A DNA stretch of 64,000 bases from Candidatus Thiodiazotropha sp. (GCA_040507035.1 JBEVVR010000034.1:28589-92588), one strand, 5' to 3'. Numbered from the stretch's first letter, positions 1-64,000 are shown. Made by a program: numbers and translations. The notes: generated by a model from the sequence alone, not told the origin.

Positions 1-786
1 ATCATGCTGGGTCGCAGCTACATGGCGATGAACGACCAGGCGGCGGCGATCGACGCCTTCGAACGCGCCATGGAGATCAGTGATCAGAATGCGAGCCTAC
101 TGCTGGCTTATGCCGAAGCCATCGCTTCAGGTAACGGAAATGACTTCACCGGACGTGCTGCCGGGATGGTGGAAAAGGCGTTGCTGCTGGAACCCAACAA
201 TCCCAATGTTCTCTGGATCTCAGGCATAGTCGCCTATCAGCGCAACAACTACCAGGCTGCGGTAGACCACTGGTCACTGCTGCGAGGAATGTTGAAACCA
301 CAGAGCGCAGAACTCGAATCGGTGAACAGTGCCCTTGACGACGCCCGTGCCAAGTTGGGACTGCCCCCTGAGGAGCCTGAACTACCCACTATTGCACAAC
401 CCAAAGCACCTGTGACCGACAAGGTGGCTGATGCTCAGGGCAAGTCGCTGCAAGTCGAAATCACACTCTCGCCTGAAATGGAGAAAAAGACAAAACCGGA
501 CGATCTGCTGTTTATCTATGCCAAGGCAGTGAGCGGCCCACCCATGCCGCTGGCAGCCGTGCGCAAGCGGGTCAGCGATCTCCCCCTCTCCATCAGTCTG
601 GATGACAGCATGGCGATGATGCCGCAGATGAGACTCTCTCAATTCTCCCAGGTTTCGGTAGGCGCACGCATATCCCTCTCGGGAAGCCCCAGCGCACAGA
701 GCGGTGACCTCGAGGGAGAGATCAGCGCTGTGAGCCCGGGACAGACGGAAATCGTTAAGGTTGTGATCGATTCGGTACACCCCTGA
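1..786 (+). CDS. ccmI: Cytochrome c biogenesis TPR protein CcmI/CycH (5' truncated by window edge)
   Basis: Frame open from base 1. TPR-like helices plus the typical C-terminal domain 'LFIYAKAVSGPPMPLAAVR...LDDSMAMMPQMRLS...VGARISLSG'. Confidence 0.85.
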   Translation: MMLGRSYMAMNDQAAAIDAFERAMEISDQNASLLLAYAEAIASGNGNDFTGRAAGMVEKALLLEPNNPNVLWISGIVAYQRNNYQAAVDHWSLLRGMLKPQSAELESVNSALDDARAKLGLPPEEPELPTIAQPKAPVTDKVADAQGKSLQVEITLSPEMEKKTKPDDLLFIYAKAVSGPPMPLAAVRKRVSDLPLSISLDDSMAMMPQMRLSQFSQVSVGARISLSGSPSAQSGDLEGEISAVSPGQTEIVKVVIDSVHP

Positions 787-1028
787 ACGACGCCAGCGGT
801 CCATAGGCCATATCGACATGCCAACCTTAAGCCGACAAGCCTGGTGAAGCGGTAGCTCCCTCTTGTAAATGGCTAGATGCCAGTTTTTTTACATTTTCCT
901 GTTCAAGCTCAACATCTCCTGTAATCTGCTTGATATACTGGGCTAAGCAAAAGAAAACAAATACCCTTTTGCCGGTATCTTCCAACGATTTCTTGGTAGA
1001 CGCGGGCATTCCGCTGATAGGAGTCACT

Positions 1029-3065
1029 ATGGCCAGTTATTCAACCCACGACATTCGCAATATTGCCCTCGTAGGGCATGCTGGAGCTGGCAAGACCAGT
1101 CTGATCGAATCCCTGCTGCACCGCAGCGGCATGATTCACAGCACTGGCACTGTCGAGAGAGGCGATACCGTCTGTGATTATGACGACATGGAAAAAGAAC
1201 AGCAGCACTCCCTTGACATCGCAATCGCTCATCTCAGCCATGAGGGCAAGCAGGTCAATATCATCGATACACCGGGATATGGCGATTTTCTTGGTCGTGG
1301 AATAAGCATACTACCCGCTGTCGAGACAGCTGCGGTGGTGGTCAATGCCGCCACAGGCATAGAGCCCGTTACTATCCGCATGATGGAGGCCGCCAAGCGA
1401 AGAAACCTGTGCCGTTTTATCATCGTAAACAAGATCGATGCCGAGGGGGTCGATTACGAAGCACTGTTGAATACCCTGCAGGAGAGTTTCGGCAAGGAGT
1501 GCCTGCCTATCAATCTACCCACTGAGAATGGACAGAAGGTCATTGACTGTTTCTTTCAGCCCGGTGGCGACCCAACCGACTTTTCATCGGTTTCCCAGGC
1601 CCACGACAATATGGTCGATCAGGTGGTCGAAGTTGATGAGGAGCTGATGGAGCTCTACCTGGAGCAAGGTGAAGCCTTGGAGCCGGAACAGCTCCACGAC
1701 CCCTTCGAGAAGGCACTGCGTGAAGGCCATCTGATTCCTGTCTGTTTTGCCTCGGTTGAAAACGGTGCCGGCATCGACGAGCTGTTGACCTTGTTTGCCC
1801 GCCTGATGCCCGATCCTACCGAGGGTAATCCACCACCCTTCATGAAAGGTGAAGGCGCTGACATGCAACCGGTCGAGGTCTCACCAGACCCGGAAAAACA
1901 TGTCATCGGCCATGTCTTTAAAGTCCTCAACGACCCCTACCGGGGCAAGCTGGGTATCTTTCGTGTACACCAGGGAACCCTGGAAACCAATGCACAACTC
2001 TACATTGGTGATGCGCGCAAGCCGTTCAAGGTGAACCACCTGCTGAGGCTTCAGGGCAAGGAGCAGGATGAGATGAGTCAGGCGGTACCCGGCGACATCT
2101 GCGCCGTGGCAAGGATTGAAGATATCCATTTCGATGCCGTGCTGCATGATTCCCACGACGAGGACCACCACCACCTGCGTTCCATCGAATGTCCTGTTCC
2201 CCTGTTCGGGCTTGCGATCACTACCACCAAGCGGGGCGACGAACAGAAACTGAGCGATGCCTTGCACAAGCTTGAAGATGAAGATCCCTGCTTCCATGTC
2301 GAGCACAATGTCAGCCTCAATGAGACGGTGATGCGCGGTCTTGGTGAAATGCACCTGGAGGTCTTACTGCAACAGATAAAGAAGAAATATGGCGTCGAGG
2401 TGGAGACCCATCCGCCAAGCATCGCCTATCGTGAAACCATCACGCGCAAGGCCGAGGCAAGCTATCGTCATAAAAAACAGACCGGTGGTGCCGGTCAGTT
2501 CGGTGAGGTACATCTTCGTATCGAACCATTGACTCGCGGAGATGGCTTTGAGTTTGTCAACAAGATCGTCGGCGGTGCGATTCCGGGACAGTTCATTCCC
2601 GCTGTTGAAAAGGGGGTAAAGCAAGCCATGGAGGAAGGCGCAATCGGCGGCTTTGCGATGCAGGATGTCCGCGTGGTCATCTATGATGGCAAATACCACG
2701 CTGTCGACTCCAAGGAGATCGCCTTTGTCACTGCCGGTAAGAAGGCATTTCTCGAGGCAGTGGATAAGGCTGGCCCGGTGATACTGGAACCGATCGTGAA
2801 TATCGCCATTACCACACCGGACAATTTCATGGGCGACTTGACCGGTGATCTTGCAGGAAGACGAGGACAGATCAGCGGTACTGAATCGGGACACAACAAC
2901 ATGCTGGTCATCAAGGGCCAGGCACCGCTTGCGGAACTGGAGGGTTACGCCACCCAGCTCAAGGCGATGACCGGTGGCGAAGGCAACTACACAATCGAGT
3001 TCAGTCACTACGAAGCGGTACCCGCCAATGTTCAACAAAAACTTAAATCGGCTAGCCGGGAGTGA
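1029..3065 (+). CDS. fusA2: Elongation factor G paralog (EF-G II type)
   Basis: GHAGAGKTSL P-loop, DTPGY, NKID, domain III GLGEMHL, domain IV KKQTGGAGQFG and DGKYHAVDS. Start placed at ATG 1029 behind an ATAGGAG RBS. Confidence 0.9.
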   Translation: MASYSTHDIRNIALVGHAGAGKTSLIESLLHRSGMIHSTGTVERGDTVCDYDDMEKEQQHSLDIAIAHLSHEGKQVNIIDTPGYGDFLGRGISILPAVETAAVVVNAATGIEPVTIRMMEAAKRRNLCRFIIVNKIDAEGVDYEALLNTLQESFGKECLPINLPTENGQKVIDCFFQPGGDPTDFSSVSQAHDNMVDQVVEVDEELMELYLEQGEALEPEQLHDPFEKALREGHLIPVCFASVENGAGIDELLTLFARLMPDPTEGNPPPFMKGEGADMQPVEVSPDPEKHVIGHVFKVLNDPYRGKLGIFRVHQGTLETNAQLYIGDARKPFKVNHLLRLQGKEQDEMSQAVPGDICAVARIEDIHFDAVLHDSHDEDHHHLRSIECPVPLFGLAITTTKRGDEQKLSDALHKLEDEDPCFHVEHNVSLNETVMRGLGEMHLEVLLQQIKKKYGVEVETHPPSIAYRETITRKAEASYRHKKQTGGAGQFGEVHLRIEPLTRGDGFEFVNKIVGGAIPGQFIPAVEKGVKQAMEEGAIGGFAMQDVRVVIYDGKYHAVDSKEIAFVTAGKKAFLEAVDKAGPVILEPIVNIAITTPDNFMGDLTGDLAGRRGQISGTESGHNNMLVIKGQAPLAELEGYATQLKAMTGGEGNYTIEFSHYEAVPANVQQKLKSASRE

Positions 3066-3143
3066 TCTGCACACACAAATCTTACCCTTAAACGTTTATC
3101 TATACCTCCTTGTAGGTAGGCATGTAAGACTGTTTAGGTAAAC

Positions 3144-3187
3144 AAAACCGCTCTGCTTTTTATGCTATAAAAACAGAGCGGTTTTTT
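3144..3187. terminator. Bidirectional intrinsic terminator-like inverted repeat downstream of fusA2
   Basis: aaaaccgctctg ... cagagcggtttt, a 12-bp perfect inverted repeat with additional inner pairing, flanked by A and T runs. Confidence 0.7.
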
Positions 3188-3359
3188 GTTTTCGTTTCTT
3201 TAAAAAACAAGTAAAAAGCGAAAGACAAAAATTAAAAAAACCCAATTACAGACGCACTGAAATGAATTCAGCCAGTTGAAATAAATAACCAAAAAACAAC
3301 ACTTTTACAGCTTTTAGCAAAACAAAGTATTTTGCAAAATAATGAATCACTGGAGATGC

Positions 3360-3373
3360 TTGATCTAGATCAA
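3360..3373. promoter_or_regulatory. FNR/Anr/Dnr-family binding site
   Basis: TTGAT-CTAG-ATCAA is an exact match to the TTGAT-N4-ATCAA consensus, about 280 bp upstream of the octaheme gene. Confidence 0.8.
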
Positions 3374-3652
3374 GGCGCTCACTCTCCCGAATCGTTTTTA
3401 TAGGCTCGTGTAAGCATAAAAAGAACAGGGTTTTACTGACTAGACAACATAAGTAAAGCCATGCAGTCCCCATGGCCATAATAATCTGGGGTTGGTAAAA
3501 AAGTCATAACCATCCTTTCTTCATAATTCGCTTGCTCACTCACTTTGGGAGGCTCATCCGTTGCGCTTGTGCATCATTATTTCAACTTCGTTTAAATTGC
3601 ATCTGCCGTTGATGAATCTCTTCCTTACTCTCAACCCATTAAGGAGGGAGCT

Positions 3653-5146
3653 ATGAAACGCTTCGGTAATGGTCGATTCGGTGCAATATTGGGGAGTGTT
3701 GCAGCGGGAATCACGCTGCTGCTGCAAATCTCGATAGCGGACGCTGCAAGACCTTCTGGTGAGATTGGTAAAGATTGGGGCAACCCGAAAGGCCACGAGT
3801 GTGTCGAGTGTCACTGGATGGAGGATCCGGGTTTGACCATGGAGTGGAACAACAGCCAGCATGGACAGAGTGGCGTCAACTGCCTCGACTGTCACGAGGC
3901 CAAAGCGGAAGACGTGGATGGATTTGAACATGAGGGTTCCCGTATCTCCATTATCGTGACGCCCAAGGACTGCTCCAAGTGTCACTCCACTGAATTCGAA
4001 GAGATGGATGGTTCCCACCACTCCAAAGGCGGCCAGATCCTTGCCTCCCTCGACAATCTGCTCGGTGAAGTGGTTGGTGGACCTGCCGCTGTCAATGCCG
4101 GTTGCCGTCAATGTCACGGTTCCAAGGTCGAAATCGGCGATGACGGCAAACCGCTGCCGACCACCTGGCCCAACACCGGTATCGGCCGCCTCAATCCTGA
4201 CGGTTCCGCCGGTTCCTGTACCGCCTGTCACGGTCGCCATCGTTTCTCCAAGGCCCAGGCCCGTACACCTGACACCTGCGGCAAGTGCCACGTCGGCCCC
4301 GACCATCCGCAGATTGAGGTCTACAACGAGTCGAAACACGGCATCATCTACCGCGCCAAGGTCGATGAGATGAACATGGAGTCGGACAAGTGGGTCGCCG
4401 GTGTTGACTACTCTGCAGCTCCCACCTGCGCCACCTGCCACATGAGTGCCGGCGGTAAAGAGGGCAAGACCCATAACGTGGGCGACCGCATCTCCTGGAC
4501 CCTGCGTCCGCCGATCTCTCAGAAGATCAACCTGGTGCGTCTGGAAAACGGTCAGGAATTCGACGTCAAAGAGGGTAAGGAGATACCCAAGGTCGGCGAC
4601 GAGGCGAAAGGCTCTACTGTCATCGAAGTGGTTACCTGGAAAGAGCGCCGCAAAAAGATGCAGGAAGTCTGTAAGGCCTGCCACAGCGACAGTGTCATCA
4701 ACGGTCACTACAACCAGTTCGACAACGTGGTGGAGCTCTACAACGAGAAATTCGCCAAACCGATCGCTGCTGTGATGGGTGAGTTGAAAAAGAACGGCTA
4801 TATCACCAAGGCCCCGTTTGACGACAAGATCGAGTGGACCTGGTGGGAGATCTGGCATCACGAGGGTCGTCGTGCCCGTCACGGCGCCTCCATGAGTGGT
4901 CCCGACTATACCTGGTGGCATGGCATCTATGATGTGGCCAAACATACCTACATGAAGTGGATACCTGAGCTGAAGGATGTCTCAATGAAGAAAGACGGCA
5001 ACACTAAGTTCGCCGACGCCATGTTGGATAAGTACTTCAAGCCGATCGACGGTCATACCTGGTACTTCGAAGGCATGAGCAAAGAGGCCATCGACAAGGT
5101 TCGCAAAGGGTTCGAAGAGCGCTACGGTAAAGGTGCGCTTAAGTAG
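3653..5146 (+). CDS. Octaheme c-type cytochrome, hydroxylamine oxidoreductase (HAO) family
   Basis: Signal peptide and eight CxxCH motifs (CVECH, CLDCH, CSKCH, CRQCH, CTACH, CGKCH, CATCH, CKACH). HAO-type segments 'CHGRHRFS', 'GPDHPQIEVYNESKHG' and 'HHEGRRARHG...GPDYTWWHG'. Confidence 0.85.
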   Translation: MKRFGNGRFGAILGSVAAGITLLLQISIADAARPSGEIGKDWGNPKGHECVECHWMEDPGLTMEWNNSQHGQSGVNCLDCHEAKAEDVDGFEHEGSRISIIVTPKDCSKCHSTEFEEMDGSHHSKGGQILASLDNLLGEVVGGPAAVNAGCRQCHGSKVEIGDDGKPLPTTWPNTGIGRLNPDGSAGSCTACHGRHRFSKAQARTPDTCGKCHVGPDHPQIEVYNESKHGIIYRAKVDEMNMESDKWVAGVDYSAAPTCATCHMSAGGKEGKTHNVGDRISWTLRPPISQKINLVRLENGQEFDVKEGKEIPKVGDEAKGSTVIEVVTWKERRKKMQEVCKACHSDSVINGHYNQFDNVVELYNEKFAKPIAAVMGELKKNGYITKAPFDDKIEWTWWEIWHHEGRRARHGASMSGPDYTWWHGIYDVAKHTYMKWIPELKDVSMKKDGNTKFADAMLDKYFKPIDGHTWYFEGMSKEAIDKVRKGFEERYGKGALK

Positions 5147-5164
5147 TTCCCTTAACGCCATCTA

Positions 5165-5191
5165 CCCCTTCGGGCTTGCATGCCTGAGGGG
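5165..5191 (+). other. Intercistronic stem-loop after the octaheme gene
   Basis: cccct-t-cgggc/ttgcat/gcctg-agggg hairpin without a clear U-tract. Confidence 0.5.
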
Positions 5192-5224
5192 GTCTTGTTA
5201 CATCTCCAGTAGTCGAGGTCATTC

Positions 5225-5671
5225 ATGGAGAGACAATTCATCTATCTGCTGACGATCTCACTCTATCTGAGTGGAGTCACGTCGCTAATGGCACAAGAGC
5301 CTGTGGAGGATTTACTTGCTCAAGCACAGCGCTTATCCGAATCGGGCAAGCTGTCTGAAGCACACGCTATACTGGTTAAGGCGGTCGAGACAGATCCGCA
5401 GTCATCATCCGCCCATACCCGGTTGGGGGGTGTGCAACTGCTGCAACGCAACTATCAGTCCGGCATCAAGCATTTTCAACAGGCGATCATGTTGGATGGC
5501 ACAAATGCGGATGCCTTCGTCGGCCTGGCTGTTGCCTACCTGCATCTAGGTCGTTATGCCCTGGCTAGAGAGGCATTCAAAGAGGCGCAGCAAAAGGGCC
5601 CGTCAAAACAGCAGGATATCGATAAAATACTGGCCTGGCTCGATCAAAGATCTGCAAAAGACGGACACTGA
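5225..5671 (+). CDS. Periplasmic tetratricopeptide-repeat protein
   Basis: Signal peptide followed by about three TPR units (e.g. 'AHTRLGGVQLLQRNYQSGIKHFQQAIMLD', 'AFVGLAVAYLHLGRYALAREAF'). Confidence 0.8.
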   Translation: MERQFIYLLTISLYLSGVTSLMAQEPVEDLLAQAQRLSESGKLSEAHAILVKAVETDPQSSSAHTRLGGVQLLQRNYQSGIKHFQQAIMLDGTNADAFVGLAVAYLHLGRYALAREAFKEAQQKGPSKQQDIDKILAWLDQRSAKDGH

Positions 5672-5697
5672 GAAGCGGTCCACCCGAGGAGGTATTG

Positions 5698-6366
5698 ATG
5701 AAAACAAACAGAAAACTGGTAAAGGCAGTGATTGCCAGCCTGTTGTTTGGCTGGCTGGTGTCGAGCTGCACCACGACCGACAGTGCGATGCAAAAAGAGG
5801 CCGCCGTAACTGGCGCAAAGGCTGATGAAAAGATGGCCCCCGCAAAGCCACAAGGCGTCAGATCCCCCAGCATGTTGGCCAACACCTGCGCCGGCTGCCA
5901 TGGCACCGACGGCGCCAGTGCGGGGGATGCCATGCCGATCATCGGTGGCCTGGAGAAGGAGTATCTGCAGATCGTATTGGCCGAGTACAAGAGCGGCGAA
6001 CGAGATTCTACCATCATGGGCCGTATCGCCAGGGGCTACTCCGATAACGAACTGAAAGCGATTGCCTCCTATTTTGCGGACAAGCCATGGATCTCAAGCC
6101 CGGCCAAAGCTGATAAAAAGCTGGCGGCGATAGGCAAAAAGATTCATGAAAAGCGGTGTAAAACGTGTCATGAAGATGGTGGCAGGGTACAGGAGGATGA
6201 TGCTCCCCGATTGGCTGGACAATGGCCAGATTTCACCCTGATCTACCTCAAGGATTGCCACAAAAAGGGCCGGCGTTGTCAGCCGAGAAAAATGGGCAAA
6301 CGAGTCGCTGAACTCTCGCAAAAAGAGTTGCAAGCCATGGCTCACTACTATCTGAGCGAGAAATGA
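5698..6366 (+). CDS. fccA: Diheme cytochrome c subunit of flavocytochrome c sulfide dehydrogenase, predicted lipoprotein
   Basis: CAGCH and CKTCH heme motifs, 'STIMGRIARGYSD', position directly upstream of fccB, lipobox-like LVSS-C. ATG 5698 follows a GAGGAG RBS. Confidence 0.8.
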   Translation: MKTNRKLVKAVIASLLFGWLVSSCTTTDSAMQKEAAVTGAKADEKMAPAKPQGVRSPSMLANTCAGCHGTDGASAGDAMPIIGGLEKEYLQIVLAEYKSGERDSTIMGRIARGYSDNELKAIASYFADKPWISSPAKADKKLAAIGKKIHEKRCKTCHEDGGRVQEDDAPRLAGQWPDFTLIYLKDCHKKGRRCQPRKMGKRVAELSQKELQAMAHYYLSEK

Positions 6367-6376
6367 GGGGAGCACG

Positions 6377-7663
6377 ATGGCTAAACTGACACGTAGAAAC
6401 TTTATCAAGACTACAGGCGCTTGTGCGGCGCTTGGTACCGCAGCAGCTATCAGCCCTGCTGTATTAGCTAAAAGCGCCAAAGGCCGTGTAATTGTTATCG
6501 GCGGTGGTTATGGTGGTTCTATCGCGGCCAAGTATATAAAAAAGGCCGATCCCTCGATCGATGTCACCTTGATTGAGAAAAACACCCAGTATGTCTCCTG
6601 CCCGCTGAGTAATGAGGTGTTGGGTGGGGAGCGTGACATCGGCAGCGTCACTTTCAACTATAAGGCAATGAGCCAGAACCACAGTATCCAGGTGGTACAC
6701 GATGAAGTGGTTGAGATCGATGCCACCAACCATAAGGTAAAGGTTGCAGGTGGCAATCAGTACCAGTACGACAAACTGGTCGTCTCACCGGGGATCGACT
6801 TCCGTTTTGAGATGATCGAAGGCCATAGTGCCGCGCTGGCCGAGAAGATTCCCCATGCCTGGAAGGCGGGACCTCAAACCAACCTCCTGCGTAAACAATT
6901 GATGGCGATGAAGGATGGCGGTGTCTGTTATATCGCAGCACCCCCCAATCCCTTCCGCTGCCCACCCGGTCCCTATGAGCGTGCCGCGCAGATAGCCCAC
7001 TACTTCAAGCAGCAGAAACCCAAATCGAAAGTCATCATTCTGGATGCCAAGGACAAGTTTTCCAAGCAGGGCCTGTTCATGCAGGGTTACAAGAAGTTCT
7101 ATGGCGATACCATCGAATGGGTCAGCGGTGCCAACGGTGGCATCATCGAAGGGATCGATGCAGACAACATGACCCTGGTGGGCCAGGTAGACGAGTACAA
7201 AGGCGATGTCCTCAACGTCATCCCCGCGCAAAAGGCAGGCAAGATAGCGCAGATGGCGGGACTGACCGACACTTCTGGCTGGTGCCCGGTCAACCAGGGA
7301 ACTTTCGAATCCAACATACATAAGGACATCTATGTCATCGGTGATGCCAGTATCGCCGGCAAGATGCCAAAATCGGGTTATGCCGCTAATTCACAGGGCA
7401 AGGTCTGTGCTGCTGCAATTGTCGCGACACTTAATGGTGAACCGCCGGGTGAGCCTTCCTACGTGAACACCTGCTACAGCATCATCTCACCCGAATGGGG
7501 TATCTCGGTGGCTGCAGTCTATCAGCTGGTCGAGGGTGAGATTGTGGGGGTTAAGGGCGCAGGGGGTCTCTCCCCCATGGATGCATCCGCGGAATCAAGG
7601 GCAATCGAAGTGCAGTATGCGCGCAGCTGGTTCAAGAACATCACTTCAGACATGTTCACATAA
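6377..7663 (+). CDS. fccB: Flavocytochrome c sulfide dehydrogenase, flavoprotein subunit
   Basis: Tat signal TRRNFIK, GGGYGG FAD motif, YVSCPLSN, PFRCPPGPYERA, PKSGYAANSQGK, NTCYS. Confidence 0.92.
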   Translation: MAKLTRRNFIKTTGACAALGTAAAISPAVLAKSAKGRVIVIGGGYGGSIAAKYIKKADPSIDVTLIEKNTQYVSCPLSNEVLGGERDIGSVTFNYKAMSQNHSIQVVHDEVVEIDATNHKVKVAGGNQYQYDKLVVSPGIDFRFEMIEGHSAALAEKIPHAWKAGPQTNLLRKQLMAMKDGGVCYIAAPPNPFRCPPGPYERAAQIAHYFKQQKPKSKVIILDAKDKFSKQGLFMQGYKKFYGDTIEWVSGANGGIIEGIDADNMTLVGQVDEYKGDVLNVIPAQKAGKIAQMAGLTDTSGWCPVNQGTFESNIHKDIYVIGDASIAGKMPKSGYAANSQGKVCAAAIVATLNGEPPGEPSYVNTCYSIISPEWGISVAAVYQLVEGEIVGVKGAGGLSPMDASAESRAIEVQYARSWFKNITSDMFT

Positions 7664-7705
7664 TCAAAAGATTCAGGAAGAGTAGCAATTAAAACAGGCA
7701 AGTTT

Positions 7706-7730
7706 AGCGCCGTTATGCGGCGCTTTTTTT
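7706..7730 (+). terminator. Intrinsic terminator of the octaheme-fcc operon
   Basis: agcgccg-ttatg-cggcgct followed by a T run. Confidence 0.8.
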
Positions 7731-7933
7731 CCCAATATATGGGATAGATATTTTCCGGTAATAACAGGTGATCGTGACATGCTGAATGCCCCCCCTACAG
7801 GGGGGCATCACACATATCATGTATTCAAAAAACAGACCAGACTTCTATATATTTGTTATAAATCTACGCATCAACTATTCCCTCTATCCATATTTTATCT
7901 TGCTCGGGTTGCAAGTAGGTTAAATCACCCTGA

Positions 7934-8848
7934 TCAACCGTGGCTCTGCATCGGCATTTCGGGCGACTTTTCCTCGTCCTGTTGCTGAGTCATCATCTTG
8001 GTCTGTGCCCTCACAAGACGCGACATCGCGGAGATATCCCGATCGTTGAGAGAAAAGGCCGCATCTACCCAATCATGGGCAATATCCAGTAACTCCTGTT
8101 TCTCCAGAGGCAGCACACGATTACGCATGTTGAGAACAGACCGCCTGGTGATATTCGATTTATTGAGCCGCTTGATAAAAGACCTGAGAGCAAGCTCACC
8201 CTCACCAGGATCGGCAACCATATCGACAATGCCCATCTCATAGAGCTGCTCCGCTGTGTAACCTTTGGCGTTTACTATCATCCGCTCCACCAACGCTGGG
8301 GAGATTCGCCTGGCGAGGAAGGAGTAGGCCCCCATGCCTGGGAACATGTTGAACACGACTTCGGGAAATTTAAACATCGTGCCAGCTTCGGCAATGATGT
8401 AGTCGCTGGAGAGTGCCGCCTCGAAGCCAGCACCCAATGCTGTCCCGGTTACCAATGAAATGGTGCGAACATTGGCATTGAGATTGACGAAATTGGAATA
8501 CAGCACATCGATGCTCAGATCAGCATATTCTTGCAGGGTTTGCCGGTCACCTGATTTGATCATCTCGACAAAGAACTTGAGATCGCCGCCAAGATTGAAG
8601 ATTCCGGGTACATCGGATGCAAAAACCAAAAAATCAATTTCAGAGGTTGACTCCCTGTTGTTGAGATATTTACTGGCATAAGATTGGAAGTTGTTGATAT
8701 CTTTCAGCAACTGCGGCGAAAAACAGGGAATTGCACCGGGATCCATGGCGAATGTAAGGGTCTTGTAGCTCTCATCATAACGGACATTGAGGGTGTCGTA
8801 GGTAAGTTCGGACAATGTATTTGAGGGTACGGCTTTGAGCATTTTCAT
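7934..8848 (-). CDS. rpfF: DSF synthase, crotonase/enoyl-CoA hydratase family (RpfF-like)
   Basis: PCFS..L..DI, FNLGGDL, GFEAAL and PEV (two catalytic Glu), FPGMGAYSF, WVDAA and MSRLVRAQ match the RpfF pattern; adjacent to an rpfC-like kinase. Confidence 0.85.
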   Translation of the reverse strand: MKMLKAVPSNTLSELTYDTLNVRYDESYKTLTFAMDPGAIPCFSPQLLKDINNFQSYASKYLNNRESTSEIDFLVFASDVPGIFNLGGDLKFFVEMIKSGDRQTLQEYADLSIDVLYSNFVNLNANVRTISLVTGTALGAGFEAALSSDYIIAEAGTMFKFPEVVFNMFPGMGAYSFLARRISPALVERMIVNAKGYTAEQLYEMGIVDMVADPGEGELALRSFIKRLNKSNITRRSVLNMRNRVLPLEKQELLDIAHDWVDAAFSLNDRDISAMSRLVRAQTKMMTQQQDEEKSPEMPMQSHG

Positions 8849-9237
8849 TTCCTCTAGGCGTAGATGTTATCGAGTCTGGTGTTTGATATGTTTAGCATTC
8901 CATCGCGAGAATAAATGCGAAGGTGGTTTTATCTTAGGCCTTGCCACCCTAGGATAGAAACAGCATTTCATGAAATGGTTAAAAGAGTGCGTCGTCGTAG
9001 CGATGTGATCGTGAACCATTTCTGCTTTCCTTGGGAAGGAAAATCCGATAAGCAATTGATCCTGGGCAATATAACTTCCCATTTATCGATTATGTAGGAA
9101 ATTAATTCTCATACCAGGCATAATTTACACTATTTACAGCCGCTATCATTGTTCTATAAATTCACAAAGGTGACATTTATAGTTCCGTAAGGCGGCCCTG
9201 TAGAACAGGGATTCAGAAACTTAGGGGTAGAGAGGCC

Positions 9238-11805
9238 ATGGCTGGCAATATGTTGAAAGAGGTATTTAGACTGCCCAGACTCAACTTCCTGTCAAAGGGG
9301 TTGAGTGATGAGGCTCGCCTCGAATATGAACAGGGTCTGATTCGACTCCTTTTTACCTTTATCGTCTTTACCTATCTGCTGGTTTCCGATCTGACCAACC
9401 CCTTGGAAAGCACCCACTCCACAGCCACATTCCTCGCAGCCGGTTACGAGATTTTTTCTATCCTGATTCTGTTGACCTTTATCATGATCAAACAGGGATC
9501 AAGGCTACGCAAGATTATCACCATGTTGGGTGACCATTCGATGACTTGCCTGGCCATGTATGGTGCGGGTGAGGTTGGCGCCCCTCTGTTCACCGTCCTG
9601 CTCTGGATCACTGTCGGCTATGGCGCACGCTTCGGTAACAACTACCTCTACCTGGGCATGCTGTTATCCACATCGGGTTTTTTCGTTGTGATCAACACAA
9701 CTCCCTTTTGGTTAGAACACCCTGCAGTTGGTTACGGATTGATCGTCACCAACATTATCATACCGATATTTGTATCCAAGATACTCGGTCAATTGGTAGA
9801 GGCAAAGGCAACGGCAGAAGCGGCCAATCAGGCAAAGGGTAGATTTCTTGCGAACATGAGCCATGAGATGCGCACGCCCTTGACCGGTATCATCGGTATT
9901 TCACAGCTACTGAAAACCGAAAACCTGGCAAAACGGATCGAAAAAAAGATCGATACCATAGGCTCATCTGCGAAACATCTGCTTACCCTGATTGATGATG
10001 TCCTGGATTTTTCGAAAATCGATGCGGGTGAGATCAAGATTGAACATCAGGAGTTTGATCTGCATGCACTGGTAACCACCGTCAGCGCCTCCCTCGAGCC
10101 GATTGCCCGCGAAAAGCAGATCAGCCTGATGACTCATATCTCTACCGATGTTCCATTCAACCTGCTTGGTGACCACCACCGCATCCAGCAGGTACTGAAC
10201 AATCTTGTCGGCAATGCCATCAAATTCACTCATCAGGGCTATGTTGATATCAGGGTCAATCCGTTGAACACGGCTGACTCCAAGGTAAATTTACGCTTCG
10301 AGGTTATCGATACGGGTATAGGTATCGCACAAGAGGGATTGAAAAATCTATTTCAGCGCTTTAACCAGATCGACGACTCGATTACCCGGGAGTATGGCGG
10401 TTCGGGCTTGGGCACAACGATCTCCAAAGAACTGGTCAACTGCATGGGTGGGGATATCTACGTAGAGAGCACCCTGGGGAAAGGCTCTCGGTTCTACTTC
10501 GATCTACCTCTGGAAATACCCGATTCCGCGAAGGAACAGAGCTACACAGGACATACCACAATAACCTATACCAACAGCCTGCAGTTCTATAATCGGATCA
10601 ATCAACCGCTTAAGCTTTGGGATATAGGCAATGACGCTGTTAGTAGTGTTGAGGAACTGACTCACCATGTGGCAGAAACCACAGCAAATTCTGATCAACC
10701 GCCACTGGTACTCCTGGATGCGGAGCATATCGGCGAAAACCTTGAGTCGCTGACAGACAAATTAAGGGATGCAGCCAGTGACCAGGTCCATCTGATACTG
10801 ATCGATACCGACACTAGATTTCAGCCATTCGAGATTCCTCCAGGCATAGATGCCATCGTCTATGACTTGGAAAACCGAAGACAGCTCTATAACGCCATAC
10901 ACACCGCATTCCTCGACACCACGCTGCCTGAGGGTGTGCAGGCAATCGACAGCTGGAATCAATCGCAGACCCAAGAAAAACTGAAAATTCTTGTGGCTGA
11001 GGATACCGCGGTCAATCGCCTGATTCTCGGTGAGATGCTTACCAAGGCCGGCTTTGAAGTCGAGTTGGTCGAAGATGGAGAGAGCGCGCTGAACAAATTC
11101 GATGAGATTGATTTTGACTTGGCGATCCTCGATATGCAGATGCCGCGTATCGGCGGACTGGATGTCATTCGTGAATACAATGCCGGCTATGGTCTGATTC
11201 GAAAGATCCCTTTCATTGTGCTCACGGCGAACATCTCCAAGGAGGCGAAACTGCAGTGCCAGGAAGCCGGTGCCGATGCCTATCTGCAAAAGCCATTAGA
11301 CATTAAAGCGTTGATCAATGAGATACATCGCTTGACGGATCATGAAGACAAGATATCTGAAGCTCCAGCCGCTTACAGGAGCATCACCAAAACTACACCC
11401 TTTACCTCCAAATCGCCGCAATACCTGAATAGGGACACCCTCGACGAATTGACCCGGTTAAGCAGCCGTGATGACTTTTTCGAGGAACTGGTGAATAACT
11501 TCCTTACCGATGTCTACAGCTGTATCGACCGCATGGAGATAGCGATCATGGGTGCCGATATTACCCAGATCATCGACGATGCCCATGCAATCAAAGGTGC
11601 CGCCGGCAATATCGGCGCCACCCTTCTTTTCAACAAGGCGAGTATGCTGAACCGCTCCACGACTGAGGAAATAAGAAACAATGGAGCCTCACATCTAAGT
11701 GAGCTGACAACCATCATCGATAAAACCAAAAAGGCATTGAAACAGTACCTTGAGGATAATCACATCGAGATCAAGTTGATCAACCGCGAAGGACGCGTTG
11801 ACTAA
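9238..11805 (+). CDS. rpfC: Hybrid sensor histidine kinase, RpfC-like (TM sensor-HisKA-HATPase-REC-HPt)
   Basis: Multi-TM N-terminus with RpfC-like '[11 protein letters not shown]' and '[16 protein letters not shown]'; [13 protein letters not shown]; GGSGLG; REC 'ILVAED...LDMQMP'; HPt '[13 protein letters not shown]'. Confidence 0.82.
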
Positions 11806-11909
11806 ATCTCCCATCCCACCCCTTGGTAGAAGCTGCCGTTGACCAGCCTCGGACTCGCATCACAAGGCACAAACAGACCTCTCCCTGCTGCAAATAATTG
11901 AATTGTGTT

Positions 11910-11924
11910 TGATAATTAGAATCA
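11910..11924. promoter_or_regulatory. Possible Fur-like (or LysR-type) palindrome upstream of the MFS gene
   Basis: TGATAAT-T-AGAATCA matches 12 of 14 positions of the 7-1-7 Fur consensus TGATAATnATTATCA. Confidence 0.35.
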
Positions 11925-11960
11925 TATAGATTCTCTGCAAACGACCCAAAAGGGGCTTTA

Positions 11961-13145
11961 ATGTCGAATCAGATCAATCGGTTCAAGGTATTGTCTGCAG
12001 GGGTGATCAGCCTTGTCTTGATGCTTGGGATCGCCAGGTTCGCCTACACCCCCCTGCTCCCCATCATGTTGCAGCAGGCCGGCCTGGGGCTCTCGGAAGG
12101 AGGCTGGTTGACCGCCATCAACTATCTGGGCTATCTCTGTGGCGCCATCACCGCTTCACTGATCAGCGATCTGGTAGTGAAAGACCGCCTCTATCGCATC
12201 GGTCTGATCGTGGCTGTTGTCTCCACGCTGGGCATGGGCTTGACGGATAATATCTGGCTCTGGTCGTTCTACCGCTTTATCGCCGGACTGAGCAGCGCCG
12301 CGGGACTGCTGCTGGGTTCAGGTCTTATCCTGAACTGGCTGATTCGCCATGGTCATCGCAGCGAACTGGGGATCCACTTCAGCGGGGTCGGCCTGGGTAT
12401 CGCATTCGGTGCCATTGCCGTTGAACTGATGAATCACCATTTCGACTGGCGCGGCCAATGGCTGATGCTGAGTTTGATGGGTGGCTTAATGTTAATCCCC
12501 GCCTGGCTATGGCTGCCGCCACCAGACAGCAGCAAGCTTACCAACACTGGGGAAGTGCTGGTCGACACCCCGCCCAGCCGCCGCTTTCTGCTGCTCTTCA
12601 TGGCCGCCTATTTCTGCGCCGGAGCCGGGTATGTGGTGAGCGCCACCTTTATTGTCGCCATTATCGATGAGCTACCCGGTCTCCAGGGATTGGGGGCCTG
12701 GAGTTTCTTCATCCTCGGTATGGCCGCGGCCCCCGCCTGCATCATGTGGGATCTGATTGCCCGCCGTACTGGCGACATAGACGCCCTCCTCATCGCCTTT
12801 GTACTGCAGACCGTCGGGATTCTGCTGCCGGTCATGGCTGCAACGCCCTCGATGGCGATGGCGGGTGCTTTGCTGTTCGGCGGTACCTTCATCGGCATCG
12901 TCAGCCTGGTCCTCACCATGGCGGGACGTTATTATCCCACCCGCCCGGCCAAGATGATGGGTAAAATGACCATCGCCTATGGGGTGGCGCAGATCGTGGT
13001 TCCGGCCATAACCGGTGTTCTCGCCGAGCGCAGCGGCAGCTACAGTGACGGACTCTATCTGGCAGCCGCAATCATGGCCCTGGGCACACTGTTGATGGTG
13101 GGCCTTAGACTGCTCGAAAACAAAAACAACTTTAACGTTACATAA
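11961..13145 (+). CDS. MFS transporter, YbfB/YjiJ-like
   Basis: About 12 hydrophobic segments; 'GIARFAYTPLLP' and 'NYLGYL.GA' motifs. Confidence 0.85.
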   Translation: MSNQINRFKVLSAGVISLVLMLGIARFAYTPLLPIMLQQAGLGLSEGGWLTAINYLGYLCGAITASLISDLVVKDRLYRIGLIVAVVSTLGMGLTDNIWLWSFYRFIAGLSSAAGLLLGSGLILNWLIRHGHRSELGIHFSGVGLGIAFGAIAVELMNHHFDWRGQWLMLSLMGGLMLIPAWLWLPPPDSSKLTNTGEVLVDTPPSRRFLLLFMAAYFCAGAGYVVSATFIVAIIDELPGLQGLGAWSFFILGMAAAPACIMWDLIARRTGDIDALLIAFVLQTVGILLPVMAATPSMAMAGALLFGGTFIGIVSLVLTMAGRYYPTRPAKMMGKMTIAYGVAQIVVPAITGVLAERSGSYSDGLYLAAAIMALGTLLMVGLRLLENKNNFNVT

Positions 13146-13217
13146 ACCACCCGCTATGGATCACTAAGTGAACTCCCTGCGACTGACACCCCCTCTCCCC
13201 TGTGGTCCAAGGCGCCA

Positions 13218-13254
13218 TGGTTTCCGGATAGAACCAGTGTCCATCCGGAAACCA
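13218..13254. terminator. Inverted repeat between the convergent MFS and cusF genes
   Basis: tggtttccggat-N13-atccggaaacca, a 12-bp perfect stem. Confidence 0.55.
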
Positions 13255-13290
13255 GATGGAAGTTGGTTGCTGCCGAGGAAATGTGGCTTT

Positions 13291-13662
13291 TTACTCACCG
13301 GTTTGCGCCGACTTTTCCAACTCCATGGCGGTAATGCGGAACTGTTTGTCCCGTCCCTTTTTTACCGTAAAGTTGACCTTGTCATTCTCTTTGAATGTAG
13401 ATAAATCCACCCGTTTTGTAACCGGCAGATCCATGGTCATCCCCATCCATTTAAGTTCCGGAATGGGTCCGTGAGTCAGATTGATTATTCTTTTATCAGT
13501 ATCAATTTTGTGTAGAACACCCGTCCCCACACCTTCACTGACACCGCTCGCCATATCACCATGGCCATGCATACTATGTCCGCCCTGGCTGTCGCCCAGA
13601 ACCGGCATGGTGAGTAACAGGCCGGCAAATACCAATGAGACAAACTGTATCGATTTTTTCAT
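13291..13662 (-). CDS. cusF: Periplasmic Cu(I)/Ag(I) chaperone
   Basis: Signal peptide; 'NLTHGPIPELKWMGMTMD' carries the His/Trp/Met/Met ligands; start after an AGAGG RBS. Confidence 0.88.
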   Translation of the reverse strand: MKKSIQFVSLVFAGLLLTMPVLGDSQGGHSMHGHGDMASGVSEGVGTGVLHKIDTDKRIINLTHGPIPELKWMGMTMDLPVTKRVDLSTFKENDKVNFTVKKGRDKQFRITAMELEKSAQTGE

Positions 13663-13675
13663 GCTTGATTTCCTC

Positions 13676-16600
13676 TTAAGGTAGATCGGATGAGGTTTCA
13701 TCCGCTTTGTGCGAAGTCGCTGCGGCAGGCGGCAAGCGGCGCGCCTCCCAGATCAAATAGATTACGGGGACCACGATGAGGGTCATGACTGTGGTGCTGA
13801 GCATGCCGCCTACCATGGGCAAAGCAATGCGCCGCATCACATCGGAGCCAGGCCCCTCAGTGAAAAAGATGGGTAGTAGACCGGCGATGATGACAGAAAC
13901 GGTCATCAATTTCGGTCTGACGCGCAAGGCGGCGCCAGCCATAATGGTGGCAAACAGTTGCTGCCGATCCAAGGGTGGAAGTGCGCGCGCCTGCTGATCT
14001 ATATAGAGCAGCATAACCACCGCGGTCTCCACGGCGATTCCACCAAGTGCGATAAAGCCAACCGCCACGGCTACGGAAAGATTATATCCGGCGAGATAGA
14101 CCGACCATAAACCGCCCACCATTCCAAACGGGAGCGCGGTCATCACCATCACTGTGCGATCGGTACGACCAAAATGGATCATCAGCAGTACCAGAATAAT
14201 GGCGACTGCCCCTGGAATGGCTATCTTCAACCTGCTCCTTGCCTCCAGCATCTGTTCGTACTGACCGGACCAGGTAATGGCATAACCTGGTGGCAAGCTG
14301 ACTTGTTCGGCCACCTGCTTGCGGGCTGCGTCCACATAACCCCCCATATCGCGCCCGTCAATATCCACGAACACCCAGCCGGTGAGCCTGGCATCCTCTG
14401 ACTTGATCATCGGCGGGCCTTCGGCAAAGGTTATTTCCGCCAATTCGCCGAGAGGGATATGCATTCCCCCTGGGGTGGGCACAAGAACCTCCGAGAGATC
14501 CTGGACCGATTCGCGGAAGGGCCGGTCGTAACGCAGGATGATGTTATAGCGTTCCCGTCCCTGCACACTCTCCGCCACTTTCATGCCACCGAGGGCGGTC
14601 TGAATGATCGACTGAAACAGACCCAGATCGATATCCCTTCGTGCCAGCTCGTTTCGATTCGGAATTATTTCAAGATATTTCCCACCGCTGACCCGATCGG
14701 CAAATGCACTGCGGGTCCCTACCACCTCCTTGACCACGGCTTCCACATCAAGGGCGATACGTCCGATGACATCAAGATCGGCGCCGGAGATTTTTATGCC
14801 GACCGGGGTACGTATTCCGGTTGAGATCATATCCATGCGAATCTTGATGGGGTAACCCCAGCTGTTGACCAGCCCCGGTAGCTTCACCTGCTGATCCAAG
14901 CGCTTGATCAAACCATCGATATCCATATCCGGGCGCCACTGCTGCCTCGGTTTGAGACGAATCCAGCTCTCTATCATGGATATTGGCGCGGGGTCCGTGG
15001 CGGTGTCGGCCCGCCCCACCTTGCCGAATACCTGTTCCACTTCAGGCAGGGTGCGGATCAGCCGATTGGTCTGTGCCAGCACCTCCTTGGCCTTGGTGAT
15101 GGAGACCCCTGGAAGCGTGGTGGGCATATAGAGCAGCTCCCCTTCATAGAGGGCGGGCATGAATTCCGAACCAAGCCTGGATAGGGGATACCACAGACTT
15201 GCCACCCCCAGCAGCGCGACAAACAGCGTGAGCCAGCGCATGCGCATGGAGAACTGCAGGATTGGCTTGTACAACGCGACGAAAAGGCGATTTAGCGGAT
15301 TGACCTCTTCCCGGCGAATTTTGCCTCTGATCAGCCAAAGCATGAGTATCGGCACGATGGTTACCGACAGCAGTGATGCAAAGGCCATGGCATAGGTCTT
15401 TGTATAGGCCAGTGGCGAGAACAAGCGGAAGCTCTCTCCGGTAAGCGCGAACACCGGTAGAAATGAGACGGTTATGATCAACAGACTGAAGAAGAGACCG
15501 GGGCCGACCTCCTTGGCCGATTGCAGAATGGCGGCGTTGCGCGCCTTTTGGGCCACCGAATCCGGCATGTCACTGAGCTTGCGATGGGCGTTCTCCACCA
15601 TCACGATTGATGCATCCACCATCGCCCCGATCGCTATCGCGATACCACCGAGGGACATGATATTGGCTGTGATTCCCTGAGCGGACATTACCGTGAATGC
15701 ACCCAGCACACCGAGTGGAAGGGTAATGATGGCGACGAAGGCCGAGCGTGCATGTAACAGGAAGAGGATACAGACCAGGGCTACCACGATTCCCTCTTCG
15801 ATCAGCTTATGGTTTAGATAGTCAACCGCACCCCGGATCAGAGGCGCCCGATCATACACGGAGCGCAGTTCCACACCCTCGGGTAGACCGCGACGCAGGA
15901 ACTCAAGTTTTTCCTTCACTGCCTCGATCACATTCAGTGCGTTCTCCCCGGAACGCATGACCACGATACCGCCGACCACCTCGCCTTCGCCATCCAACTC
16001 CACCACTCCGCGCCTTAGTTCAGGCCCCTCCAACACCCTGGCCAGGTCCGTGAGCAATACGGGGGTGCCGTTACGTGCCCGCACCACCACCTGCTGCAGA
16101 TCATCGAGGGATGTGACATAACCCCGTGAGCGGATCATCAGTTCGGTCTCGGAGCGTTCCAATACCCGGCCTCCCACCTCCATGCTGGCGGCCTTTACCG
16201 CATCGCGCACCCTGAGCAGGGGAATGTCATAGGCGCGCAATCTGTTGGGATCGATCAACACCTGGTATTCGCGTACAAATCCACCCACGGAGGCAACCTC
16301 GGATACCCCGGGTACGGTTGCCAGTTCGAAACGCAAGAACCAGTCCTGGAGCGCACGCAGCTCGGCCAGGTCATGTTGGCCGGTCCTGTCCACCAAAGCA
16401 TATTGGTAGATCCACCCCACGCCGGTCGCATCGGGACCAAGCCGGGGTGTGGCGTTTTCGGGAAGATCCTTCTGCACCGTCGCCAATGCCTCGGCAACCC
16501 GGCTGCGCGCCCAATAGTCATCCACACCATCCTCAAAGATGGCATAGACGAAACTGGTTCCGAACATGGAGAAACCGCGTACCGCTTGCGTCTTAGGCAA

Positions 16601-16870
16601 TCCCAGCAGGGTGGTGGAGAGGGGGTAAGTCACCAGGTCCTCCACAATCTGCGGTGCCTGCCCCGGAAAGTCGGTGCGGATGATCACCTGGGTATCGGAG
16701 AGATCCGGAATTGCGTCCAAAGGTGTGCGATCGATGGCGAGCAGACCCGCCGCTGCCAGGGCCATGGTCAAGATCAACACGATCAGCTGATTGTGTACCG
16801 ACCAGCTGATCACGCGGGCAATGAAGGAGCGGGAGGGATCCTCTCCGCCAATATCCCTCGCATCATGCAT
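13676..16870 (-). CDS. cusA: Heavy-metal RND efflux permease, CusA/SilA type
   Basis: DAIPDLSDTQVI, GPDATGVGWIYQY, GIAIAIGAMVDA, YMPTTLPG, RVRPKLMT. ATG 16870 follows GGAGG. Confidence 0.93.
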   Translation of the reverse strand: MHDARDIGGEDPSRSFIARVISWSVHNQLIVLILTMALAAAGLLAIDRTPLDAIPDLSDTQVIIRTDFPGQAPQIVEDLVTYPLSTTLLGLPKTQAVRGFSMFGTSFVYAIFEDGVDDYWARSRVAEALATVQKDLPENATPRLGPDATGVGWIYQYALVDRTGQHDLAELRALQDWFLRFELATVPGVSEVASVGGFVREYQVLIDPNRLRAYDIPLLRVRDAVKAASMEVGGRVLERSETELMIRSRGYVTSLDDLQQVVVRARNGTPVLLTDLARVLEGPELRRGVVELDGEGEVVGGIVVMRSGENALNVIEAVKEKLEFLRRGLPEGVELRSVYDRAPLIRGAVDYLNHKLIEEGIVVALVCILFLLHARSAFVAIITLPLGVLGAFTVMSAQGITANIMSLGGIAIAIGAMVDASIVMVENAHRKLSDMPDSVAQKARNAAILQSAKEVGPGLFFSLLIITVSFLPVFALTGESFRLFSPLAYTKTYAMAFASLLSVTIVPILMLWLIRGKIRREEVNPLNRLFVALYKPILQFSMRMRWLTLFVALLGVASLWYPLSRLGSEFMPALYEGELLYMPTTLPGVSITKAKEVLAQTNRLIRTLPEVEQVFGKVGRADTATDPAPISMIESWIRLKPRQQWRPDMDIDGLIKRLDQQVKLPGLVNSWGYPIKIRMDMISTGIRTPVGIKISGADLDVIGRIALDVEAVVKEVVGTRSAFADRVSGGKYLEIIPNRNELARRDIDLGLFQSIIQTALGGMKVAESVQGRERYNIILRYDRPFRESVQDLSEVLVPTPGGMHIPLGELAEITFAEGPPMIKSEDARLTGWVFVDIDGRDMGGYVDAARKQVAEQVSLPPGYAITWSGQYEQMLEARSRLKIAIPGAVAIILVLLMIHFGRTDRTVMVMTALPFGMVGGLWSVYLAGYNLSVAVAVGFIALGGIAVETAVVMLLYIDQQARALPPLDRQQLFATIMAGAALRVRPKLMTVSVIIAGLLPIFFTEGPGSDVMRRIALPMVGGMLSTTVMTLIVVPVIYLIWEARRLPPAAATSHKADETSSDLP

Positions 16871-16900
16871 CGATCCTGCCTCCACTGTATCGGGCACCAC

Positions 16901-18532
16901 TCATTGCACCGCTACTCCCCCGCTCTGATCGCTATAGGGACTGTACGGCTGCTCGCCCTGCTGCACCCATAGTCGCCCGTCGCTCTCATCTTTGAACAAG
17001 CGCACCCCTTTTTCCCGGTAATAGTCACCCCTGCCATCCAACAACCATGGCTGCAACGCACTGACCAGACGGTGCAAGGCACTGCGCAAATCGCTCTCCG
17101 TGCGCGCCTGCTGCGCCTCACCGATGGCCTGTTCGGCATCCTCGAGGATCGGCCCCAGCCGGGTCTGACCGAACTTCGACCACAGCATGTTGCGAATCTC
17201 ACGGGCAGGCTGCAACTGGTCCGGCGTCACATCGTAGCCGTCGGCCAGGGCCTCGTGGAGATAGAGACCCGCATCGATCAGATGGTCAAGCATCGCCATC
17301 TGCGTCTTGCTCAGGCTTAGATCGACCAGTTCAAGTTTGAGGCGCTGAAGTTTCTGAAAAGACTCACGCAGCGCACTCTCGGAATCGATTAGAAACTGGC
17401 CGGAGACGACAATGCGTTCATCCCCCTCTATACCTTCCACAACCTCGGTGTATCCGCCACTGCTCAGACCGGTGCCTACCTTGCGTGGCTGAAAACGGCC
17501 CTCGCCGAGGGCCACCACCAGATAGGGGCCATCGGCAGCGAGCAGCAGGGCGCTGTCGGGTACCGCCAGACGACGATCCATACCCACCTCGAAGAGCACG
17601 TCGGCATAGGCGCCGGGACGTAGAAGATTGTCCCGATTATCCAGCTGCAGCCGCACCGTACCGGTACGGCTGGATCGATCCACCGTGGGATGGATGTAGT
17701 CAACACGGGTCTCGATGATCCGTCCCGGTAGGTTGGGGAGCATGACCCGAACCTGGGTAGCGTCATCGATCGCGACCAGGTCCTTCTCCGCAACCGCGGC
17801 GTTGATCCAGACCGTGTTGTAATCTTGAATCACCGCCAAGGTCTCGCCAGGGCGGACATAGCTTCCTTCCCTGACCAGCAATTCACTCAAGGTGCCCTCC
17901 GCCGAGGCGTAAAACGGCACCCGTTCCACCACCTTGCCCTTTTTACGCAGACTGGTGATGAAGGAATCGGAAACACCCAGGGCACCGAGTCTGATCGCCG
18001 CGGATTGGATACGGCTGGTGCTCTCCCTCTCCAAGGCGCTGAGATAGTCTCTTTGCGCCGCCACCAACTCGGGACTGAACAGCCGGTAGAGCAGAGTGCC
18101 GCGTTTTACCCCATCGCCGACGGCGGTTACCGCAAGGGATTCGATCCAACCGGCCACCCTGCTCGACACTTCGCTGCGCAGGCGTTCGTTCTCCGCCACA
18201 ATGCCATAGGCGCGGATACGGCGGCCGAACAGGGTGGCTTGCGGAGTGCCGTAGCGCACTCCCATGTTCTGGATAGTCTCCGGCGCTATTGTGATCAGGG
18301 CGCGATCACCGGACGCCTCATCAGCTTGCAGATCCAAGCTCGGCCCTGATTCCATCTTCACCAAATCCATGCCGCAAATCGGACAGCTTCCCATCTCATC
18401 GGCGATATAGTGCGGATGCATGGGACAGGTAAACTTTGTCTCTGCCTCCTCAGCAACCACTGTCGCCGGCATCAGCAACATGACCATCAGCAAAGTAAGC
18501 GTTGCCAGGGGTAACTGAATCGGCATCATCAA
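16901..18532 (-). CDS. cusB: RND periplasmic adaptor, CusB type, with N-terminal heavy-metal-binding domain and C-terminal extension
   Basis: 'FTCPMHP...GSCPICGMDLV' metal-binding domain, MFP core ending 'VVSGQFLIDSESAL', and about 150 extra C-terminal residues. Confidence 0.88.
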   Translation of the reverse strand: MMMPIQLPLATLTLLMVMLLMPATVVAEEAETKFTCPMHPHYIADEMGSCPICGMDLVKMESGPSLDLQADEASGDRALITIAPETIQNMGVRYGTPQATLFGRRIRAYGIVAENERLRSEVSSRVAGWIESLAVTAVGDGVKRGTLLYRLFSPELVAAQRDYLSALERESTSRIQSAAIRLGALGVSDSFITSLRKKGKVVERVPFYASAEGTLSELLVREGSYVRPGETLAVIQDYNTVWINAAVAEKDLVAIDDATQVRVMLPNLPGRIIETRVDYIHPTVDRSSRTGTVRLQLDNRDNLLRPGAYADVLFEVGMDRRLAVPDSALLLAADGPYLVVALGEGRFQPRKVGTGLSSGGYTEVVEGIEGDERIVVSGQFLIDSESALRESFQKLQRLKLELVDLSLSKTQMAMLDHLIDAGLYLHEALADGYDVTPDQLQPAREIRNMLWSKFGQTRLGPILEDAEQAIGEAQQARTESDLRSALHRLVSALQPWLLDGRGDYYREKGVRLFKDESDGRLWVQQGEQPYSPYSDQSGGVAVQ

Positions 18533-19830
18533 CCCTCCTCCATCAAAAGCGCATTGATACTGGCTGCAGCAATGGTCCGTAACGCCCGCTGTTTCGCCAC
18601 ATCCAGTGCGATCTCGGCGCGCTGAATAGCGGGGCGAATGACATCCTCCAACGAACCGTCCCCCGCTTCGTAACGTCTCCTGTTGGCTGCCTCAAGCTCG
18701 CTCAGCCGTGCGCTGCGCCTGGCAAGCGCCGCTAACAACCTGTCCGCTGTACGATAGTCCGCCACGGCCCCGTCATACTCTCCCCTGGCCTCTCGCAATC
18801 GCTGATCCCGCTCCGCCGTGGCGCTGCTAACAGCCTCCTGCGCGGCATTCAGCTTCGGTCGCTGGTTTGAAGCGGCCCAAAGCGGGACCTTGAGGGTGAA
18901 CTTGAGGGTAAGCCAGTCATCTCCATCGAAATTGGCCCCGGACTCCCGTTGCTGCCAGGCCACGCCAAAGGCGTAATCGGGGGATAACCCGGCCCTCTTC
19001 TCGTTGACCTGGGATTGCGCCACTTCCAGTTTTCGCTGCGCCTGCTGAACCGCAATCAACTCCGTCGGCTGACCCGTCCAGATCCGGGGTTCGATTGCCG
19101 GCAACGGATCATGTTCCGGAACATTGTTGAGTAGTTCTCTCAACTCCGCCTGCCAGCGCATATCTTCACCATCGAGGCCAACCACTCGCTCCTCGATACG
19201 TCCGCGTCGCACATCCAGCTCATCAAAACGCGCGTAGACCGAGCTTCCCCCTTCCATCTCGCCGCGGAGCCAAGGCTCCAGTTCACTGATAAGGTCCAGT
19301 TGTGCCGCCAATGCGGTCTTTGACTCCCTGATCCGGCGCCGCTCCGCCAACGCAGTAATCAGACGTTTTTTCAATCCGGCCAGGATCTGCAGACGTTCCA
19401 TCTGCGCCGCATCGGCCCGTGCCACATGGGTACGATGCAGGGCCTCCCGACCATCCCCATTGGGTATGGCCTGTTTAAATTCCAGGCTACGGCTGCTTGG
19501 CAGATAGCGTTCGAGATCGGTGGGATCATCGACCGGCACATTATTCAACCCAATGGTAATGCTTGGATTTGGCAGACCCAGCGCAGCATCGGAACGCAGG
19601 GTCCATTCCCTGGCGGTCGACTCGTTCTTACGAACCGCCGGGTGTTCGCGCAAACGCTCCAGCAACGCCCCGAACAGTGTCGGTTCGGCATCAGCCGCCC
19701 CGGGGCTGGTGACCGATAGGAAGATCAGCGGCCACAGCAACAGACCATGGCGAAGGTTACAGCACAGTCCAGGTCGGTCTGGAATAGAATAGGATTTACA
19801 CGACAGCTGCATCGCGTTAAGACAGCACAT
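18529..19830 (-). CDS. TolC/CusC-family outer membrane efflux protein
   Basis: OEP-like helical repeats and beta segments ('PNPSITIGLNN', 'LTLKFTLKVPLW'); first structural gene of the cus cluster. Start uncertain. Confidence 0.78.
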   Translation of the reverse strand: MCCLNAMQLSCKSYSIPDRPGLCCNLRHGLLLWPLIFLSVTSPGAADAEPTLFGALLERLREHPAVRKNESTAREWTLRSDAALGLPNPSITIGLNNVPVDDPTDLERYLPSSRSLEFKQAIPNGDGREALHRTHVARADAAQMERLQILAGLKKRLITALAERRRIRESKTALAAQLDLISELEPWLRGEMEGGSSVYARFDELDVRRGRIEERVVGLDGEDMRWQAELRELLNNVPEHDPLPAIEPRIWTGQPTELIAVQQAQRKLEVAQSQVNEKRAGLSPDYAFGVAWQQRESGANFDGDDWLTLKFTLKVPLWAASNQRPKLNAAQEAVSSATAERDQRLREARGEYDGAVADYRTADRLLAALARRSARLSELEAANRRRYEAGDGSLEDVIRPAIQRAEIALDVAKQRALRTIAAASINALLMEEG

Positions 19831-19899
19831 GAAATTTCCCCAGAATATAATCGGCTCACAATGGATCGCCCTTGTGAACAGATGTCAGCAGAAACGAAA

Positions 19900-20250
19900 C
19901 TAAGCGAGGAGTTGAATCTTAGGCGGGGGTGTTTCTACAGGGTGCTCCGGTCGTGGGGCCGTCGCGACCAGGGGGGCGGGCATGTCCATCTCCAGCAAAA
20001 CCAAGTGGCCAATTCGAGAACCCGTAAATTGCACAGCATAACCACAGAACACGCAACCCTTTTCTCCGTTGACTGACACTGTCTCGCCGCTGTCGTGACA
20101 GGGATGCTGTTCGGCAGTGAGCTCGCTATGGGGAGCTGTCGGCAAGTCACTGCCCATGGCGGTATACTGAAGCCACGCCAACGACATGGTTGCATGCAAA
20201 AGCAGCAGCGCCATGACAGATATAGCTAATGGATGTCGGTTGGGCTTCAT
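19900..20250 (-). CDS. Small exported Cys/His-containing protein (DUF2946-like) heading the metal-efflux cluster
   Basis: Hydrophobic N-terminus, HPCH and CVFC motifs, Pro-rich 'PPP' C-terminus. Confidence 0.55.
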   Translation of the reverse strand: MKPNRHPLAISVMALLLLHATMSLAWLQYTAMGSDLPTAPHSELTAEQHPCHDSGETVSVNGEKGCVFCGYAVQFTGSRIGHLVLLEMDMPAPLVATAPRPEHPVETPPPKIQLLA

Positions 20251-20522
20251 GTGTGGCTAATGTTCTACGATATCCAAACGTTGCGTCAAACCAGAGTCCC
20301 GAACTCGCGACTTCGCTGGCATTATGACCCTATATAACATTAACCTTCCCTGGTAATAAACGTATATTCTTCAAGGACAACTCACCTGTGCAAAAAGTTT
20401 CCTCCGCAATCGAGAAAACCGGCAATCGAGGACAGATGCCCGCGACAGACGGCTGACTAACGATTTAATCGGGCCGTGAAAACCGATAATATGGCGCCAT
20501 TTAGCCCTATTGAAATTTCCCA

Positions 20523-21524
20523 ATGATTGTACGTAGGCTCTGCATCGCCCCGATGCTGGACTGGACAGACCGCTATTGCCGCTATTTTCTGCGCCTGATC
20601 TCTAGGCATGTGGTCCTGTATACCGAGATGGTTACCACCGGCGCCCTGCTCCACGGCGACCGGGCGCGCTTTCTCGATTTCGATCCCAGCGAACACCCGC
20701 TGGCGCTTCAGCTCGGTGGCAGCGATCCACAAGAACTCGCGGCATGCGCGGAAATGGGCAGCCAATGGGGCTATGACGAGATCAATCTCAATCTGGGCTG
20801 CCCCTCCGACAAGGTGCAATCGGGACGTTTCGGCGCCTGTCTGATGATCACTCCTGAGCTGGTAGCCGACTGTGTCAAGGCGATGCGGGACAGGGTCGCC
20901 ATCGATGTCACGGTCAAGCACCGCATCGGGGTGGATGACCGGGACAGCTATCAAGAGTTGTGTGATTTTGTCGGCACTCTCTCCGAAGCCGGCTGCAGGA
21001 CATTTATCGTGCATGCCCGCAAGGCCTGGCTTAAGGGTTTGAGCCCGAAACAGAATCGAGAAATCCCTCCTCTCTCTTATGATACGGTGCATAAACTCAA
21101 GGGTGACTTCCCCGACCTCGAGGTGGTCATCAATGGGGGTATCACAAACCTCGATCAGGTAAGCGAGCAACTGGATCATGTGGATGGGGTGATGATCGGG
21201 CGTGAGGCCTATCACAATCCCTGGATCTTGGCCGAGGCCGATCGCTTGATATTCGACCAACCCCAATCCCCTTTGACACGTCACCAGGTGGTTGAGTCAT
21301 TGATCCCTTTTGCCGAGGCTGAACTGGCGAAGGGAACGCCGATCAATCGTATTACGCGCCATATCCTCGGTCTGTTTCAAGGGCAACCAGGGGCGAGGAA
21401 GTGGCGTCGGGTGTTGAGTGAAGGCTCACATTTGGCAGGCGCAGACAGTCGTCTGCTATACACGGCTGCACAGGCAGTTGTCGAGACGGCAGATCGGTGC
21501 GGCGAGCCGCACCCTACAGCTTAA
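20523..21524 (+). CDS. dusA: tRNA-dihydrouridine(20/20a) synthase
   Basis: APMLDWTD, NLGCPS, TVKHRIG, VHARKAWLKGLSPK.N. Confidence 0.93.
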   Translation: MIVRRLCIAPMLDWTDRYCRYFLRLISRHVVLYTEMVTTGALLHGDRARFLDFDPSEHPLALQLGGSDPQELAACAEMGSQWGYDEINLNLGCPSDKVQSGRFGACLMITPELVADCVKAMRDRVAIDVTVKHRIGVDDRDSYQELCDFVGTLSEAGCRTFIVHARKAWLKGLSPKQNREIPPLSYDTVHKLKGDFPDLEVVINGGITNLDQVSEQLDHVDGVMIGREAYHNPWILAEADRLIFDQPQSPLTRHQVVESLIPFAEAELAKGTPINRITRHILGLFQGQPGARKWRRVLSEGSHLAGADSRLLYTAAQAVVETADRCGEPHPTA

Positions 21525-21588
21525 GAAACCACACATTCGCGTTAATTTGCGGTTTAAGATATATGAGTGTGTGTATTGCGCTGTGATT

Positions 21589-21611
21589 GGTGGGGCAGGG
21601 CCCCACCCTAC
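21589..21611 (-). repeat. GTAG-type REP palindrome
   Basis: Minus strand reads GTAG-GGTGGGGC-CCT-GCCCCACC; a related copy lies at 44609. Confidence 0.6.
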
Positions 21612-21659
21612 CCCACTGCTACGTCAGGCGGCAGCACAGGTTAGTGAAACGATCGACTG

Positions 21660-22232
21660 CTACTGACGAATCCCTTCGATGGACAACTCCAGCTGAACTG
21701 TCTTCGAGGCAGGTCCCAGATCGAAGTTAATGCCGAAGTCGGCCAGTGCGATCTCGGTGGTGCCAAAGAAACCACGGCGATAGCCGCCCCAGGGATCGTT
21801 GCCATGACCTATATGCTCGACCGCGATAACTACCGGCTTGGTGACACCGCGTAGGGTGAGATCACCTTTGAGTTCGGCCTTGCCGTCACCCTTCTCGGTA
21901 AAGGATGTGGAGACGAATGAGGCCTTGGGGTATTTGTCCACATAGAGGAAATCCTCGTTCCGCAGATGCTTGTCCCGCTCACCATGGTTGCTGTCGATAC
22001 TGGCCGGATTGATATCCACCGATATCTTCGCGGCCTGGGGATTCTTCTCGTCATAGCTGAAGCTGCCGCTGAACTCGTTGAAACGGCCCATCAGCCAACT
22101 GTAGCCCAGGTGCTTGATACGGAATTGAATGAAGGCGTGGGCGCCCTTGGTGTCGATTGCGTACTCTTCAGCTTTAAGGGGTGAGGTAAAAATAAAGCTG
22201 GCTGCTATCAATGGTATTAAAAGGTTTTTCAT
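21660..22232 (-). CDS. yceI: YceI family polyisoprenoid-binding periplasmic protein
   Basis: 'YAIDTKGAHAFIQFRIKHLGYSWLMGRFNEFSG', 'RDKHLR' and 'DPWGGYRRGF'; start after AGGAG. Confidence 0.9.
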   Translation of the reverse strand: MKNLLIPLIAASFIFTSPLKAEEYAIDTKGAHAFIQFRIKHLGYSWLMGRFNEFSGSFSYDEKNPQAAKISVDINPASIDSNHGERDKHLRNEDFLYVDKYPKASFVSTSFTEKGDGKAELKGDLTLRGVTKPVVIAVEHIGHGNDPWGGYRRGFFGTTEIALADFGINFDLGPASKTVQLELSIEGIRQ

Positions 22233-22283
22233 CAGTGTTCTCCTATTTAGAAAATATCTCACAAACTATCAGTTAAGGAGCAG

Positions 22284-22405
22284 CTGGCGGTCATCTTTCG
22301 CAGCAGCGGCAGGGATGCCGCGGGAGCCCCGTCAGCATACCCCAAGGGCACTTCCTTCGGGCGCATGGATGTGCTGTTGGGGCGGCGTAGAAAGATGACT
22401 GCCAG
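22284..22405 (+). repeat. Structured repeat element, copy 1 (self-complementary ends, internal GGA hairpins)
   Basis: Ends ctggcggtcatctttc/gaaagatgactgccag pair at 15 of 16 positions; interior homologous to the reverse complement of 22575-22670. Confidence 0.8.
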
Positions 22406-22574
22406 CCGCGTGAAACTTGGGTATTACTCCTCTACATTTTGCTTAATTAGATCACTCTGTCGCTTCTCGTGAATTGGGATTTATAACTGAGATACTAAAT
22501 CTGTTCTGTGCAGCTGATGACAGTCATTTAATCTGGGCTATTTTCATCCGAGTTCTTAAGCAGGCTTTACGCGA

Positions 22575-22670
22575 CTGATGACGGTCTTTCTCCGCCGCCC
22601 CAACAGCACGTCCTTGTGCTGACGGGGCTACCGCGGCATCCCTGCCGCTGCTACGAAAGACCGTCACCAG
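22575..22670 (-). repeat. Structured repeat element, copy 2 (inverted relative to copy 1)
   Basis: Ends ctgatgacggtctttc/gaaagaccgtcaccag pair at 15 of 16 positions; shares cagcggcagggatgccgcgg.agccccgtcagca and gtgctgttggggcggcg with copy 1. Confidence 0.8.
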
Positions 22671-22813
22671 TCGCTCGTTTAACTGCTAGATGGTAGTTTC
22701 CAAACTATTGCTCAACCTGTTTCCCTGCCACGAAACACTGTCATCAGACGTTCGTTTAACTGCAAGGTTGCTAGTTTTCAAACCATTGCTCAAGCAGCTT
22801 CTCTTCCCCGCAC
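22663..22813. repeat. Diverged ~77-bp tandem duplication containing the 3' end of the flavodoxin gene
   Basis: Units 22663-22735 and 22740-22813; on the minus strand they encode RGRETG* and RGREAA*. Confidence 0.7.
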
Positions 22814-23389
22814 CAATTGTTGCGTAATGGTGGCAACCCTAGCCCCATAGGCCTCGGCGGTCGCGATATCCCCCGTGGAGGGTGCATCACCCGGATCCAC
22901 CTGAAAGCTCGCCGCCATCGGCCCCGAATAGGACCCGATCCGGTTCATCACCTCAGGTCCAGGGCCTTCGATGCGATTCATCGAATCCGGATCGCTGGCC
23001 GCCGGGTGCATCCCCAGGCTGACGTAGATCATCCCCTGCTGCATGGCGTTGATCATCAGGCCCACCAGGGTATTGAGCTTGTCCCCCGAGAAGGAGCTGG
23101 AGTTGGTGAAGGCTCCCGCCACCTTGTCCTTCCATGCCTGGGTGAACCATTTGGCCGCCGCGGTCTCGAGGAACTTCTTCATCTCTGCCGACATGCTGCC
23201 CATGTAGGTGGGGGTGCCGAAGATGATTCCGTCCGCGTCGTCGAGGCTGTCCAGGTCGCTCCCGGCCTCTTCAGTGGTAAGCAACACGGCTTCAACACCG
23301 CTGACCGAGGCAGCGCCTCTGTGCACGGCCTCCGCCTGTAACTTGGTGTGGCCGAAGCCGCTGTGATAGACGATTGCAACTTTTGTCAT
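22790..23389 (-). CDS. Flavodoxin-like NAD(P)H:quinone oxidoreductase (WrbA family)
   Basis: 'YHSGFGHT', 'FGTPTYMGS' and 'KDKVAGAFTNS..FSGDKLNTL'. Confidence 0.85.
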   Translation of the reverse strand: MTKVAIVYHSGFGHTKLQAEAVHRGAASVSGVEAVLLTTEEAGSDLDSLDDADGIIFGTPTYMGSMSAEMKKFLETAAAKWFTQAWKDKVAGAFTNSSSFSGDKLNTLVGLMINAMQQGMIYVSLGMHPAASDPDSMNRIEGPGPEVMNRIGSYSGPMAASFQVDPGDAPSTGDIATAEAYGARVATITQQLVRGREAA

Positions 23390-23958
23390 CCGTTTCTCTC
23401 CTCCGAATGGTGTTGGATCCCCAGCATGCGCGTGAGGGTCCGGTCATGGTCAAAAAAGTGGTGTTTCAGGGCCGCCAGGGTATGCAGCAGGCTAATCAGG
23501 ACTATGCCCCAGGCAAGATAGAGATGGACCTTGCCAGCGATATCCTCCTGACCGTCGAGGCCGCTCAGGGTCGCCGGGATAGTTAACCAGTCGAACACCT
23601 CCAGGGGTCTGCCATCGGCGGTGGTAATCAGATAGCCGCTGATCATGACGATGATGATCAGTAGATAGAGCAACCAGTGCGCCAGGGTGGCGCCCAAGCG
23701 TTCGTAGGGTTTATGGGTTGGCAGATGATCCGGTCGGGGTGACAGGTAGCGCCAGCCAAGACGCAGCAACAGCACAGCAAAGAGGACCACCCCTATGCCC
23801 TTATGCCACCAGGGCCCAAGCTGGTACCAGGGATCGTAGTAACCCAGATCCCGCATCCACAAGCCGAGGCCGAAGAGAGCATAGATCACCAGGGCCACCA
23901 GCCAGTGGAGCAGGATAGCAACCAGGCCGTAGTTCTCCCTGTCGTTGGCCAGGCGCAT
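23386..23958 (-). CDS. Cytochrome b561 (YceJ/CybB family)
   Basis: 'YGLVAILLHWLVA', 'WHKGIG', 'HWLLY' and 'HTLAALKHHF' His ligands in four TM helices. Confidence 0.88.
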   Translation of the reverse strand: MRLANDRENYGLVAILLHWLVALVIYALFGLGLWMRDLGYYDPWYQLGPWWHKGIGVVLFAVLLLRLGWRYLSPRPDHLPTHKPYERLGATLAHWLLYLLIIIVMISGYLITTADGRPLEVFDWLTIPATLSGLDGQEDIAGKVHLYLAWGIVLISLLHTLAALKHHFFDHDRTLTRMLGIQHHSEERNG

Positions 23959-24803
23959 CAGAAACGTCCCTGCTGATAGTCACTGAAGGCCTGCTGCAAC
24001 TCCGCCTCGCTGTTCATAACGAAGGGTCCGCGTCGGGCAATCGGCTCGTCCAGGGGTTGCCCCGCCACCAACAGTAGGCGACTCGATTGCTGTGCCAATA
24101 TTTCGATACTCTCTCCCTGATCCAGCACGCCCAGGTTGCTCCCTTCCAGCTTGGTTCCATCCACCGATACCACCCCCTCGATGAGGTAGATAAAGCCATT
24201 ATAGGCTGCCGGCAGGGGCTCGATAAAACGGCTGCCGGCAGGCATTGTGATGTCGTAGAAGAGTGCTGGGGTCACCAGTTCACTCACCGGTCCTGCGGTC
24301 TGCTGTGAAGTCTGCCCCGCCACCACGCGTAGCTCGACACCATCACTCCGCTGCTCCTGGGGAATCGTCTCGCGGTCGAACTCCTGGTAGCGGGGCGCCA
24401 TCATCTTTTGACCAGAAGGTAGATTGACCCAGAGCTGGAAACCCGACAGCAGGCCATCCTGTTGCTGCGGCATCTCAGAGTGGATCACTCCTCTCCCAGC
24501 CGTCATCCACTGTACTCCCCCGGTCTCGAGTATCCCTGTATGACCGGCATTGTCCCGATGCTCCACCTGACCGGCCAGGAGATAGGTCACGGTCTCAAAG
24601 CCCCGGTGCGGGTGGGGTGGAAAGCCACCGATGTAGTCATTCGGGTCATCGGATACAAAATGATCGAGGAGTAAAAAGGGATCGAGTTGTGGCAACTGAG
24701 CCCCCCCGATAACCCGGGTAAGACGTACCCCGGCCCCGTCGGATGTCTCCTGACCGACGACGATTCGCTTGACTGCTCTTCTGCTTTGAACCAGCTGTTC
24801 CAT
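23958..24803 (-). CDS. Pirin family protein
   Basis: 'DGAGVRL', 'DPFLLLDH', 'FPPHPHRGFETVTY', 'HSEMP', 'GPFVMN'; start ATG 24803. Confidence 0.92.
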   Translation of the reverse strand: MEQLVQSRRAVKRIVVGQETSDGAGVRLTRVIGGAQLPQLDPFLLLDHFVSDDPNDYIGGFPPHPHRGFETVTYLLAGQVEHRDNAGHTGILETGGVQWMTAGRGVIHSEMPQQQDGLLSGFQLWVNLPSGQKMMAPRYQEFDRETIPQEQRSDGVELRVVAGQTSQQTAGPVSELVTPALFYDITMPAGSRFIEPLPAAYNGFIYLIEGVVSVDGTKLEGSNLGVLDQGESIEILAQQSSRLLLVAGQPLDEPIARRGPFVMNSEAELQQAFSDYQQGRF

Positions 24804-24898
24804 AACAGCCTCCTCGCATAAATGCTCAGTAATTTGATAAGTTATTGCCCAGTTTAGGTTGTCAATTCTGAAGATAAAGGCCACAATTCAGGAAACAC

Positions 24899-24917
24899 TG
24901 TTGCTGAAATTGGAACA
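24899..24917. promoter_or_regulatory. LysR-type T-N11-A box between the divergent pirin and LysR genes
   Basis: TGTT-N11-AACA immediately before the LysR start codon. Confidence 0.55.
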
Positions 24918-25832
24918 ATGGATCGATTTGAGTCCCTTGAGAGCTTTGTCACCGTGGTCGAATCTGGGCAGTTCAGTGCAGCAGCCGAACGCCTGGGAAT
25001 CGGCAAATCGGTCATCAGCCGGCGGGTTTCGGAGCTCGAGGAGTATCTGGGCGCCCTGTTGATCCAGCGCACCACGCGCCGTCTCTCCCTCACCGATGCC
25101 GGTCGCGCCTTCTACCCACGGGCGATTCAACTGCTGGAGGATCTGGCGGAGGCGGAACAGTCTGTCTCCACTGCCCAGCACGCCCTGAGCGGCCGCATTC
25201 GTCTTGCCGCCCCCCTCTCCTTCGGTCTGATGCATCTTGCCCCCGCCCTGAACAGCTTTATGACCCAACACCCAGGAGTGATGCTGGACATGGATTTCAA
25301 CGACAGCCAGGTCGACCTGATTCAGCAGGGCTTTGATCTGGCTCTGCGCATCGGCCGGCTCGAGGACTCCACCATGGTTGCCCTGCCCCTGGCACCTATC
25401 CATACGGTGGTCTGCGCCAGTCCGGGCTATCTCGCCCGCTACGGCACACCGAAGACACCGCAAGCACTGTCGGATCACCACTGTCTCTGCTACTCAAATC
25501 TGCCGGAACCGCAAAAGTGGCGATTCATCGATAACGCAGGAGGAAAACAGAGCGTGCGGGTAGAGAATCGCATGCTGGCCAACAACGGCCAGATCATTCT
25601 CGAGGCCGCCGCTTCGGGACACGGCATCTGTATCTCACCTACCTTCATTGCCTATAGAACCATTCTCGAGGGACGCCTGGTGCCGATCCTAAGGGACTAC
25701 AAAATCCCCGAGGCAACCGCCTATGCTGTCTACCCGAACCGCCGTTTCATACCGCAGCGGGTCAGGGTGCTGACCGAGTACTTTCGTGAACTGTTTGGTG
25801 AGAGGCCCTATTGGGATGAGGGATTGTTCTAG
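24918..25832 (+). CDS. LysR-family transcriptional regulator (CrgA/DmlR-like)
   Basis: HTH 'GQFSAAAERLGIGKSVISRRVSELEEYLGALLIQRTTRRLSLTDAG'; 'FDLALRIG'. Confidence 0.92.
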   Translation: MDRFESLESFVTVVESGQFSAAAERLGIGKSVISRRVSELEEYLGALLIQRTTRRLSLTDAGRAFYPRAIQLLEDLAEAEQSVSTAQHALSGRIRLAAPLSFGLMHLAPALNSFMTQHPGVMLDMDFNDSQVDLIQQGFDLALRIGRLEDSTMVALPLAPIHTVVCASPGYLARYGTPKTPQALSDHHCLCYSNLPEPQKWRFIDNAGGKQSVRVENRMLANNGQIILEAAASGHGICISPTFIAYRTILEGRLVPILRDYKIPEATAYAVYPNRRFIPQRVRVLTEYFRELFGERPYWDEGLF

Positions 25833-25848
25833 GGCCTGTTAACAGGCC

Positions 25849-26178
25849 CTAGGAAATTCGAAGTGTAGTATCCAGCAACTGCAATACAGGCTCGAGTCTT
25901 AGACCATCCTCTTCTGCGGCCATATGTCTTAGCTGATGTTGTAACTTCGTTTTATAGTCGTCACAGAGCTCAAGCATCTCTTGTCGACTATAAGTCTGCT
26001 TTGTCCCCTCACTGGATGATGCTATCGGCGCACCTTCTAAAAGCATAACCTCAGCCGAACGCCGAATCATTTCATTGACACCCGTGCCCTCTTCAGAAGC
26101 AGTCAAGGGACCAGTCTTGGTATATCGTTTACCCTGATATTCGAATAGTTGACCTATGGTGAGTTGAGGAAAACGCAT
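25849..26178 (-). CDS. Hypothetical protein
   Basis: Clean ORF filling the gap between genes ('MRFPQLTIGQLFEYQGKRYTKTGPL'); no family recognised. Confidence 0.55.
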   Translation of the reverse strand: MRFPQLTIGQLFEYQGKRYTKTGPLTASEEGTGVNEMIRRSAEVMLLEGAPIASSSEGTKQTYSRQEMLELCDDYKTKLQHQLRHMAAEEDGLRLEPVLQLLDTTLRIS

Positions 26179-26242
26179 AACTGAACCTTTATCATCTGTA
26201 TCAACCAAGATGCCACACTATCTATCGGACCCACGTTGAATT

Positions 26243-27823
26243 CTACCTCATCAAACGTTGCAACACCGTGGCCAATAATCCTGGTGGTGGAAAGTGTTGA
26301 CTGTCGACGCTTATTGTTCTTTCGAGTTCCGACGAGGTTAATGCCTGACGCCTCTCTTGCTGTAGCCTGAGAACAGCCAGGTCTGCCTCGGAGGCATCCC
26401 CTCCCCGTTTGTGCCTATGGTGGATACGATCGATCAGAAGTGACTCCGATGCCTGGCAATCGATAATCACCACAGGTGCCTGTTGACCCAGGGCCAGCTG
26501 CATAAACAGCTCGCGTTGCCACTGTACGAGGCAGGTGGCATCGATGATTACGGAATAGCCCGAGCGTAACAGCTCTTTCGCCATTCCTGCCAGGTGGTTG
26601 TAGGTTATCTGCGTAGCCTGTTCACTGTAGCGCTCAATGGAACCGGCAGTCTCACCCTGCGCGGGAAAAAGGCGGCGGCGCTCCACATCCGATCGAATGC
26701 GGATTGCCATCAACTGCTCCGCCAGCCAGCCACTGACCGTGCTTTTCCCTGAACCGGAGACCCCGTGGGTCAGGATTAAGGATGCGGGTGGATGACGAAT
26801 GACCGTTTCAGCCAACACCAGGTAGCTGCGGTACTCATCTAGTTGTTGTTCCCACTCATCATGCTGCAAACCCGATTGCATGGCGCGGATGGCACTGACC
26901 TTGGCCCGCACCATGGCACGATAGAGCAGATAGAAGCGTAACAGCGGCAGACCGGCATAGTCCCCCGTTCTCTCCAGGTAGCCATTGAGTAACTGAACGA
27001 CGGCACTGTTCATGCCACGATGTTGAAGGTCCATCAGCAGAAAGGCGATATCACTGAGGGTATCTATCCAATGCAGGTTAGGATTGAATTCGATGCCATC
27101 AAATAGGGTTATCTCACCCTTGAATCGGGTAATGTTCCCCAGGTGCAGATCACCGTGGCACTCTCGGATGTGGCCTGCGTCGTAGCGTTCCAACAAGTTG
27201 GATTCAAGCACAGTGCTCTGCTGTTCAGTCCAGTTTTGCAGCACATTGAGTCGATCCATCTCGAACAGGGGCTGTTTCAATCCCCGTATCAGGCGGAAGT
27301 TCTCCAACATCGGACCGATAACATGATCCGGTCTGCCATAGGGCATCTCCTTGGAAACCTTGGCAGCCGCGAGATGGAAATCGGCGACTTGGCGGGCAAG
27401 ACTATCGATCGCCTCCCGGTCGGGCAGTGTGCGGCTTAGCAGATCATCCTGGTGAAAACGTCGCATCTCCAGGGCATACTCAATGATTCCTTCATCAGCA
27501 CCAATAACGGGCTCATCAACGGTTCCCCCTATAGCCACTACCTGCAGATAGAGTTGCGGTGCCAGACGGCGATTGAGCCGCAACTCCTCCTCGCAGCAGC
27601 GCTGCCGTTTTTCCAATGTTGAGTAGTCGAGGAACCCGAGATCGACGGGCTTTTTAATCTTGTAGACCCGCTCACCGAGCAGCAGCAGATGGGAGATATG
27701 GGTTTCGATATGTTCCACCCGCTCCTGGGGGAGATCGAAGCACGCCGGAGAGTTGATCAGTTGGCCGACTAACTGCTCCTGGGCCACCAAATCATCTGCT
27801 TTCATACTCATGTGTGGTAACAT
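26243..27823 (-). CDS. Phosphotransferase (APH-like) fused to a P-loop kinase/AAA domain
   Basis: 'ETHIS..LL..YKIKKPVDLGFLD', 'IRECHGDLHLGN', 'FDGIEFN', C-terminal 'GVSGSGKST'. Confidence 0.85.
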   Translation of the reverse strand: MLPHMSMKADDLVAQEQLVGQLINSPACFDLPQERVEHIETHISHLLLLGERVYKIKKPVDLGFLDYSTLEKRQRCCEEELRLNRRLAPQLYLQVVAIGGTVDEPVIGADEGIIEYALEMRRFHQDDLLSRTLPDREAIDSLARQVADFHLAAAKVSKEMPYGRPDHVIGPMLENFRLIRGLKQPLFEMDRLNVLQNWTEQQSTVLESNLLERYDAGHIRECHGDLHLGNITRFKGEITLFDGIEFNPNLHWIDTLSDIAFLLMDLQHRGMNSAVVQLLNGYLERTGDYAGLPLLRFYLLYRAMVRAKVSAIRAMQSGLQHDEWEQQLDEYRSYLVLAETVIRHPPASLILTHGVSGSGKSTVSGWLAEQLMAIRIRSDVERRRLFPAQGETAGSIERYSEQATQITYNHLAGMAKELLRSGYSVIIDATCLVQWQRELFMQLALGQQAPVVIIDCQASESLLIDRIHHRHKRGGDASEADLAVLRLQQERRQALTSSELERTISVDSQHFPPPGLLATVLQRLMR

Positions 27824-27833
27824 CCTTGACTAA

Positions 27834-27853
27834 ATATTAGATAGTGCTAATAT
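27834..27853. promoter_or_regulatory. Palindromic operator, possibly for an ArsR/SmtB-family repressor
   Basis: ATATTAG-N6-CTAATAT perfect dyad just downstream of TTGACT (-35-like), in the divergent intergenic region before the DUF2892 gene. Confidence 0.55.
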
Positions 27854-27971
27854 AGCATCCAATTTTGATCCAGGGTGTTACTGACGCTGTTCAAACCGCG
27901 CAGTGCACATCCGGGTGCGCGAACCTCCGATGTGTACACTGGATAATCACTCATAGTTTAGAGGCTAATCC

Positions 27972-28172
27972 ATGAATATCGACCGAATTGTTCTCGCTTT
28001 CGCCGGCGTAGTTATTCTGCTGAGCCTGGTGCTTTCCCATTACCACCACCCCTACTGGCTCTTCTTGACCGCGTTTGTCGGACTTAACCTGCTGCAATCC
28101 GCATTCACCGGTTTCTGTCCCCTGGCGACAATCCTGAAGAAGATGGGCAGACAGAGTGGATCTGCTTTCTGA
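27972..28172 (+). CDS. DUF2892 (YgaP-like membrane domain) protein
   Basis: 'MNIDR...AG...L', '[17 protein letters not shown]' with the conserved GxCP. Confidence 0.88.
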
Positions 28173-28255
28173 TCAACCACAGATTTCATTTTTAACGGGG
28201 CGATGGCCCCGCTCAGTTGGTTGGCAAGGCGCATGGATGCGCCCGTTATCATCAC

Positions 28256-29602
28256 CTAATCCGCTTCCGCCTCATCCACATCCACATCCACCGGCTCTGC
28301 CCGCAAATCGTGCGCGGTCGCCCCGGTAACCCGCACCTCGACAAAGTCCCCTGGCTCCAGATCCCAGGCCCCGGGTATAAAGACCCGGCCATCAATCTCC
28401 GGTGCGTCGGCTTCACTTCGAGCCACTATCTGCTTCTCCCTAACCTCATCCACCAGGACCACCATCTTGCGGCCTACTTTTTGCTGCAACCGCTGCCGGC
28501 TGATCTGTGCTTGAAGCTGCATAAACCGGGCACGACGCTCCTCCTTGACCGCCTCCGGCAAGGCACCCGGCAGGTCGTTTGCCTGTGCCCCTGTTACCGG
28601 CGAATAGGCAAAACAGCCGACCCGGTCTAGCTGGGCTTCGCGTAAGAAATCCAGCAATTCTTCAAATTCAGCCTCCGTCTCACCCGGGAAACCGACAATA
28701 AAGGTACTGCGCAGGGTCAATTCGGGACAGGCCTGGCGCCAACGTTCAATCCTCCGCAGCACCTTCTCCGTGGCCGCCGGTCGCTTCATGGCTTTCAACA
28801 CCCGCATATTGCCGTGCTGCAGCGGCATATCGAGATAGGGCAGGATTCGTCCCTGGGCCATCAGCGGGATCAAATCGTCCACATGGGGATAGGGATAGAC
28901 ATAGTGGAACCGTATCCAGGCCTGCATCTGCCCCAGCTCGGCAGCGAGGGCAGCCAATTTCGATGCCACAGGCCTACCCTGCCAGAAATCAGGACGGTAT
29001 TTGATATCCACACCATAGGCACTGGTGTCCTGAGAGACCACCAGCAGCTCCCTGACACCCGATTCCACGAGCCGCTGCGCCTCCTGCATAATCTCTCCAA
29101 AAGGCCGGCTCACCAGTGCTCCTCGAAGATCGGGAATGATGCAGAAGCTGCAACTGTGATTACAGCCTTCCGAAATCTTGAGATAGGCGTAGTGTCTCGG
29201 TGTCAGCTTGATACCCTGAGGTGGTACCAGATTGGTAAAGGGATCATGGGGTGGCGGCAACTGCTTGTGTACGGCTTGCATCACCTCTTGGTAGGCGTGT
29301 GGCCCGGTAACCGCCAACACCTGGGGGTGAGCGCTGCGGATTCGTGACTCATCCTTACCCAGGCAACCGGTCACTATGACCCTGCCGTTCTCCTCCAGGG
29401 CTTCACCGATCGCTTCCAGGGACTCCTCCACGGCCGCATCGATGAAACCGCAGGTATTGACCAGCACCAGATCGGCGCCATCGTAACTGGCGGAAAGCTG
29501 GTAGCCTTCGGCACGTAGTCTGCTCAGTATCTGTTCGGAATCGACCAGGTTCTTGGGACAACCCAGACTGACAAAGCCGATGTGCGGCGGATTCTCAGGC
29601 AT
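28256..29602 (-). CDS. rimO: Ribosomal protein S12 methylthiotransferase
   Basis: [18 protein letters not shown], radical-SAM motif [11 protein letters not shown]-terminal TRAM 'APEIDG'. Confidence 0.95.
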
Positions 29603-30219
29603 CTTTCATACTTCAGTCGTTGAGTCGATAGATTTCACGGCGATATCTCTCAACCTGCGATGGACCTTGTATCAGCATCCGCTACTCCGCGTATCGATTG
29701 AGAGTTAGTGACATGTTAATACGTTAAAAGGCTTCATCAAAGCTAACCTTATAGAAACAATCACTTAGATAGTTTTAGGTTAGTTTATGACAAATCCCCT
29801 GCTTCCAAGAAGCGAAAATTTGTGCGACCATGCCTCCCGATTGAGTAAATATCAGGGAATTTCGGGCGATGGCCTGACAGATTTTTCAGGCGCTGAACCC
29901 TTGATTAAATCGACTCTAACATGGCCGGCTCGTTGATATATTTGAGAGCTGCCAACCTCTGTAGTTGGTGAGGTAGTAGTATGAAAAACTGCAAGCTTTG
30001 CAAATATAGGAAGGTCTGCAATGACCTGCCGGGCATCTGCATCCTGTTCCAGTATCTGGTGGTTCTGGTAGTGGTCGTTTCTCTGGGTTTTCTCTTTGTT
30101 ACCCAGGAGATACTTGTCTGATACCCGCCCCAGCGCCTGACTTCTCCCTGGCCTGAAACAACGCCAACACACTCATCAGCCGGCTATGGCAGCGCCACCG
30201 GTGTCTGTTTTCAACCGAC

Positions 30220-30411
30220 TCAGGATCCAGTCATGGACCAGTTCCCGTGTGAGTAGTTGCGCTGTTTTAAAAGCTCGGCGGCCCGGGAGATCGAAGATTC
30301 CGGGGTTGATTCCCTGTAACCTTTCAAGAGTAACATTGCATCGAGTAGGGAAACCTCTTGAACTTCATATAGCGGGAGCTCATCATTTGTGACAATTTCT
30401 TTATTTATCAT
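30220..30411 (-). CDS. Small hypothetical ORF, possibly the 5' part of a split gene
   Basis: 63-aa ORF with protein-like composition; no family recognised. Confidence 0.3.
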   Translation of the reverse strand: MINKEIVTNDELPLYEVQEVSLLDAMLLLKGYRESTPESSISRAAELLKQRNYSHGNWSMTGS

Positions 30412-30649
30412 GATGGTGCCTACATTTATTAATCCTCCTACTTAAGGATATGTTAGACCTTTATAAGAATATTGCAAATCCGCTATGATGCCCAGGTCAG
30501 CCTCGTCCCCGCGAGAAGCCTAAGTTATACCTGAAAATGAGAGTTTACAGGTCAGTATCGAAGAGATTGGCGGTGTCTTTGCCAAAGGCTGAGACCCATA
30601 TCGGGGTGTTGGCAACAACAATCGAGCAAATAGAATTGGTGACCTGAAG

Positions 30650-31135
30650 ATGGCCGAGTTGAAACCAAAGATCGCACCGGGAAGCCGGGTCAGGATGCAC
30701 TTTTCACTGACTCTGCCGGATACGACAGAAGTCCTTTCCACCTATGGGGGAGAACCCCTGGAGTTCACCCTGGGCGACAACACCATGGAGCAGATGCTCG
30801 AGTTTGCCCTTCTGGGACTGCGAGGGGGGGATGAACAGGAGCTGCTTGTCTCAGGCGACGATGTCTACGGAGCAAGAGATGAGAACCAAATTCACTGGCT
30901 TGAACGCAACAGTTTTCCCGCAGATCAGGCACTCAATCCCGGAGAGATCATGCTATTTTCCGCCGCTGAAGGTGACGAGTTGGCCGGGGTGGTCTTGGCA
31001 GTGGAGGAAGATCTAGTGCAGATCGATTTCAATCACCCCCTTTCCGGTAAGCATTTTCACTATAAAGTCACTATCCTTGATGTCGAAGAGGCCCTTGACT
31101 CCGACCCGGTCGCAAACGATCAACTATGTCGATGA
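30650..31135 (+). CDS. fkpB: FKBP-type peptidyl-prolyl isomerase, SlpA type
   Basis: 'VRMHFSLTL', 'PLEFTLG', '[12 protein letters not shown]'; overlaps the ispH start. Confidence 0.85.
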
Positions 31136-32094
31136 AACAAAGTCAAACCATACTGCTTGCCAATCCCAGAGGATTTTGTGCTGGCGTCGATCGCGCCATC
31201 GAAATCGTCGAGCGCGCCCTTGAGCAGCTGGGGGCACCCATCTATGTGCGTCACGAGGTTGTGCATAATCGCTTTGTGGTTGAGAGTCTGCGCGCCCGTG
31301 GTGCTATTTTTGTCGATGAGCTGAAGGATGTGCCTGATGGACACACGGTAATATTTAGTGCCCATGGGGTTTCCCAATCGGTACGTGAAGAGGCGCAACA
31401 GCGCCATCTTCGGGTATTCGATGCCACCTGCCCATTGGTAACCAAGGTTCATCTCGAAGTTGCCCGACGCTGCCGCGATGGCTATGAGGTGATACTGATC
31501 GGCCATCGAGGACATCCGGAAGTCGAAGGCACCATGGGTCAGTGCATGAGCGATAGTGAGAACAGCCGTATCCATCTGGTGGTGACCAGTGAAGATGTGC
31601 AAAAGCTAAATATAGGACAACCCGAAAAGATAGCATTTGTCACCCAAACCACACTTTCCATCGATGATACCCAGAAGATCATCACAGACCTGCAACAACG
31701 CTTCCCGAACATCATCGGTCCCAAGAAGAACGATATCTGCTATGCGACGCAGAACCGTCAGGATGCGGTCAAGGCGCTTGCCAAAGAGTGCGACCTGGTG
31801 CTGGTCGTGGGATCACCCAACAGTTCCAACTCCAATCGACTTAGAGAGATAGCGGAGAAATTTGGTCCTCCGGCCTATCTCATCGATGGCGCCGATGACA
31901 TAGATCCGGGTTGGCTCGAGGGTAAGCATCATATCGGCGTCACAGCTGGCGCATCCGCACCGGAGATCCTGGTGGAAAACGTCATCGACAGACTCAAGCA
32001 GTGGGGTGCGGTAGAGGTGGTCGAAGGCCAAGGTAAAGAGGAACAGGTTGTCTTCGCTCTACCAAAATCTCTGTTGGGCGAATCCTTTTCCTAA
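31126..32094 (+). CDS. ispH: 4-hydroxy-3-methylbut-2-enyl diphosphate reductase
   Basis: [44 protein letters not shown]. Confidence 0.96.
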
Positions 32095-32312
32095 GCATTC
32101 ATCTCGGCTCGCAGGCTTGTGTAAATCGCCAGCATAACTTTAGGTCGAAGTGCGCAGCCAACGCTGATCGATTAATCTTTTTCTTCCTATATTCAGACAT
32201 AACCCCCCGATAAACCAATAAAATCAGCCTTATTTCAGGATATACGGCCATGCTCCACCGATGAACGGTATATCGGGATTGCTGGCCATCACCTAGGCTA
32301 TGGGCAGATCCA

Positions 32313-32780
32313 GTGAGGTTTAAATCTATGCATAGAAATCAAGGATACACACTGCTCGAATTGTTGGTCACTCTAGCTATAGCCGCTGTCTTGATGACCT
32401 ATGTTGTCCCCAGTTTCATGGGCATGGTCGAACGCAACAATGTAGCCGCCACCAGCAACGAACTGTTGGGTGCGCTGCTATATGCCCGCAGTGAGGCAGT
32501 GAGAATAGAGAGCGATGTCACCTTCACCCCGGCAGCCGATGGCTGGATTGTCACCGCCGCTGGTGTCGATATCGTCGACCAGTCCGTCAACAATGAAAAC
32601 GTCACTATCGCAGCCAACCTTACCGGTGGTGATGTGACCTACAACTCCAGAGGCCGCGCCGATATCACCGCGGGGGATAATCTAGAGGTCAGCTACGATG
32701 CTGTGGTGCAAAACCGTATCTGTCTCAGTCCGATAGGTCGTCCCTACATCAAAAAGGCCGATGAAGGTAACTGCCCATGA
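32313..32780 (+). CDS. fimT: FimT/FimU-type minor pilin
   Basis: Class III signal G|YTLLELL; 'ALLYARSEAV'. Confidence 0.8.
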   Translation: MRFKSMHRNQGYTLLELLVTLAIAAVLMTYVVPSFMGMVERNNVAATSNELLGALLYARSEAVRIESDVTFTPAADGWIVTAAGVDIVDQSVNNENVTIAANLTGGDVTYNSRGRADITAGDNLEVSYDAVVQNRICLSPIGRPYIKKADEGNCP

Positions 32781-33346
32781 AATCTGAACCCCATAGCCAA
32801 CCGAAAAGACACGCCCGTGGTATGACACTGGTTGAAGTACTGATCGCAGCCGTCGTGATTGCAGTCGGATTACTGGGCGTGGCATCGCTACAGATAAGCG
32901 CCCTTCAGGGTGCAAGCGACGCCCAGTATCGCGCCAAGGCCTCCGATGCTATCGCATCCTTGGCGGATCGAATACGAGCAAACCTGTCAGCGGTCCCTGA
33001 CTATACGGGAGCGATTCCAGCAGAGTCATGCGCGATTGCGCCAGATGCTCCCATGACCACTATTGAGCGCTGTGCCATGAGTCCTGACGGCAGCGTCGCC
33101 GCTGTCTCTGAATGCACTGCCGCAGATATGGCAGCCTATGATCTGTGGGAGGTCAATTGCGCACTACAAGCGACAATGCCTGGCGCGGAACTTGAGATAG
33201 TGTGCCCCGCAGCCGGCTGTGAAGAGATGTCGCCATTGACGGTAACGATCTCATGGCAAATGCAGAACAGGAATCCGGACGTGGCCACCGATACCTTCAC
33301 CATCCATGAAGTTGTCGCAACAATCTTGCCTGGAGTACAACCATGA
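32777..33346 (+). CDS. pilV: Minor pilin PilV, copy 1
   Basis: G|MTLVEVLIA; 'GLLGVASLQ'; 'LADRIRAN'. Confidence 0.85.
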   Translation: MKSEPHSQPKRHARGMTLVEVLIAAVVIAVGLLGVASLQISALQGASDAQYRAKASDAIASLADRIRANLSAVPDYTGAIPAESCAIAPDAPMTTIERCAMSPDGSVAAVSECTAADMAAYDLWEVNCALQATMPGAELEIVCPAAGCEEMSPLTVTISWQMQNRNPDVATDTFTIHEVVATILPGVQP

Positions 33347-34173
33347 TCAGATCCACCCGCAAGCAGGCAGGTCTATCCATCATCTCCTTGATGATCGCCA
33401 GTGCAATCGGGGTTTTCCTGATTGGTGGTGCCGGAAAAATCTACCTCGACAGTAAAAATGCCTTCATTGCAAGATCGACCATCGCCGCAGCCGCTGAGAG
33501 CTCCCGGTTCGCCGTGCAGGATCTACGCCGAAACCTGGTCATGGCAGGCAGGGGCGTCACTGAACAGAATGACAATCCCTCTACTTATCTAGATCCAGAC
33601 AACAATATGAGGACCTTTCCCGCCGTTGATCCCGATAATACCGTCGCCGCAAGCTCCACCGGTATTATCGACATGGATAGCAACGACTCCAGTGCCGTTG
33701 CCGTTCGCTATGCGGAAGGACCGGCGCCTTGCGGTCAAGACGGCACCATTGACACTACGCACACCGTTCGATTCTACCGCAACGGCGATGCCGAGCTTAT
33801 CTGTCAATCCATAGAAACCGTAGCTGGCGCACTCAACACGGGCGGAGCCTTCGAGCGTGCCATGGCATCGGGTGTCGTCCTCATGCGTGCCCTCTACGGT
33901 GTGGATACGGATGCGGATGGCATTGCCAACCAATATCTGACCGCCACCGAAGTGGACAATGCCGATCGTTGGGTAAACGTGGTAACCATCAGGATTGGCA
34001 TAGTCACCAGCTCCGATACCGAAGAGCTTCCCTACACCTATCGCCCGGCAGCCGCAGAAGAGATGCGGGTGCTTGGTATGGAGCATATCGCAGCCGACAC
34101 ATCCCATTCGTTCAAGACCGCGAGCACCACCATCGCGTTGAGAAATCTAAACACCACAGTCCAGAGACAATGA
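33343..34173 (+). CDS. pilW: Minor pilin PilW, copy 1
   Basis: G|LSIISLMIA; 'RALYGVDTDADG...Y'; 'VVTIRIGIV'; terminal 'IALRN'. Confidence 0.82.
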   Translation: MIRSTRKQAGLSIISLMIASAIGVFLIGGAGKIYLDSKNAFIARSTIAAAAESSRFAVQDLRRNLVMAGRGVTEQNDNPSTYLDPDNNMRTFPAVDPDNTVAASSTGIIDMDSNDSSAVAVRYAEGPAPCGQDGTIDTTHTVRFYRNGDAELICQSIETVAGALNTGGAFERAMASGVVLMRALYGVDTDADGIANQYLTATEVDNADRWVNVVTIRIGIVTSSDTEELPYTYRPAAAEEMRVLGMEHIAADTSHSFKTASTTIALRNLNTTVQRQ

Positions 34174-34661
34174 TCATGACCATCAACCGCAAACAACTCG
34201 ATGTATGCAACCGACGCCATCAACAGCAGGGCGCGGCCCTGGTGATCGGCCTGATACTGCTCTCGGTGATCACCCTGTTAAGTGTGAGCGCCATGCGCAG
34301 CAGCAACCTCGAGACAAAGATCGCCGTCAATCATCAATTCAAGGAGTTGAGTTTCCAGGCGGCGGAAAATGCTTTGGCACAGCTGACCGGACCCGATCCT
34401 GAAATACTGGTACCGAACGCCATCTGTGCGGAACAACCGAATCCTGGTTACTACACATCGTCGGGAGTCACTCACCAACCCGATTTGAGCGCGGATGTCA
34501 CCATGCAGATGAGAGAGATCAGCCCACCTGGAAAGTACAAATTCTCCGGTTTTGGTCTGAATGTGGTCACCGTGTTGTACAAGGCCGACGCTCTGGGAAC
34601 GGTTGCAGACAACAACACCCAGACGACCAACCGCATGGAAGTCGCGCTGATCAGGAATTGA
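34170..34661 (+). CDS. pilX: Minor pilin PilX, copy 1
   Basis: G|AALVIGLILL; 'SFQAAENAL'; ATGA overlap with the pilW stop. Confidence 0.82.
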   Translation: MIMTINRKQLDVCNRRHQQQGAALVIGLILLSVITLLSVSAMRSSNLETKIAVNHQFKELSFQAAENALAQLTGPDPEILVPNAICAEQPNPGYYTSSGVTHQPDLSADVTMQMREISPPGKYKFSGFGLNVVTVLYKADALGTVADNNTQTTNRMEVALIRN

Positions 34662-34674
34662 GGAGTTATAGAGT

Positions 34675-37600
34675 ATGAGTACTATGAATAGGTTATTTCC
34701 AAAACAGCTCGTCATTTCCCTGGGGACCAGCTTCGCCATCTCCATGATGAGTTCCGTAGCAATCGCGGATGATGTAGAGATCTATCTGCAGGAACCGCCG
34801 GATCCGGTGCCGCCGAACGTACTCTTCATTCTCGACGAATCGGGCAGTATGAACAGTTCGCCAAGCCCCAGCCGCAGGGACCGCCTGGAAGATGCGATGC
34901 AGTCACTGTTCAACGACCCGGATATGGGAAATGTCAATGCAGCGATGCTAGGTTATACCACCAACTCGGGCAATAACGGCCCGCTGCTGCTGCGCGCGCT
35001 CAACGGCAATTTCAGCCTCATAGAGGACAATCTAACCAGCTTCACCAACGCCGCAGACAATCTACAAACCCGCAGTTACACACCGACAGTCAAGGCGATG
35101 GAAGCCGCTGTCGACTGGTTTCGGCGTGACCAGACCTTCATCGATGCCAACAACTTCTCCACCACATCACCCATCGCGGGTATCCCTGAAGATAACTGGT
35201 GCCGGCCCAATCATATGGTGCTGCTTACCGACGGTCGGCCCAACTCGAATTCGCCCACCAGTGGCCAAGCATATGGTTTGACCTCTTATCAAGGCACCAA
35301 CTGCGCCAGAGATGCGGCCTCCAATTGGCAAAACGGCCGCTGCGCCAGAGAGATCGCCGCTTGGGCCTTCAATACCGACCTGGAAACAGGCCCAGGCTGG
35401 TCAGATACCCAGAACATCGTCACCCATACCATCGGATTCGATACCGACAACGATGCAGCTATTCGGAACTTTATGGTCAGCATCGCAGCAGCGGGGGGTG
35501 GTAATTACTACCCGGCATCCAGTGTCTCCGACCTGGTCAGTGCCTTCACCTCGATCGTCACCGAGGCGATGGAATCGATCCCCTACGCCTACACCGCCCC
35601 GGTAATCCCCTTCAATCAGGACAATGCGGCGGTGAGCGGCAATCGCATCTTTGTGCCGATGCTGGTGCCGGCTGCGGAGACCTTCTGGAAAGGCAACCTG
35701 AAGAGCTACACCATCTCCACATCAACCAGTGCTGATGGGGTTGCGATAACCCTGACCGATGCCGACGGTAATGATATCGTCAACGATAACTACGAGTTCG
35801 TCTCATCCAGAGACCACTGGAACTCCTCGGGTCAGGATAATGCCAATCCACTGGTGGGTGGCGCAGCTCAAATGATGACAGCGTCGGGCAATCGCAACCT
35901 GTTCACCAATGTCAACCCCGGCGCATCACTCTCGGACGCCTCAAATCGTGTCGATTCTAACAACGCCCTGATCACTCATGCCATGCTCGGCTTACCCAAT
36001 GGCGACGACGCGGGGAAGGAGATCCTGCTCAACTGGATCAGTTGGGACCCTGCTGGGGCTATTAGCAGCACGCCGCCAAGTTTTGCCGTGCCCTGCGCGT
36101 CTGAAAATGGGACTTGCGATCTACCCGCGGATGTTTCCGCCACTGTTTGGTACGGCGCGAACGATAGCTGGTTTTACCAAACAGATGTCACTGGCAGCAT
36201 TGGTTGTAATAACGGTACCTTTGGCGACCCCTTGTGGGGCACAGTCAAAGCCTGTTTCTATCTGGCAACTGCCGAATCCCATGAGGGCGAAATGGGGGCA
36301 CCCCTGCATACCCAACCCGCTGTCATGGATTACGGCTCCGGTGATGTCATTTTTCTGCCTACCAGTGAAGGTGTGCTAGAAGCGTTCGATGCAGAGACCG
36401 GAGAAGAGCTCTGGGCATTCATGCCATCCGATCTGTTGGGCGATATCCAGACCATCTATAACAACAACCCAGCATCAATCCCCTACTACGGATTGGATGG
36501 GCCCTTGACCGTCTATGAGACGGGTGGCAATAAAATGGCGATAGTGGGTATGCGCAGAGGTGGCAGGAACTACTACCTGCTCGATATCACCGATCGTGAG
36601 AATCCCGAATTCGTGACCACCATCAATGCGGCCGCAGGCTTTAGCCGACTTGGCCAAACCTGGTCCAAGCCACTCTTCGTCAGCATGGAGATCAACGGTG
36701 GCAGCGCTCAGGATGTATTGATCTTCGGTGGTGGTTATGATCCGGATCAGGATAGCGCCACCACCTCGCGCAGTAACGACAACGAAGGCAATGCCATCTA
36801 TATCGTCGATGCAGAGGATGGTTCACGGCTAAGAACCATCTCCTCCGATGGCGGTGCAGACCTGACCATCAGCGATATGAACAACGGCATTGCCGGTGAC
36901 TTGCTGCCGGTGGATATCAACGCCAACGGTGTCACCGATCGTCTCTATGCCGCGGATGTCGGCGGCAGGATTATTCGCGTCGACATTCCCGACAGTGAGT
37001 TTGGCGACACCAGCCTGGATGGCGGTATCATCGCTGACATCTATGAACCCGGTGAATTCAGACGTTTCTTCAACACCCCGGAGGTTGGCTACTACAACCT
37101 GGGTGGTGTTCAATATCTGGCAATACTCCTCGGCAGCGGAAATCGGACCAATCCCCTCGATATCTCTGTCACCGACAGATTCTACATGATCAAGGATCCG
37201 AACGTCTGGGCCAAGCCCACCACCTATGTCACGGTACTCCAGAATCAACTCTATGATGCCAGTGATAATACCGTGCAGGATGGCAGCGGGAGCGATCAAA
37301 TTACAGCCGAGGCATCCCTCAGGTCGATGAACGGCTGGTACATAGACTTCGGCCTCTCGGAGAAATCCTTCTCCAAGGCCGTGCTCTACGACTATGCGGT
37401 TCTGTTTACCACCTTCAGTGCGGAGCGGTCCCCTGATATCGCAGCCTGCGAGGCCCGGGGAGCCGTGGGTGTTGGACGCTTCTACGCGATCAATATGAAG
37501 GATGCCTCCGCCATATTCGACGGTTTGGGTGGCAATGAGGGTACCCTCGACATCAATGATCGCTCTAAGGTGTTGAGCATGATGGGTATGCCCCCCTCCC

Positions 37601-37758
37601 CCACCCTCGTATTCCCCGAGGGTAGTGAAGCGGGTACACTGGGGCAGGTCGTCAAGGCACTGGTAGGTTTGGAAGAGGTCTATGAATGGCCTGATAGATT
37701 TCACCCCATCTCTTGGGAAGAGGTAATCGATGAAACTGCAGACCCAATATGCCCATAG
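34675..37758 (+). CDS. pilY1: Type IV pilus tip adhesin PilY1, copy 1 (vWA + beta-propeller, with an inserted Cys-rich module)
   Basis: MIDAS 'ILDESGSM', 'WKGNLK', 'YGLDG', 'GMRRGG', 'LGQTWSKP', 'FGGGYD', Ca-binding loop 'DINANGVTD'. Confidence 0.88.
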   Translation: MSTMNRLFPKQLVISLGTSFAISMMSSVAIADDVEIYLQEPPDPVPPNVLFILDESGSMNSSPSPSRRDRLEDAMQSLFNDPDMGNVNAAMLGYTTNSGNNGPLLLRALNGNFSLIEDNLTSFTNAADNLQTRSYTPTVKAMEAAVDWFRRDQTFIDANNFSTTSPIAGIPEDNWCRPNHMVLLTDGRPNSNSPTSGQAYGLTSYQGTNCARDAASNWQNGRCAREIAAWAFNTDLETGPGWSDTQNIVTHTIGFDTDNDAAIRNFMVSIAAAGGGNYYPASSVSDLVSAFTSIVTEAMESIPYAYTAPVIPFNQDNAAVSGNRIFVPMLVPAAETFWKGNLKSYTISTSTSADGVAITLTDADGNDIVNDNYEFVSSRDHWNSSGQDNANPLVGGAAQMMTASGNRNLFTNVNPGASLSDASNRVDSNNALITHAMLGLPNGDDAGKEILLNWISWDPAGAISSTPPSFAVPCASENGTCDLPADVSATVWYGANDSWFYQTDVTGSIGCNNGTFGDPLWGTVKACFYLATAESHEGEMGAPLHTQPAVMDYGSGDVIFLPTSEGVLEAFDAETGEELWAFMPSDLLGDIQTIYNNNPASIPYYGLDGPLTVYETGGNKMAIVGMRRGGRNYYLLDITDRENPEFVTTINAAAGFSRLGQTWSKPLFVSMEINGGSAQDVLIFGGGYDPDQDSATTSRSNDNEGNAIYIVDAEDGSRLRTISSDGGADLTISDMNNGIAGDLLPVDINANGVTDRLYAADVGGRIIRVDIPDSEFGDTSLDGGIIADIYEPGEFRRFFNTPEVGYYNLGGVQYLAILLGSGNRTNPLDISVTDRFYMIKDPNVWAKPTTYVTVLQNQLYDASDNTVQDGSGSDQITAEASLRSMNGWYIDFGLSEKSFSKAVLYDYAVLFTTFSAERSPDIAACEARGAVGVGRFYAINMKDASAIFDGLGGNEGTLDINDRSKVLSMMGMPPSPTLVFPEGSEAGTLGQVVKALVGLEEVYEWPDRFHPISWEEVIDETADPICP

Positions 37759-38161
37759 GGGCTTTACCCTGATCGAGTTAATGATCGCCGTTACCATCAT
37801 AGGATTGTTAATGGCGATCGTCATACCCAATTATCAGGAATCGGTCAGACGGGGACACCGCGGTGACGGCATGGATGCGCTGACTGCCGCTGGCCACAAG
37901 ATGGAGATAGCAAAGAGCCGGCTCGGCGCTTATCCCAACACACTGGTGGCGGCCAACATCGCCGCGGAAAGTGCCGAAGGCTACTACGGCAACCTGACCA
38001 TAGCGCCTGCCACGGCAGATTGCCCTCTCACAAGCTGTTACATATTGCAGATTGATGGGCAGAATGGGCAGGAAAATGGCAATGTCACCGCCTATCGTCT
38101 CTTTTCAACAGGACGTAAAGAGCAACTGCGCGCTGGTGTCTGGGAAGAGGGTTGGGATTAG
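37730..38161 (+). CDS. pilE: Minor pilin PilE
   Basis: G|FTLIELMIAV; 'PNYQESVRRGHR.D'. Confidence 0.85.
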   Translation: MKLQTQYAHRGFTLIELMIAVTIIGLLMAIVIPNYQESVRRGHRGDGMDALTAAGHKMEIAKSRLGAYPNTLVAANIAAESAEGYYGNLTIAPATADCPLTSCYILQIDGQNGQENGNVTAYRLFSTGRKEQLRAGVWEEGWD

Positions 38162-38605
38162 GGACCTTCGCCGTTACGCCTTCTCCGTGCACAAATGAAC
38201 AACCACACAGGGAGGTGTGGTCGTCTGATCCGCCCTGTTGATCCACTTGTTTCTTAAACACCGCTCAGAAGCATAGCCGCTTAATTGAACAGTTAAGACG
38301 GCGTTCTCCCGATGGAAGGTCAGTTTTACCCGACAAGCGGTACTTACCCTTCCAGATTACTCTCTGTAGTCTAATTTTGAACAGGGAGAGTTTCAGAATA
38401 TGGACTCAAGACAGGGATAGGCTTTGATACTATTTTGGTCCTACCGACCTATACCGATTGTCTCACCTTCATTTCTAAATCCTCCTCAATCAGCTCAGCG
38501 TGAAAACAGCGCTTGAGCGCTGGTCTCGCTTGGGACACTGAGTCGTTTTTTTATCTCCACTGCAGAGGTGCTTGCCTGCAGCAGGGCACAAGGGTGTGAA
38601 CATAC

Positions 38606-39181
38606 ATGGACAGCGTGTCACGCATCAGTCACCGAAGAACCGAGCATGGCATGACACTTGTTGAAGTGTTGATTGCGGCAGTAGTCGTGGCGGTAGGTCT
38701 GCTCGGTATCGCAAGTCTACAGATAAATGCACTCCAGGGTTCGACCCATGCCGACTACCGGACCAGGGCCATCGACTTCGCCACCGCCCTCTCGGACCGT
38801 ATGCAGGCCAATCTTATCGGTGTCGCCGACAACAACTATCTGCAGGCCCCAGCCTGTAATTTGAACTTGGCATCCGTTGCGCCCAACTGCGCAATGACAC
38901 CTGAAATGGCTGACGCCGCAACGATTGCCGACTGTGACCCTCAACAGCTGGCAAGCTACGACCTACATCAACTCGGCTGTGGGCCAGGGATAGAAAACAG
39001 CCTGCCTGGCGGAGTTCTGCAGATCGCCTGCATAGATAATGATACAAGCGATGTTGATCCTTGCAGCGATCTCTCACCCCTGTTGATAACCATCAGTTGG
39101 CAACAACAAGGCAGAGTGACCGACAGAGACCCTGGAGATGCGCAAGAGATCAGGATGACAGTCATCCCGGGGGAGCCTTAA
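38606..39181 (+). CDS. pilV: Minor pilin PilV, copy 2
   Basis: G|MTLVEVLIAAVV; paralogous to 32777-33346. Confidence 0.85.
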   Translation: MDSVSRISHRRTEHGMTLVEVLIAAVVVAVGLLGIASLQINALQGSTHADYRTRAIDFATALSDRMQANLIGVADNNYLQAPACNLNLASVAPNCAMTPEMADAATIADCDPQQLASYDLHQLGCGPGIENSLPGGVLQIACIDNDTSDVDPCSDLSPLLITISWQQQGRVTDRDPGDAQEIRMTVIPGEP

Positions 39182-39183
39182 TC

Positions 39184-40035
39184 ATGTCTCGATCACAACA
39201 CCATCAGCATGGGTTCTCATTGATATCACTGATGATTGCCAGCGCCATCGGTCTGTTTATCGTCGGCGGTATCGGTAAGATCTATATCGATGGCAAGAAC
39301 GCCTTCAATGCAAGGGCTGCGATCGCCGCGGCGACCGAGTCCTACCGTTTCACCTTCCAGGAGATGCGTCGCAACCTGATCATGGCAGGCAGGGGAATTG
39401 CAACATCCGACGACAGCGCTTCAGCCTACACCGATGCCCAGAGTGATCAGGGCCTGCGCACCTTTCCTGCCGTAGATCGCACTCCCGATGGCATCGTCAG
39501 CGGCACCCAACAATCAGACGATGGCTGGAGTCCGGCACCGCAGGAGTCGAGTATTGTCGCGATACGTTATGCATCTGGCCCTACACCATGCGGTGCGGAC
39601 AATCTAGATATGAGTGCCGGCACGGTAACGGTCAGATTCATCGTCAATGAAACAGGCGACCTTAACTGCCAGGTCTTTCAAAACAATGCACTATTTGACT
39701 CACAACCCATTGCTGCTGGTGTTGCCCAGATGCGTGCCCTCTATGGTGTCGACACCGATGCAGAGCCCGATGGGGTGGCGAACCGATATCTGACCGCCGC
39801 AGAAGTCACATCGCTGAACTGGATGAACGTGGTCTCGATCAGAATAGGCCTGGTGGTCAATTCCGGAACCGGTTATGAGCTGCCAGGCGCCTATCGTCCG
39901 GAAACACCGGAACAGTTGGATCTGCTTGGCGCAACCTTCACTGCACCCGACACCGACTATATCTACAGATCAGCGACCACCACTATCTCATTACGCAACC
40001 TGCACCACATGGATCGTCAATTTGCCGAGGAGTGA
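39184..40035 (+). CDS. pilW: Minor pilin PilW, copy 2
   Basis: G|FSLISLMIASAIG; paralogous to 33343-34173; start ATG 39184. Confidence 0.82.
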   Translation: MSRSQHHQHGFSLISLMIASAIGLFIVGGIGKIYIDGKNAFNARAAIAAATESYRFTFQEMRRNLIMAGRGIATSDDSASAYTDAQSDQGLRTFPAVDRTPDGIVSGTQQSDDGWSPAPQESSIVAIRYASGPTPCGADNLDMSAGTVTVRFIVNETGDLNCQVFQNNALFDSQPIAAGVAQMRALYGVDTDAEPDGVANRYLTAAEVTSLNWMNVVSIRIGLVVNSGTGYELPGAYRPETPEQLDLLGATFTAPDTDYIYRSATTTISLRNLHHMDRQFAEE

Positions 40036-40044
40036 GAAGTCATC

Positions 40045-40557
40045 ATGCCGCTAAGCAGACTTATAAAAACAGATAGCAAACAAACCGGCGCCGCCCTGGT
40101 TATCAGTCTCGTGATTCTCACAATCGTTACCCTGCTAAGTGTTACAGCCATGCGCAACACCAATCTGGACACCAAGATCGCGGTCAACCATCAATTCAAG
40201 GAGATCAGCTTTCGCGCCGCCGAGAATGCACTGGCTATCGTCACCGGTCCGGAGTTGAGTGTCCTGGACAACCTGGACATACCCAATGTAGAGGGTGAAA
40301 TCACCCGCAGCGATCCATTCTTCACCACCCATGATGAGCTAGGAAATCCTCTCGAACCGGCTTTTTCCGATCAGCTTCCGATGCGCGCGAGTCTTACCAT
40401 GGAGTATCAGGGGGAGAGACAGGGACTCTTTTTTTCCGGACACCAGCTGGACAACACAACCCACCTGTTTCTTGTGGATGCTGTCGGTACCGTGGCTGAA
40501 AGCGCCACCCACACACAAAACCGAATGCAGGTCGGATTGATACGACAACAGCATTAA
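40045..40557 (+). CDS. pilX: Minor pilin PilX, copy 2
   Basis: G|AALVISLVIL; 'TKIAVNHQFKE.SF.AAENAL' shared with copy 1. Confidence 0.82.
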   Translation: MPLSRLIKTDSKQTGAALVISLVILTIVTLLSVTAMRNTNLDTKIAVNHQFKEISFRAAENALAIVTGPELSVLDNLDIPNVEGEITRSDPFFTTHDELGNPLEPAFSDQLPMRASLTMEYQGERQGLFFSGHQLDNTTHLFLVDAVGTVAESATHTQNRMQVGLIRQQH

Positions 40558-40574
40558 GAAATGGATCCATCCCT

Positions 40575-43400
40575 ATGAGTCACCCTAGAACATTGAATGC
40601 ACATCAACCAATATCGGCGGTATTCGGTCTGTTAATTCTCATCACCTTCTCGGCTGGCCTCATGGCTGACGATATCGAGGTCTATCTGCAACCGCCACCT
40701 GATCAGGTACCCCCCAACATCCTGTTTCTCCTCGATGAATCGGGAAGTATGGACGGCGAGGTTGTGCGAGGCATCACGCGCCGGGACGCGCTGGTCAATG
40801 CATTGAACAGAATCCTCAATGCCGGCACACTGGACAATGTCAATGCCGCACTGCTTGGCTATAGTACGCTAACGGATACCGGTGAATCCGTACGCCTGGT
40901 AGCCCATACTGGTGATTTCACCCTAGTAGGCGATGAGAGAGCAAGCTTCAGATCGGCTATCGATCAGTTAGAGACGCTACACTACACCCCGACCACCGAT
41001 GCCTTGGCTGCCGCTGTCGATTGGTTCCATCCTGATCGGATCCCGAGTCAAATTCAACCCAGCGGTTTGCAGTCACCATTGACCGGCGATCCCGAAATAC
41101 TCAAATGTGCGCCAAACCGAATCGTCTTGCTTTCCGACGGTGCTCCCAATACCAGTACCAGAACCGTATATGAAGGCATTCCCTGTGCAGAGGTATCTCT
41201 TTTCGATAGTGCCGGTCGTAACGAGGGTGCGCGTTGCTCCAATGAGATCAGCGCTTGGGCCTATAATACCGATTTGGCAACCGGTGAGGGTTGGGATGGG
41301 ACTCAGAATATCCTCACCTACACCCTCTCTTTCGGCACCACGCCCGGATCTGATACCCAGCGGTACATGAATAGGGTAGCCCGTTCGGGTGGCGGCGAGT
41401 CATGGATCGTCGCCAATGAAGATGAGATCGCCGAGGCCTTCAGCTACATCATCAATGAGGCACAGAACTCAATCCGCTACGTGATGAACGCACCCACCAT
41501 TCCCTTCAATCCAGACAATGCCGCGGTCAGTGAGGACGTTATCTTTGTCCCTCTCTTTTACCCAGATGCCAGAAGATTTTGGCATGGCAATCTGAAGAAA
41601 TATAACGTCAATGTCACCGACGACGAAATTGAACTCCGGGCACGTGGCGGGCAGCGGGTACTCAATGACGATCATACTTTTGCCAGTACGATTGACCTCT
41701 TCTGTGATCACAGAAGCTGCGAGCCCGATGAAGGCGACCCCCTGGTCGGTGGCGCCGCCAGCAATATGACCGGGTTGAGAAACCTCTATACAAACCTGGA
41801 TCACGGGCATCCTCTCAACCATCAGACAAACCGGGTTCACCGGGATACGGCCAACATCACCAATGAATTGCTCGATGTCAGCAGTGAGGAAGAGCGTATC
41901 CAGCTACTCAATTGGATCACCCGGGACCCCGCCTATATCGCCACAGAAGAGCAGCCTTCCCTCGACGGGGTGATGGGCGCTCCTATCCATCCCCAGCCCG
42001 TGGTTGTCGACTATGACGGCCAAGGGCGCACCGTCTACATACCCACCAGCGAGGGTGTGCTGGAGGCCATAGATGCAGAAACCGGTGAGGAGCTCTGGGC
42101 CTTCATGCCGCAAGACCTGTTGCGAAATATCCGCCAGCTTAGGAACAATGAACCCTCGGTGACGCCCTACTACGGCCTCGACGGCCCGCTGACCGTCTAT
42201 GAGACCGATGGCAGAAAGATGGCCATAGTCGGCATGCGGCGGGGAGGCAGGAAATACCATCTCCTGGACATCAGCGATCGGCGGCAGCCTGTCTATGTCA
42301 GCGAAATATCAGCTGACGCCGCACCAACGGAGTTCTCCAACCTGGGACAAACCTGGTCCAAACCCCTATTCGCAACCATGTGGATCAACAATGCGGAACG
42401 CGAGGTGCTGATCTTCGGCGGCGGTTACGATCCCGACCAGGACAATGGCAATGGTGCCGACGACGAAGGCAATGCAATCTATGTGGTCGATGCAGCGGAC
42501 GGGTCGCTGCTGATCTCTGTATCCAACAGCGGCGCATCACTCAATATCAACGACATGGAAAACGCCATACCCAGCAACCTCGCCACCGTGGATATCAACG
42601 GTAACGGTATCGTGGATCGCATCTATGCCGCCGATGTAGGTGGCAGAATCATCCGCGCCGATTTCGAGGATCGGGACAGGGCGGACAATGCTCTATCCGG
42701 TGGTATCATCGCCGACATCAACCAGGGAGCCAATGCCCACCGCAAGTTCTTCACCACCCCCCAGGTTGGTTACTATTCAAAGGGCGCGCATCAGTTCCTG
42801 GCGTTATTGATCGGCACCGGTGATCATGCCGATCCTCTCGAGACCCATATCACCGACCGCTTCTACATGATCAAAGACGGCAACATCTGGGATCATGCCA
42901 TCAGTCAGCAACCCGCCGTTGACAACGACTTCATCAATGCCAGCACCACCGCCCTGGTCAACGGTGAGGTATTGACCCACTATCGGGGTTGGTATATCAA
43001 CTTCGAAGGTTCGGAGAAGTCCTTCTCCAGGGCGATTCTCTATGACTATTCGATCTTCTTCACTACCTACAGCGCTGAGAGGGTAGTCCCCGACGAACCC
43101 TGCGAAGTCGAGTATACAAGAGGGACTGCCAGGATCTACGGCCTCGACCTCATCAGCGCCAATGCCGCCGTCAACTGGAACGGCATTACAGAGCATGAAC
43201 TCACCATCAGTGATCGCTCATCCCAGCTACGACTCCAGGGTATCCCCCCCTCACCGATGCTGTTCTTTCCCGGCGGTGTCGATGACAATGGGGATGCCGT
43301 GATTGGCAGAAGAATCTTCCTCTTTGCCGATCTACAGAAGAAACACGAATGGAGCGACCGCTTCCGTCCCATCTACTGGGAGGAGGTGATCGAGGATTAG
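40575..43400 (+). CDS. pilY1: Type IV pilus tip adhesin PilY1, copy 2
   Basis: 'LLDESGSM', 'WHGNLKKY', 'LGQTWSKP', 'DINGNGIVD'; ends 'PIYWEEV' like copy 1. Confidence 0.88.
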   Translation: MSHPRTLNAHQPISAVFGLLILITFSAGLMADDIEVYLQPPPDQVPPNILFLLDESGSMDGEVVRGITRRDALVNALNRILNAGTLDNVNAALLGYSTLTDTGESVRLVAHTGDFTLVGDERASFRSAIDQLETLHYTPTTDALAAAVDWFHPDRIPSQIQPSGLQSPLTGDPEILKCAPNRIVLLSDGAPNTSTRTVYEGIPCAEVSLFDSAGRNEGARCSNEISAWAYNTDLATGEGWDGTQNILTYTLSFGTTPGSDTQRYMNRVARSGGGESWIVANEDEIAEAFSYIINEAQNSIRYVMNAPTIPFNPDNAAVSEDVIFVPLFYPDARRFWHGNLKKYNVNVTDDEIELRARGGQRVLNDDHTFASTIDLFCDHRSCEPDEGDPLVGGAASNMTGLRNLYTNLDHGHPLNHQTNRVHRDTANITNELLDVSSEEERIQLLNWITRDPAYIATEEQPSLDGVMGAPIHPQPVVVDYDGQGRTVYIPTSEGVLEAIDAETGEELWAFMPQDLLRNIRQLRNNEPSVTPYYGLDGPLTVYETDGRKMAIVGMRRGGRKYHLLDISDRRQPVYVSEISADAAPTEFSNLGQTWSKPLFATMWINNAEREVLIFGGGYDPDQDNGNGADDEGNAIYVVDAADGSLLISVSNSGASLNINDMENAIPSNLATVDINGNGIVDRIYAADVGGRIIRADFEDRDRADNALSGGIIADINQGANAHRKFFTTPQVGYYSKGAHQFLALLIGTGDHADPLETHITDRFYMIKDGNIWDHAISQQPAVDNDFINASTTALVNGEVLTHYRGWYINFEGSEKSFSRAILYDYSIFFTTYSAERVVPDEPCEVEYTRGTARIYGLDLISANAAVNWNGITEHELTISDRSSQLRLQGIPPSPMLFFPGGVDDNGDAVIGRRIFLFADLQKKHEWSDRFRPIYWEEVIED

Positions 43401-43479
43401 GGCATCATCTGTCCAGGCATGGTATCCTCTGTTGGTGAACATACCCGTCTAATCACTCATTCTATATTAAAGGTTTTTC

Positions 43480-44565
43480 ATGACAGATTGCCTCATAGTA
43501 GGCGGCGGCATCATCGGCATGCTCACAGCCGCTGAACTACATGAAGCAGGGATGGCTGTCACTTTGATCGATAAGGGCAATACCGGCCGCGAATCCTCCT
43601 GGGCGGGGGGCGGTATCATCTCCCCGCTCTACCCCTGGCGCTACGACGACGCCATTAGCCGGCTCGCCAAATGGAGTCAGGGACACTACCCGGAACTGTG
43701 TGAAAAACTCATCGCTGCCGGTGGACCCGATCCCGAATACACGCAAAACGGCCTGCTTATCCTCGAACCAGAGGATATACCGATCGCCCACACATGGTCG
43801 GAGGGATTCAGACAATCCCTGCAAAGGCTTGATGGAAATGCCATCTCACAGTGCGAACCAAAGCTGCTATCCGACACCGAAGAGGCGATCTGGCTCCCCG
43901 AGGTCGCGCAGATACGCAATCCGCGCCTCACCAAGTCCCTCGCCCATACCATCCGCGATAAGATTGAAATCCGCGAGCAGACGGAAGCGACCCAACTCTT
44001 GATCGAACAGGGCCGCATCCGCGGCATCGACACAACCGAGGGCACGATCCCGGCGAACAAGGTCGTCATCTGCGCCGGTGCCTGGAGCGGCACCCTGCTC
44101 CGCGACATCGTCACCCCCCCGGCCATCGAGCCGGTCCTCGGACAGATGATCATCTTCCGCCACCGCCCGGGTGAGATCTCGCGCATCGTCCTCCATAACG
44201 ACCGCTACGTCATCCCCCGCCGCGACGGCCGAATCCTGGTCGGCAGCACCCTGGAACACCGGGGTTTCGATAAAACCACCACCGAGGCGGCGAAACAGGA
44301 ACTCAAGGCGTTCGCCCTCGCCCACTTCCCCTGCCTGCAAGGGACGGAAATCGAACACCACTGGGCCGGTCTGAGGCCTGGCTCCCCCAGCGGCATCCCC
44401 TATATCGGTCCGGTCCCGGAAGTCGATGGCCTTCACATCAATGCTGGGCATTTTCGCAACGGGGTAGTGCTGGGGCCGGCTTCGGCCAGGCTACTGGCCG
44501 ATCTGCTGTTGGAGCGCGAGCCAATTCTGGACCCCAGCGCCTATGTTATTGATGCAGAAAGATAA
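43480..44565 (+). CDS. thiO: Glycine oxidase ThiO / DAO-family FAD oxidoreductase
   Basis: VGGGIIG, SSWAGGGI, WAGLRPG, GHFRNG; the same neighbourhood as pil clusters in other gammaproteobacteria. Confidence 0.82.
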   Translation: MTDCLIVGGGIIGMLTAAELHEAGMAVTLIDKGNTGRESSWAGGGIISPLYPWRYDDAISRLAKWSQGHYPELCEKLIAAGGPDPEYTQNGLLILEPEDIPIAHTWSEGFRQSLQRLDGNAISQCEPKLLSDTEEAIWLPEVAQIRNPRLTKSLAHTIRDKIEIREQTEATQLLIEQGRIRGIDTTEGTIPANKVVICAGAWSGTLLRDIVTPPAIEPVLGQMIIFRHRPGEISRIVLHNDRYVIPRRDGRILVGSTLEHRGFDKTTTEAAKQELKAFALAHFPCLQGTEIEHHWAGLRPGSPSGIPYIGPVPEVDGLHINAGHFRNGVVLGPASARLLADLLLEREPILDPSAYVIDAER

Positions 44566-44608
44566 ATCAGACCTTAACACCCCTTACAATCCCGCTCCCG
44601 AGTGCCCC

Positions 44609-44630
44609 GTAGGGTGCGGCTTGCCGCAGC
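44609..44630 (+). repeat. GTAG-type REP palindrome
   Basis: GTAG-GG-TGCGGC-TT-GCCGCA. Confidence 0.5.
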
Positions 44631-44681
44631 GCAAAAAACTAGACCCGAAAACGCCTCAACCGCTATAATTGCCCGCTTTCG

Positions 44682-44757
<76 letters not shown>

Positions 44758-45100
44758 TATATATTCTATCATTCATATAATCAGACACTCACAAACCAGC
44801 ATCTCTTTTTAGTCACTCAGTATTACGCTGATTTTAAGAAAAAATAGTAATACTGATGCATCTTCTACCCATAACTATAATTCACCAATTCGGTCATATA
44901 TTTCGCTGTATTTATCACCAGTCCCCATGCGCGCAATGTAATTAATAGGGAATAGTGATAATCGACAATCCATTAGGTTTCATGGTCAACTTAATATATA
45001 TACCTAGTTGATCAACAGACAACTCAACAATATGTAACAAGAAAAAGATCAGCGTATACATTAGCAGTTCATTCTGCCATTAAGCCTTGCGATTTATTTC

Positions 45101-46162
45101 ATGACTTATTTAGAGAAATTATTTTCATTTTTTATTGGTTGTATTTTTTCATCCGTAGCTTGGTTTTATGGATTTACATTAATAACGCTTTCAGCTACTG
45201 GCGTCATATTCATTGCTTTTCTAATAATCAATGTTATGTTAGGTATCACTATTGATGAGAATATATTTTTGTCAATAATATACACAATATGTGGGATTAC
45301 AATCTCATATATTTTCCACGCGCCTGTACTACTTGCCGGTAGAAGATTATATCCATTTCGATTTGGACAAAAATCTAATAATAAATTTCATAGTAAAATA
45401 TTTATTGGAATGCTAATTTCAATATCTGCAGTTGCGGTAATAATGAATGATAATACGCCCTTTATCTACATGATAATTTTTGCAAGCGCAATTATTTACT
45501 ATGTCTTCTATGCTGATCAAATGATCTGGAAAGGAACTCCGAATGGAAGATTCGCTATTTTTCTAAGAAGGTTCGATAAAACAGGAGATAGGGCTGTATT
45601 TCCGGTAATTTTAAAAAAATTACCTCCTGATATGACATTAGTCCTTATTGTTGGCAGTGGAGGTTCAACCTGGGATCCATTTCCAATAATAACAGAAATA
45701 AAAAACGTTATATTCTTATCCAAAAGTGAAGACTGGGAACAACATATAAAGTTGCTCATTGAATCAGCATCTGTAATCATTCTTGATTATTCGGATGTTA
45801 GTGAGGCTATTGATTCAGAAGTAAGCTTCATAGTTGAAACAGAAGGGCTGGGGAAAACTATTTTTTTATATGATAAAAAGAACAAGAGCAAAGAAGCAAT
45901 CCCAGACCAAGCACTGCATTCAGTACCATATAAAAAGGGTATTTACAGCACCAATCTTTTACGTATGGTAATAGGTTTTGTTTTATTGGTTATTATTCCT
46001 CAGTATTTATACACGAAGATTTCCGGAAGTCCCGTACCAGGTCTTATTCCAACTGTAATTCTTGTGCTCATATGGGGCTGGTTATTTTTACGTCGTTATA
46101 TGGACCCATGGTCATCAAAATCCCTGGAACTGCATATACAAAGGATATTAGCTAGCCAATAG
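45101..46162 (+). CDS. AT-rich membrane protein with a central alpha/beta domain
   Basis: About four N-terminal and two C-terminal TM segments; soluble part 'IFLRRFD...EDWEQHIKLLIESASVIILDYS..SEAIDSEV'. Confidence 0.65.
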   Translation: MTYLEKLFSFFIGCIFSSVAWFYGFTLITLSATGVIFIAFLIINVMLGITIDENIFLSIIYTICGITISYIFHAPVLLAGRRLYPFRFGQKSNNKFHSKIFIGMLISISAVAVIMNDNTPFIYMIIFASAIIYYVFYADQMIWKGTPNGRFAIFLRRFDKTGDRAVFPVILKKLPPDMTLVLIVGSGGSTWDPFPIITEIKNVIFLSKSEDWEQHIKLLIESASVIILDYSDVSEAIDSEVSFIVETEGLGKTIFLYDKKNKSKEAIPDQALHSVPYKKGIYSTNLLRMVIGFVLLVIIPQYLYTKISGSPVPGLIPTVILVLIWGWLFLRRYMDPWSSKSLELHIQRILASQ

Positions 46163-46305
46163 GACACAAACAATAAACAAGACACCCACCTTTAAACCAC
46201 CAACTCAACACTCCCCAAACACCACACAAATCAGCACGGAAACCATTTAATGGGTGTCCCAGGAAACTATCAGGAAACTAGCCTCACGAATCATCGCCGC
46301 CTTGA

Positions 46306-46980
46306 TCACAGACATGAGCCATTAAATGACTCTCGTGATGCACTACACTTCAGTTGAATCAAGTACATGGGTTCGCTGGGTGGTGAATTGTGCGCAAACT
46401 CGATTAGTATTGCCATGTCCTGTGCAAGCAAAGACGTTAGAAATAGGCTTTGATGGGCGGTGCAATAGAACTCTTTTTCTCCATGCAGTTCATATATGTT
46501 TCCTGATTTTTGGACAATCGATCCTGGTGCGGGTGTGCGATTGACCGCTATATCAAAATACTCCGTATCTAACGCCAATTCCTTGCTCCTTACCGTAATG
46601 AGCGTTCGTCTCTGTGATGGCGTGCCCTCGGACGGGTTTTCCAGATCTTCGACAATGACCTGCACCTTGTAGCTGTAGCCCCATTCATATTCGAAGCCAT
46701 CGATAGGCCCGTCGAGCACCACCCATTCATCTTCAGGGCTTTCCCTTGCTCTCAAGCACAGCCCCACTGTAGTGCCGGTACACTCAGATTTGTAATGATC
46801 AATATATAACTCCCTGGTATTCCCTTTTCCAGATGGATTATTACAGCCACACAGGGCGGCTAATAGCACAGTTACGATGATGTGGAAAAAGAAGCCTTTA
46901 CAGATCTTTTGGGTCGGGTTGTGACAGATCGTCGCTATTGCTGGCCGTCGTTCTAACGAATACTTTCTTGTAGTCATCAC
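46306..46980 (-). CDS. DUF4377-domain lipoprotein
   Basis: Lipobox LCG-C; 'IDHYKSEC.G....CL....W....I.GFEYEWGYSY'. Start uncertain. Confidence 0.7.
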   Translation of the reverse strand: MMTTRKYSLERRPAIATICHNPTQKICKGFFFHIIVTVLLAALCGCNNPSGKGNTRELYIDHYKSECTGTTVGLCLRARESPEDEWVVLDGPIDGFEYEWGYSYKVQVIVEDLENPSEGTPSQRRTLITVRSKELALDTEYFDIAVNRTPAPGSIVQKSGNIYELHGEKEFYCTAHQSLFLTSLLAQDMAILIEFAHNSPPSEPMYLIQLKCSASRESFNGSCL

Positions 46981-47214
46981 ATTTTTTCCATGTTTCCATA
47001 CAAATGACCGACGAGATCAACTATAGTTGAGTTGTTGACCAATACAACTCTTCGCTTTAGTTTCTGTTTTTCATTACATACATGGGAATATAACGAGCTT
47101 GTAGAAAATCGCAGACTTTAAATTAATCTCACTTTCTGACTATACGCCGACTTGGCTTTTCGCAAATACCTAGCAACAGGCTCATGCAGCAGCGGATGAC
47201 CGCTAAGTTCATCG

Positions 47215-47370
47215 TCGGGCGCGAACCCAACACGTCACGGGTCGATTGTCTTCTGTTCGTCGTTTACACCATGATGCAACGAGGCAAGCACCATGGATGA
47301 GCAGGGTGCGCAAATAACTACGCCTTTCCTGACCAGTCAAGAAGCTCAAGGTAATCCTGCACTCGCGGGT
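47215..47370 (-). pseudogene. IS110-family transposase fragment
   Basis: Minus-strand frame reads ...GQERRSYLRTLLIHGACLVASW...RARR*, matching the IS110 C-terminal motif G..YLRTLLIHGA; no start or full ORF. Confidence 0.55.
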
Positions 47371-47451
47371 GAAGCTTAGCGACCCGCTGTCGTCGATGTC
47401 TATAGCTTTGAACTGAAAGTACTATAGCAATAGGAAGTACCCAGACATTAA

Positions 47452-49557
47452 TTAACTCATTCGAATAGGCAATTCATAACTTGACCTACCTGTTGCATTT
47501 AAAACAGCATTTGCAATGGCTGGGGCAAGTGGCGGCACACCAGGCTCTCCTATTCCCTCGGGATTCTCTGAGCTTTTCAATATATGCACTTCAATACTAG
47601 GAACTTCATCTAAACGAATGATAGGGTAGTTATAAAAGTTTTTTTGCTCTACCTGGCAATTGTTAACGGTAATCTTTGATTTAGTTGCTGCTGTAAGCCC
47701 CCAAATAATCCCTCCTTCCATTTGCTGCTTAACAATATCAGGGTTAACTGCCACACCACAGTCTACTACACAAAAGACTTTATGAAGCTTAAAACCATTT
47801 TCCTTAATCTTTTTGAGCATCACGACTTCTGCAACATAGCTTCCAAAGGTCCTAGCCGCAGCGATCCCGTAAATGTACTCCTCATTCGCCCTCTCACTCC
47901 AACCTGAAAGCTCTGCAACAGTCTCTATCACTTTACTTAACCGACTTGAATTTTTTAACAAATTCAAGCGATACTCGATTGGGTCATAGTTGCTTTGTAA
48001 CGCCAGTTCGTCTATTAAATGCTCAATGACATAAACATTGTAATGTGCACCTACAGATCGCCACGAACCCTTGCGCAGGTACTCCGGGCCATTTAGAACT
48101 TCGATTTTCTTATTTGGTATGTCATATAGATGATCAGCGCCTATTGCATTGACTCCTCCTCCCTTAATTATATGATGCCATGCTAACGGATAGCCTTGAT
48201 CATCTAGACATACTGAAATGTCATGCAGCGTTAGAGGATGAAAATAGTCCTGCTTTAAATCTTCCTCTCGGGACCAAACGTGCTGTACTGGATGCTTATA
48301 GCGTTTGGATATTTGAACTGATTCTGAAACATAATCATGCTGCAAGCGCCTTCCAAACCCTCCTCCTAAGTAGGTAGTATTGACATTAATCGTATCATCA
48401 TAACCTCCTAGGATATCATTTTTTAGTTGCCTTAGTTTCCGCTCTATTTTTGATTGAGCAATATTTTTAGCGACATCATAGACTCCGGATGGTGATTGAG
48501 TCGGTACCCATATTTCAACATCTCCATCATCTTTAAAATGCGTTGTGCAATTCATTGTCTCCATTGTCATATGGGCTTGGAAGGGCAGGATGTATTCACG
48601 TTTTACAATACGATTTGAAGATTTGAATACCTCATCGACATTCCCAAGAGTCTCCTCCTTTACTCTGCTGTTTTCATCTAATTGCCGAGTCTTATCGATT
48701 ATTGTCTCTGTATCCTGACATTCAACTTGCTCAGACCATTCGACAGCAAGTATCTTTGCGGCTTCAAAAACAGTCCACGTATCCTTTCCGACGATAGCCA
48801 CCCCTTGATCTATAGAAAACACATCTATTACTCCAGCCATGTTTGTTATTGAAGCTGGATCATAGCTAATCAACTTAGCGCCGATAAACGGAGGGTGCAC
48901 TACTGTTGAATATAATTGGTCTTTAAGTTTGATGTCCATACCAAACAGAGCAGTGCCGTTTACTTTGCTGACTAAATCTTTTCTTGGCACGGGTTTCCCA
49001 ATAATTGAAAATTCACTGATGTTTTTTAGTGAAACCTGTTCGTCAATTTCCAAGCCATCTGCTATAGGTATTAATTCTCCATAACTAATTTTTTTGTCAC
49101 CAGTAATCACGTACCCCTGCCCTGCCGTACAACGCTCCTTATCCACCTTAAAATGCAGTGCTCCGGCGCGGATAAATAATTCCCTCGTTAGCGCAGCTGC
49201 CAGCCTTAATTTACCCCACCCTCTTCTTATACTATTACTGCCTCCGGTGAACTGATAGCCATATACGGGATCTACTGACGCCCTCTCCACTAGCACTTTA
49301 TCCCAATTGACCTCAAGTTCTTCTGCGACCAACATAGGGAGTGCAGTATACGTCCCTTGCCCCATCTCTGATTCAGATACAATTACCGTTATAGTATTGT
49401 CTGGAGAAACTCTAATCCAAATATTAGGCATGAGGTTGTTGGATGTATTTTGTTTTTGTGATTCACAACCAACATTAACCCCTAAAAACAGGCTACCACT
49501 TGCTACCAGTCCAGAAACCTTTAAAAAATCTCTGCGAGAAATTGGTATTTGGTTCAC
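47452..49557 (-). CDS. iorB: Molybdopterin-binding subunit, isoquinoline/aldehyde oxidoreductase beta type
   Basis: Tat signal SRRDFLK, 'SEMGQG..T.L..LVAEEL', 'GGGFGRR', 'WRSVG', 'GIGEPGVPP.APAIANA'. Confidence 0.85.
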   Translation of the reverse strand: MNQIPISRRDFLKVSGLVASGSLFLGVNVGCESQKQNTSNNLMPNIWIRVSPDNTITVIVSESEMGQGTYTALPMLVAEELEVNWDKVLVERASVDPVYGYQFTGGSNSIRRGWGKLRLAAALTRELFIRAGALHFKVDKERCTAGQGYVITGDKKISYGELIPIADGLEIDEQVSLKNISEFSIIGKPVPRKDLVSKVNGTALFGMDIKLKDQLYSTVVHPPFIGAKLISYDPASITNMAGVIDVFSIDQGVAIVGKDTWTVFEAAKILAVEWSEQVECQDTETIIDKTRQLDENSRVKEETLGNVDEVFKSSNRIVKREYILPFQAHMTMETMNCTTHFKDDGDVEIWVPTQSPSGVYDVAKNIAQSKIERKLRQLKNDILGGYDDTINVNTTYLGGGFGRRLQHDYVSESVQISKRYKHPVQHVWSREEDLKQDYFHPLTLHDISVCLDDQGYPLAWHHIIKGGGVNAIGADHLYDIPNKKIEVLNGPEYLRKGSWRSVGAHYNVYVIEHLIDELALQSNYDPIEYRLNLLKNSSRLSKVIETVAELSGWSERANEEYIYGIAAARTFGSYVAEVVMLKKIKENGFKLHKVFCVVDCGVAVNPDIVKQQMEGGIIWGLTAATKSKITVNNCQVEQKNFYNYPIIRLDEVPSIEVHILKSSENPEGIGEPGVPPLAPAIANAVLNATGRSSYELPIRMS

Positions 49558-49567
49558 TTATACATCC

Positions 49568-50023
49568 TCATTCGCAATTTTTATCGCAATTCAATAATGC
49601 AGATTTCACTCTAGGATAAGTGCCACATCGACACAACACTCTGGACATCGCTCTATCGATATCTTCTTCATTTGGAGAGTTAGTCTTATCTAGTAAAGAG
49701 GCCGCCATGAGAATCTGGCCTGACTGGCAATATCCACACTGAGGAACCTGATGTTTGATCCAAGCCTGCTGAACTTTCTTTATATTTTGATTGTGCTCGG
49801 CCCCCTCAATCGTTACCACATCCTTATCTACACAATCGGATGCTTTTAAAATACAAGAATACTGGGGGTCTCCGTCTACCAACACCATGCAACTTCCACA
49901 AGCTCCGACACCACACCCGTATTTAGTACCAGTAAGCTTTAAATAATCTCGTAAAACCCAAAGCAGTGGAATATCGTCAGGCACACTGACTTCATGAACT
50001 TTTCCATTAATTGTTAAAATCAT
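49568..50023 (-). CDS. iorA: (2Fe-2S)-binding subunit, alpha type
   Basis: 'GTKYGCGVGACGSC', 'QCGYCQSGQ', 'CRCGTY'. Confidence 0.9.
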   Translation of the reverse strand: MILTINGKVHEVSVPDDIPLLWVLRDYLKLTGTKYGCGVGACGSCMVLVDGDPQYSCILKASDCVDKDVVTIEGAEHNQNIKKVQQAWIKHQVPQCGYCQSGQILMAASLLDKTNSPNEEDIDRAMSRVLCRCGTYPRVKSALLNCDKNCE

Positions 50024-50621
50024 TTATATATTAACCTTTTGTAAAAAACAGGAATGTTACATGAATCTTTTTCATCTCTCAGATGAAGTCCAAATAGTCA
50101 TTCACTAGCGTCTAAGAGGTATAGGGAGAATAACCGCAACTCTGCTACCTATCAAGGCAGAAAAACACAAATAAGACAGACACCCCCAAATTTCCCAATT
50201 GATACCCCCCTGCCCGGCTTTCAGCCGACAATTGTCATCCACATAACCATTAAAAATAGCTGTTTTTGAGCAAAAAATAGTGGCTCAAACAGATAAAATT
50301 CACACATCAACCAACCTCAATCCTCAACTAGGGCCTGATTCCCTCTCTAATTAGTTCTAGATACAATCTCCAGGTGAAATAGCGTAAAAAACAACACTAA
50401 AATAGTGCATTCGCAGATCATGCCCTCTTTGACAGGACTCTTTCAGCTTATAACTCGCACCCATAAAACCTTAGAATCGACTTTCGAAATTCAACACTGA
50501 TAGCTTTGACCGGTCAATGAAACCACACCACATAGAATGGCGGGGCAAACGCACCGGGAGGAGAGATTTCTTTATTGGATCCATCTTGGCAAATCAAGTA
50601 TGGATGTATTAGAGGGTTCAC

Positions 50622-51080
50622 TCATTCGTCGAAGACTTTAGAAGGCCGGGTAACAACATACGTTGCCGCTACCCCAAGACCCAGGATTGCTCCCAGCGTC
50701 ATAAAATCGTTCACTGGCGCCAGCCAAATCAGTGCGGCAGAAAAAGACATACCGAGCAAGGCTGCAAGTTTTCCTGGGCGTGAAACAACACCGTGTTCGA
50801 TGTAATCCTGAATAGCTTTTCCGTAACATTCATGATTCACCAGTTTTTGGTAGAGATCTGGCGAACTCCTTGCGTAGCAGATGGCTGCACCGATCCAGAA
50901 TACGGTGGTTGGCATTAAGGGCAATAGGATCCCGATAAATCCCAGACCGGTCAGCGTATGCCCACCCCACAAACACATCAGGTGGTTCGGTGAATCTGAC
51001 TTTGCCTCTTGAAGCGAGGCACTACCCCTGGTGATGTTCAAACTCGTCGCTAGATCACTGCTGTAGTTCGATTGGTTCAT
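50622..51080 (-). CDS. YbaN/DUF454 inner membrane protein
   Basis: 'LGFIGILLPLMPTTVF...AA.CYARSS' motif. Confidence 0.8.
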   Translation of the reverse strand: MNQSNYSSDLATSLNITRGSASLQEAKSDSPNHLMCLWGGHTLTGLGFIGILLPLMPTTVFWIGAAICYARSSPDLYQKLVNHECYGKAIQDYIEHGVVSRPGKLAALLGMSFSAALIWLAPVNDFMTLGAILGLGVAATYVVTRPSKVFDE

Positions 51081-51091
51081 GATTCACCCCG

Positions 51092-51127
51092 CAAAAAAAC
51101 AGGGGGGACGCATGCTGCGCCTCCCCA
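51092..51127 (-). terminator. Intrinsic terminator after katG
   Basis: Minus strand: ggggaggcgca-gca-tgcgtcccccc followed by a T run. Confidence 0.6.
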
Positions 51128-51134
51128 ATGCTAA

Positions 51135-53315
<2,181 letters not shown>

Positions 53316-53414
53316 TCATATTGAAGGCTGAAAACAACATTCCCAAAAGGACAGGATCTCACCAGCTGTTTATCTCTTGATGTTGAGTTTAAGTAGGCTC
53401 TTATTATTTGTATA

Positions 53415-53451
53415 ATCGTTTATTTATATGTTTTTGATTGTTTTTTCCTAT
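53415..53451. promoter_or_regulatory. OxyR binding site upstream of katG
   Basis: ATCG-N7-ATAT-N7-ATTG-N7-CTAT versus the consensus ATAG-N7-CTAT-N7-ATAG-N7-CTAT: 13 of 16 matches with exact spacing. Confidence 0.72.
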
Positions 53452-53487
53452 CATTAATTCAGCGAAGTATAGAGAGGTTACGGACCT

Positions 53488-53523
53488 GAATATAGGACTG
53501 AATATAGGGACGAATATGAGGAC
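53488..53523 (+). repeat. Three tandem ~12-bp repeats
   Basis: gaatataggac-t, gaatatagggac, gaatatgaggac. Confidence 0.6.
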
Positions 53524-53589
53524 ACCTTGAGACTCCCTTTTTACCACGGACACTCCATTGAATAGCCAATTTTACTCCTGGAGTGAGCG

Positions 53590-53800
53590 ATGACAAAACG
53601 AAAAAGCTTTACATAAGAATTCATGATTGAAGCCGTTCGACTGTTCCAAGCCTGCGATATGGTTCTCAGATATTAGATTGATTAAGACCAACCAGGGCTG
53701 GCTCTATTTGGCGATCGTGCTTGATCTGTTCTCCCGTGCCATTATCGCTTGGTCGATGAGCGATCGCCCTTCATATCAAGATGCAAAAAAACCTAAATAG
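53590..53800 (+). pseudogene. IS3-family remnant (OrfA start joined to an OrfB integrase-core fragment)
   Basis: MTKRKSFT*EFMIEAVRL, then IKTNQGWLYLAIVLDLFSRAIIAWSMSDR, with the intervening ~0.6 kb missing. Confidence 0.8.
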
Positions 53801-53985
53801 TGATGGATATGGGCTTGACTATGGAAGGCGATAAAAACAACAAAACATACATTGGTATTACCAATAAGTGTGGATAAGTCATTTTTTTTACTCAAGAAAA
53901 TATCTTTTGTGACGGATTTATCATTCCAAGTAATTAAACAAATTTAATTGAAACTGCTTTAAAAAATAAAAAACCTGACGTATTC

Positions 53986-55926
53986 ATGGAGGATGGCTTG
54001 ATGACAAATCTTTCTGTGTTTGGAACTAAGGCTGAACAAATACCAACCGCATTTGTACAGCGTTACGTGAGATTTTGTCTCCTCTTTGTCTGGCTTGTCC
54101 CTGCACTCATCCTGTTACCGGGCTGTAAACCCGCGTGTGACGACGGCGTTTGCGAGCTAGGCGAGACCTGTGAAACCTGTCCCCAGGATTGCGGTCAATG
54201 TGAACAGGACCCGGTTTGTGACGACGGCGTCTGCGATTTGGATGAAACCTGCGAGACCTGTCCCCAGGACTGCGGCCAATGTGAACAGCACCCGGTCTGT
54301 GACGACGGCGTCTGCGAATCAGGTGAAAGCTGTGATAGCTGTCCACAGGATTGTGGCGTCTGTCCGTCACTGTCGGTAAGCATCACTGCGCCTGTTTCCG
54401 GCGATGTTGTCTCCGGTCCGGTTACCGTCACGGCTGACGCCACTGATACAACCGGGGTGGCTGGTGTACAGTTTCAGCTCGATGGCATCTATCTCGCCGC
54501 GGAACAGCGAAACTTCCCGTACGAAATTGTGTGGGACACGACCACAATAGGCAACGGCGATCACACGCTGTCCGCCATCGCACGAAATGTCGTGGGAGAT
54601 CTCGAACTTTCCAATGAGGTTCAGGTCACCGTAGAGAATACAACACCTTCGGACGGCTTCCCCCCGGACGATCTCGGTCCTGCTCGTGGTGGTCTGGTCT
54701 CATCTGTTGCAGACGGCATGGGAGTGGGCATCGGCGTCAATCCCGGTGATGTGAGCACCTATGCCGATGAGATCCAGAACGCCGGATTCACCTGGGTGCG
54801 CTCGCGTCTGTTGTGGAAGGCCATCGAAACCACACCCGGCGTCTACAACTGGACCGTGGCACCGAACTACGATCGCATCGCCAATGAATTCAATAACCGA
54901 GGGATTGGTGTGCTGTTCATGGTTACCTACCACAACGATACAGCCTACTCCGGCCTGTCGGGTAATCCGCCGTTCAACGCCACCGGTCGGCGGAACTTCG
55001 GTAACTTCCTCAAGGCGGCGGCAGCCCACTTCAAAGGCAGGAAGATAATGTTCGAGATCGGTAACGAACCGAACATAAAACAGTTCTGGCCCGTGGACGC
55101 CAACAACAATGGATCGGTCACCATGACAGAGGTGCGCGACGCCGCGCGAGCATACGCCGAGTTGGCCAAGGTAGCCATCCCCATGGCGAAATCAGCGGAT
55201 GGGGATCCGGATGCGTTCATCATCGGCCCAAGTCTTGCCAATCGCGGCGGACCCTATATCGGTGGTGAGGTCGGCGCCCATGTTTACATACAAGAGCTTA
55301 AAGCCGCAGGCGCTCTCGAGCCATTATTCGATCGCATCAGCATTCATCTCTATACGGCAGAAGGTAGCTTTCCCCAGCAGAATATGCCGGATGGACAGGC
55401 CCCCGAGGATGCCCATATCGAACTGTTTCGAGATCTCATCGCCGACCCCAACGCCAACATGATCAACACCGAGCATGGTTGGAAATCTGATGGAAGCGCC
55501 CTTCAGGATCAGCTGCAAGCCAGCTTCAACATTCGGGACTTCATCTATGGACTATCCCAGGGGGTTCGCATGCGTTTCTGGTTCCTCTGGAGTCACTCGT
55601 CCGGCATGACGGATTGGTTCATCGCCGGCACGCCCGCGGCGGACGCCACCCGTATTCTCGATCGTGAGTTGGGCGATTTTCACATGCTGCGCCGCGTACC
55701 CAGCGCCAATCCGGAGCACTATGTCTTCGAATTCGCGGATACGGCAGGCAACCGACGCCTCTGCGCCTGGAAGGCAAATACCTCGACCCCGGATGTGTTC
55801 ACCTATCCTTCCACGGCGGACGCAACAGTGGTCAACCTCTACGGCAACGAAGAGAGTGTGTCTTCCAATGGCACGTCGATCTCGTTGAACTTGGAGATCC
55901 ACCCTGTATATGTACGATTGCCATAA
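53986..55926 (+). CDS. Lipoprotein: three Cys-rich repeats + Ig-like domain + clan-A glycoside hydrolase (GH5/GH39-like) domain
   Basis: Lipobox LPG-C; 3x CDDGVC..GE.C..CPQDCG.C; Ig-like 'VSITAPVSGDVVSG.V.V.A.A.D..GVAGVQF'; acid/base 'EIGNEPN' and nucleophile 'INTEHGW'. Start uncertain. Confidence 0.75.
   Translation: MEDGLMTNLSVFGTKAEQIPTAFVQRYVRFCLLFVWLVPALILLPGCKPACDDGVCELGETCETCPQDCGQCEQDPVCDDGVCDLDETCETCPQDCGQCEQHPVCDDGVCESGESCDSCPQDCGVCPSLSVSITAPVSGDVVSGPVTVTADATDTTGVAGVQFQLDGIYLAAEQRNFPYEIVWDTTTIGNGDHTLSAIARNVVGDLELSNEVQVTVENTTPSDGFPPDDLGPARGGLVSSVADGMGVGIGVNPGDVSTYADEIQNAGFTWVRSRLLWKAIETTPGVYNWTVAPNYDRIANEFNNRGIGVLFMVTYHNDTAYSGLSGNPPFNATGRRNFGNFLKAAAAHFKGRKIMFEIGNEPNIKQFWPVDANNNGSVTMTEVRDAARAYAELAKVAIPMAKSADGDPDAFIIGPSLANRGGPYIGGEVGAHVYIQELKAAGALEPLFDRISIHLYTAEGSFPQQNMPDGQAPEDAHIELFRDLIADPNANMINTEHGWKSDGSALQDQLQASFNIRDFIYGLSQGVRMRFWFLWSHSSGMTDWFIAGTPAADATRILDRELGDFHMLRRVPSANPEHYVFEFADTAGNRRLCAWKANTSTPDVFTYPSTADATVVNLYGNEESVSSNGTSISLNLEIHPVYVRLP
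54136..54366 (+). repeat. Three 81-bp coding repeats (27-aa Cys-rich units)
   Basis: Units start at 54136, 54217 and 54298. Confidence 0.9.
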
Positions 55927-56433
55927 TCGAGGCGAGGCGCATTATGACAAATCAAAAAGCAGCAGACGGAGAGACCCAGATATCTCCCTCAGTATGATTA
56001 CAGATACATGATAACCCATCGACATATCATGTTTTTCGAATACGAGCATGTACTTTGATGATTTTTTATGAAGGGATTTTAAGGATAAGCTAAAAATAGG
56101 TTAGCGCCAGGCTTCGGGGCTTTTTGATAACCATTAATTCACAAGGTCAATCTACGCCATCTGCACGATTACTTTAATCTGCTTGGCTTTAGGTGGGTTT
56201 GGCTGTGAGTCTATAACTCTGAGAATCAGCATTTATCCTTCGACGATTCTTATACCGATTCGTTGGAGTATACCGTTAATCGGACTACAGCCCCCTTTTA
56301 GTAGATTACATATTGCCTGCCAACTATCTATTCGCAACATTAACCAAATCCGTATTAAGGATGCCATACGAACCAAAAATAAAGGTTTACATAGAGTAGT
56401 AATTTGTTCAATTCTGTTAGATAAATATATCGC

Positions 56434-57173
56434 CTTAGGAAGTTAAGCATATTAGGATTGATGCGAAATTCAAACATGATTGGCAAAAACAGATATTACA
56501 AGCGATCCCGAATTACAGAAAAGAAATTTCGTTTGATTATCCGATATTTTGCTCTCGACATTTCCGCATCAGACACTGCAAGGTTAACTGGAATTTCCGT
56601 GCGTTCGATTAATCCCATCTACATTAAATTACGCACTCGCCTGTCTGAAGAATGCGAAAGACTGGCTCAGTATAAAGGGATTAGCGAAACCATTGGTACC
56701 TGTTGCAGGAAAAATATGGCCCACAATAATACTGATAATAATGGAGACTGCAAAACAATGTTATTTGGTATTATCAAACAAAACGGATGGGTATATACCG
56801 AGATAATACCCGGCGATAGTAAGCAGATTCTGCAAAGTGTCATGCGAGACAAATTGAAACTAGATAGCCGTATCCATCCAGATGGCAGGCGTGAATATCA
56901 AGGTTTGATAGACATGAGTCGCGCAAAGTACTATCACATCCAAAACAGAGACAGTCACTCAGTGAGTATAAACTCAAAAATCAATGGCAGTGAAACATTT
57001 TGGGCTTATGCAAAACTGCGTTTGAGTAAAATGAAAGGCATCCGTCATGGTATGTTTTACTTCCATTTAAAAGAGACAGAATTTCGTTTTAATCATCGTC
57101 GTGAAGACGTCTATCCACTTGTTTTAAAACTACTGCGAGAGAATCCTATTTGAAACCTTTGGCTTCCTAAGAC
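56434..57173 (+). mobile_element. IS1595-family element with degenerate ends
   Basis: cttaggaagtta (56434) and cttcctaagac (57163) flank a transposase-like ORF in inverted orientation. Confidence 0.6.
56461..57153 (+). CDS. IS1595/ISXO2-like transposase derivative, apparently lacking the first catalytic Asp
   Basis: 'KNRYYKRSRITEKKFRLIIRYFALD' HTH region, 'IHPDG', 'INGSETFWAYAK', 'FHLKETEFRFNHR'. Confidence 0.75.
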   Translation: MRNSNMIGKNRYYKRSRITEKKFRLIIRYFALDISASDTARLTGISVRSINPIYIKLRTRLSEECERLAQYKGISETIGTCCRKNMAHNNTDNNGDCKTMLFGIIKQNGWVYTEIIPGDSKQILQSVMRDKLKLDSRIHPDGRREYQGLIDMSRAKYYHIQNRDSHSVSINSKINGSETFWAYAKLRLSKMKGIRHGMFYFHLKETEFRFNHRREDVYPLVLKLLRENPI

Positions 57174-57415
57174 ATCAACCCAGGTGCCGTCTTATAAATA
57201 TATTTTTCCGCCCTCACTTCCCTTGTAAGCTGCGTATATTGATGAATAGTTGACTGACGCTAACCGAATTTCTCTGATTTCATATTTTTTACTAATCTCC
57301 TTTTCTCTATCACAGCATCCATACCTTTTTTGATTTTTTTATTCATCAGCCTGCCCCCTGATTACTAACTATAATAGGTGGAGTTGCATAATTATCTGTC
57401 AATATGAGTAATAAC

Positions 57416-57737
57416 GGTCTTAGGAATTTAAAATTGTATTTTTATCCTTTCTCAACAATAAACCTTCAACCAAACATATATCCGAAATTGATAAAGTAAC
57501 ATATCTAACTAGAATATAGTGCTCATTCATCGACCAATATATATTTAACGATGTTTTTTACCGATTGATCCACAATATCTTCAGTTATCGCAAGAGCGCT
57601 ATAAGTTTCTATTGATAAAAATAATGCGAACAAATAATGATATTTTTAATCAATGGTTAGGCAAATAACCCAGCTCACTTTTTTTAAACATTTTCTCAAG
57701 TTAACTTCACTCAACAGTTACATAACTTCCTAAGACC
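57416..57737. mobile_element. MITE-like element with IS1595-type terminal inverted repeats
   Basis: ggtcttaggaattta ... taacttcctaagacc (14 of 15 match) around a 322-bp AT-rich interior with no convincing ORF. Confidence 0.55.
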
Positions 57738-58253
57738 CCATAGAAACAACCACTGAAATCAATACTCCCAACAAGTCCAACCGGTATGATTTGTCTTTTT
57801 TTATAACAACAAATGTTCAATCAAATTTTGTTGCTGTAATACTATACAGTACTTTTAACAGCCAACCACTAATCGGGTACTTACCACCGCTCATTCTTCT
57901 GCATCTTGTCAACTAAAATTCAAAGATTAAAACTAACCCGTCACTTGAACATGGGCACTTACTTAGTAGGTTTCCAACTGTCAGTAATTTGAATTTTTAA
58001 TAATGACAGATGCATTCTGTGACACGAGTCAGAGAAATTTACAAATGGATAAATAATCTATCTGAATCTAAAAAAACAGAAATAGAAATAAGCAAAAAAA
58101 ATTGACGACCTTGTGTTGTCGGTATTGTGCAATATTTGTACATGTCATGCTTTAGATAATACAGGTTCTTTTTAACGGCCTGCTTTCCAGACATGATCAA
58201 CACGCACTGGATATCGCATCAAAATATGCACATCGCACTAAGGAGAGGTTTCG

Positions 58254-61200
58254 ATGCATCTAAAGCAAAGGCGAATATTTTCCACGCAATCAGTACTGGT
58301 CTCATTACTTGTTCTTTTCACTGTACTGATCCATTCCACACAAGCACAGGCCACGTCCAGACTACTCAATAGCTGGCAGGCGGCTTATCCCAACTCATTA
58401 AGTGACGATAATCTTGCCGATCCCTGCACATTATGTCACAGCGACAATAGTTATAGTGAACTCAATGGCTATGGTTGGGACATGGATAGAATAAGTAATG
58501 ACTATTCTGCATTGGAATCTCTGAATTCAGACAATGATCCCAACAACACAAGTAACCTTGATGAGATCAATGGCAATACCCAACCAGGTTGGACCGCAGG
58601 TGCAAACAATGTCATCAACGGTGGTTCGGTAACCAGTAACGCATCACCTGCCCAGATAATCGCCGGCTTGCATGATCCAGAAGTAATCAACCAAGCACCA
58701 GTAGCGGATATCGGTGGCCCCTACAGTGGCACTCAGAATATTGAGCTAAGCTTCGATGCATCGAACTCCACAGACATAGACGGCATCATCACCGACTATG
58801 CCTGGGACTTTGGGGATGGCAGCAGTGGTAATGGAGTACAGGTTTCACATATCTACACAGCAACAGGAAACTTCAATGTCACATTGATTGTAACTGACGA
58901 CCAGGGCAACAGTACCACAGCATCCACTTCGGTTATGATTGGTGCTGGCAATCTGCCTCCTGTTGCCTATGCCATGGGGCCATACACCAGTCAAGTGGGT
59001 GAAGCGGTTAGCTTCGACGGCAGCGGCACGACCGACGCAGACGGAACGATTGTCAGTTATGATTGGAATTTTGGTGATGGCAGCTTCGGAACAGGCGTCA
59101 GTCCTACCCATGCCTACTCAGCCAGCGGCACATACAACGTCACTCTGACAGTGACCGATGATAACAATGCGGTGGATTCCGATGTCACTTCGGTCAGTGT
59201 TGAACAGGCCAATCAGGCACCAACAGCAGATCCTCGTGGCCCCTATACAGGCACAGTCAATACCGCTGTTACCTTCGATGCATCCGCTTCCAGTGATGCG
59301 GATGGTCAAATAAGCAGCTATCAATGGGATTTTGGTGACGGTACTACCGGCACAGGAGTAAATCCGTCGCATACCTATGCAGTTGCAGATGTCTATAACA
59401 TCACCCTGCAAGTGACTGACAACAACGGTGCTAGCGCTACCGCCACCACCACCGCCACGATTGGTGATGTGATCAAGGAGCCACCTACCGCCGTTGCCGG
59501 TGGACCATATACCGGCACTGTCAACCAAACTCTTGAATTAAGTGCCAGTGGCAGCACCGATCCTGACGGCCAAATCACCAGCTATACCTGGGACTTAGGT
59601 GATGGCAATTCAGCAAACGGTAGCAATGTCTCTCACACCTATAGTGATGCCGGGACTTTCAACATTACGCTTACTGTTACAGATAATGATGGCATCATGG
59701 ATACCGCCACAACCACGGCGGTTATCGGCTTGGGCAACCTATCGCCAACAGCTGACGCAAAGGGTCCCTATACAACGACCATTGGAACAAATGTCAATTT
59801 TGACGGCAGTGGCTCAGTAGATCCCGATGGCACTATTGTCGCGTATGACTGGGACTTTGGAGACAACTCAACAGGCACCGGGCCGAAACCATCCCATTCC
59901 TATAGTGCGGAAGGAACCTACAACGTAACACTTACCGTCATTGATGACAGTGGCGCCATGGACTCAGCAGCCACTACTGTAACTGTAACTTCCAATGAGG
60001 ACCCGGAGATTGTCGGTTCTGCGGAAATCACTAAGAAGTTTAACTGGGGCAGAGGTTTTCTGGGAATCGGCACCATCAACAATGATTCAAATAAGCCAAT
60101 TAACATGTGGGAGATCAGTTTCGGTGCGGATTTCGAAATATACCGTATCTGGGGAGCAAAGGTTCTTTCTCACACCGATGGCATCTATATCATTACCGCA
60201 AAAGGAGACAATCAATCCATTCTTCCTGGTGAGATGGTGAGATTCGCCTTTATTGCCGGGCCAGGGGATAGCCCGATTCCTGACGAAATAGCCTTGGTTG
60301 ACAGGGGTGAGTCAACACCGGGTAGCGGTAATCAGGAGGTCCAGACTGAAGTCACGATGGAGTCTGTCAATGAGTGGAGGAAGGGCTTTCAGGGCATGGG
60401 GTCTATACACAATACCGGTGATGAGCTGATAGATGGCTGGACCCTGAGTTTCGATGCTGACTTTGAGATTAAAAGGTTATGGAATGCCAGGATAGTTTCT
60501 CACTCAGAAAATAGGTATGTGTTGTCGGGAAAACGGCGGAGCAAAATAATAGAACCCGGTAAAGCTGTGACTTTTGGTTTCATTGCAACACCCAGCGGAT
60601 CCTTAATGCCCACTCATTTCTTGGTGAATGGGTCTGAGAGTAATGCAGGAGATGATTCCGATACTGGTGATAATTCAGATAGCGGGGATGACGCTGATAC
60701 CGGGGATGACGCCGATACCGGGGATGACGCTGATACCGGGGATGACGCTGATACCGGAGATGACGCTGATACCGGAGATGACGCTGATACCGGGGATGAC
60801 GCTGATACCGGGGATGGCAACGATACCGGGGATGGCGCTGATACCGGAGATGACGCTGATACCGGGGATGACGCTGATACCGGGGATGGCAACGATACCG
60901 GGGATGGCAACGATACCGGGGATGGTAACGATACCGGGGATGGCAACGATACCGGGGATGGCAACGATACCGGGGATGGCACCGATACCGGGGATGGCAC
61001 CGATACCGGGGATGGCACCGATACCGGGGATGGCACCGATACCGGAACCACTGTCGGCGGGCTCGATTGCTCAGGTGCGGTCTTTGGCTCCTCAGGAGCG
61101 CCGATTCGACGCCTGACTCACACCGAATACCAAAATAGTGTCGCCAGTCTGTTCCCAGGCGTGTCCCTGCCAAGCCTGAATCTACCTGTCGATCAACGCA

Positions 61201-62594
61201 TGAATGGATTTACCAATGCAGCTGAAGGTCAAGCACCGTCGGCATTAAGTGTCGATCAGTACGCTACTGCTGCGGAGTCCATTGCCGCAGCAGCAGTCCA
61301 GTCCCTGGGGAGTTGGGCGCCATGCAATGACAGCAATGATGCGGCATGCGCACGTCGAGCGCTAAGCGCTATCGCGCCACGTATCTACAGGCACCCCCTG
61401 TCGACTGAGGAGAACACTGCTATTGACACCTTGATGGAAGGTGCTCTGAATACGGCCACGCCACAGGAGGCCCTCGGCCTGGCACTCACCGGGCTGCTCG
61501 AATCACCAAGCTTTCTCTATCGTCCTGAGTTTGGTACCTCCAACGCCATAGGCAACGCTAGGGAGCTGGATGCCTATGAACTTGCTTCACGCCTATCCTA
61601 CTTCTTCTGGAGAGACATACCTGATGACGAACTGTTGGCGGCAGCAGCGGATGGCAGTCTGCTGACAGACAGTGTCCTTCGCGCCCAGGCAAATCGCTTA
61701 TTGAACGATTCCCGAGCCAGACCGGTGTTGACTGACTTCTTCGTTCAGTGGCTCGGCTTGTACAAGCTCGATACCATGTCCCTTGACGCCGCCGCATTTC
61801 CTGAATTTGACACTGCACTGCGCAGCGACCTGAAGGCATCAGCGGTGAGTTATGTTGAGCATGCCCTGTGGAACGCGGACTCCTGGTCTGTTCTTATGTC
61901 TGGCAGCTATGGTTATGTCAATAACCGCCTGGCGCCGATCTTCGGTGTGCCTGCCCCGAATAGTGACCAACTGGTTCAGCTGAATCTGAACATGAGCGAG
62001 CGGGCAGGTGTACTGACTCAACCCGGCACCCTGGCCTCAACATCCCACGATGCCCGTCACTCACCCATCTTGCGTGGCGTGCAGTTCCTCACCGGGATTG
62101 TCTGTGCTCCCCCGCCAGCACCTGCCGCAGGTGTCGGGATGCCTGACGAGGATCTTGTTGTCGATGAATCGCAGGTGTGCACCACTCGCGATGAAGTTGC
62201 GATGAAACACAGTGCCTCCGCTGGTTGCTCTGCCTGCCATGATGCAATCGATAGCGCCGGATTCAATTTCGAAAATTACGATGCACTGGGTCGTTACCGT
62301 ACCGTGGAAAACGGTTGTCAAGTGGATGCCACGGGCAGTTTCGCAGGCACCGACATTACCGGTGTGTTACAAAATGCCGTTGACCTGGCGTTACAGCTAC
62401 CCACGAGTCGAACGGTAAGCAGCTGCATGACAGAACACATGTTCCGTTTTGCACTTGGCCGTAACGATAAGAGTCAGGATGCTTGCGAAATCTCAAGTCT
62501 CAGTAACCAACTGACAACTACAGATAGCATGCAATCATTGGTGATCGAACTTGTGATGTCACCTTCTTTCCGCAGCCGTCCAAGCACCAACTAA
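58254..62594 (+). CDS. 1446-aa secreted multidomain protein: monoheme cytochrome c, 5x PKD, 2x CBM2-like, acidic repeat linker, DUF1587/1595/1592/1588/1585-type module with a second CxxCH
   Basis: Signal peptide; CTLCH; five 'P.A...GPY.......FD.S...D.DG.I..Y.W.FGDG' units; two Trp-patterned CBM2-like units; 'IRRLTHTEYQNSV', 'LDAYELASRLSYFFWRDIPD', 'SPILRG', 'CSACHDAIDSAGFNFENYDALGRYR'. Confidence 0.82.
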   Translation: MHLKQRRIFSTQSVLVSLLVLFTVLIHSTQAQATSRLLNSWQAAYPNSLSDDNLADPCTLCHSDNSYSELNGYGWDMDRISNDYSALESLNSDNDPNNTSNLDEINGNTQPGWTAGANNVINGGSVTSNASPAQIIAGLHDPEVINQAPVADIGGPYSGTQNIELSFDASNSTDIDGIITDYAWDFGDGSSGNGVQVSHIYTATGNFNVTLIVTDDQGNSTTASTSVMIGAGNLPPVAYAMGPYTSQVGEAVSFDGSGTTDADGTIVSYDWNFGDGSFGTGVSPTHAYSASGTYNVTLTVTDDNNAVDSDVTSVSVEQANQAPTADPRGPYTGTVNTAVTFDASASSDADGQISSYQWDFGDGTTGTGVNPSHTYAVADVYNITLQVTDNNGASATATTTATIGDVIKEPPTAVAGGPYTGTVNQTLELSASGSTDPDGQITSYTWDLGDGNSANGSNVSHTYSDAGTFNITLTVTDNDGIMDTATTTAVIGLGNLSPTADAKGPYTTTIGTNVNFDGSGSVDPDGTIVAYDWDFGDNSTGTGPKPSHSYSAEGTYNVTLTVIDDSGAMDSAATTVTVTSNEDPEIVGSAEITKKFNWGRGFLGIGTINNDSNKPINMWEISFGADFEIYRIWGAKVLSHTDGIYIITAKGDNQSILPGEMVRFAFIAGPGDSPIPDEIALVDRGESTPGSGNQEVQTEVTMESVNEWRKGFQGMGSIHNTGDELIDGWTLSFDADFEIKRLWNARIVSHSENRYVLSGKRRSKIIEPGKAVTFGFIATPSGSLMPTHFLVNGSESNAGDDSDTGDNSDSGDDADTGDDADTGDDADTGDDADTGDDADTGDDADTGDDADTGDGNDTGDGADTGDDADTGDDADTGDGNDTGDGNDTGDGNDTGDGNDTGDGNDTGDGTDTGDGTDTGDGTDTGDGTDTGTTVGGLDCSGAVFGSSGAPIRRLTHTEYQNSVASLFPGVSLPSLNLPVDQRMNGFTNAAEGQAPSALSVDQYATAAESIAAAAVQSLGSWAPCNDSNDAACARRALSAIAPRIYRHPLSTEENTAIDTLMEGALNTATPQEALGLALTGLLESPSFLYRPEFGTSNAIGNARELDAYELASRLSYFFWRDIPDDELLAAAADGSLLTDSVLRAQANRLLNDSRARPVLTDFFVQWLGLYKLDTMSLDAAAFPEFDTALRSDLKASAVSYVEHALWNADSWSVLMSGSYGYVNNRLAPIFGVPAPNSDQLVQLNLNMSERAGVLTQPGTLASTSHDARHSPILRGVQFLTGIVCAPPPAPAAGVGMPDEDLVVDESQVCTTRDEVAMKHSASAGCSACHDAIDSAGFNFENYDALGRYRTVENGCQVDATGSFAGTDITGVLQNAVDLALQLPTSRTVSSCMTEHMFRFALGRNDKSQDACEISSLSNQLTTTDSMQSLVIELVMSPSFRSRPSTN
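60645..61040 (+). repeat. In-frame 18-bp tandem repeat, 22 units (TGDDAD/TGDGND/TGDGTD)
   Basis: Counted directly: 20 regular units plus 2 degenerate leading units, 396 bp in total. Confidence 0.95.
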
Positions 62595-62607
62595 TCAGGA
62601 GAGTGAC

Positions 62608-64000
62608 ATGACTAAACGAATCAATCGCAGAACCGCTCTCAAATTGATGGCTGGTACTACCGCCGGCGCCTCGCTTCCCTGGTTGTTCAGTCCCAGTGCG
62701 CGAGCAGCAACAGGGGTGCCATTGCGTATCCTTTTCATCGAGGTCGAATGGGGTGCCCGTCGCGGGAGCTGGGAACCCACCGTTGCCGGCCCACAGATGG
62801 TGCCCCAGGATCAAGTCGATACCGCATGGGCATTCCGCGACAAGATGCGCATGCTCGACCCCTATCGAAACCGTACCACGATATTTCAGAATCTGGATAT
62901 GCTGAGTGCCAAAGTCGATCCGACGGGACCTGCTAATGCCCATTTTGATGGGATGACGCAAATGCTGACAGCGGACAACCGGGTTTCTGCCGAACTTGGT
63001 AACGGGCCTTCCATCGACCAGTTCATCGCGCAGCAACTGGCTGCCAACGGGGTTGCCACTCGCTTGCAGTCCCTTGAGCTGCGTGCGACACCTGACGCCA
63101 GTCAATGGTCTCGCAGCGAAAGTTATCACGCCTACTCGGCACCTGGTCAGCAGGTGCCCTTTATGACCTATGTGCCGGACGTGTGGGATCGCTTGTTCCC
63201 GACCCCACTCGATCCTGGCGCGACAGTTCAAACGCCGGCCCAGACCCGAAGAACCCTGCTGCACACATTTGTTCGTGGCGAGTATGACCGCTTACTGACC
63301 AATGTGAGTTCTGAAGATCGTATCAAGCTCACGCAGATGCGCGACCTGCGAAGCGATCTCTACAATGCCGCGAATGTGGTCAGTGGACGCGACGCCTTCC
63401 GCCCATCACAGGCTTCGATCATCGATCCCTGGTCGCAGTTGGATGAGGGCTATGAAAAAGGCAACCCAAACAATCCGACCTGGCGGGTACATTGTGAGCT
63501 GATGGCGCAATTGGCAGCTGCTGCACTGCACACCGATACAACACGGGTTGTCAATCTGTCGTTCACCCGGCCACCGGACTATGAGTTTGGTTATAACAAT
63601 GGAGATTATGGCACTTCCGACAGCCACGCCCTCTACCATGAGGTGTGTGGCGATACCCCAACACTCACAAATTCGACTGCTGTTTCGACCGTCGACGCAT
63701 CGGATAAGCGTGGTTATGACCAGGTTCGCTACACCCTCGATTTCCTTGACAGTCTTCAGGAGACGGATGGAACCAGCCTGCTTGATAACACATTGGTTGT
63801 CGTCCACTCACAATTATCAGATGGTAGTCACGATCTGACACGTCTTCCCTGGCTGGTGATCGGTGATGCGCAAGGCTACCTTAGGACAGGTCAGTACATC
63901 CGCTTCCAGGCAATCAACCATAGAGACGGCCAGACAGTAACCGATGCTGACACCAACTTCCCTTACATATGGAATGGCGCCGGCCGCCCTCACAACGACC
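62608..64000 (+). CDS. Tat-exported DUF1552-type protein (3' truncated by window edge; missing from the supplied ORF track)
   Basis: AGGAG RBS; ATG 13 bp after the previous stop; MTKRINRRTALKL twin-arginine signal; 'GPSIDQFIAQ', 'TRVVNL', 'DGTSLLDNTLVV..SQLSDGSH...LPWLVIG', 'PHND'. Confidence 0.8.
   Translation, partial: MTKRINRRTALKLMAGTTAGASLPWLFSPSARAATGVPLRILFIEVEWGARRGSWEPTVAGPQMVPQDQVDTAWAFRDKMRMLDPYRNRTTIFQNLDMLSAKVDPTGPANAHFDGMTQMLTADNRVSAELGNGPSIDQFIAQQLAANGVATRLQSLELRATPDASQWSRSESYHAYSAPGQQVPFMTYVPDVWDRLFPTPLDPGATVQTPAQTRRTLLHTFVRGEYDRLLTNVSSEDRIKLTQMRDLRSDLYNAANVVSGRDAFRPSQASIIDPWSQLDEGYEKGNPNNPTWRVHCELMAQLAAAALHTDTTRVVNLSFTRPPDYEFGYNNGDYGTSDSHALYHEVCGDTPTLTNSTAVSTVDASDKRGYDQVRYTLDFLDSLQETDGTSLLDNTLVVVHSQLSDGSHDLTRLPWLVIGDAQGYLRTGQYIRFQAINHRDGQTVTDADTNFPYIWNGAGRPHND

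Follow-up and report, generated by a model that had tools for sequence, protein, structure and literature searches.

Does the last part of this DNA encode an exported two-component redox system, and on which substrate would such a system act? The window, i.e. the whole stretch of 64,000 nt that was analysed, comes from Candidatus Thiodiazotropha and ends with two adjoining genes. Gene A (58254..62594) is a single ORF of 1446 aa, whose product is an exported c-type haem protein with many domains that belongs to the DUF1592 / PSCyt3-PSD family. Gene B (62608..>64000) is seen with the first 464 of ~502 aa and codes for a predicted Tat-exported DUF1552 protein (PF07586). Both genes and all their parts described below are located on the plus strand. 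The ORFs, domains and junction had been placed correctly throughout by the original prediction. The locus is a genuine, intact copy of a widespread two-gene module that combines an exported haem protein with a predicted Tat-exported metalloprotein. We read it tentatively, with chances that fall a little short of even, as a self-contained operon of two genes for a bipartite exported metallo-haem enzyme.

An obligate gene pair and its surroundings

The TAA of gene A (62592-62594) and the ATG of gene B at 62608 are separated by a gap of 13 bp, in which the strong ribosome-binding site AGGAGAG (62597-62603) is found 4 nt ahead of the ATG, as had been noticed at the outset. The final ~38 codons of gene B fall past the window end. 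A frameshift there had been named as a possible refutation; the orthologues of gene B are complete at 502 aa and the window protein is 89% identical to a 502-aa protein from Thiodiazotropha.

In every locus with enough sequence the DUF1592 and DUF1552 genes adjoin on the same strand, as was observed for Thiodiazotropha, Polyangiaceae, Sandaracinaceae, Nannocystales, Akkermansia and Planctomycetota. A third conserved neighbour was sought in 18 loci and none was found, leaving the pair alone conserved. DUF1592 and DUF1552 form an obligate gene pair, and the pairing that had been called usual for them is fully borne out. Furthermore, the protein distance matrices of A and B are correlated with r = 0.95 (Mantel 0/2000). 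Within Candidatus Thiodiazotropha both genes are under purifying selection with a dN/dS of about 0.1: measured against two orthologues, the values are 0.09–0.21 for gene A and 0.10–0.13 for gene B. Divided by part, the C-terminal module of gene A together with gene B gave 0.09–0.13 and the accessory arm of gene A 0.13–0.21.

The cassette is conserved in three distinct genomic settings within this genus, the window and the loci L001 and L004, and the gene A orthologues have matching domain architecture. An AT-rich non-coding region of ~0.8 kb (57471..58253, plus strand) aligns with the DNA upstream of the L001 and L004 cassettes, with conserved blocks such as ACTTCCTAAGACC, ACATCTTGT and TTGACGACCTTGT..CATGCTTTAGAT, and has the ribosome-binding site of gene A, AAGGAGAGG, at its 3' end. 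The genes beyond it differ among the three settings. By these alignments, the non-coding region moves along with the A-B cassette. A scan of this region for consensus promoters gave sites no commoner than in shuffled sequence.

These surroundings also bear on the idea that the cassette belongs to a polysaccharide-degradation locus and acts together with an upstream glycoside hydrolase. A divergent gene resembling GH5 (53986..55926; Pfam Cellulase, E 2e-8; only a weak match among PDB sequences), which also encodes a Big_7 domain, is indeed located on the same strand at an upstream distance of 2.3 kb, and gene A has CBM2 modules. However, a remnant of an IS1595-family transposase (56458..57153) and 1.1 kb of AT-rich DNA (36% GC) intervene, the L001 and L004 cassettes have entirely different upstream genes with neither this gene nor any other GH among them, and no third gene is conserved over the 18 loci. 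We regard such a GH5-centred function as very improbable. Of the glycan clue drawn originally from the CBM2 domains and the nearby GH, the first half stands and the second does not, which leaves the two CBM2 modules as the sole carriers of the putative glycan link.

The cassette could also be horizontally acquired cargo of little present use, possibly decaying in some lineages. Its position downstream of a tRNA-Thr, in a patchy low-GC region beside the IS remnant, would fit, as would the named nearest relatives beyond the genus, which are Myxococcota with identities of about 50%. In L004, moreover, the orthologue seems to be frameshifted downstream of its N-terminal haem domain, but this may stem from an error in MAG assembly. 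In the window neither ORF is interrupted (gene B up to the window end) and the low dN/dS holds over three lineages, so that we give the cargo explanation hardly any chance. The nearest relatives are all MAGs of uncultured, host-associated Candidatus Thiodiazotropha symbionts; therefore the locus is probably not tractable, and its praise as a tractable model locus appears doubtful. A search for RNA data gave none. The source organism itself is a relative of sulfur-oxidising clam symbionts in a gammaproteobacterial lineage.

The cytochrome module and its DUF1552 partner

The C-terminal module of gene A (61068..62591, aa 939-1446) holds five domains, DUF1587/1595/1592/1588/1585 (PF07626-PF07637-PF07631-PF07627-PF07624), in the canonical order PSD3-PSD5-PSD4-PSCyt3-PSD2 between aa 952 and 1439. 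With 53.7, 47.0, 125.8, 82.1 and 44.9 bits, respectively, all are above the gathering score. Its haem site CSACH (62226-62240, aa 1325-1329) is one of two CxxCH motifs in the protein, the other being CTLCH at aa 58. Both cysteines and the histidine of the module motif are invariant in 62/62 homologues, which are 32–57% identical. Among these no other invariant His or Met was found, i.e. no conserved sixth haem ligand, and the haem may therefore be something other than a simple electron carrier. An AlphaFold2 model (pLDDT 92.4, pTM 0.91) is a single compact all-alpha unit, for which the PDB offered no match, neither by fold (best E 0.85) nor by profile against PDB sequences.

Gene B matches PF07586 (DUF1552, 'HXXSHH') with 112.9 bits at a cut-off of 30, as do all 62 aligned homologues (24–89% identical). 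Its predicted twin-arginine leader MTKRINRRTALKL...ARA covers aa 1-33 (62608-62706), with the RR at 62626-62631. In the motif NRRTALKL, R7 and R8 are at least 90% conserved in the family, and the Pfam TAT_signal model gave weak matches in 22/62 homologues. Gene A starts with a signal peptide of 33 aa (58254..58352, ...HSTQAQA|TS, read from the sequence), which we take as Sec-type because the orthologues do not keep the RR at aa 6-7: L001 has KR there and L004 no such pair. Thus, the leaders agree with the predicted export of A by Sec, as a protein with CxxCH, and of B by Tat.

The histidines that had been pointed out in gene B turned out to be invariant or 97% conserved. H112 (62941-62943, in NAHFDG), H344 (63637-63639, in SHALYHE) and H408 (63829-63831, in DGSHD) occur in 62/62 homologues; H340 (63625-63627, also in SHALYHE) and, in addition to those named earlier, H462 (63991-63993, in RPHND) in 60/62. 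The model of gene B has a pLDDT of 89.8. A Foldseek search had been suggested with alkaline-phosphatase/sulfatase-like folds in mind, and indeed all of the top 50 PDB matches are structures of sulfatases, LtaS, phosphonate monoester hydrolases or glycerophosphoethanolamine phosphodiesterases (best E 2.6e-5), with low TM-scores (0.3–0.39) and about 10% identity. At the fold level, DUF1552 can on the basis of its model confidently be predicted to belong to the alkaline-phosphatase superfamily. In agreement, hhalign gave a partial match to the E. coli sulfatase AslA near the strand ahead of the metal-binding loop ('LLDNTLVVV' to 'LDNTLIVFTSDNG', E 3e-4, probability 39.8%). E. coli PhoA was not matched (probability 0.5%).

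The active site would differ from that of type I sulfatases, LtaS and phosphonate monoester hydrolases. The window protein has no formylglycine motif C/S-x-P-x-R, and no Cys is conserved among the 62 homologues. Position 45, which follows the first strand and should be acidic, is E or D in 29/62 homologues only. In the model the invariant His112 is at the N-terminus of a helix, and we infer that it may occupy the place equivalent to that of the nucleophile in this superfamily. In alignments of low probability, the sites opposite the 'DN' of AslA and the 'DH' of PhoA are Q-L in gene B, the first being H, E or Q family-wide, and the invariant H408 follows six residues after this pair. A residue-level mapping onto the canonical metal site is unreliable.

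This fold raises the alternative that DUF1552 is a divergent non-redox hydrolase or transferase of phospho- or sulfo-esters, which the DUF1592 protein would serve only as an anchor, as a lid for substrate binding or as a chaperone, with a haem that is structural or a sensor. To our knowledge, the characterised enzymes of the alkaline-phosphatase superfamily are all hydrolases, transferases or mutases, with no redox enzyme among them. The conserved Arg, His and Asp would also be suited to bind phosphate or sulfate anions. The module homologues show weak sequence links to DUF1800 (17/62, best 8e-7), PSD1 (DUF1553; 5/62) and PSCyt2 (4/62), and one of 62 DUF1552 homologues to DUF1501 (8e-5). This distant kinship to the DUF1800 and DUF1553 partners of DUF1501 suggests a generic design of a helical partner beside an AP-like enzyme. 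Sulfatase genes, moreover, frequently adjoin PSCyt genes in Verrucomicrobia (PMC5615132). Against a hydrolase speak the lack of a Ser/Thr/Cys nucleophile motif, the poor conservation of the acid and the strict invariance of the CxxCH in homologues that are 32–57% identical. Extra N-terminal haem domains were, furthermore, gained twice independently, once as the PSCyt1 of Akkermansia and Planctomycetota and once as a GEGP-like domain here, which is hard to square with a purely structural haem. Altogether we consider this alternative unlikely, but with an appreciable chance of being right.

An N-terminal arm with a second haem domain and CBM2 modules

Close homologues of gene A are mostly ~550 aa long and many start with a lipoprotein-type lipobox and a flexible tether. 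A crude lipobox pattern fitted about 46 of the 61 shorter homologues examined; this is a typical and not a defining trait. Gene A lacks such an N-terminal lipobox and tether; in their place stand an ordinary signal peptide and domains that add about 900 aa. In the Thiodiazotropha lineage the CBM2/PKD/haem arm substitutes for the lipobox-type N-terminus. For the 120 closest module homologues, Pfam lists nothing besides PSD domains and DUF1800.

The arm begins with a single-haem domain (58353..58688, aa 34-145; CTLCH at 58425-58439). Its family is absent from Pfam, and a search of PDB sequences gave no match up to E<=10; 421 representative clusters match at E<=0.001, nearly all at residues ~30-150. 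In the 50 of these clusters that were compared, C..CH, N, G, E and PG are invariant. Toward NF041762, the GEGP dihaem protein, there is a weak match (E 5e-4, 19.3 bits against a cut-off of 300) that spans profile positions 47-119 of 359 only, and the domain has one CxxCH, not two. It was therefore rejected as a full GEGP-motif dihaem protein.

Five tandem PKD domains follow (58689..60023, aa ~146-590; PF18911 with E 1.6e-114 and PF00801, five stretches each), then two CBM2 carbohydrate-binding modules (60027..60653, aa ~592-800; PF00553, two stretches, 79.7 bits against a cut-off of 24). The best PDB sequence matches of the latter are the cellulose- or chitin-binding CBM2s 6f7e, 1exg, 3ndy and 2rtt. 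Aligned to 6f7e, the second CBM2 retains the Trp of the W-x-x-GF and W-N motifs; at what we take to be the usual third surface position, no aromatic residue is found. An acidic flexible linker (DTGDxA)n, encoded by 20.4 copies of an 18-bp tandem repeat (60678..61045; TRF period 18, 93% matches), leads to the C-terminal module. In orthologues of 1446, 1514 and 1538 aa this module begins at differing residues, consistent with variation in linker length.

Such a build of five PKD, two CBM2 and a long linker is adhesin-like, and in this lineage the protein could be selected as an adhesin or colonisation factor whose arm binds glycans of the host, of seagrass or of particles, with DUF1592 and DUF1552 as passengers. 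Members of the family of the N-terminal haem domain are mostly joined to domains typical of surface adhesins (PKD, Ig-like, cadherin, 'choice-of-anchor'), occur N-terminally in many adhesin-like proteins and have CBM2 among their partners, and the relatives are host-associated symbionts. However, selection on the module and gene B is at least as strong as on the arm, and the 13-bp coupling to gene B persists in all orthologues. This makes a role as mere adhesin quite improbable.

Proposed mechanism and comparison with known systems

In the bipartite enzyme that we favour, gene B would be the catalytic subunit, folded in the cytoplasm before export through the Tat pathway and probably holding a metal or other cofactor by the constellation R40, H112, D137, D310, R313, H340, H344, H408 and H462, in an alkaline-phosphatase-like fold with a remodelled active site. 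Gene A would pass through Sec and, once in the periplasm, be loaded with c-type haem by the Ccm system. Its all-alpha module would dock gene B, and the invariant haem and the centre of gene B might exchange electrons. To call the pair a redox system, as at the outset, overstated the case. The new arm, with its second haem domain, PKD spacers, CBM2 modules and repetitive acidic linker, would site the enzyme on an insoluble beta-glycan such as cellulose or chitin rather than at the membrane, which would presuppose secretion past the periplasm.

PSCyt3-DUF1552 pairing and CBM fusions were described already by He et al. 2017 (PMC5615132, section 13 and Text S1), an adjacent DUF1552 gene being usual for PSCyt3/PSD proteins (Text S1). 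Kamneva et al. 2012 (PMC3542564) had earlier reasoned from Tat export, cofactor and carbohydrate in the same way for DUF1501, the sibling system. Among the substrate-bound proteins listed for a wheat-straw metasecretome is one from Cellvibrio that combines CBM2 and DUF1592 (PMC6004670). Contrary to what had been assumed, the CBM clue is not rare, nor is it new, and with pairing and sugar clue in the literature since 2012 and 2017 the locus is a useful example, not a discovery. New here are the DUF1552 model in the alkaline-phosphatase superfamily, without the nucleophile motif of sulfatases or a conserved acid after the first strand, the compact all-alpha cytochrome fold, the co-diverging pair as the only conserved neighbourhood, its purifying selection in this genus and the arm in place of the lipobox-type N-terminus.

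The 'group III Planctomycete-specific cytochrome' loci of Planctomycetota and Verrucomicrobiota (PSCyt3/PSD2-5 with DUF1552) share the five Pfam domains, their order, the invariant CxxCH and the adjoining Tat-type DUF1552, and CBM and Ig-like accessory domains are reported there, too (PMC5615132). Our locus differs by its lineage of gammaproteobacterial sulfur oxidisers with Myxococcota as nearest named relatives, and by its arm where the Akkermansia and Planctomycetota versions have PSCyt1. The DUF1549/DUF1553 (PSCyt2/PSD1) + DUF1501 and DUF1800 + DUF1501 pairs (PMC3542564; PMC5122149) have a similar design, a helical, often haem-bearing exported partner beside a Tat-signal protein, and carbohydrate-binding fusions and the argument that Tat implies a cofactor were proposed for them in these papers, where a DUF1800-DUF1501 pair is co-transferred with bacterial chitin synthase genes. 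They are nevertheless separate Pfam families, only distantly homologous and likewise uncharacterised.

There is precedent for extracellular electron carriers that combine CBM2 and cytochrome (PMC8981238, PMC10916295). Cbp2D and Cbp2E of Cellvibrio japonicus and TERTU_2913/3803 of the bivalve symbiont Teredinibacter turnerae (PMC10916295) are likewise large multidomain proteins with CBM2, long linkers and c-type cytochrome, secreted there and exported by prediction here, and the CjX183 domain is able to reduce LPMOs (PMC8981238). Kinship to X183 is not indicated, as the N-terminal domain and the module profile gave no PDB sequence match although X183 structures are solved (PMC8981238, PMC10916295). 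Gene A also has no YceI-like domain by Pfam, in contrast to Cbp2D/Cbp2E, and its presumed electron partner is the co-encoded AP-fold protein instead of an LPMO. A bolder version, which we think distinctly unlikely, would see in DUF1552 a branch of the alkaline-phosphatase superfamily that has turned to redox chemistry, with a His-ligated metal in place of the nucleophile, wired to a dedicated c-type cytochrome of unsolved fold, with the CBM2 versions oxidising crystalline cellulose or chitin. If true, bacteria would have here their own equivalent of the LPMO-plus-cytochrome systems, assembled from wholly different parts.

An analogy of logic only, with unrelated folds and FAD cofactor, exists to the flavocytochrome c sulfide dehydrogenase FccAB encoded in the same window (5695..7663), where a Sec-exported cytochrome c subunit also stands beside a Tat-exported, cofactor-bearing catalytic subunit. 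The 64-kb window holds a gene for cytochrome c maturation, CcmH/CycH, as well.

Organization and linkage of the gene pair

The last 5.7 kb of the window are filled by two co-oriented genes. Gene A (58254..62594, forward strand) is one open reading frame coding for a DUF1592-type c-type haem protein of 1446 aa. Its signal peptide, as read from the sequence, ends with AQA in front of TS. The N-terminal arm then consists of a haem domain of about 110 aa (58353..58688) with one CxxCH motif (CTLCH, aa 58-62), five PKD domains, two CBM2 modules and a (DTGDxA)n linker encoded by an 18-bp tandem repeat (60678..61045; 20.4 copies, 93% matches). The C-terminal module holds PSD3, PSD5, PSD4, PSCyt3 and PSD2 (DUF1587, 1595, 1592, 1588 and 1585; aa 952-1439), all above the Pfam gathering score, and the second CxxCH motif (CSACH, aa 1325-1329) lies within this 'Planctomycete-specific' part. 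The stop codon of gene A (62592-62594) is followed by AGGAGAG (62597-62603) and, after a gap of 13 bp, by the start of gene B (62608, forward strand). The latter codes for a DUF1552 protein (PF07586, 112.9 bits versus a cut-off of 30) with a twin-arginine leader, MTKRINRRTALKL...SPSARA, and runs off the window after 464 codons. Reading frames, junction, Pfam domains and twin-arginine leader could thus all be located, and the two-gene description of the original prediction is accurate. An RR pair in the gene A leader was rejected as a Tat motif. Because it is not kept in the orthologues and c-type cytochromes are normally Sec substrates, this leader is read as Sec-type. Orthologues measure 1446, 1514 and 1538 aa and differ in the residue at which the module begins behind the repeat-encoded linker, suggesting strain-dependent copy numbers of the 18-bp repeat.

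Profiles of both proteins were run against 23 retrieved genomic loci that code for gene B relatives. In every locus with enough sequence a cytochrome-module gene directly adjoins the gene B relative on the same strand, in Thiodiazotropha, Polyangiaceae, Sandaracinaceae, Nannocystales, Akkermansia and one Planctomycetota MAG; in two loci the gene order is reversed. The genome scan was queried with the 30 closer sequences, and the sample of loci is therefore biased towards Myxococcota. Clustering of all flanking ORFs from 18 loci yielded no third conserved gene beside the pair, the extra clusters being shadow ORFs which overlap gene A or B in high-GC DNA. The claimed pairing of DUF1592 and DUF1552 is therefore real, and the two genes are the whole system. 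Pairwise identities of the one protein follow those of the other (matrix correlation r = 0.95, Mantel 0/2000), as would be expected for any two linked genes; this rules out partner swapping. Within Thiodiazotropha both genes are under purifying selection, with dN/dS values of 0.10-0.13 (gene B), 0.09-0.10 (module) and 0.13-0.21 (PKD/CBM2 arm).

Three different genomic contexts are found for the cassette within Thiodiazotropha, each time with its upstream non-coding DNA of about 0.8 kb. This AT-rich stretch (57471..58253 in the window, about 4485..5370 and 4530..5409 in the orthologous loci L001 and L004, respectively) is conserved in blocks across the three lineages, the neighbouring genes being different, and may be a long regulatory leader moving with the cassette. 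A promoter and terminator scan upstream of gene A showed no enrichment over shuffled sequences, and no Rfam family matched the upstream non-coding DNA.

Fold and conservation of the DUF1552 protein

In an alignment of 62 gene B homologues (24-89% identity), R40, H112, H344 and H408 are invariant, S135, D137, Q138, D310, T312, R313, H340 and H462 are conserved to 94-97% and the twin Arg to at least 90%; no conserved Cys is found among them. All three His motifs cited in the original prediction fall among the conserved positions. The AlphaFold2 model of a full-length orthologue (pLDDT 89.8, pTM 0.87) places the conserved His at helix N-termini or directly after strands. When this model was compared with the PDB by Foldseek, the best 50 matches were all enzymes of the alkaline-phosphatase superfamily, comprising sulfatases, LtaS/LtaP, phosphonate monoester hydrolases and one glycerophosphoethanolamine phosphodiesterase (best E 2.6e-5, TM 0.3-0.39, about 10% identity). 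The earlier guess of an alkaline-phosphatase/sulfatase-like fold was thus right at the level of the fold class. A PDB sequence search with the DUF1552 family profile gave nothing significant.

The canonical catalytic apparatus of the superfamily, as far as can be read from the alignment, is not retained. The C/S-x-P-x-R motif is absent from the gene B protein, and only 29 of the 62 homologues have an acidic residue behind the first strand. Profile comparison by hhalign gave only a short match to E. coli AslA, over the strand 'LLDNTLVVV' (E 3e-4, probability 39.8%), and no match to E. coli PhoA (probability 0.5%). The positions aligned to 'DN' of AslA and 'DH' of PhoA are Q-L in gene B, the first being H, E or Q family-wide, in alignments of low probability; since the profile matches are this short and improbable, we do not rely on the mapping of metal ligands. 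As a constraint added by this copy, the enzyme-like subunit is predicted to combine an alkaline-phosphatase fold with the lack of the usual nucleophile. The main alternative, in which DUF1552 would be a non-redox hydrolase and the DUF1592 protein its scaffold, fits the chemistry of every characterised member of the superfamily, which to our knowledge favours such a reading throughout. The nucleophile, however, is missing from DUF1552, and we regard this alternative as rather unlikely. If it held, with a haem-bearing scaffold, a function would be assigned to thousands of genes.

One DUF1552 member also matches DUF1501 (E 8e-5), the better-known family of Tat-signal proteins that accompany PSCyt2/PSD1 and DUF1800 proteins, a match which ties the two families together. 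Together with these siblings, the DUF1592/DUF1552 pair is among the most abundant function-unknown exported pairs in Planctomycetota, Verrucomicrobiota and Myxococcota. The sibling pairs are DUF1549/1553 or DUF1800 with DUF1501, and up to 17 copies per genome are reported for such pairs (PMC5615132). He et al., who had already described pairs of PSCyt3 and DUF1552, considered the function unknown and took fusions to CBMs as suggesting carbohydrate metabolism (PMC5615132). For the DUF1501 sibling, Kamneva et al. 2012 argued that Tat export implies a cofactor and the cytochrome electron transfer (PMC3542564). No functional characterisation of DUF1552, DUF1592, DUF1501 or DUF1800 was found in a full-text literature search. 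What we describe is a known pair of uncharacterised genes, found in a new host lineage, and the sequence and model evidence makes for sharper hypotheses on a long-standing 'known unknown'.

Haem module and N-terminal arm of gene A

The CxxCH motif of the module is invariant in 62 of 62 homologues (32-57% identity). Beyond this motif the alignment has no invariant His or Met, H345 of the module reaching 81%, so that the sixth haem ligand is not obvious; speculatively, it may be lacking, vary between members or come from the partner. The module model md4ac5160a8ac (61068..62591, forward strand; pLDDT 92.4, pTM 0.91) is one compact all-alpha unit of about 500 aa. For this unit Foldseek retrieved no PDB structure of matching fold (best E 0.85), and a PDB sequence search with the module profile gave no significant match either. 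The module is a candidate for an unsolved fold of a c-type cytochrome, and a single large all-alpha unit unlike solved structures is a second constraint which this copy would add. Five 'separate' Pfam DUFs are predicted here as a single all-alpha fold with very high confidence. Weak Pfam links of the module homologues reach to DUF1800 (17/62), PSD1 (5/62) and PSCyt2 (4/62), pointing to distant homology among the helical partners of all three sibling systems.

The lengths of the 120 closest module homologues range from about 335 to 680 aa, and no Pfam domains beyond the PSD domains and DUF1800 are listed among them. A crude pattern detected a lipobox in about 46 of 61 aligned homologues, often next to a low-complexity tether. 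Among the loci scanned with Pfam, the haem-PKD-CBM2-linker arm is found only in the Thiodiazotropha orthologues; the same arm occurs in one unplaced partial protein (P0194). The arm is, by these comparisons, a lineage-specific extension, unusual though not unprecedented, in which a lipobox-type N-terminus and its tether were swapped for a putative carbohydrate anchor and a repetitive tether. That the N-terminal tether can be exchanged in this way is a further constraint, and argues that the module must be held at a surface, in this case presumably a polysaccharide.

The family of the N-terminal haem domain comprises at least 421 representative clusters at 50% identity and has the consensus W..YP.S.SDDN...C.LCH...N.YGW...DSD.DP.G..NL.EINANTQPGW (58353..58688 and proteins P0191-P0340). 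It has no Pfam model and shows a weak, partial similarity to the NCBIfam GEGP dihaem protein NF041762; a PDB sequence search with the domain gave nothing significant. The domain almost always heads adhesin-like proteins composed of PKD, Ig-like, cadherin or CBM2 domains, and haem-dependent anchoring, sorting or electron uptake might be considered as roles. In Akkermansia and Planctomycetota, gene A instead carries a PSCyt1 cytochrome domain at its N-terminus. A second haem has therefore been added at least twice, which we read as support for an electron-relay role. Haem sites that are strictly invariant and repeatedly reinforced also speak against the non-redox hydrolase. In L004 (MAG CTENA6), an apparent frameshift separates the N-terminal haem domain from the first PKD domain (about 5410..5680; '...DYAVLES*' in one frame, 'LNSDNDPNN...' in another), either an assembly error or lineage-specific decay of this domain. 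On an unrelated MAG contig (L030, 8001..10336), P0192 combines the N-terminal haem domain, two CBM2 and a GTD linker with an odd tail. It overlaps a PKD-domain ORF, an RHS-repeat protein lies upstream and the contig ends before a DUF1592 module appears; P0192 may be a relative of the gene A arm that has suffered a frameshift or rearrangement.

Regarding the glycan clue of the original prediction, the CBM2 assignment by sequence is solid, with CBM2s that bind cellulose and chitin as the best PDB sequence matches; a word-index search for the source of the CBM2 pair returned one fragment. The part relating to a glycoside hydrolase is weak, since the GH5-like neighbour is divergent and missing from the orthologous loci, and since an IS1595 remnant and 1.1 kb of DNA with 36% GC lie between it and gene A. 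A Cellvibrio-like CBM2 'DUF1592 domain-containing protein' (WP_007644728.1) is listed among the biotin-labelled, substrate-bound proteins of a metasecretome from wheat straw (PMC6004670). The extracellular CBM2-cytochrome proteins, Cbp2D/E and those of T. turnerae, are an established functional analogue but unrelated to gene A in sequence (PMC8981238, PMC10916295, PMC12542752).

We tentatively favour a bipartite exported enzyme, with gene B as the catalytic, cofactor-bearing subunit and gene A as the haem partner which docks it and whose arm sits on cellulose or chitin. The DUF1552 protein, a remodelled alkaline-phosphatase fold with a cofactor, would be exported by Tat. Gene A would be exported by Sec and loaded with haem by the Ccm system; its all-alpha module would dock the DUF1552 protein, the invariant haem would pass electrons and the N-terminal haem may be a second relay. 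The CBM2/PKD arm would hold this assembly on insoluble cellulose or chitin. Of this picture, the domain anatomy, export signals, conservation, fold class, obligate linkage and selection are shown; we infer complex formation, the cofactor, electron transfer, the substrate and any secretion beyond the periplasm. A glycan-acting redox enzyme of this kind would be a new enzyme class.

Genomic surroundings and host

Gene B has its closest matches in Candidatus Thiodiazotropha MAGs, in the form of 502-aa 'DUF1552 domain-containing proteins' (89% and 86% identity); MAGs of this genus were also the closest genomes in the scan. The sole public run sharing words with the locus was a mollusc-metagenome DNA run (7% of words); no RNA run did. 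FccAB, the textbook pair of a Sec cytochrome and a Tat catalytic subunit and a marker of sulfur oxidisers, is present as an FccA-like dihaem cytochrome c (5695..6366) and the FccB flavocytochrome c sulfide dehydrogenase flavoprotein with a Tat signal (6377..7663), just downstream of a multihaem cytochrome (3653..5146); the C-terminal part of CcmH/CycH lies at 4..786. All this fits a lucinid-type sulfur-oxidising symbiont or close relative. As to the host, the gene pair hints at a chemosynthetic symbiont lineage which keeps machinery for contact with cellulose or chitin. As all close relatives are uncultured MAGs, the suggestion of a tractable model locus is doubtful; homologues from Cellvibrio or myxobacteria would serve better for experiments.

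A tRNA-Thr(CGT) gene (44682..44757), the sole Rfam match, is followed by an abrupt drop in GC (0.42-0.44 over 44-50 kb, 0.36 over 56-58 kb). Downstream of it are found a DUF4377 gene, a Mo-hydroxylase with a 2Fe-2S subunit (47452..50023), a DUF454 gene, KatG (51135..53297), the GH5-like gene, the IS1595-family transposase remnant (56458..57153) and the cassette itself, a mixed set of genes. By sequence, 44682..64000 looks like a genomic island; a second copy of the tRNA-Thr 3' end as its boundary was not found within the window. A minus-strand cluster at 21660..24884 codes for a YceI-like protein, a flavodoxin-like protein, cytochrome b561 and pirin; as this YceI-like gene is separate from gene A, it lends no support to a Cbp2D-like architecture. 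Type IV pilus minor-pilin genes form two sets in tandem (32313..37758 and 38606..43400, within 32313..43400), each comprising FimU/GspH-like, PilV-like, PilW and PilX proteins and a PilY1-like protein of about 1000 aa with a VWA domain.
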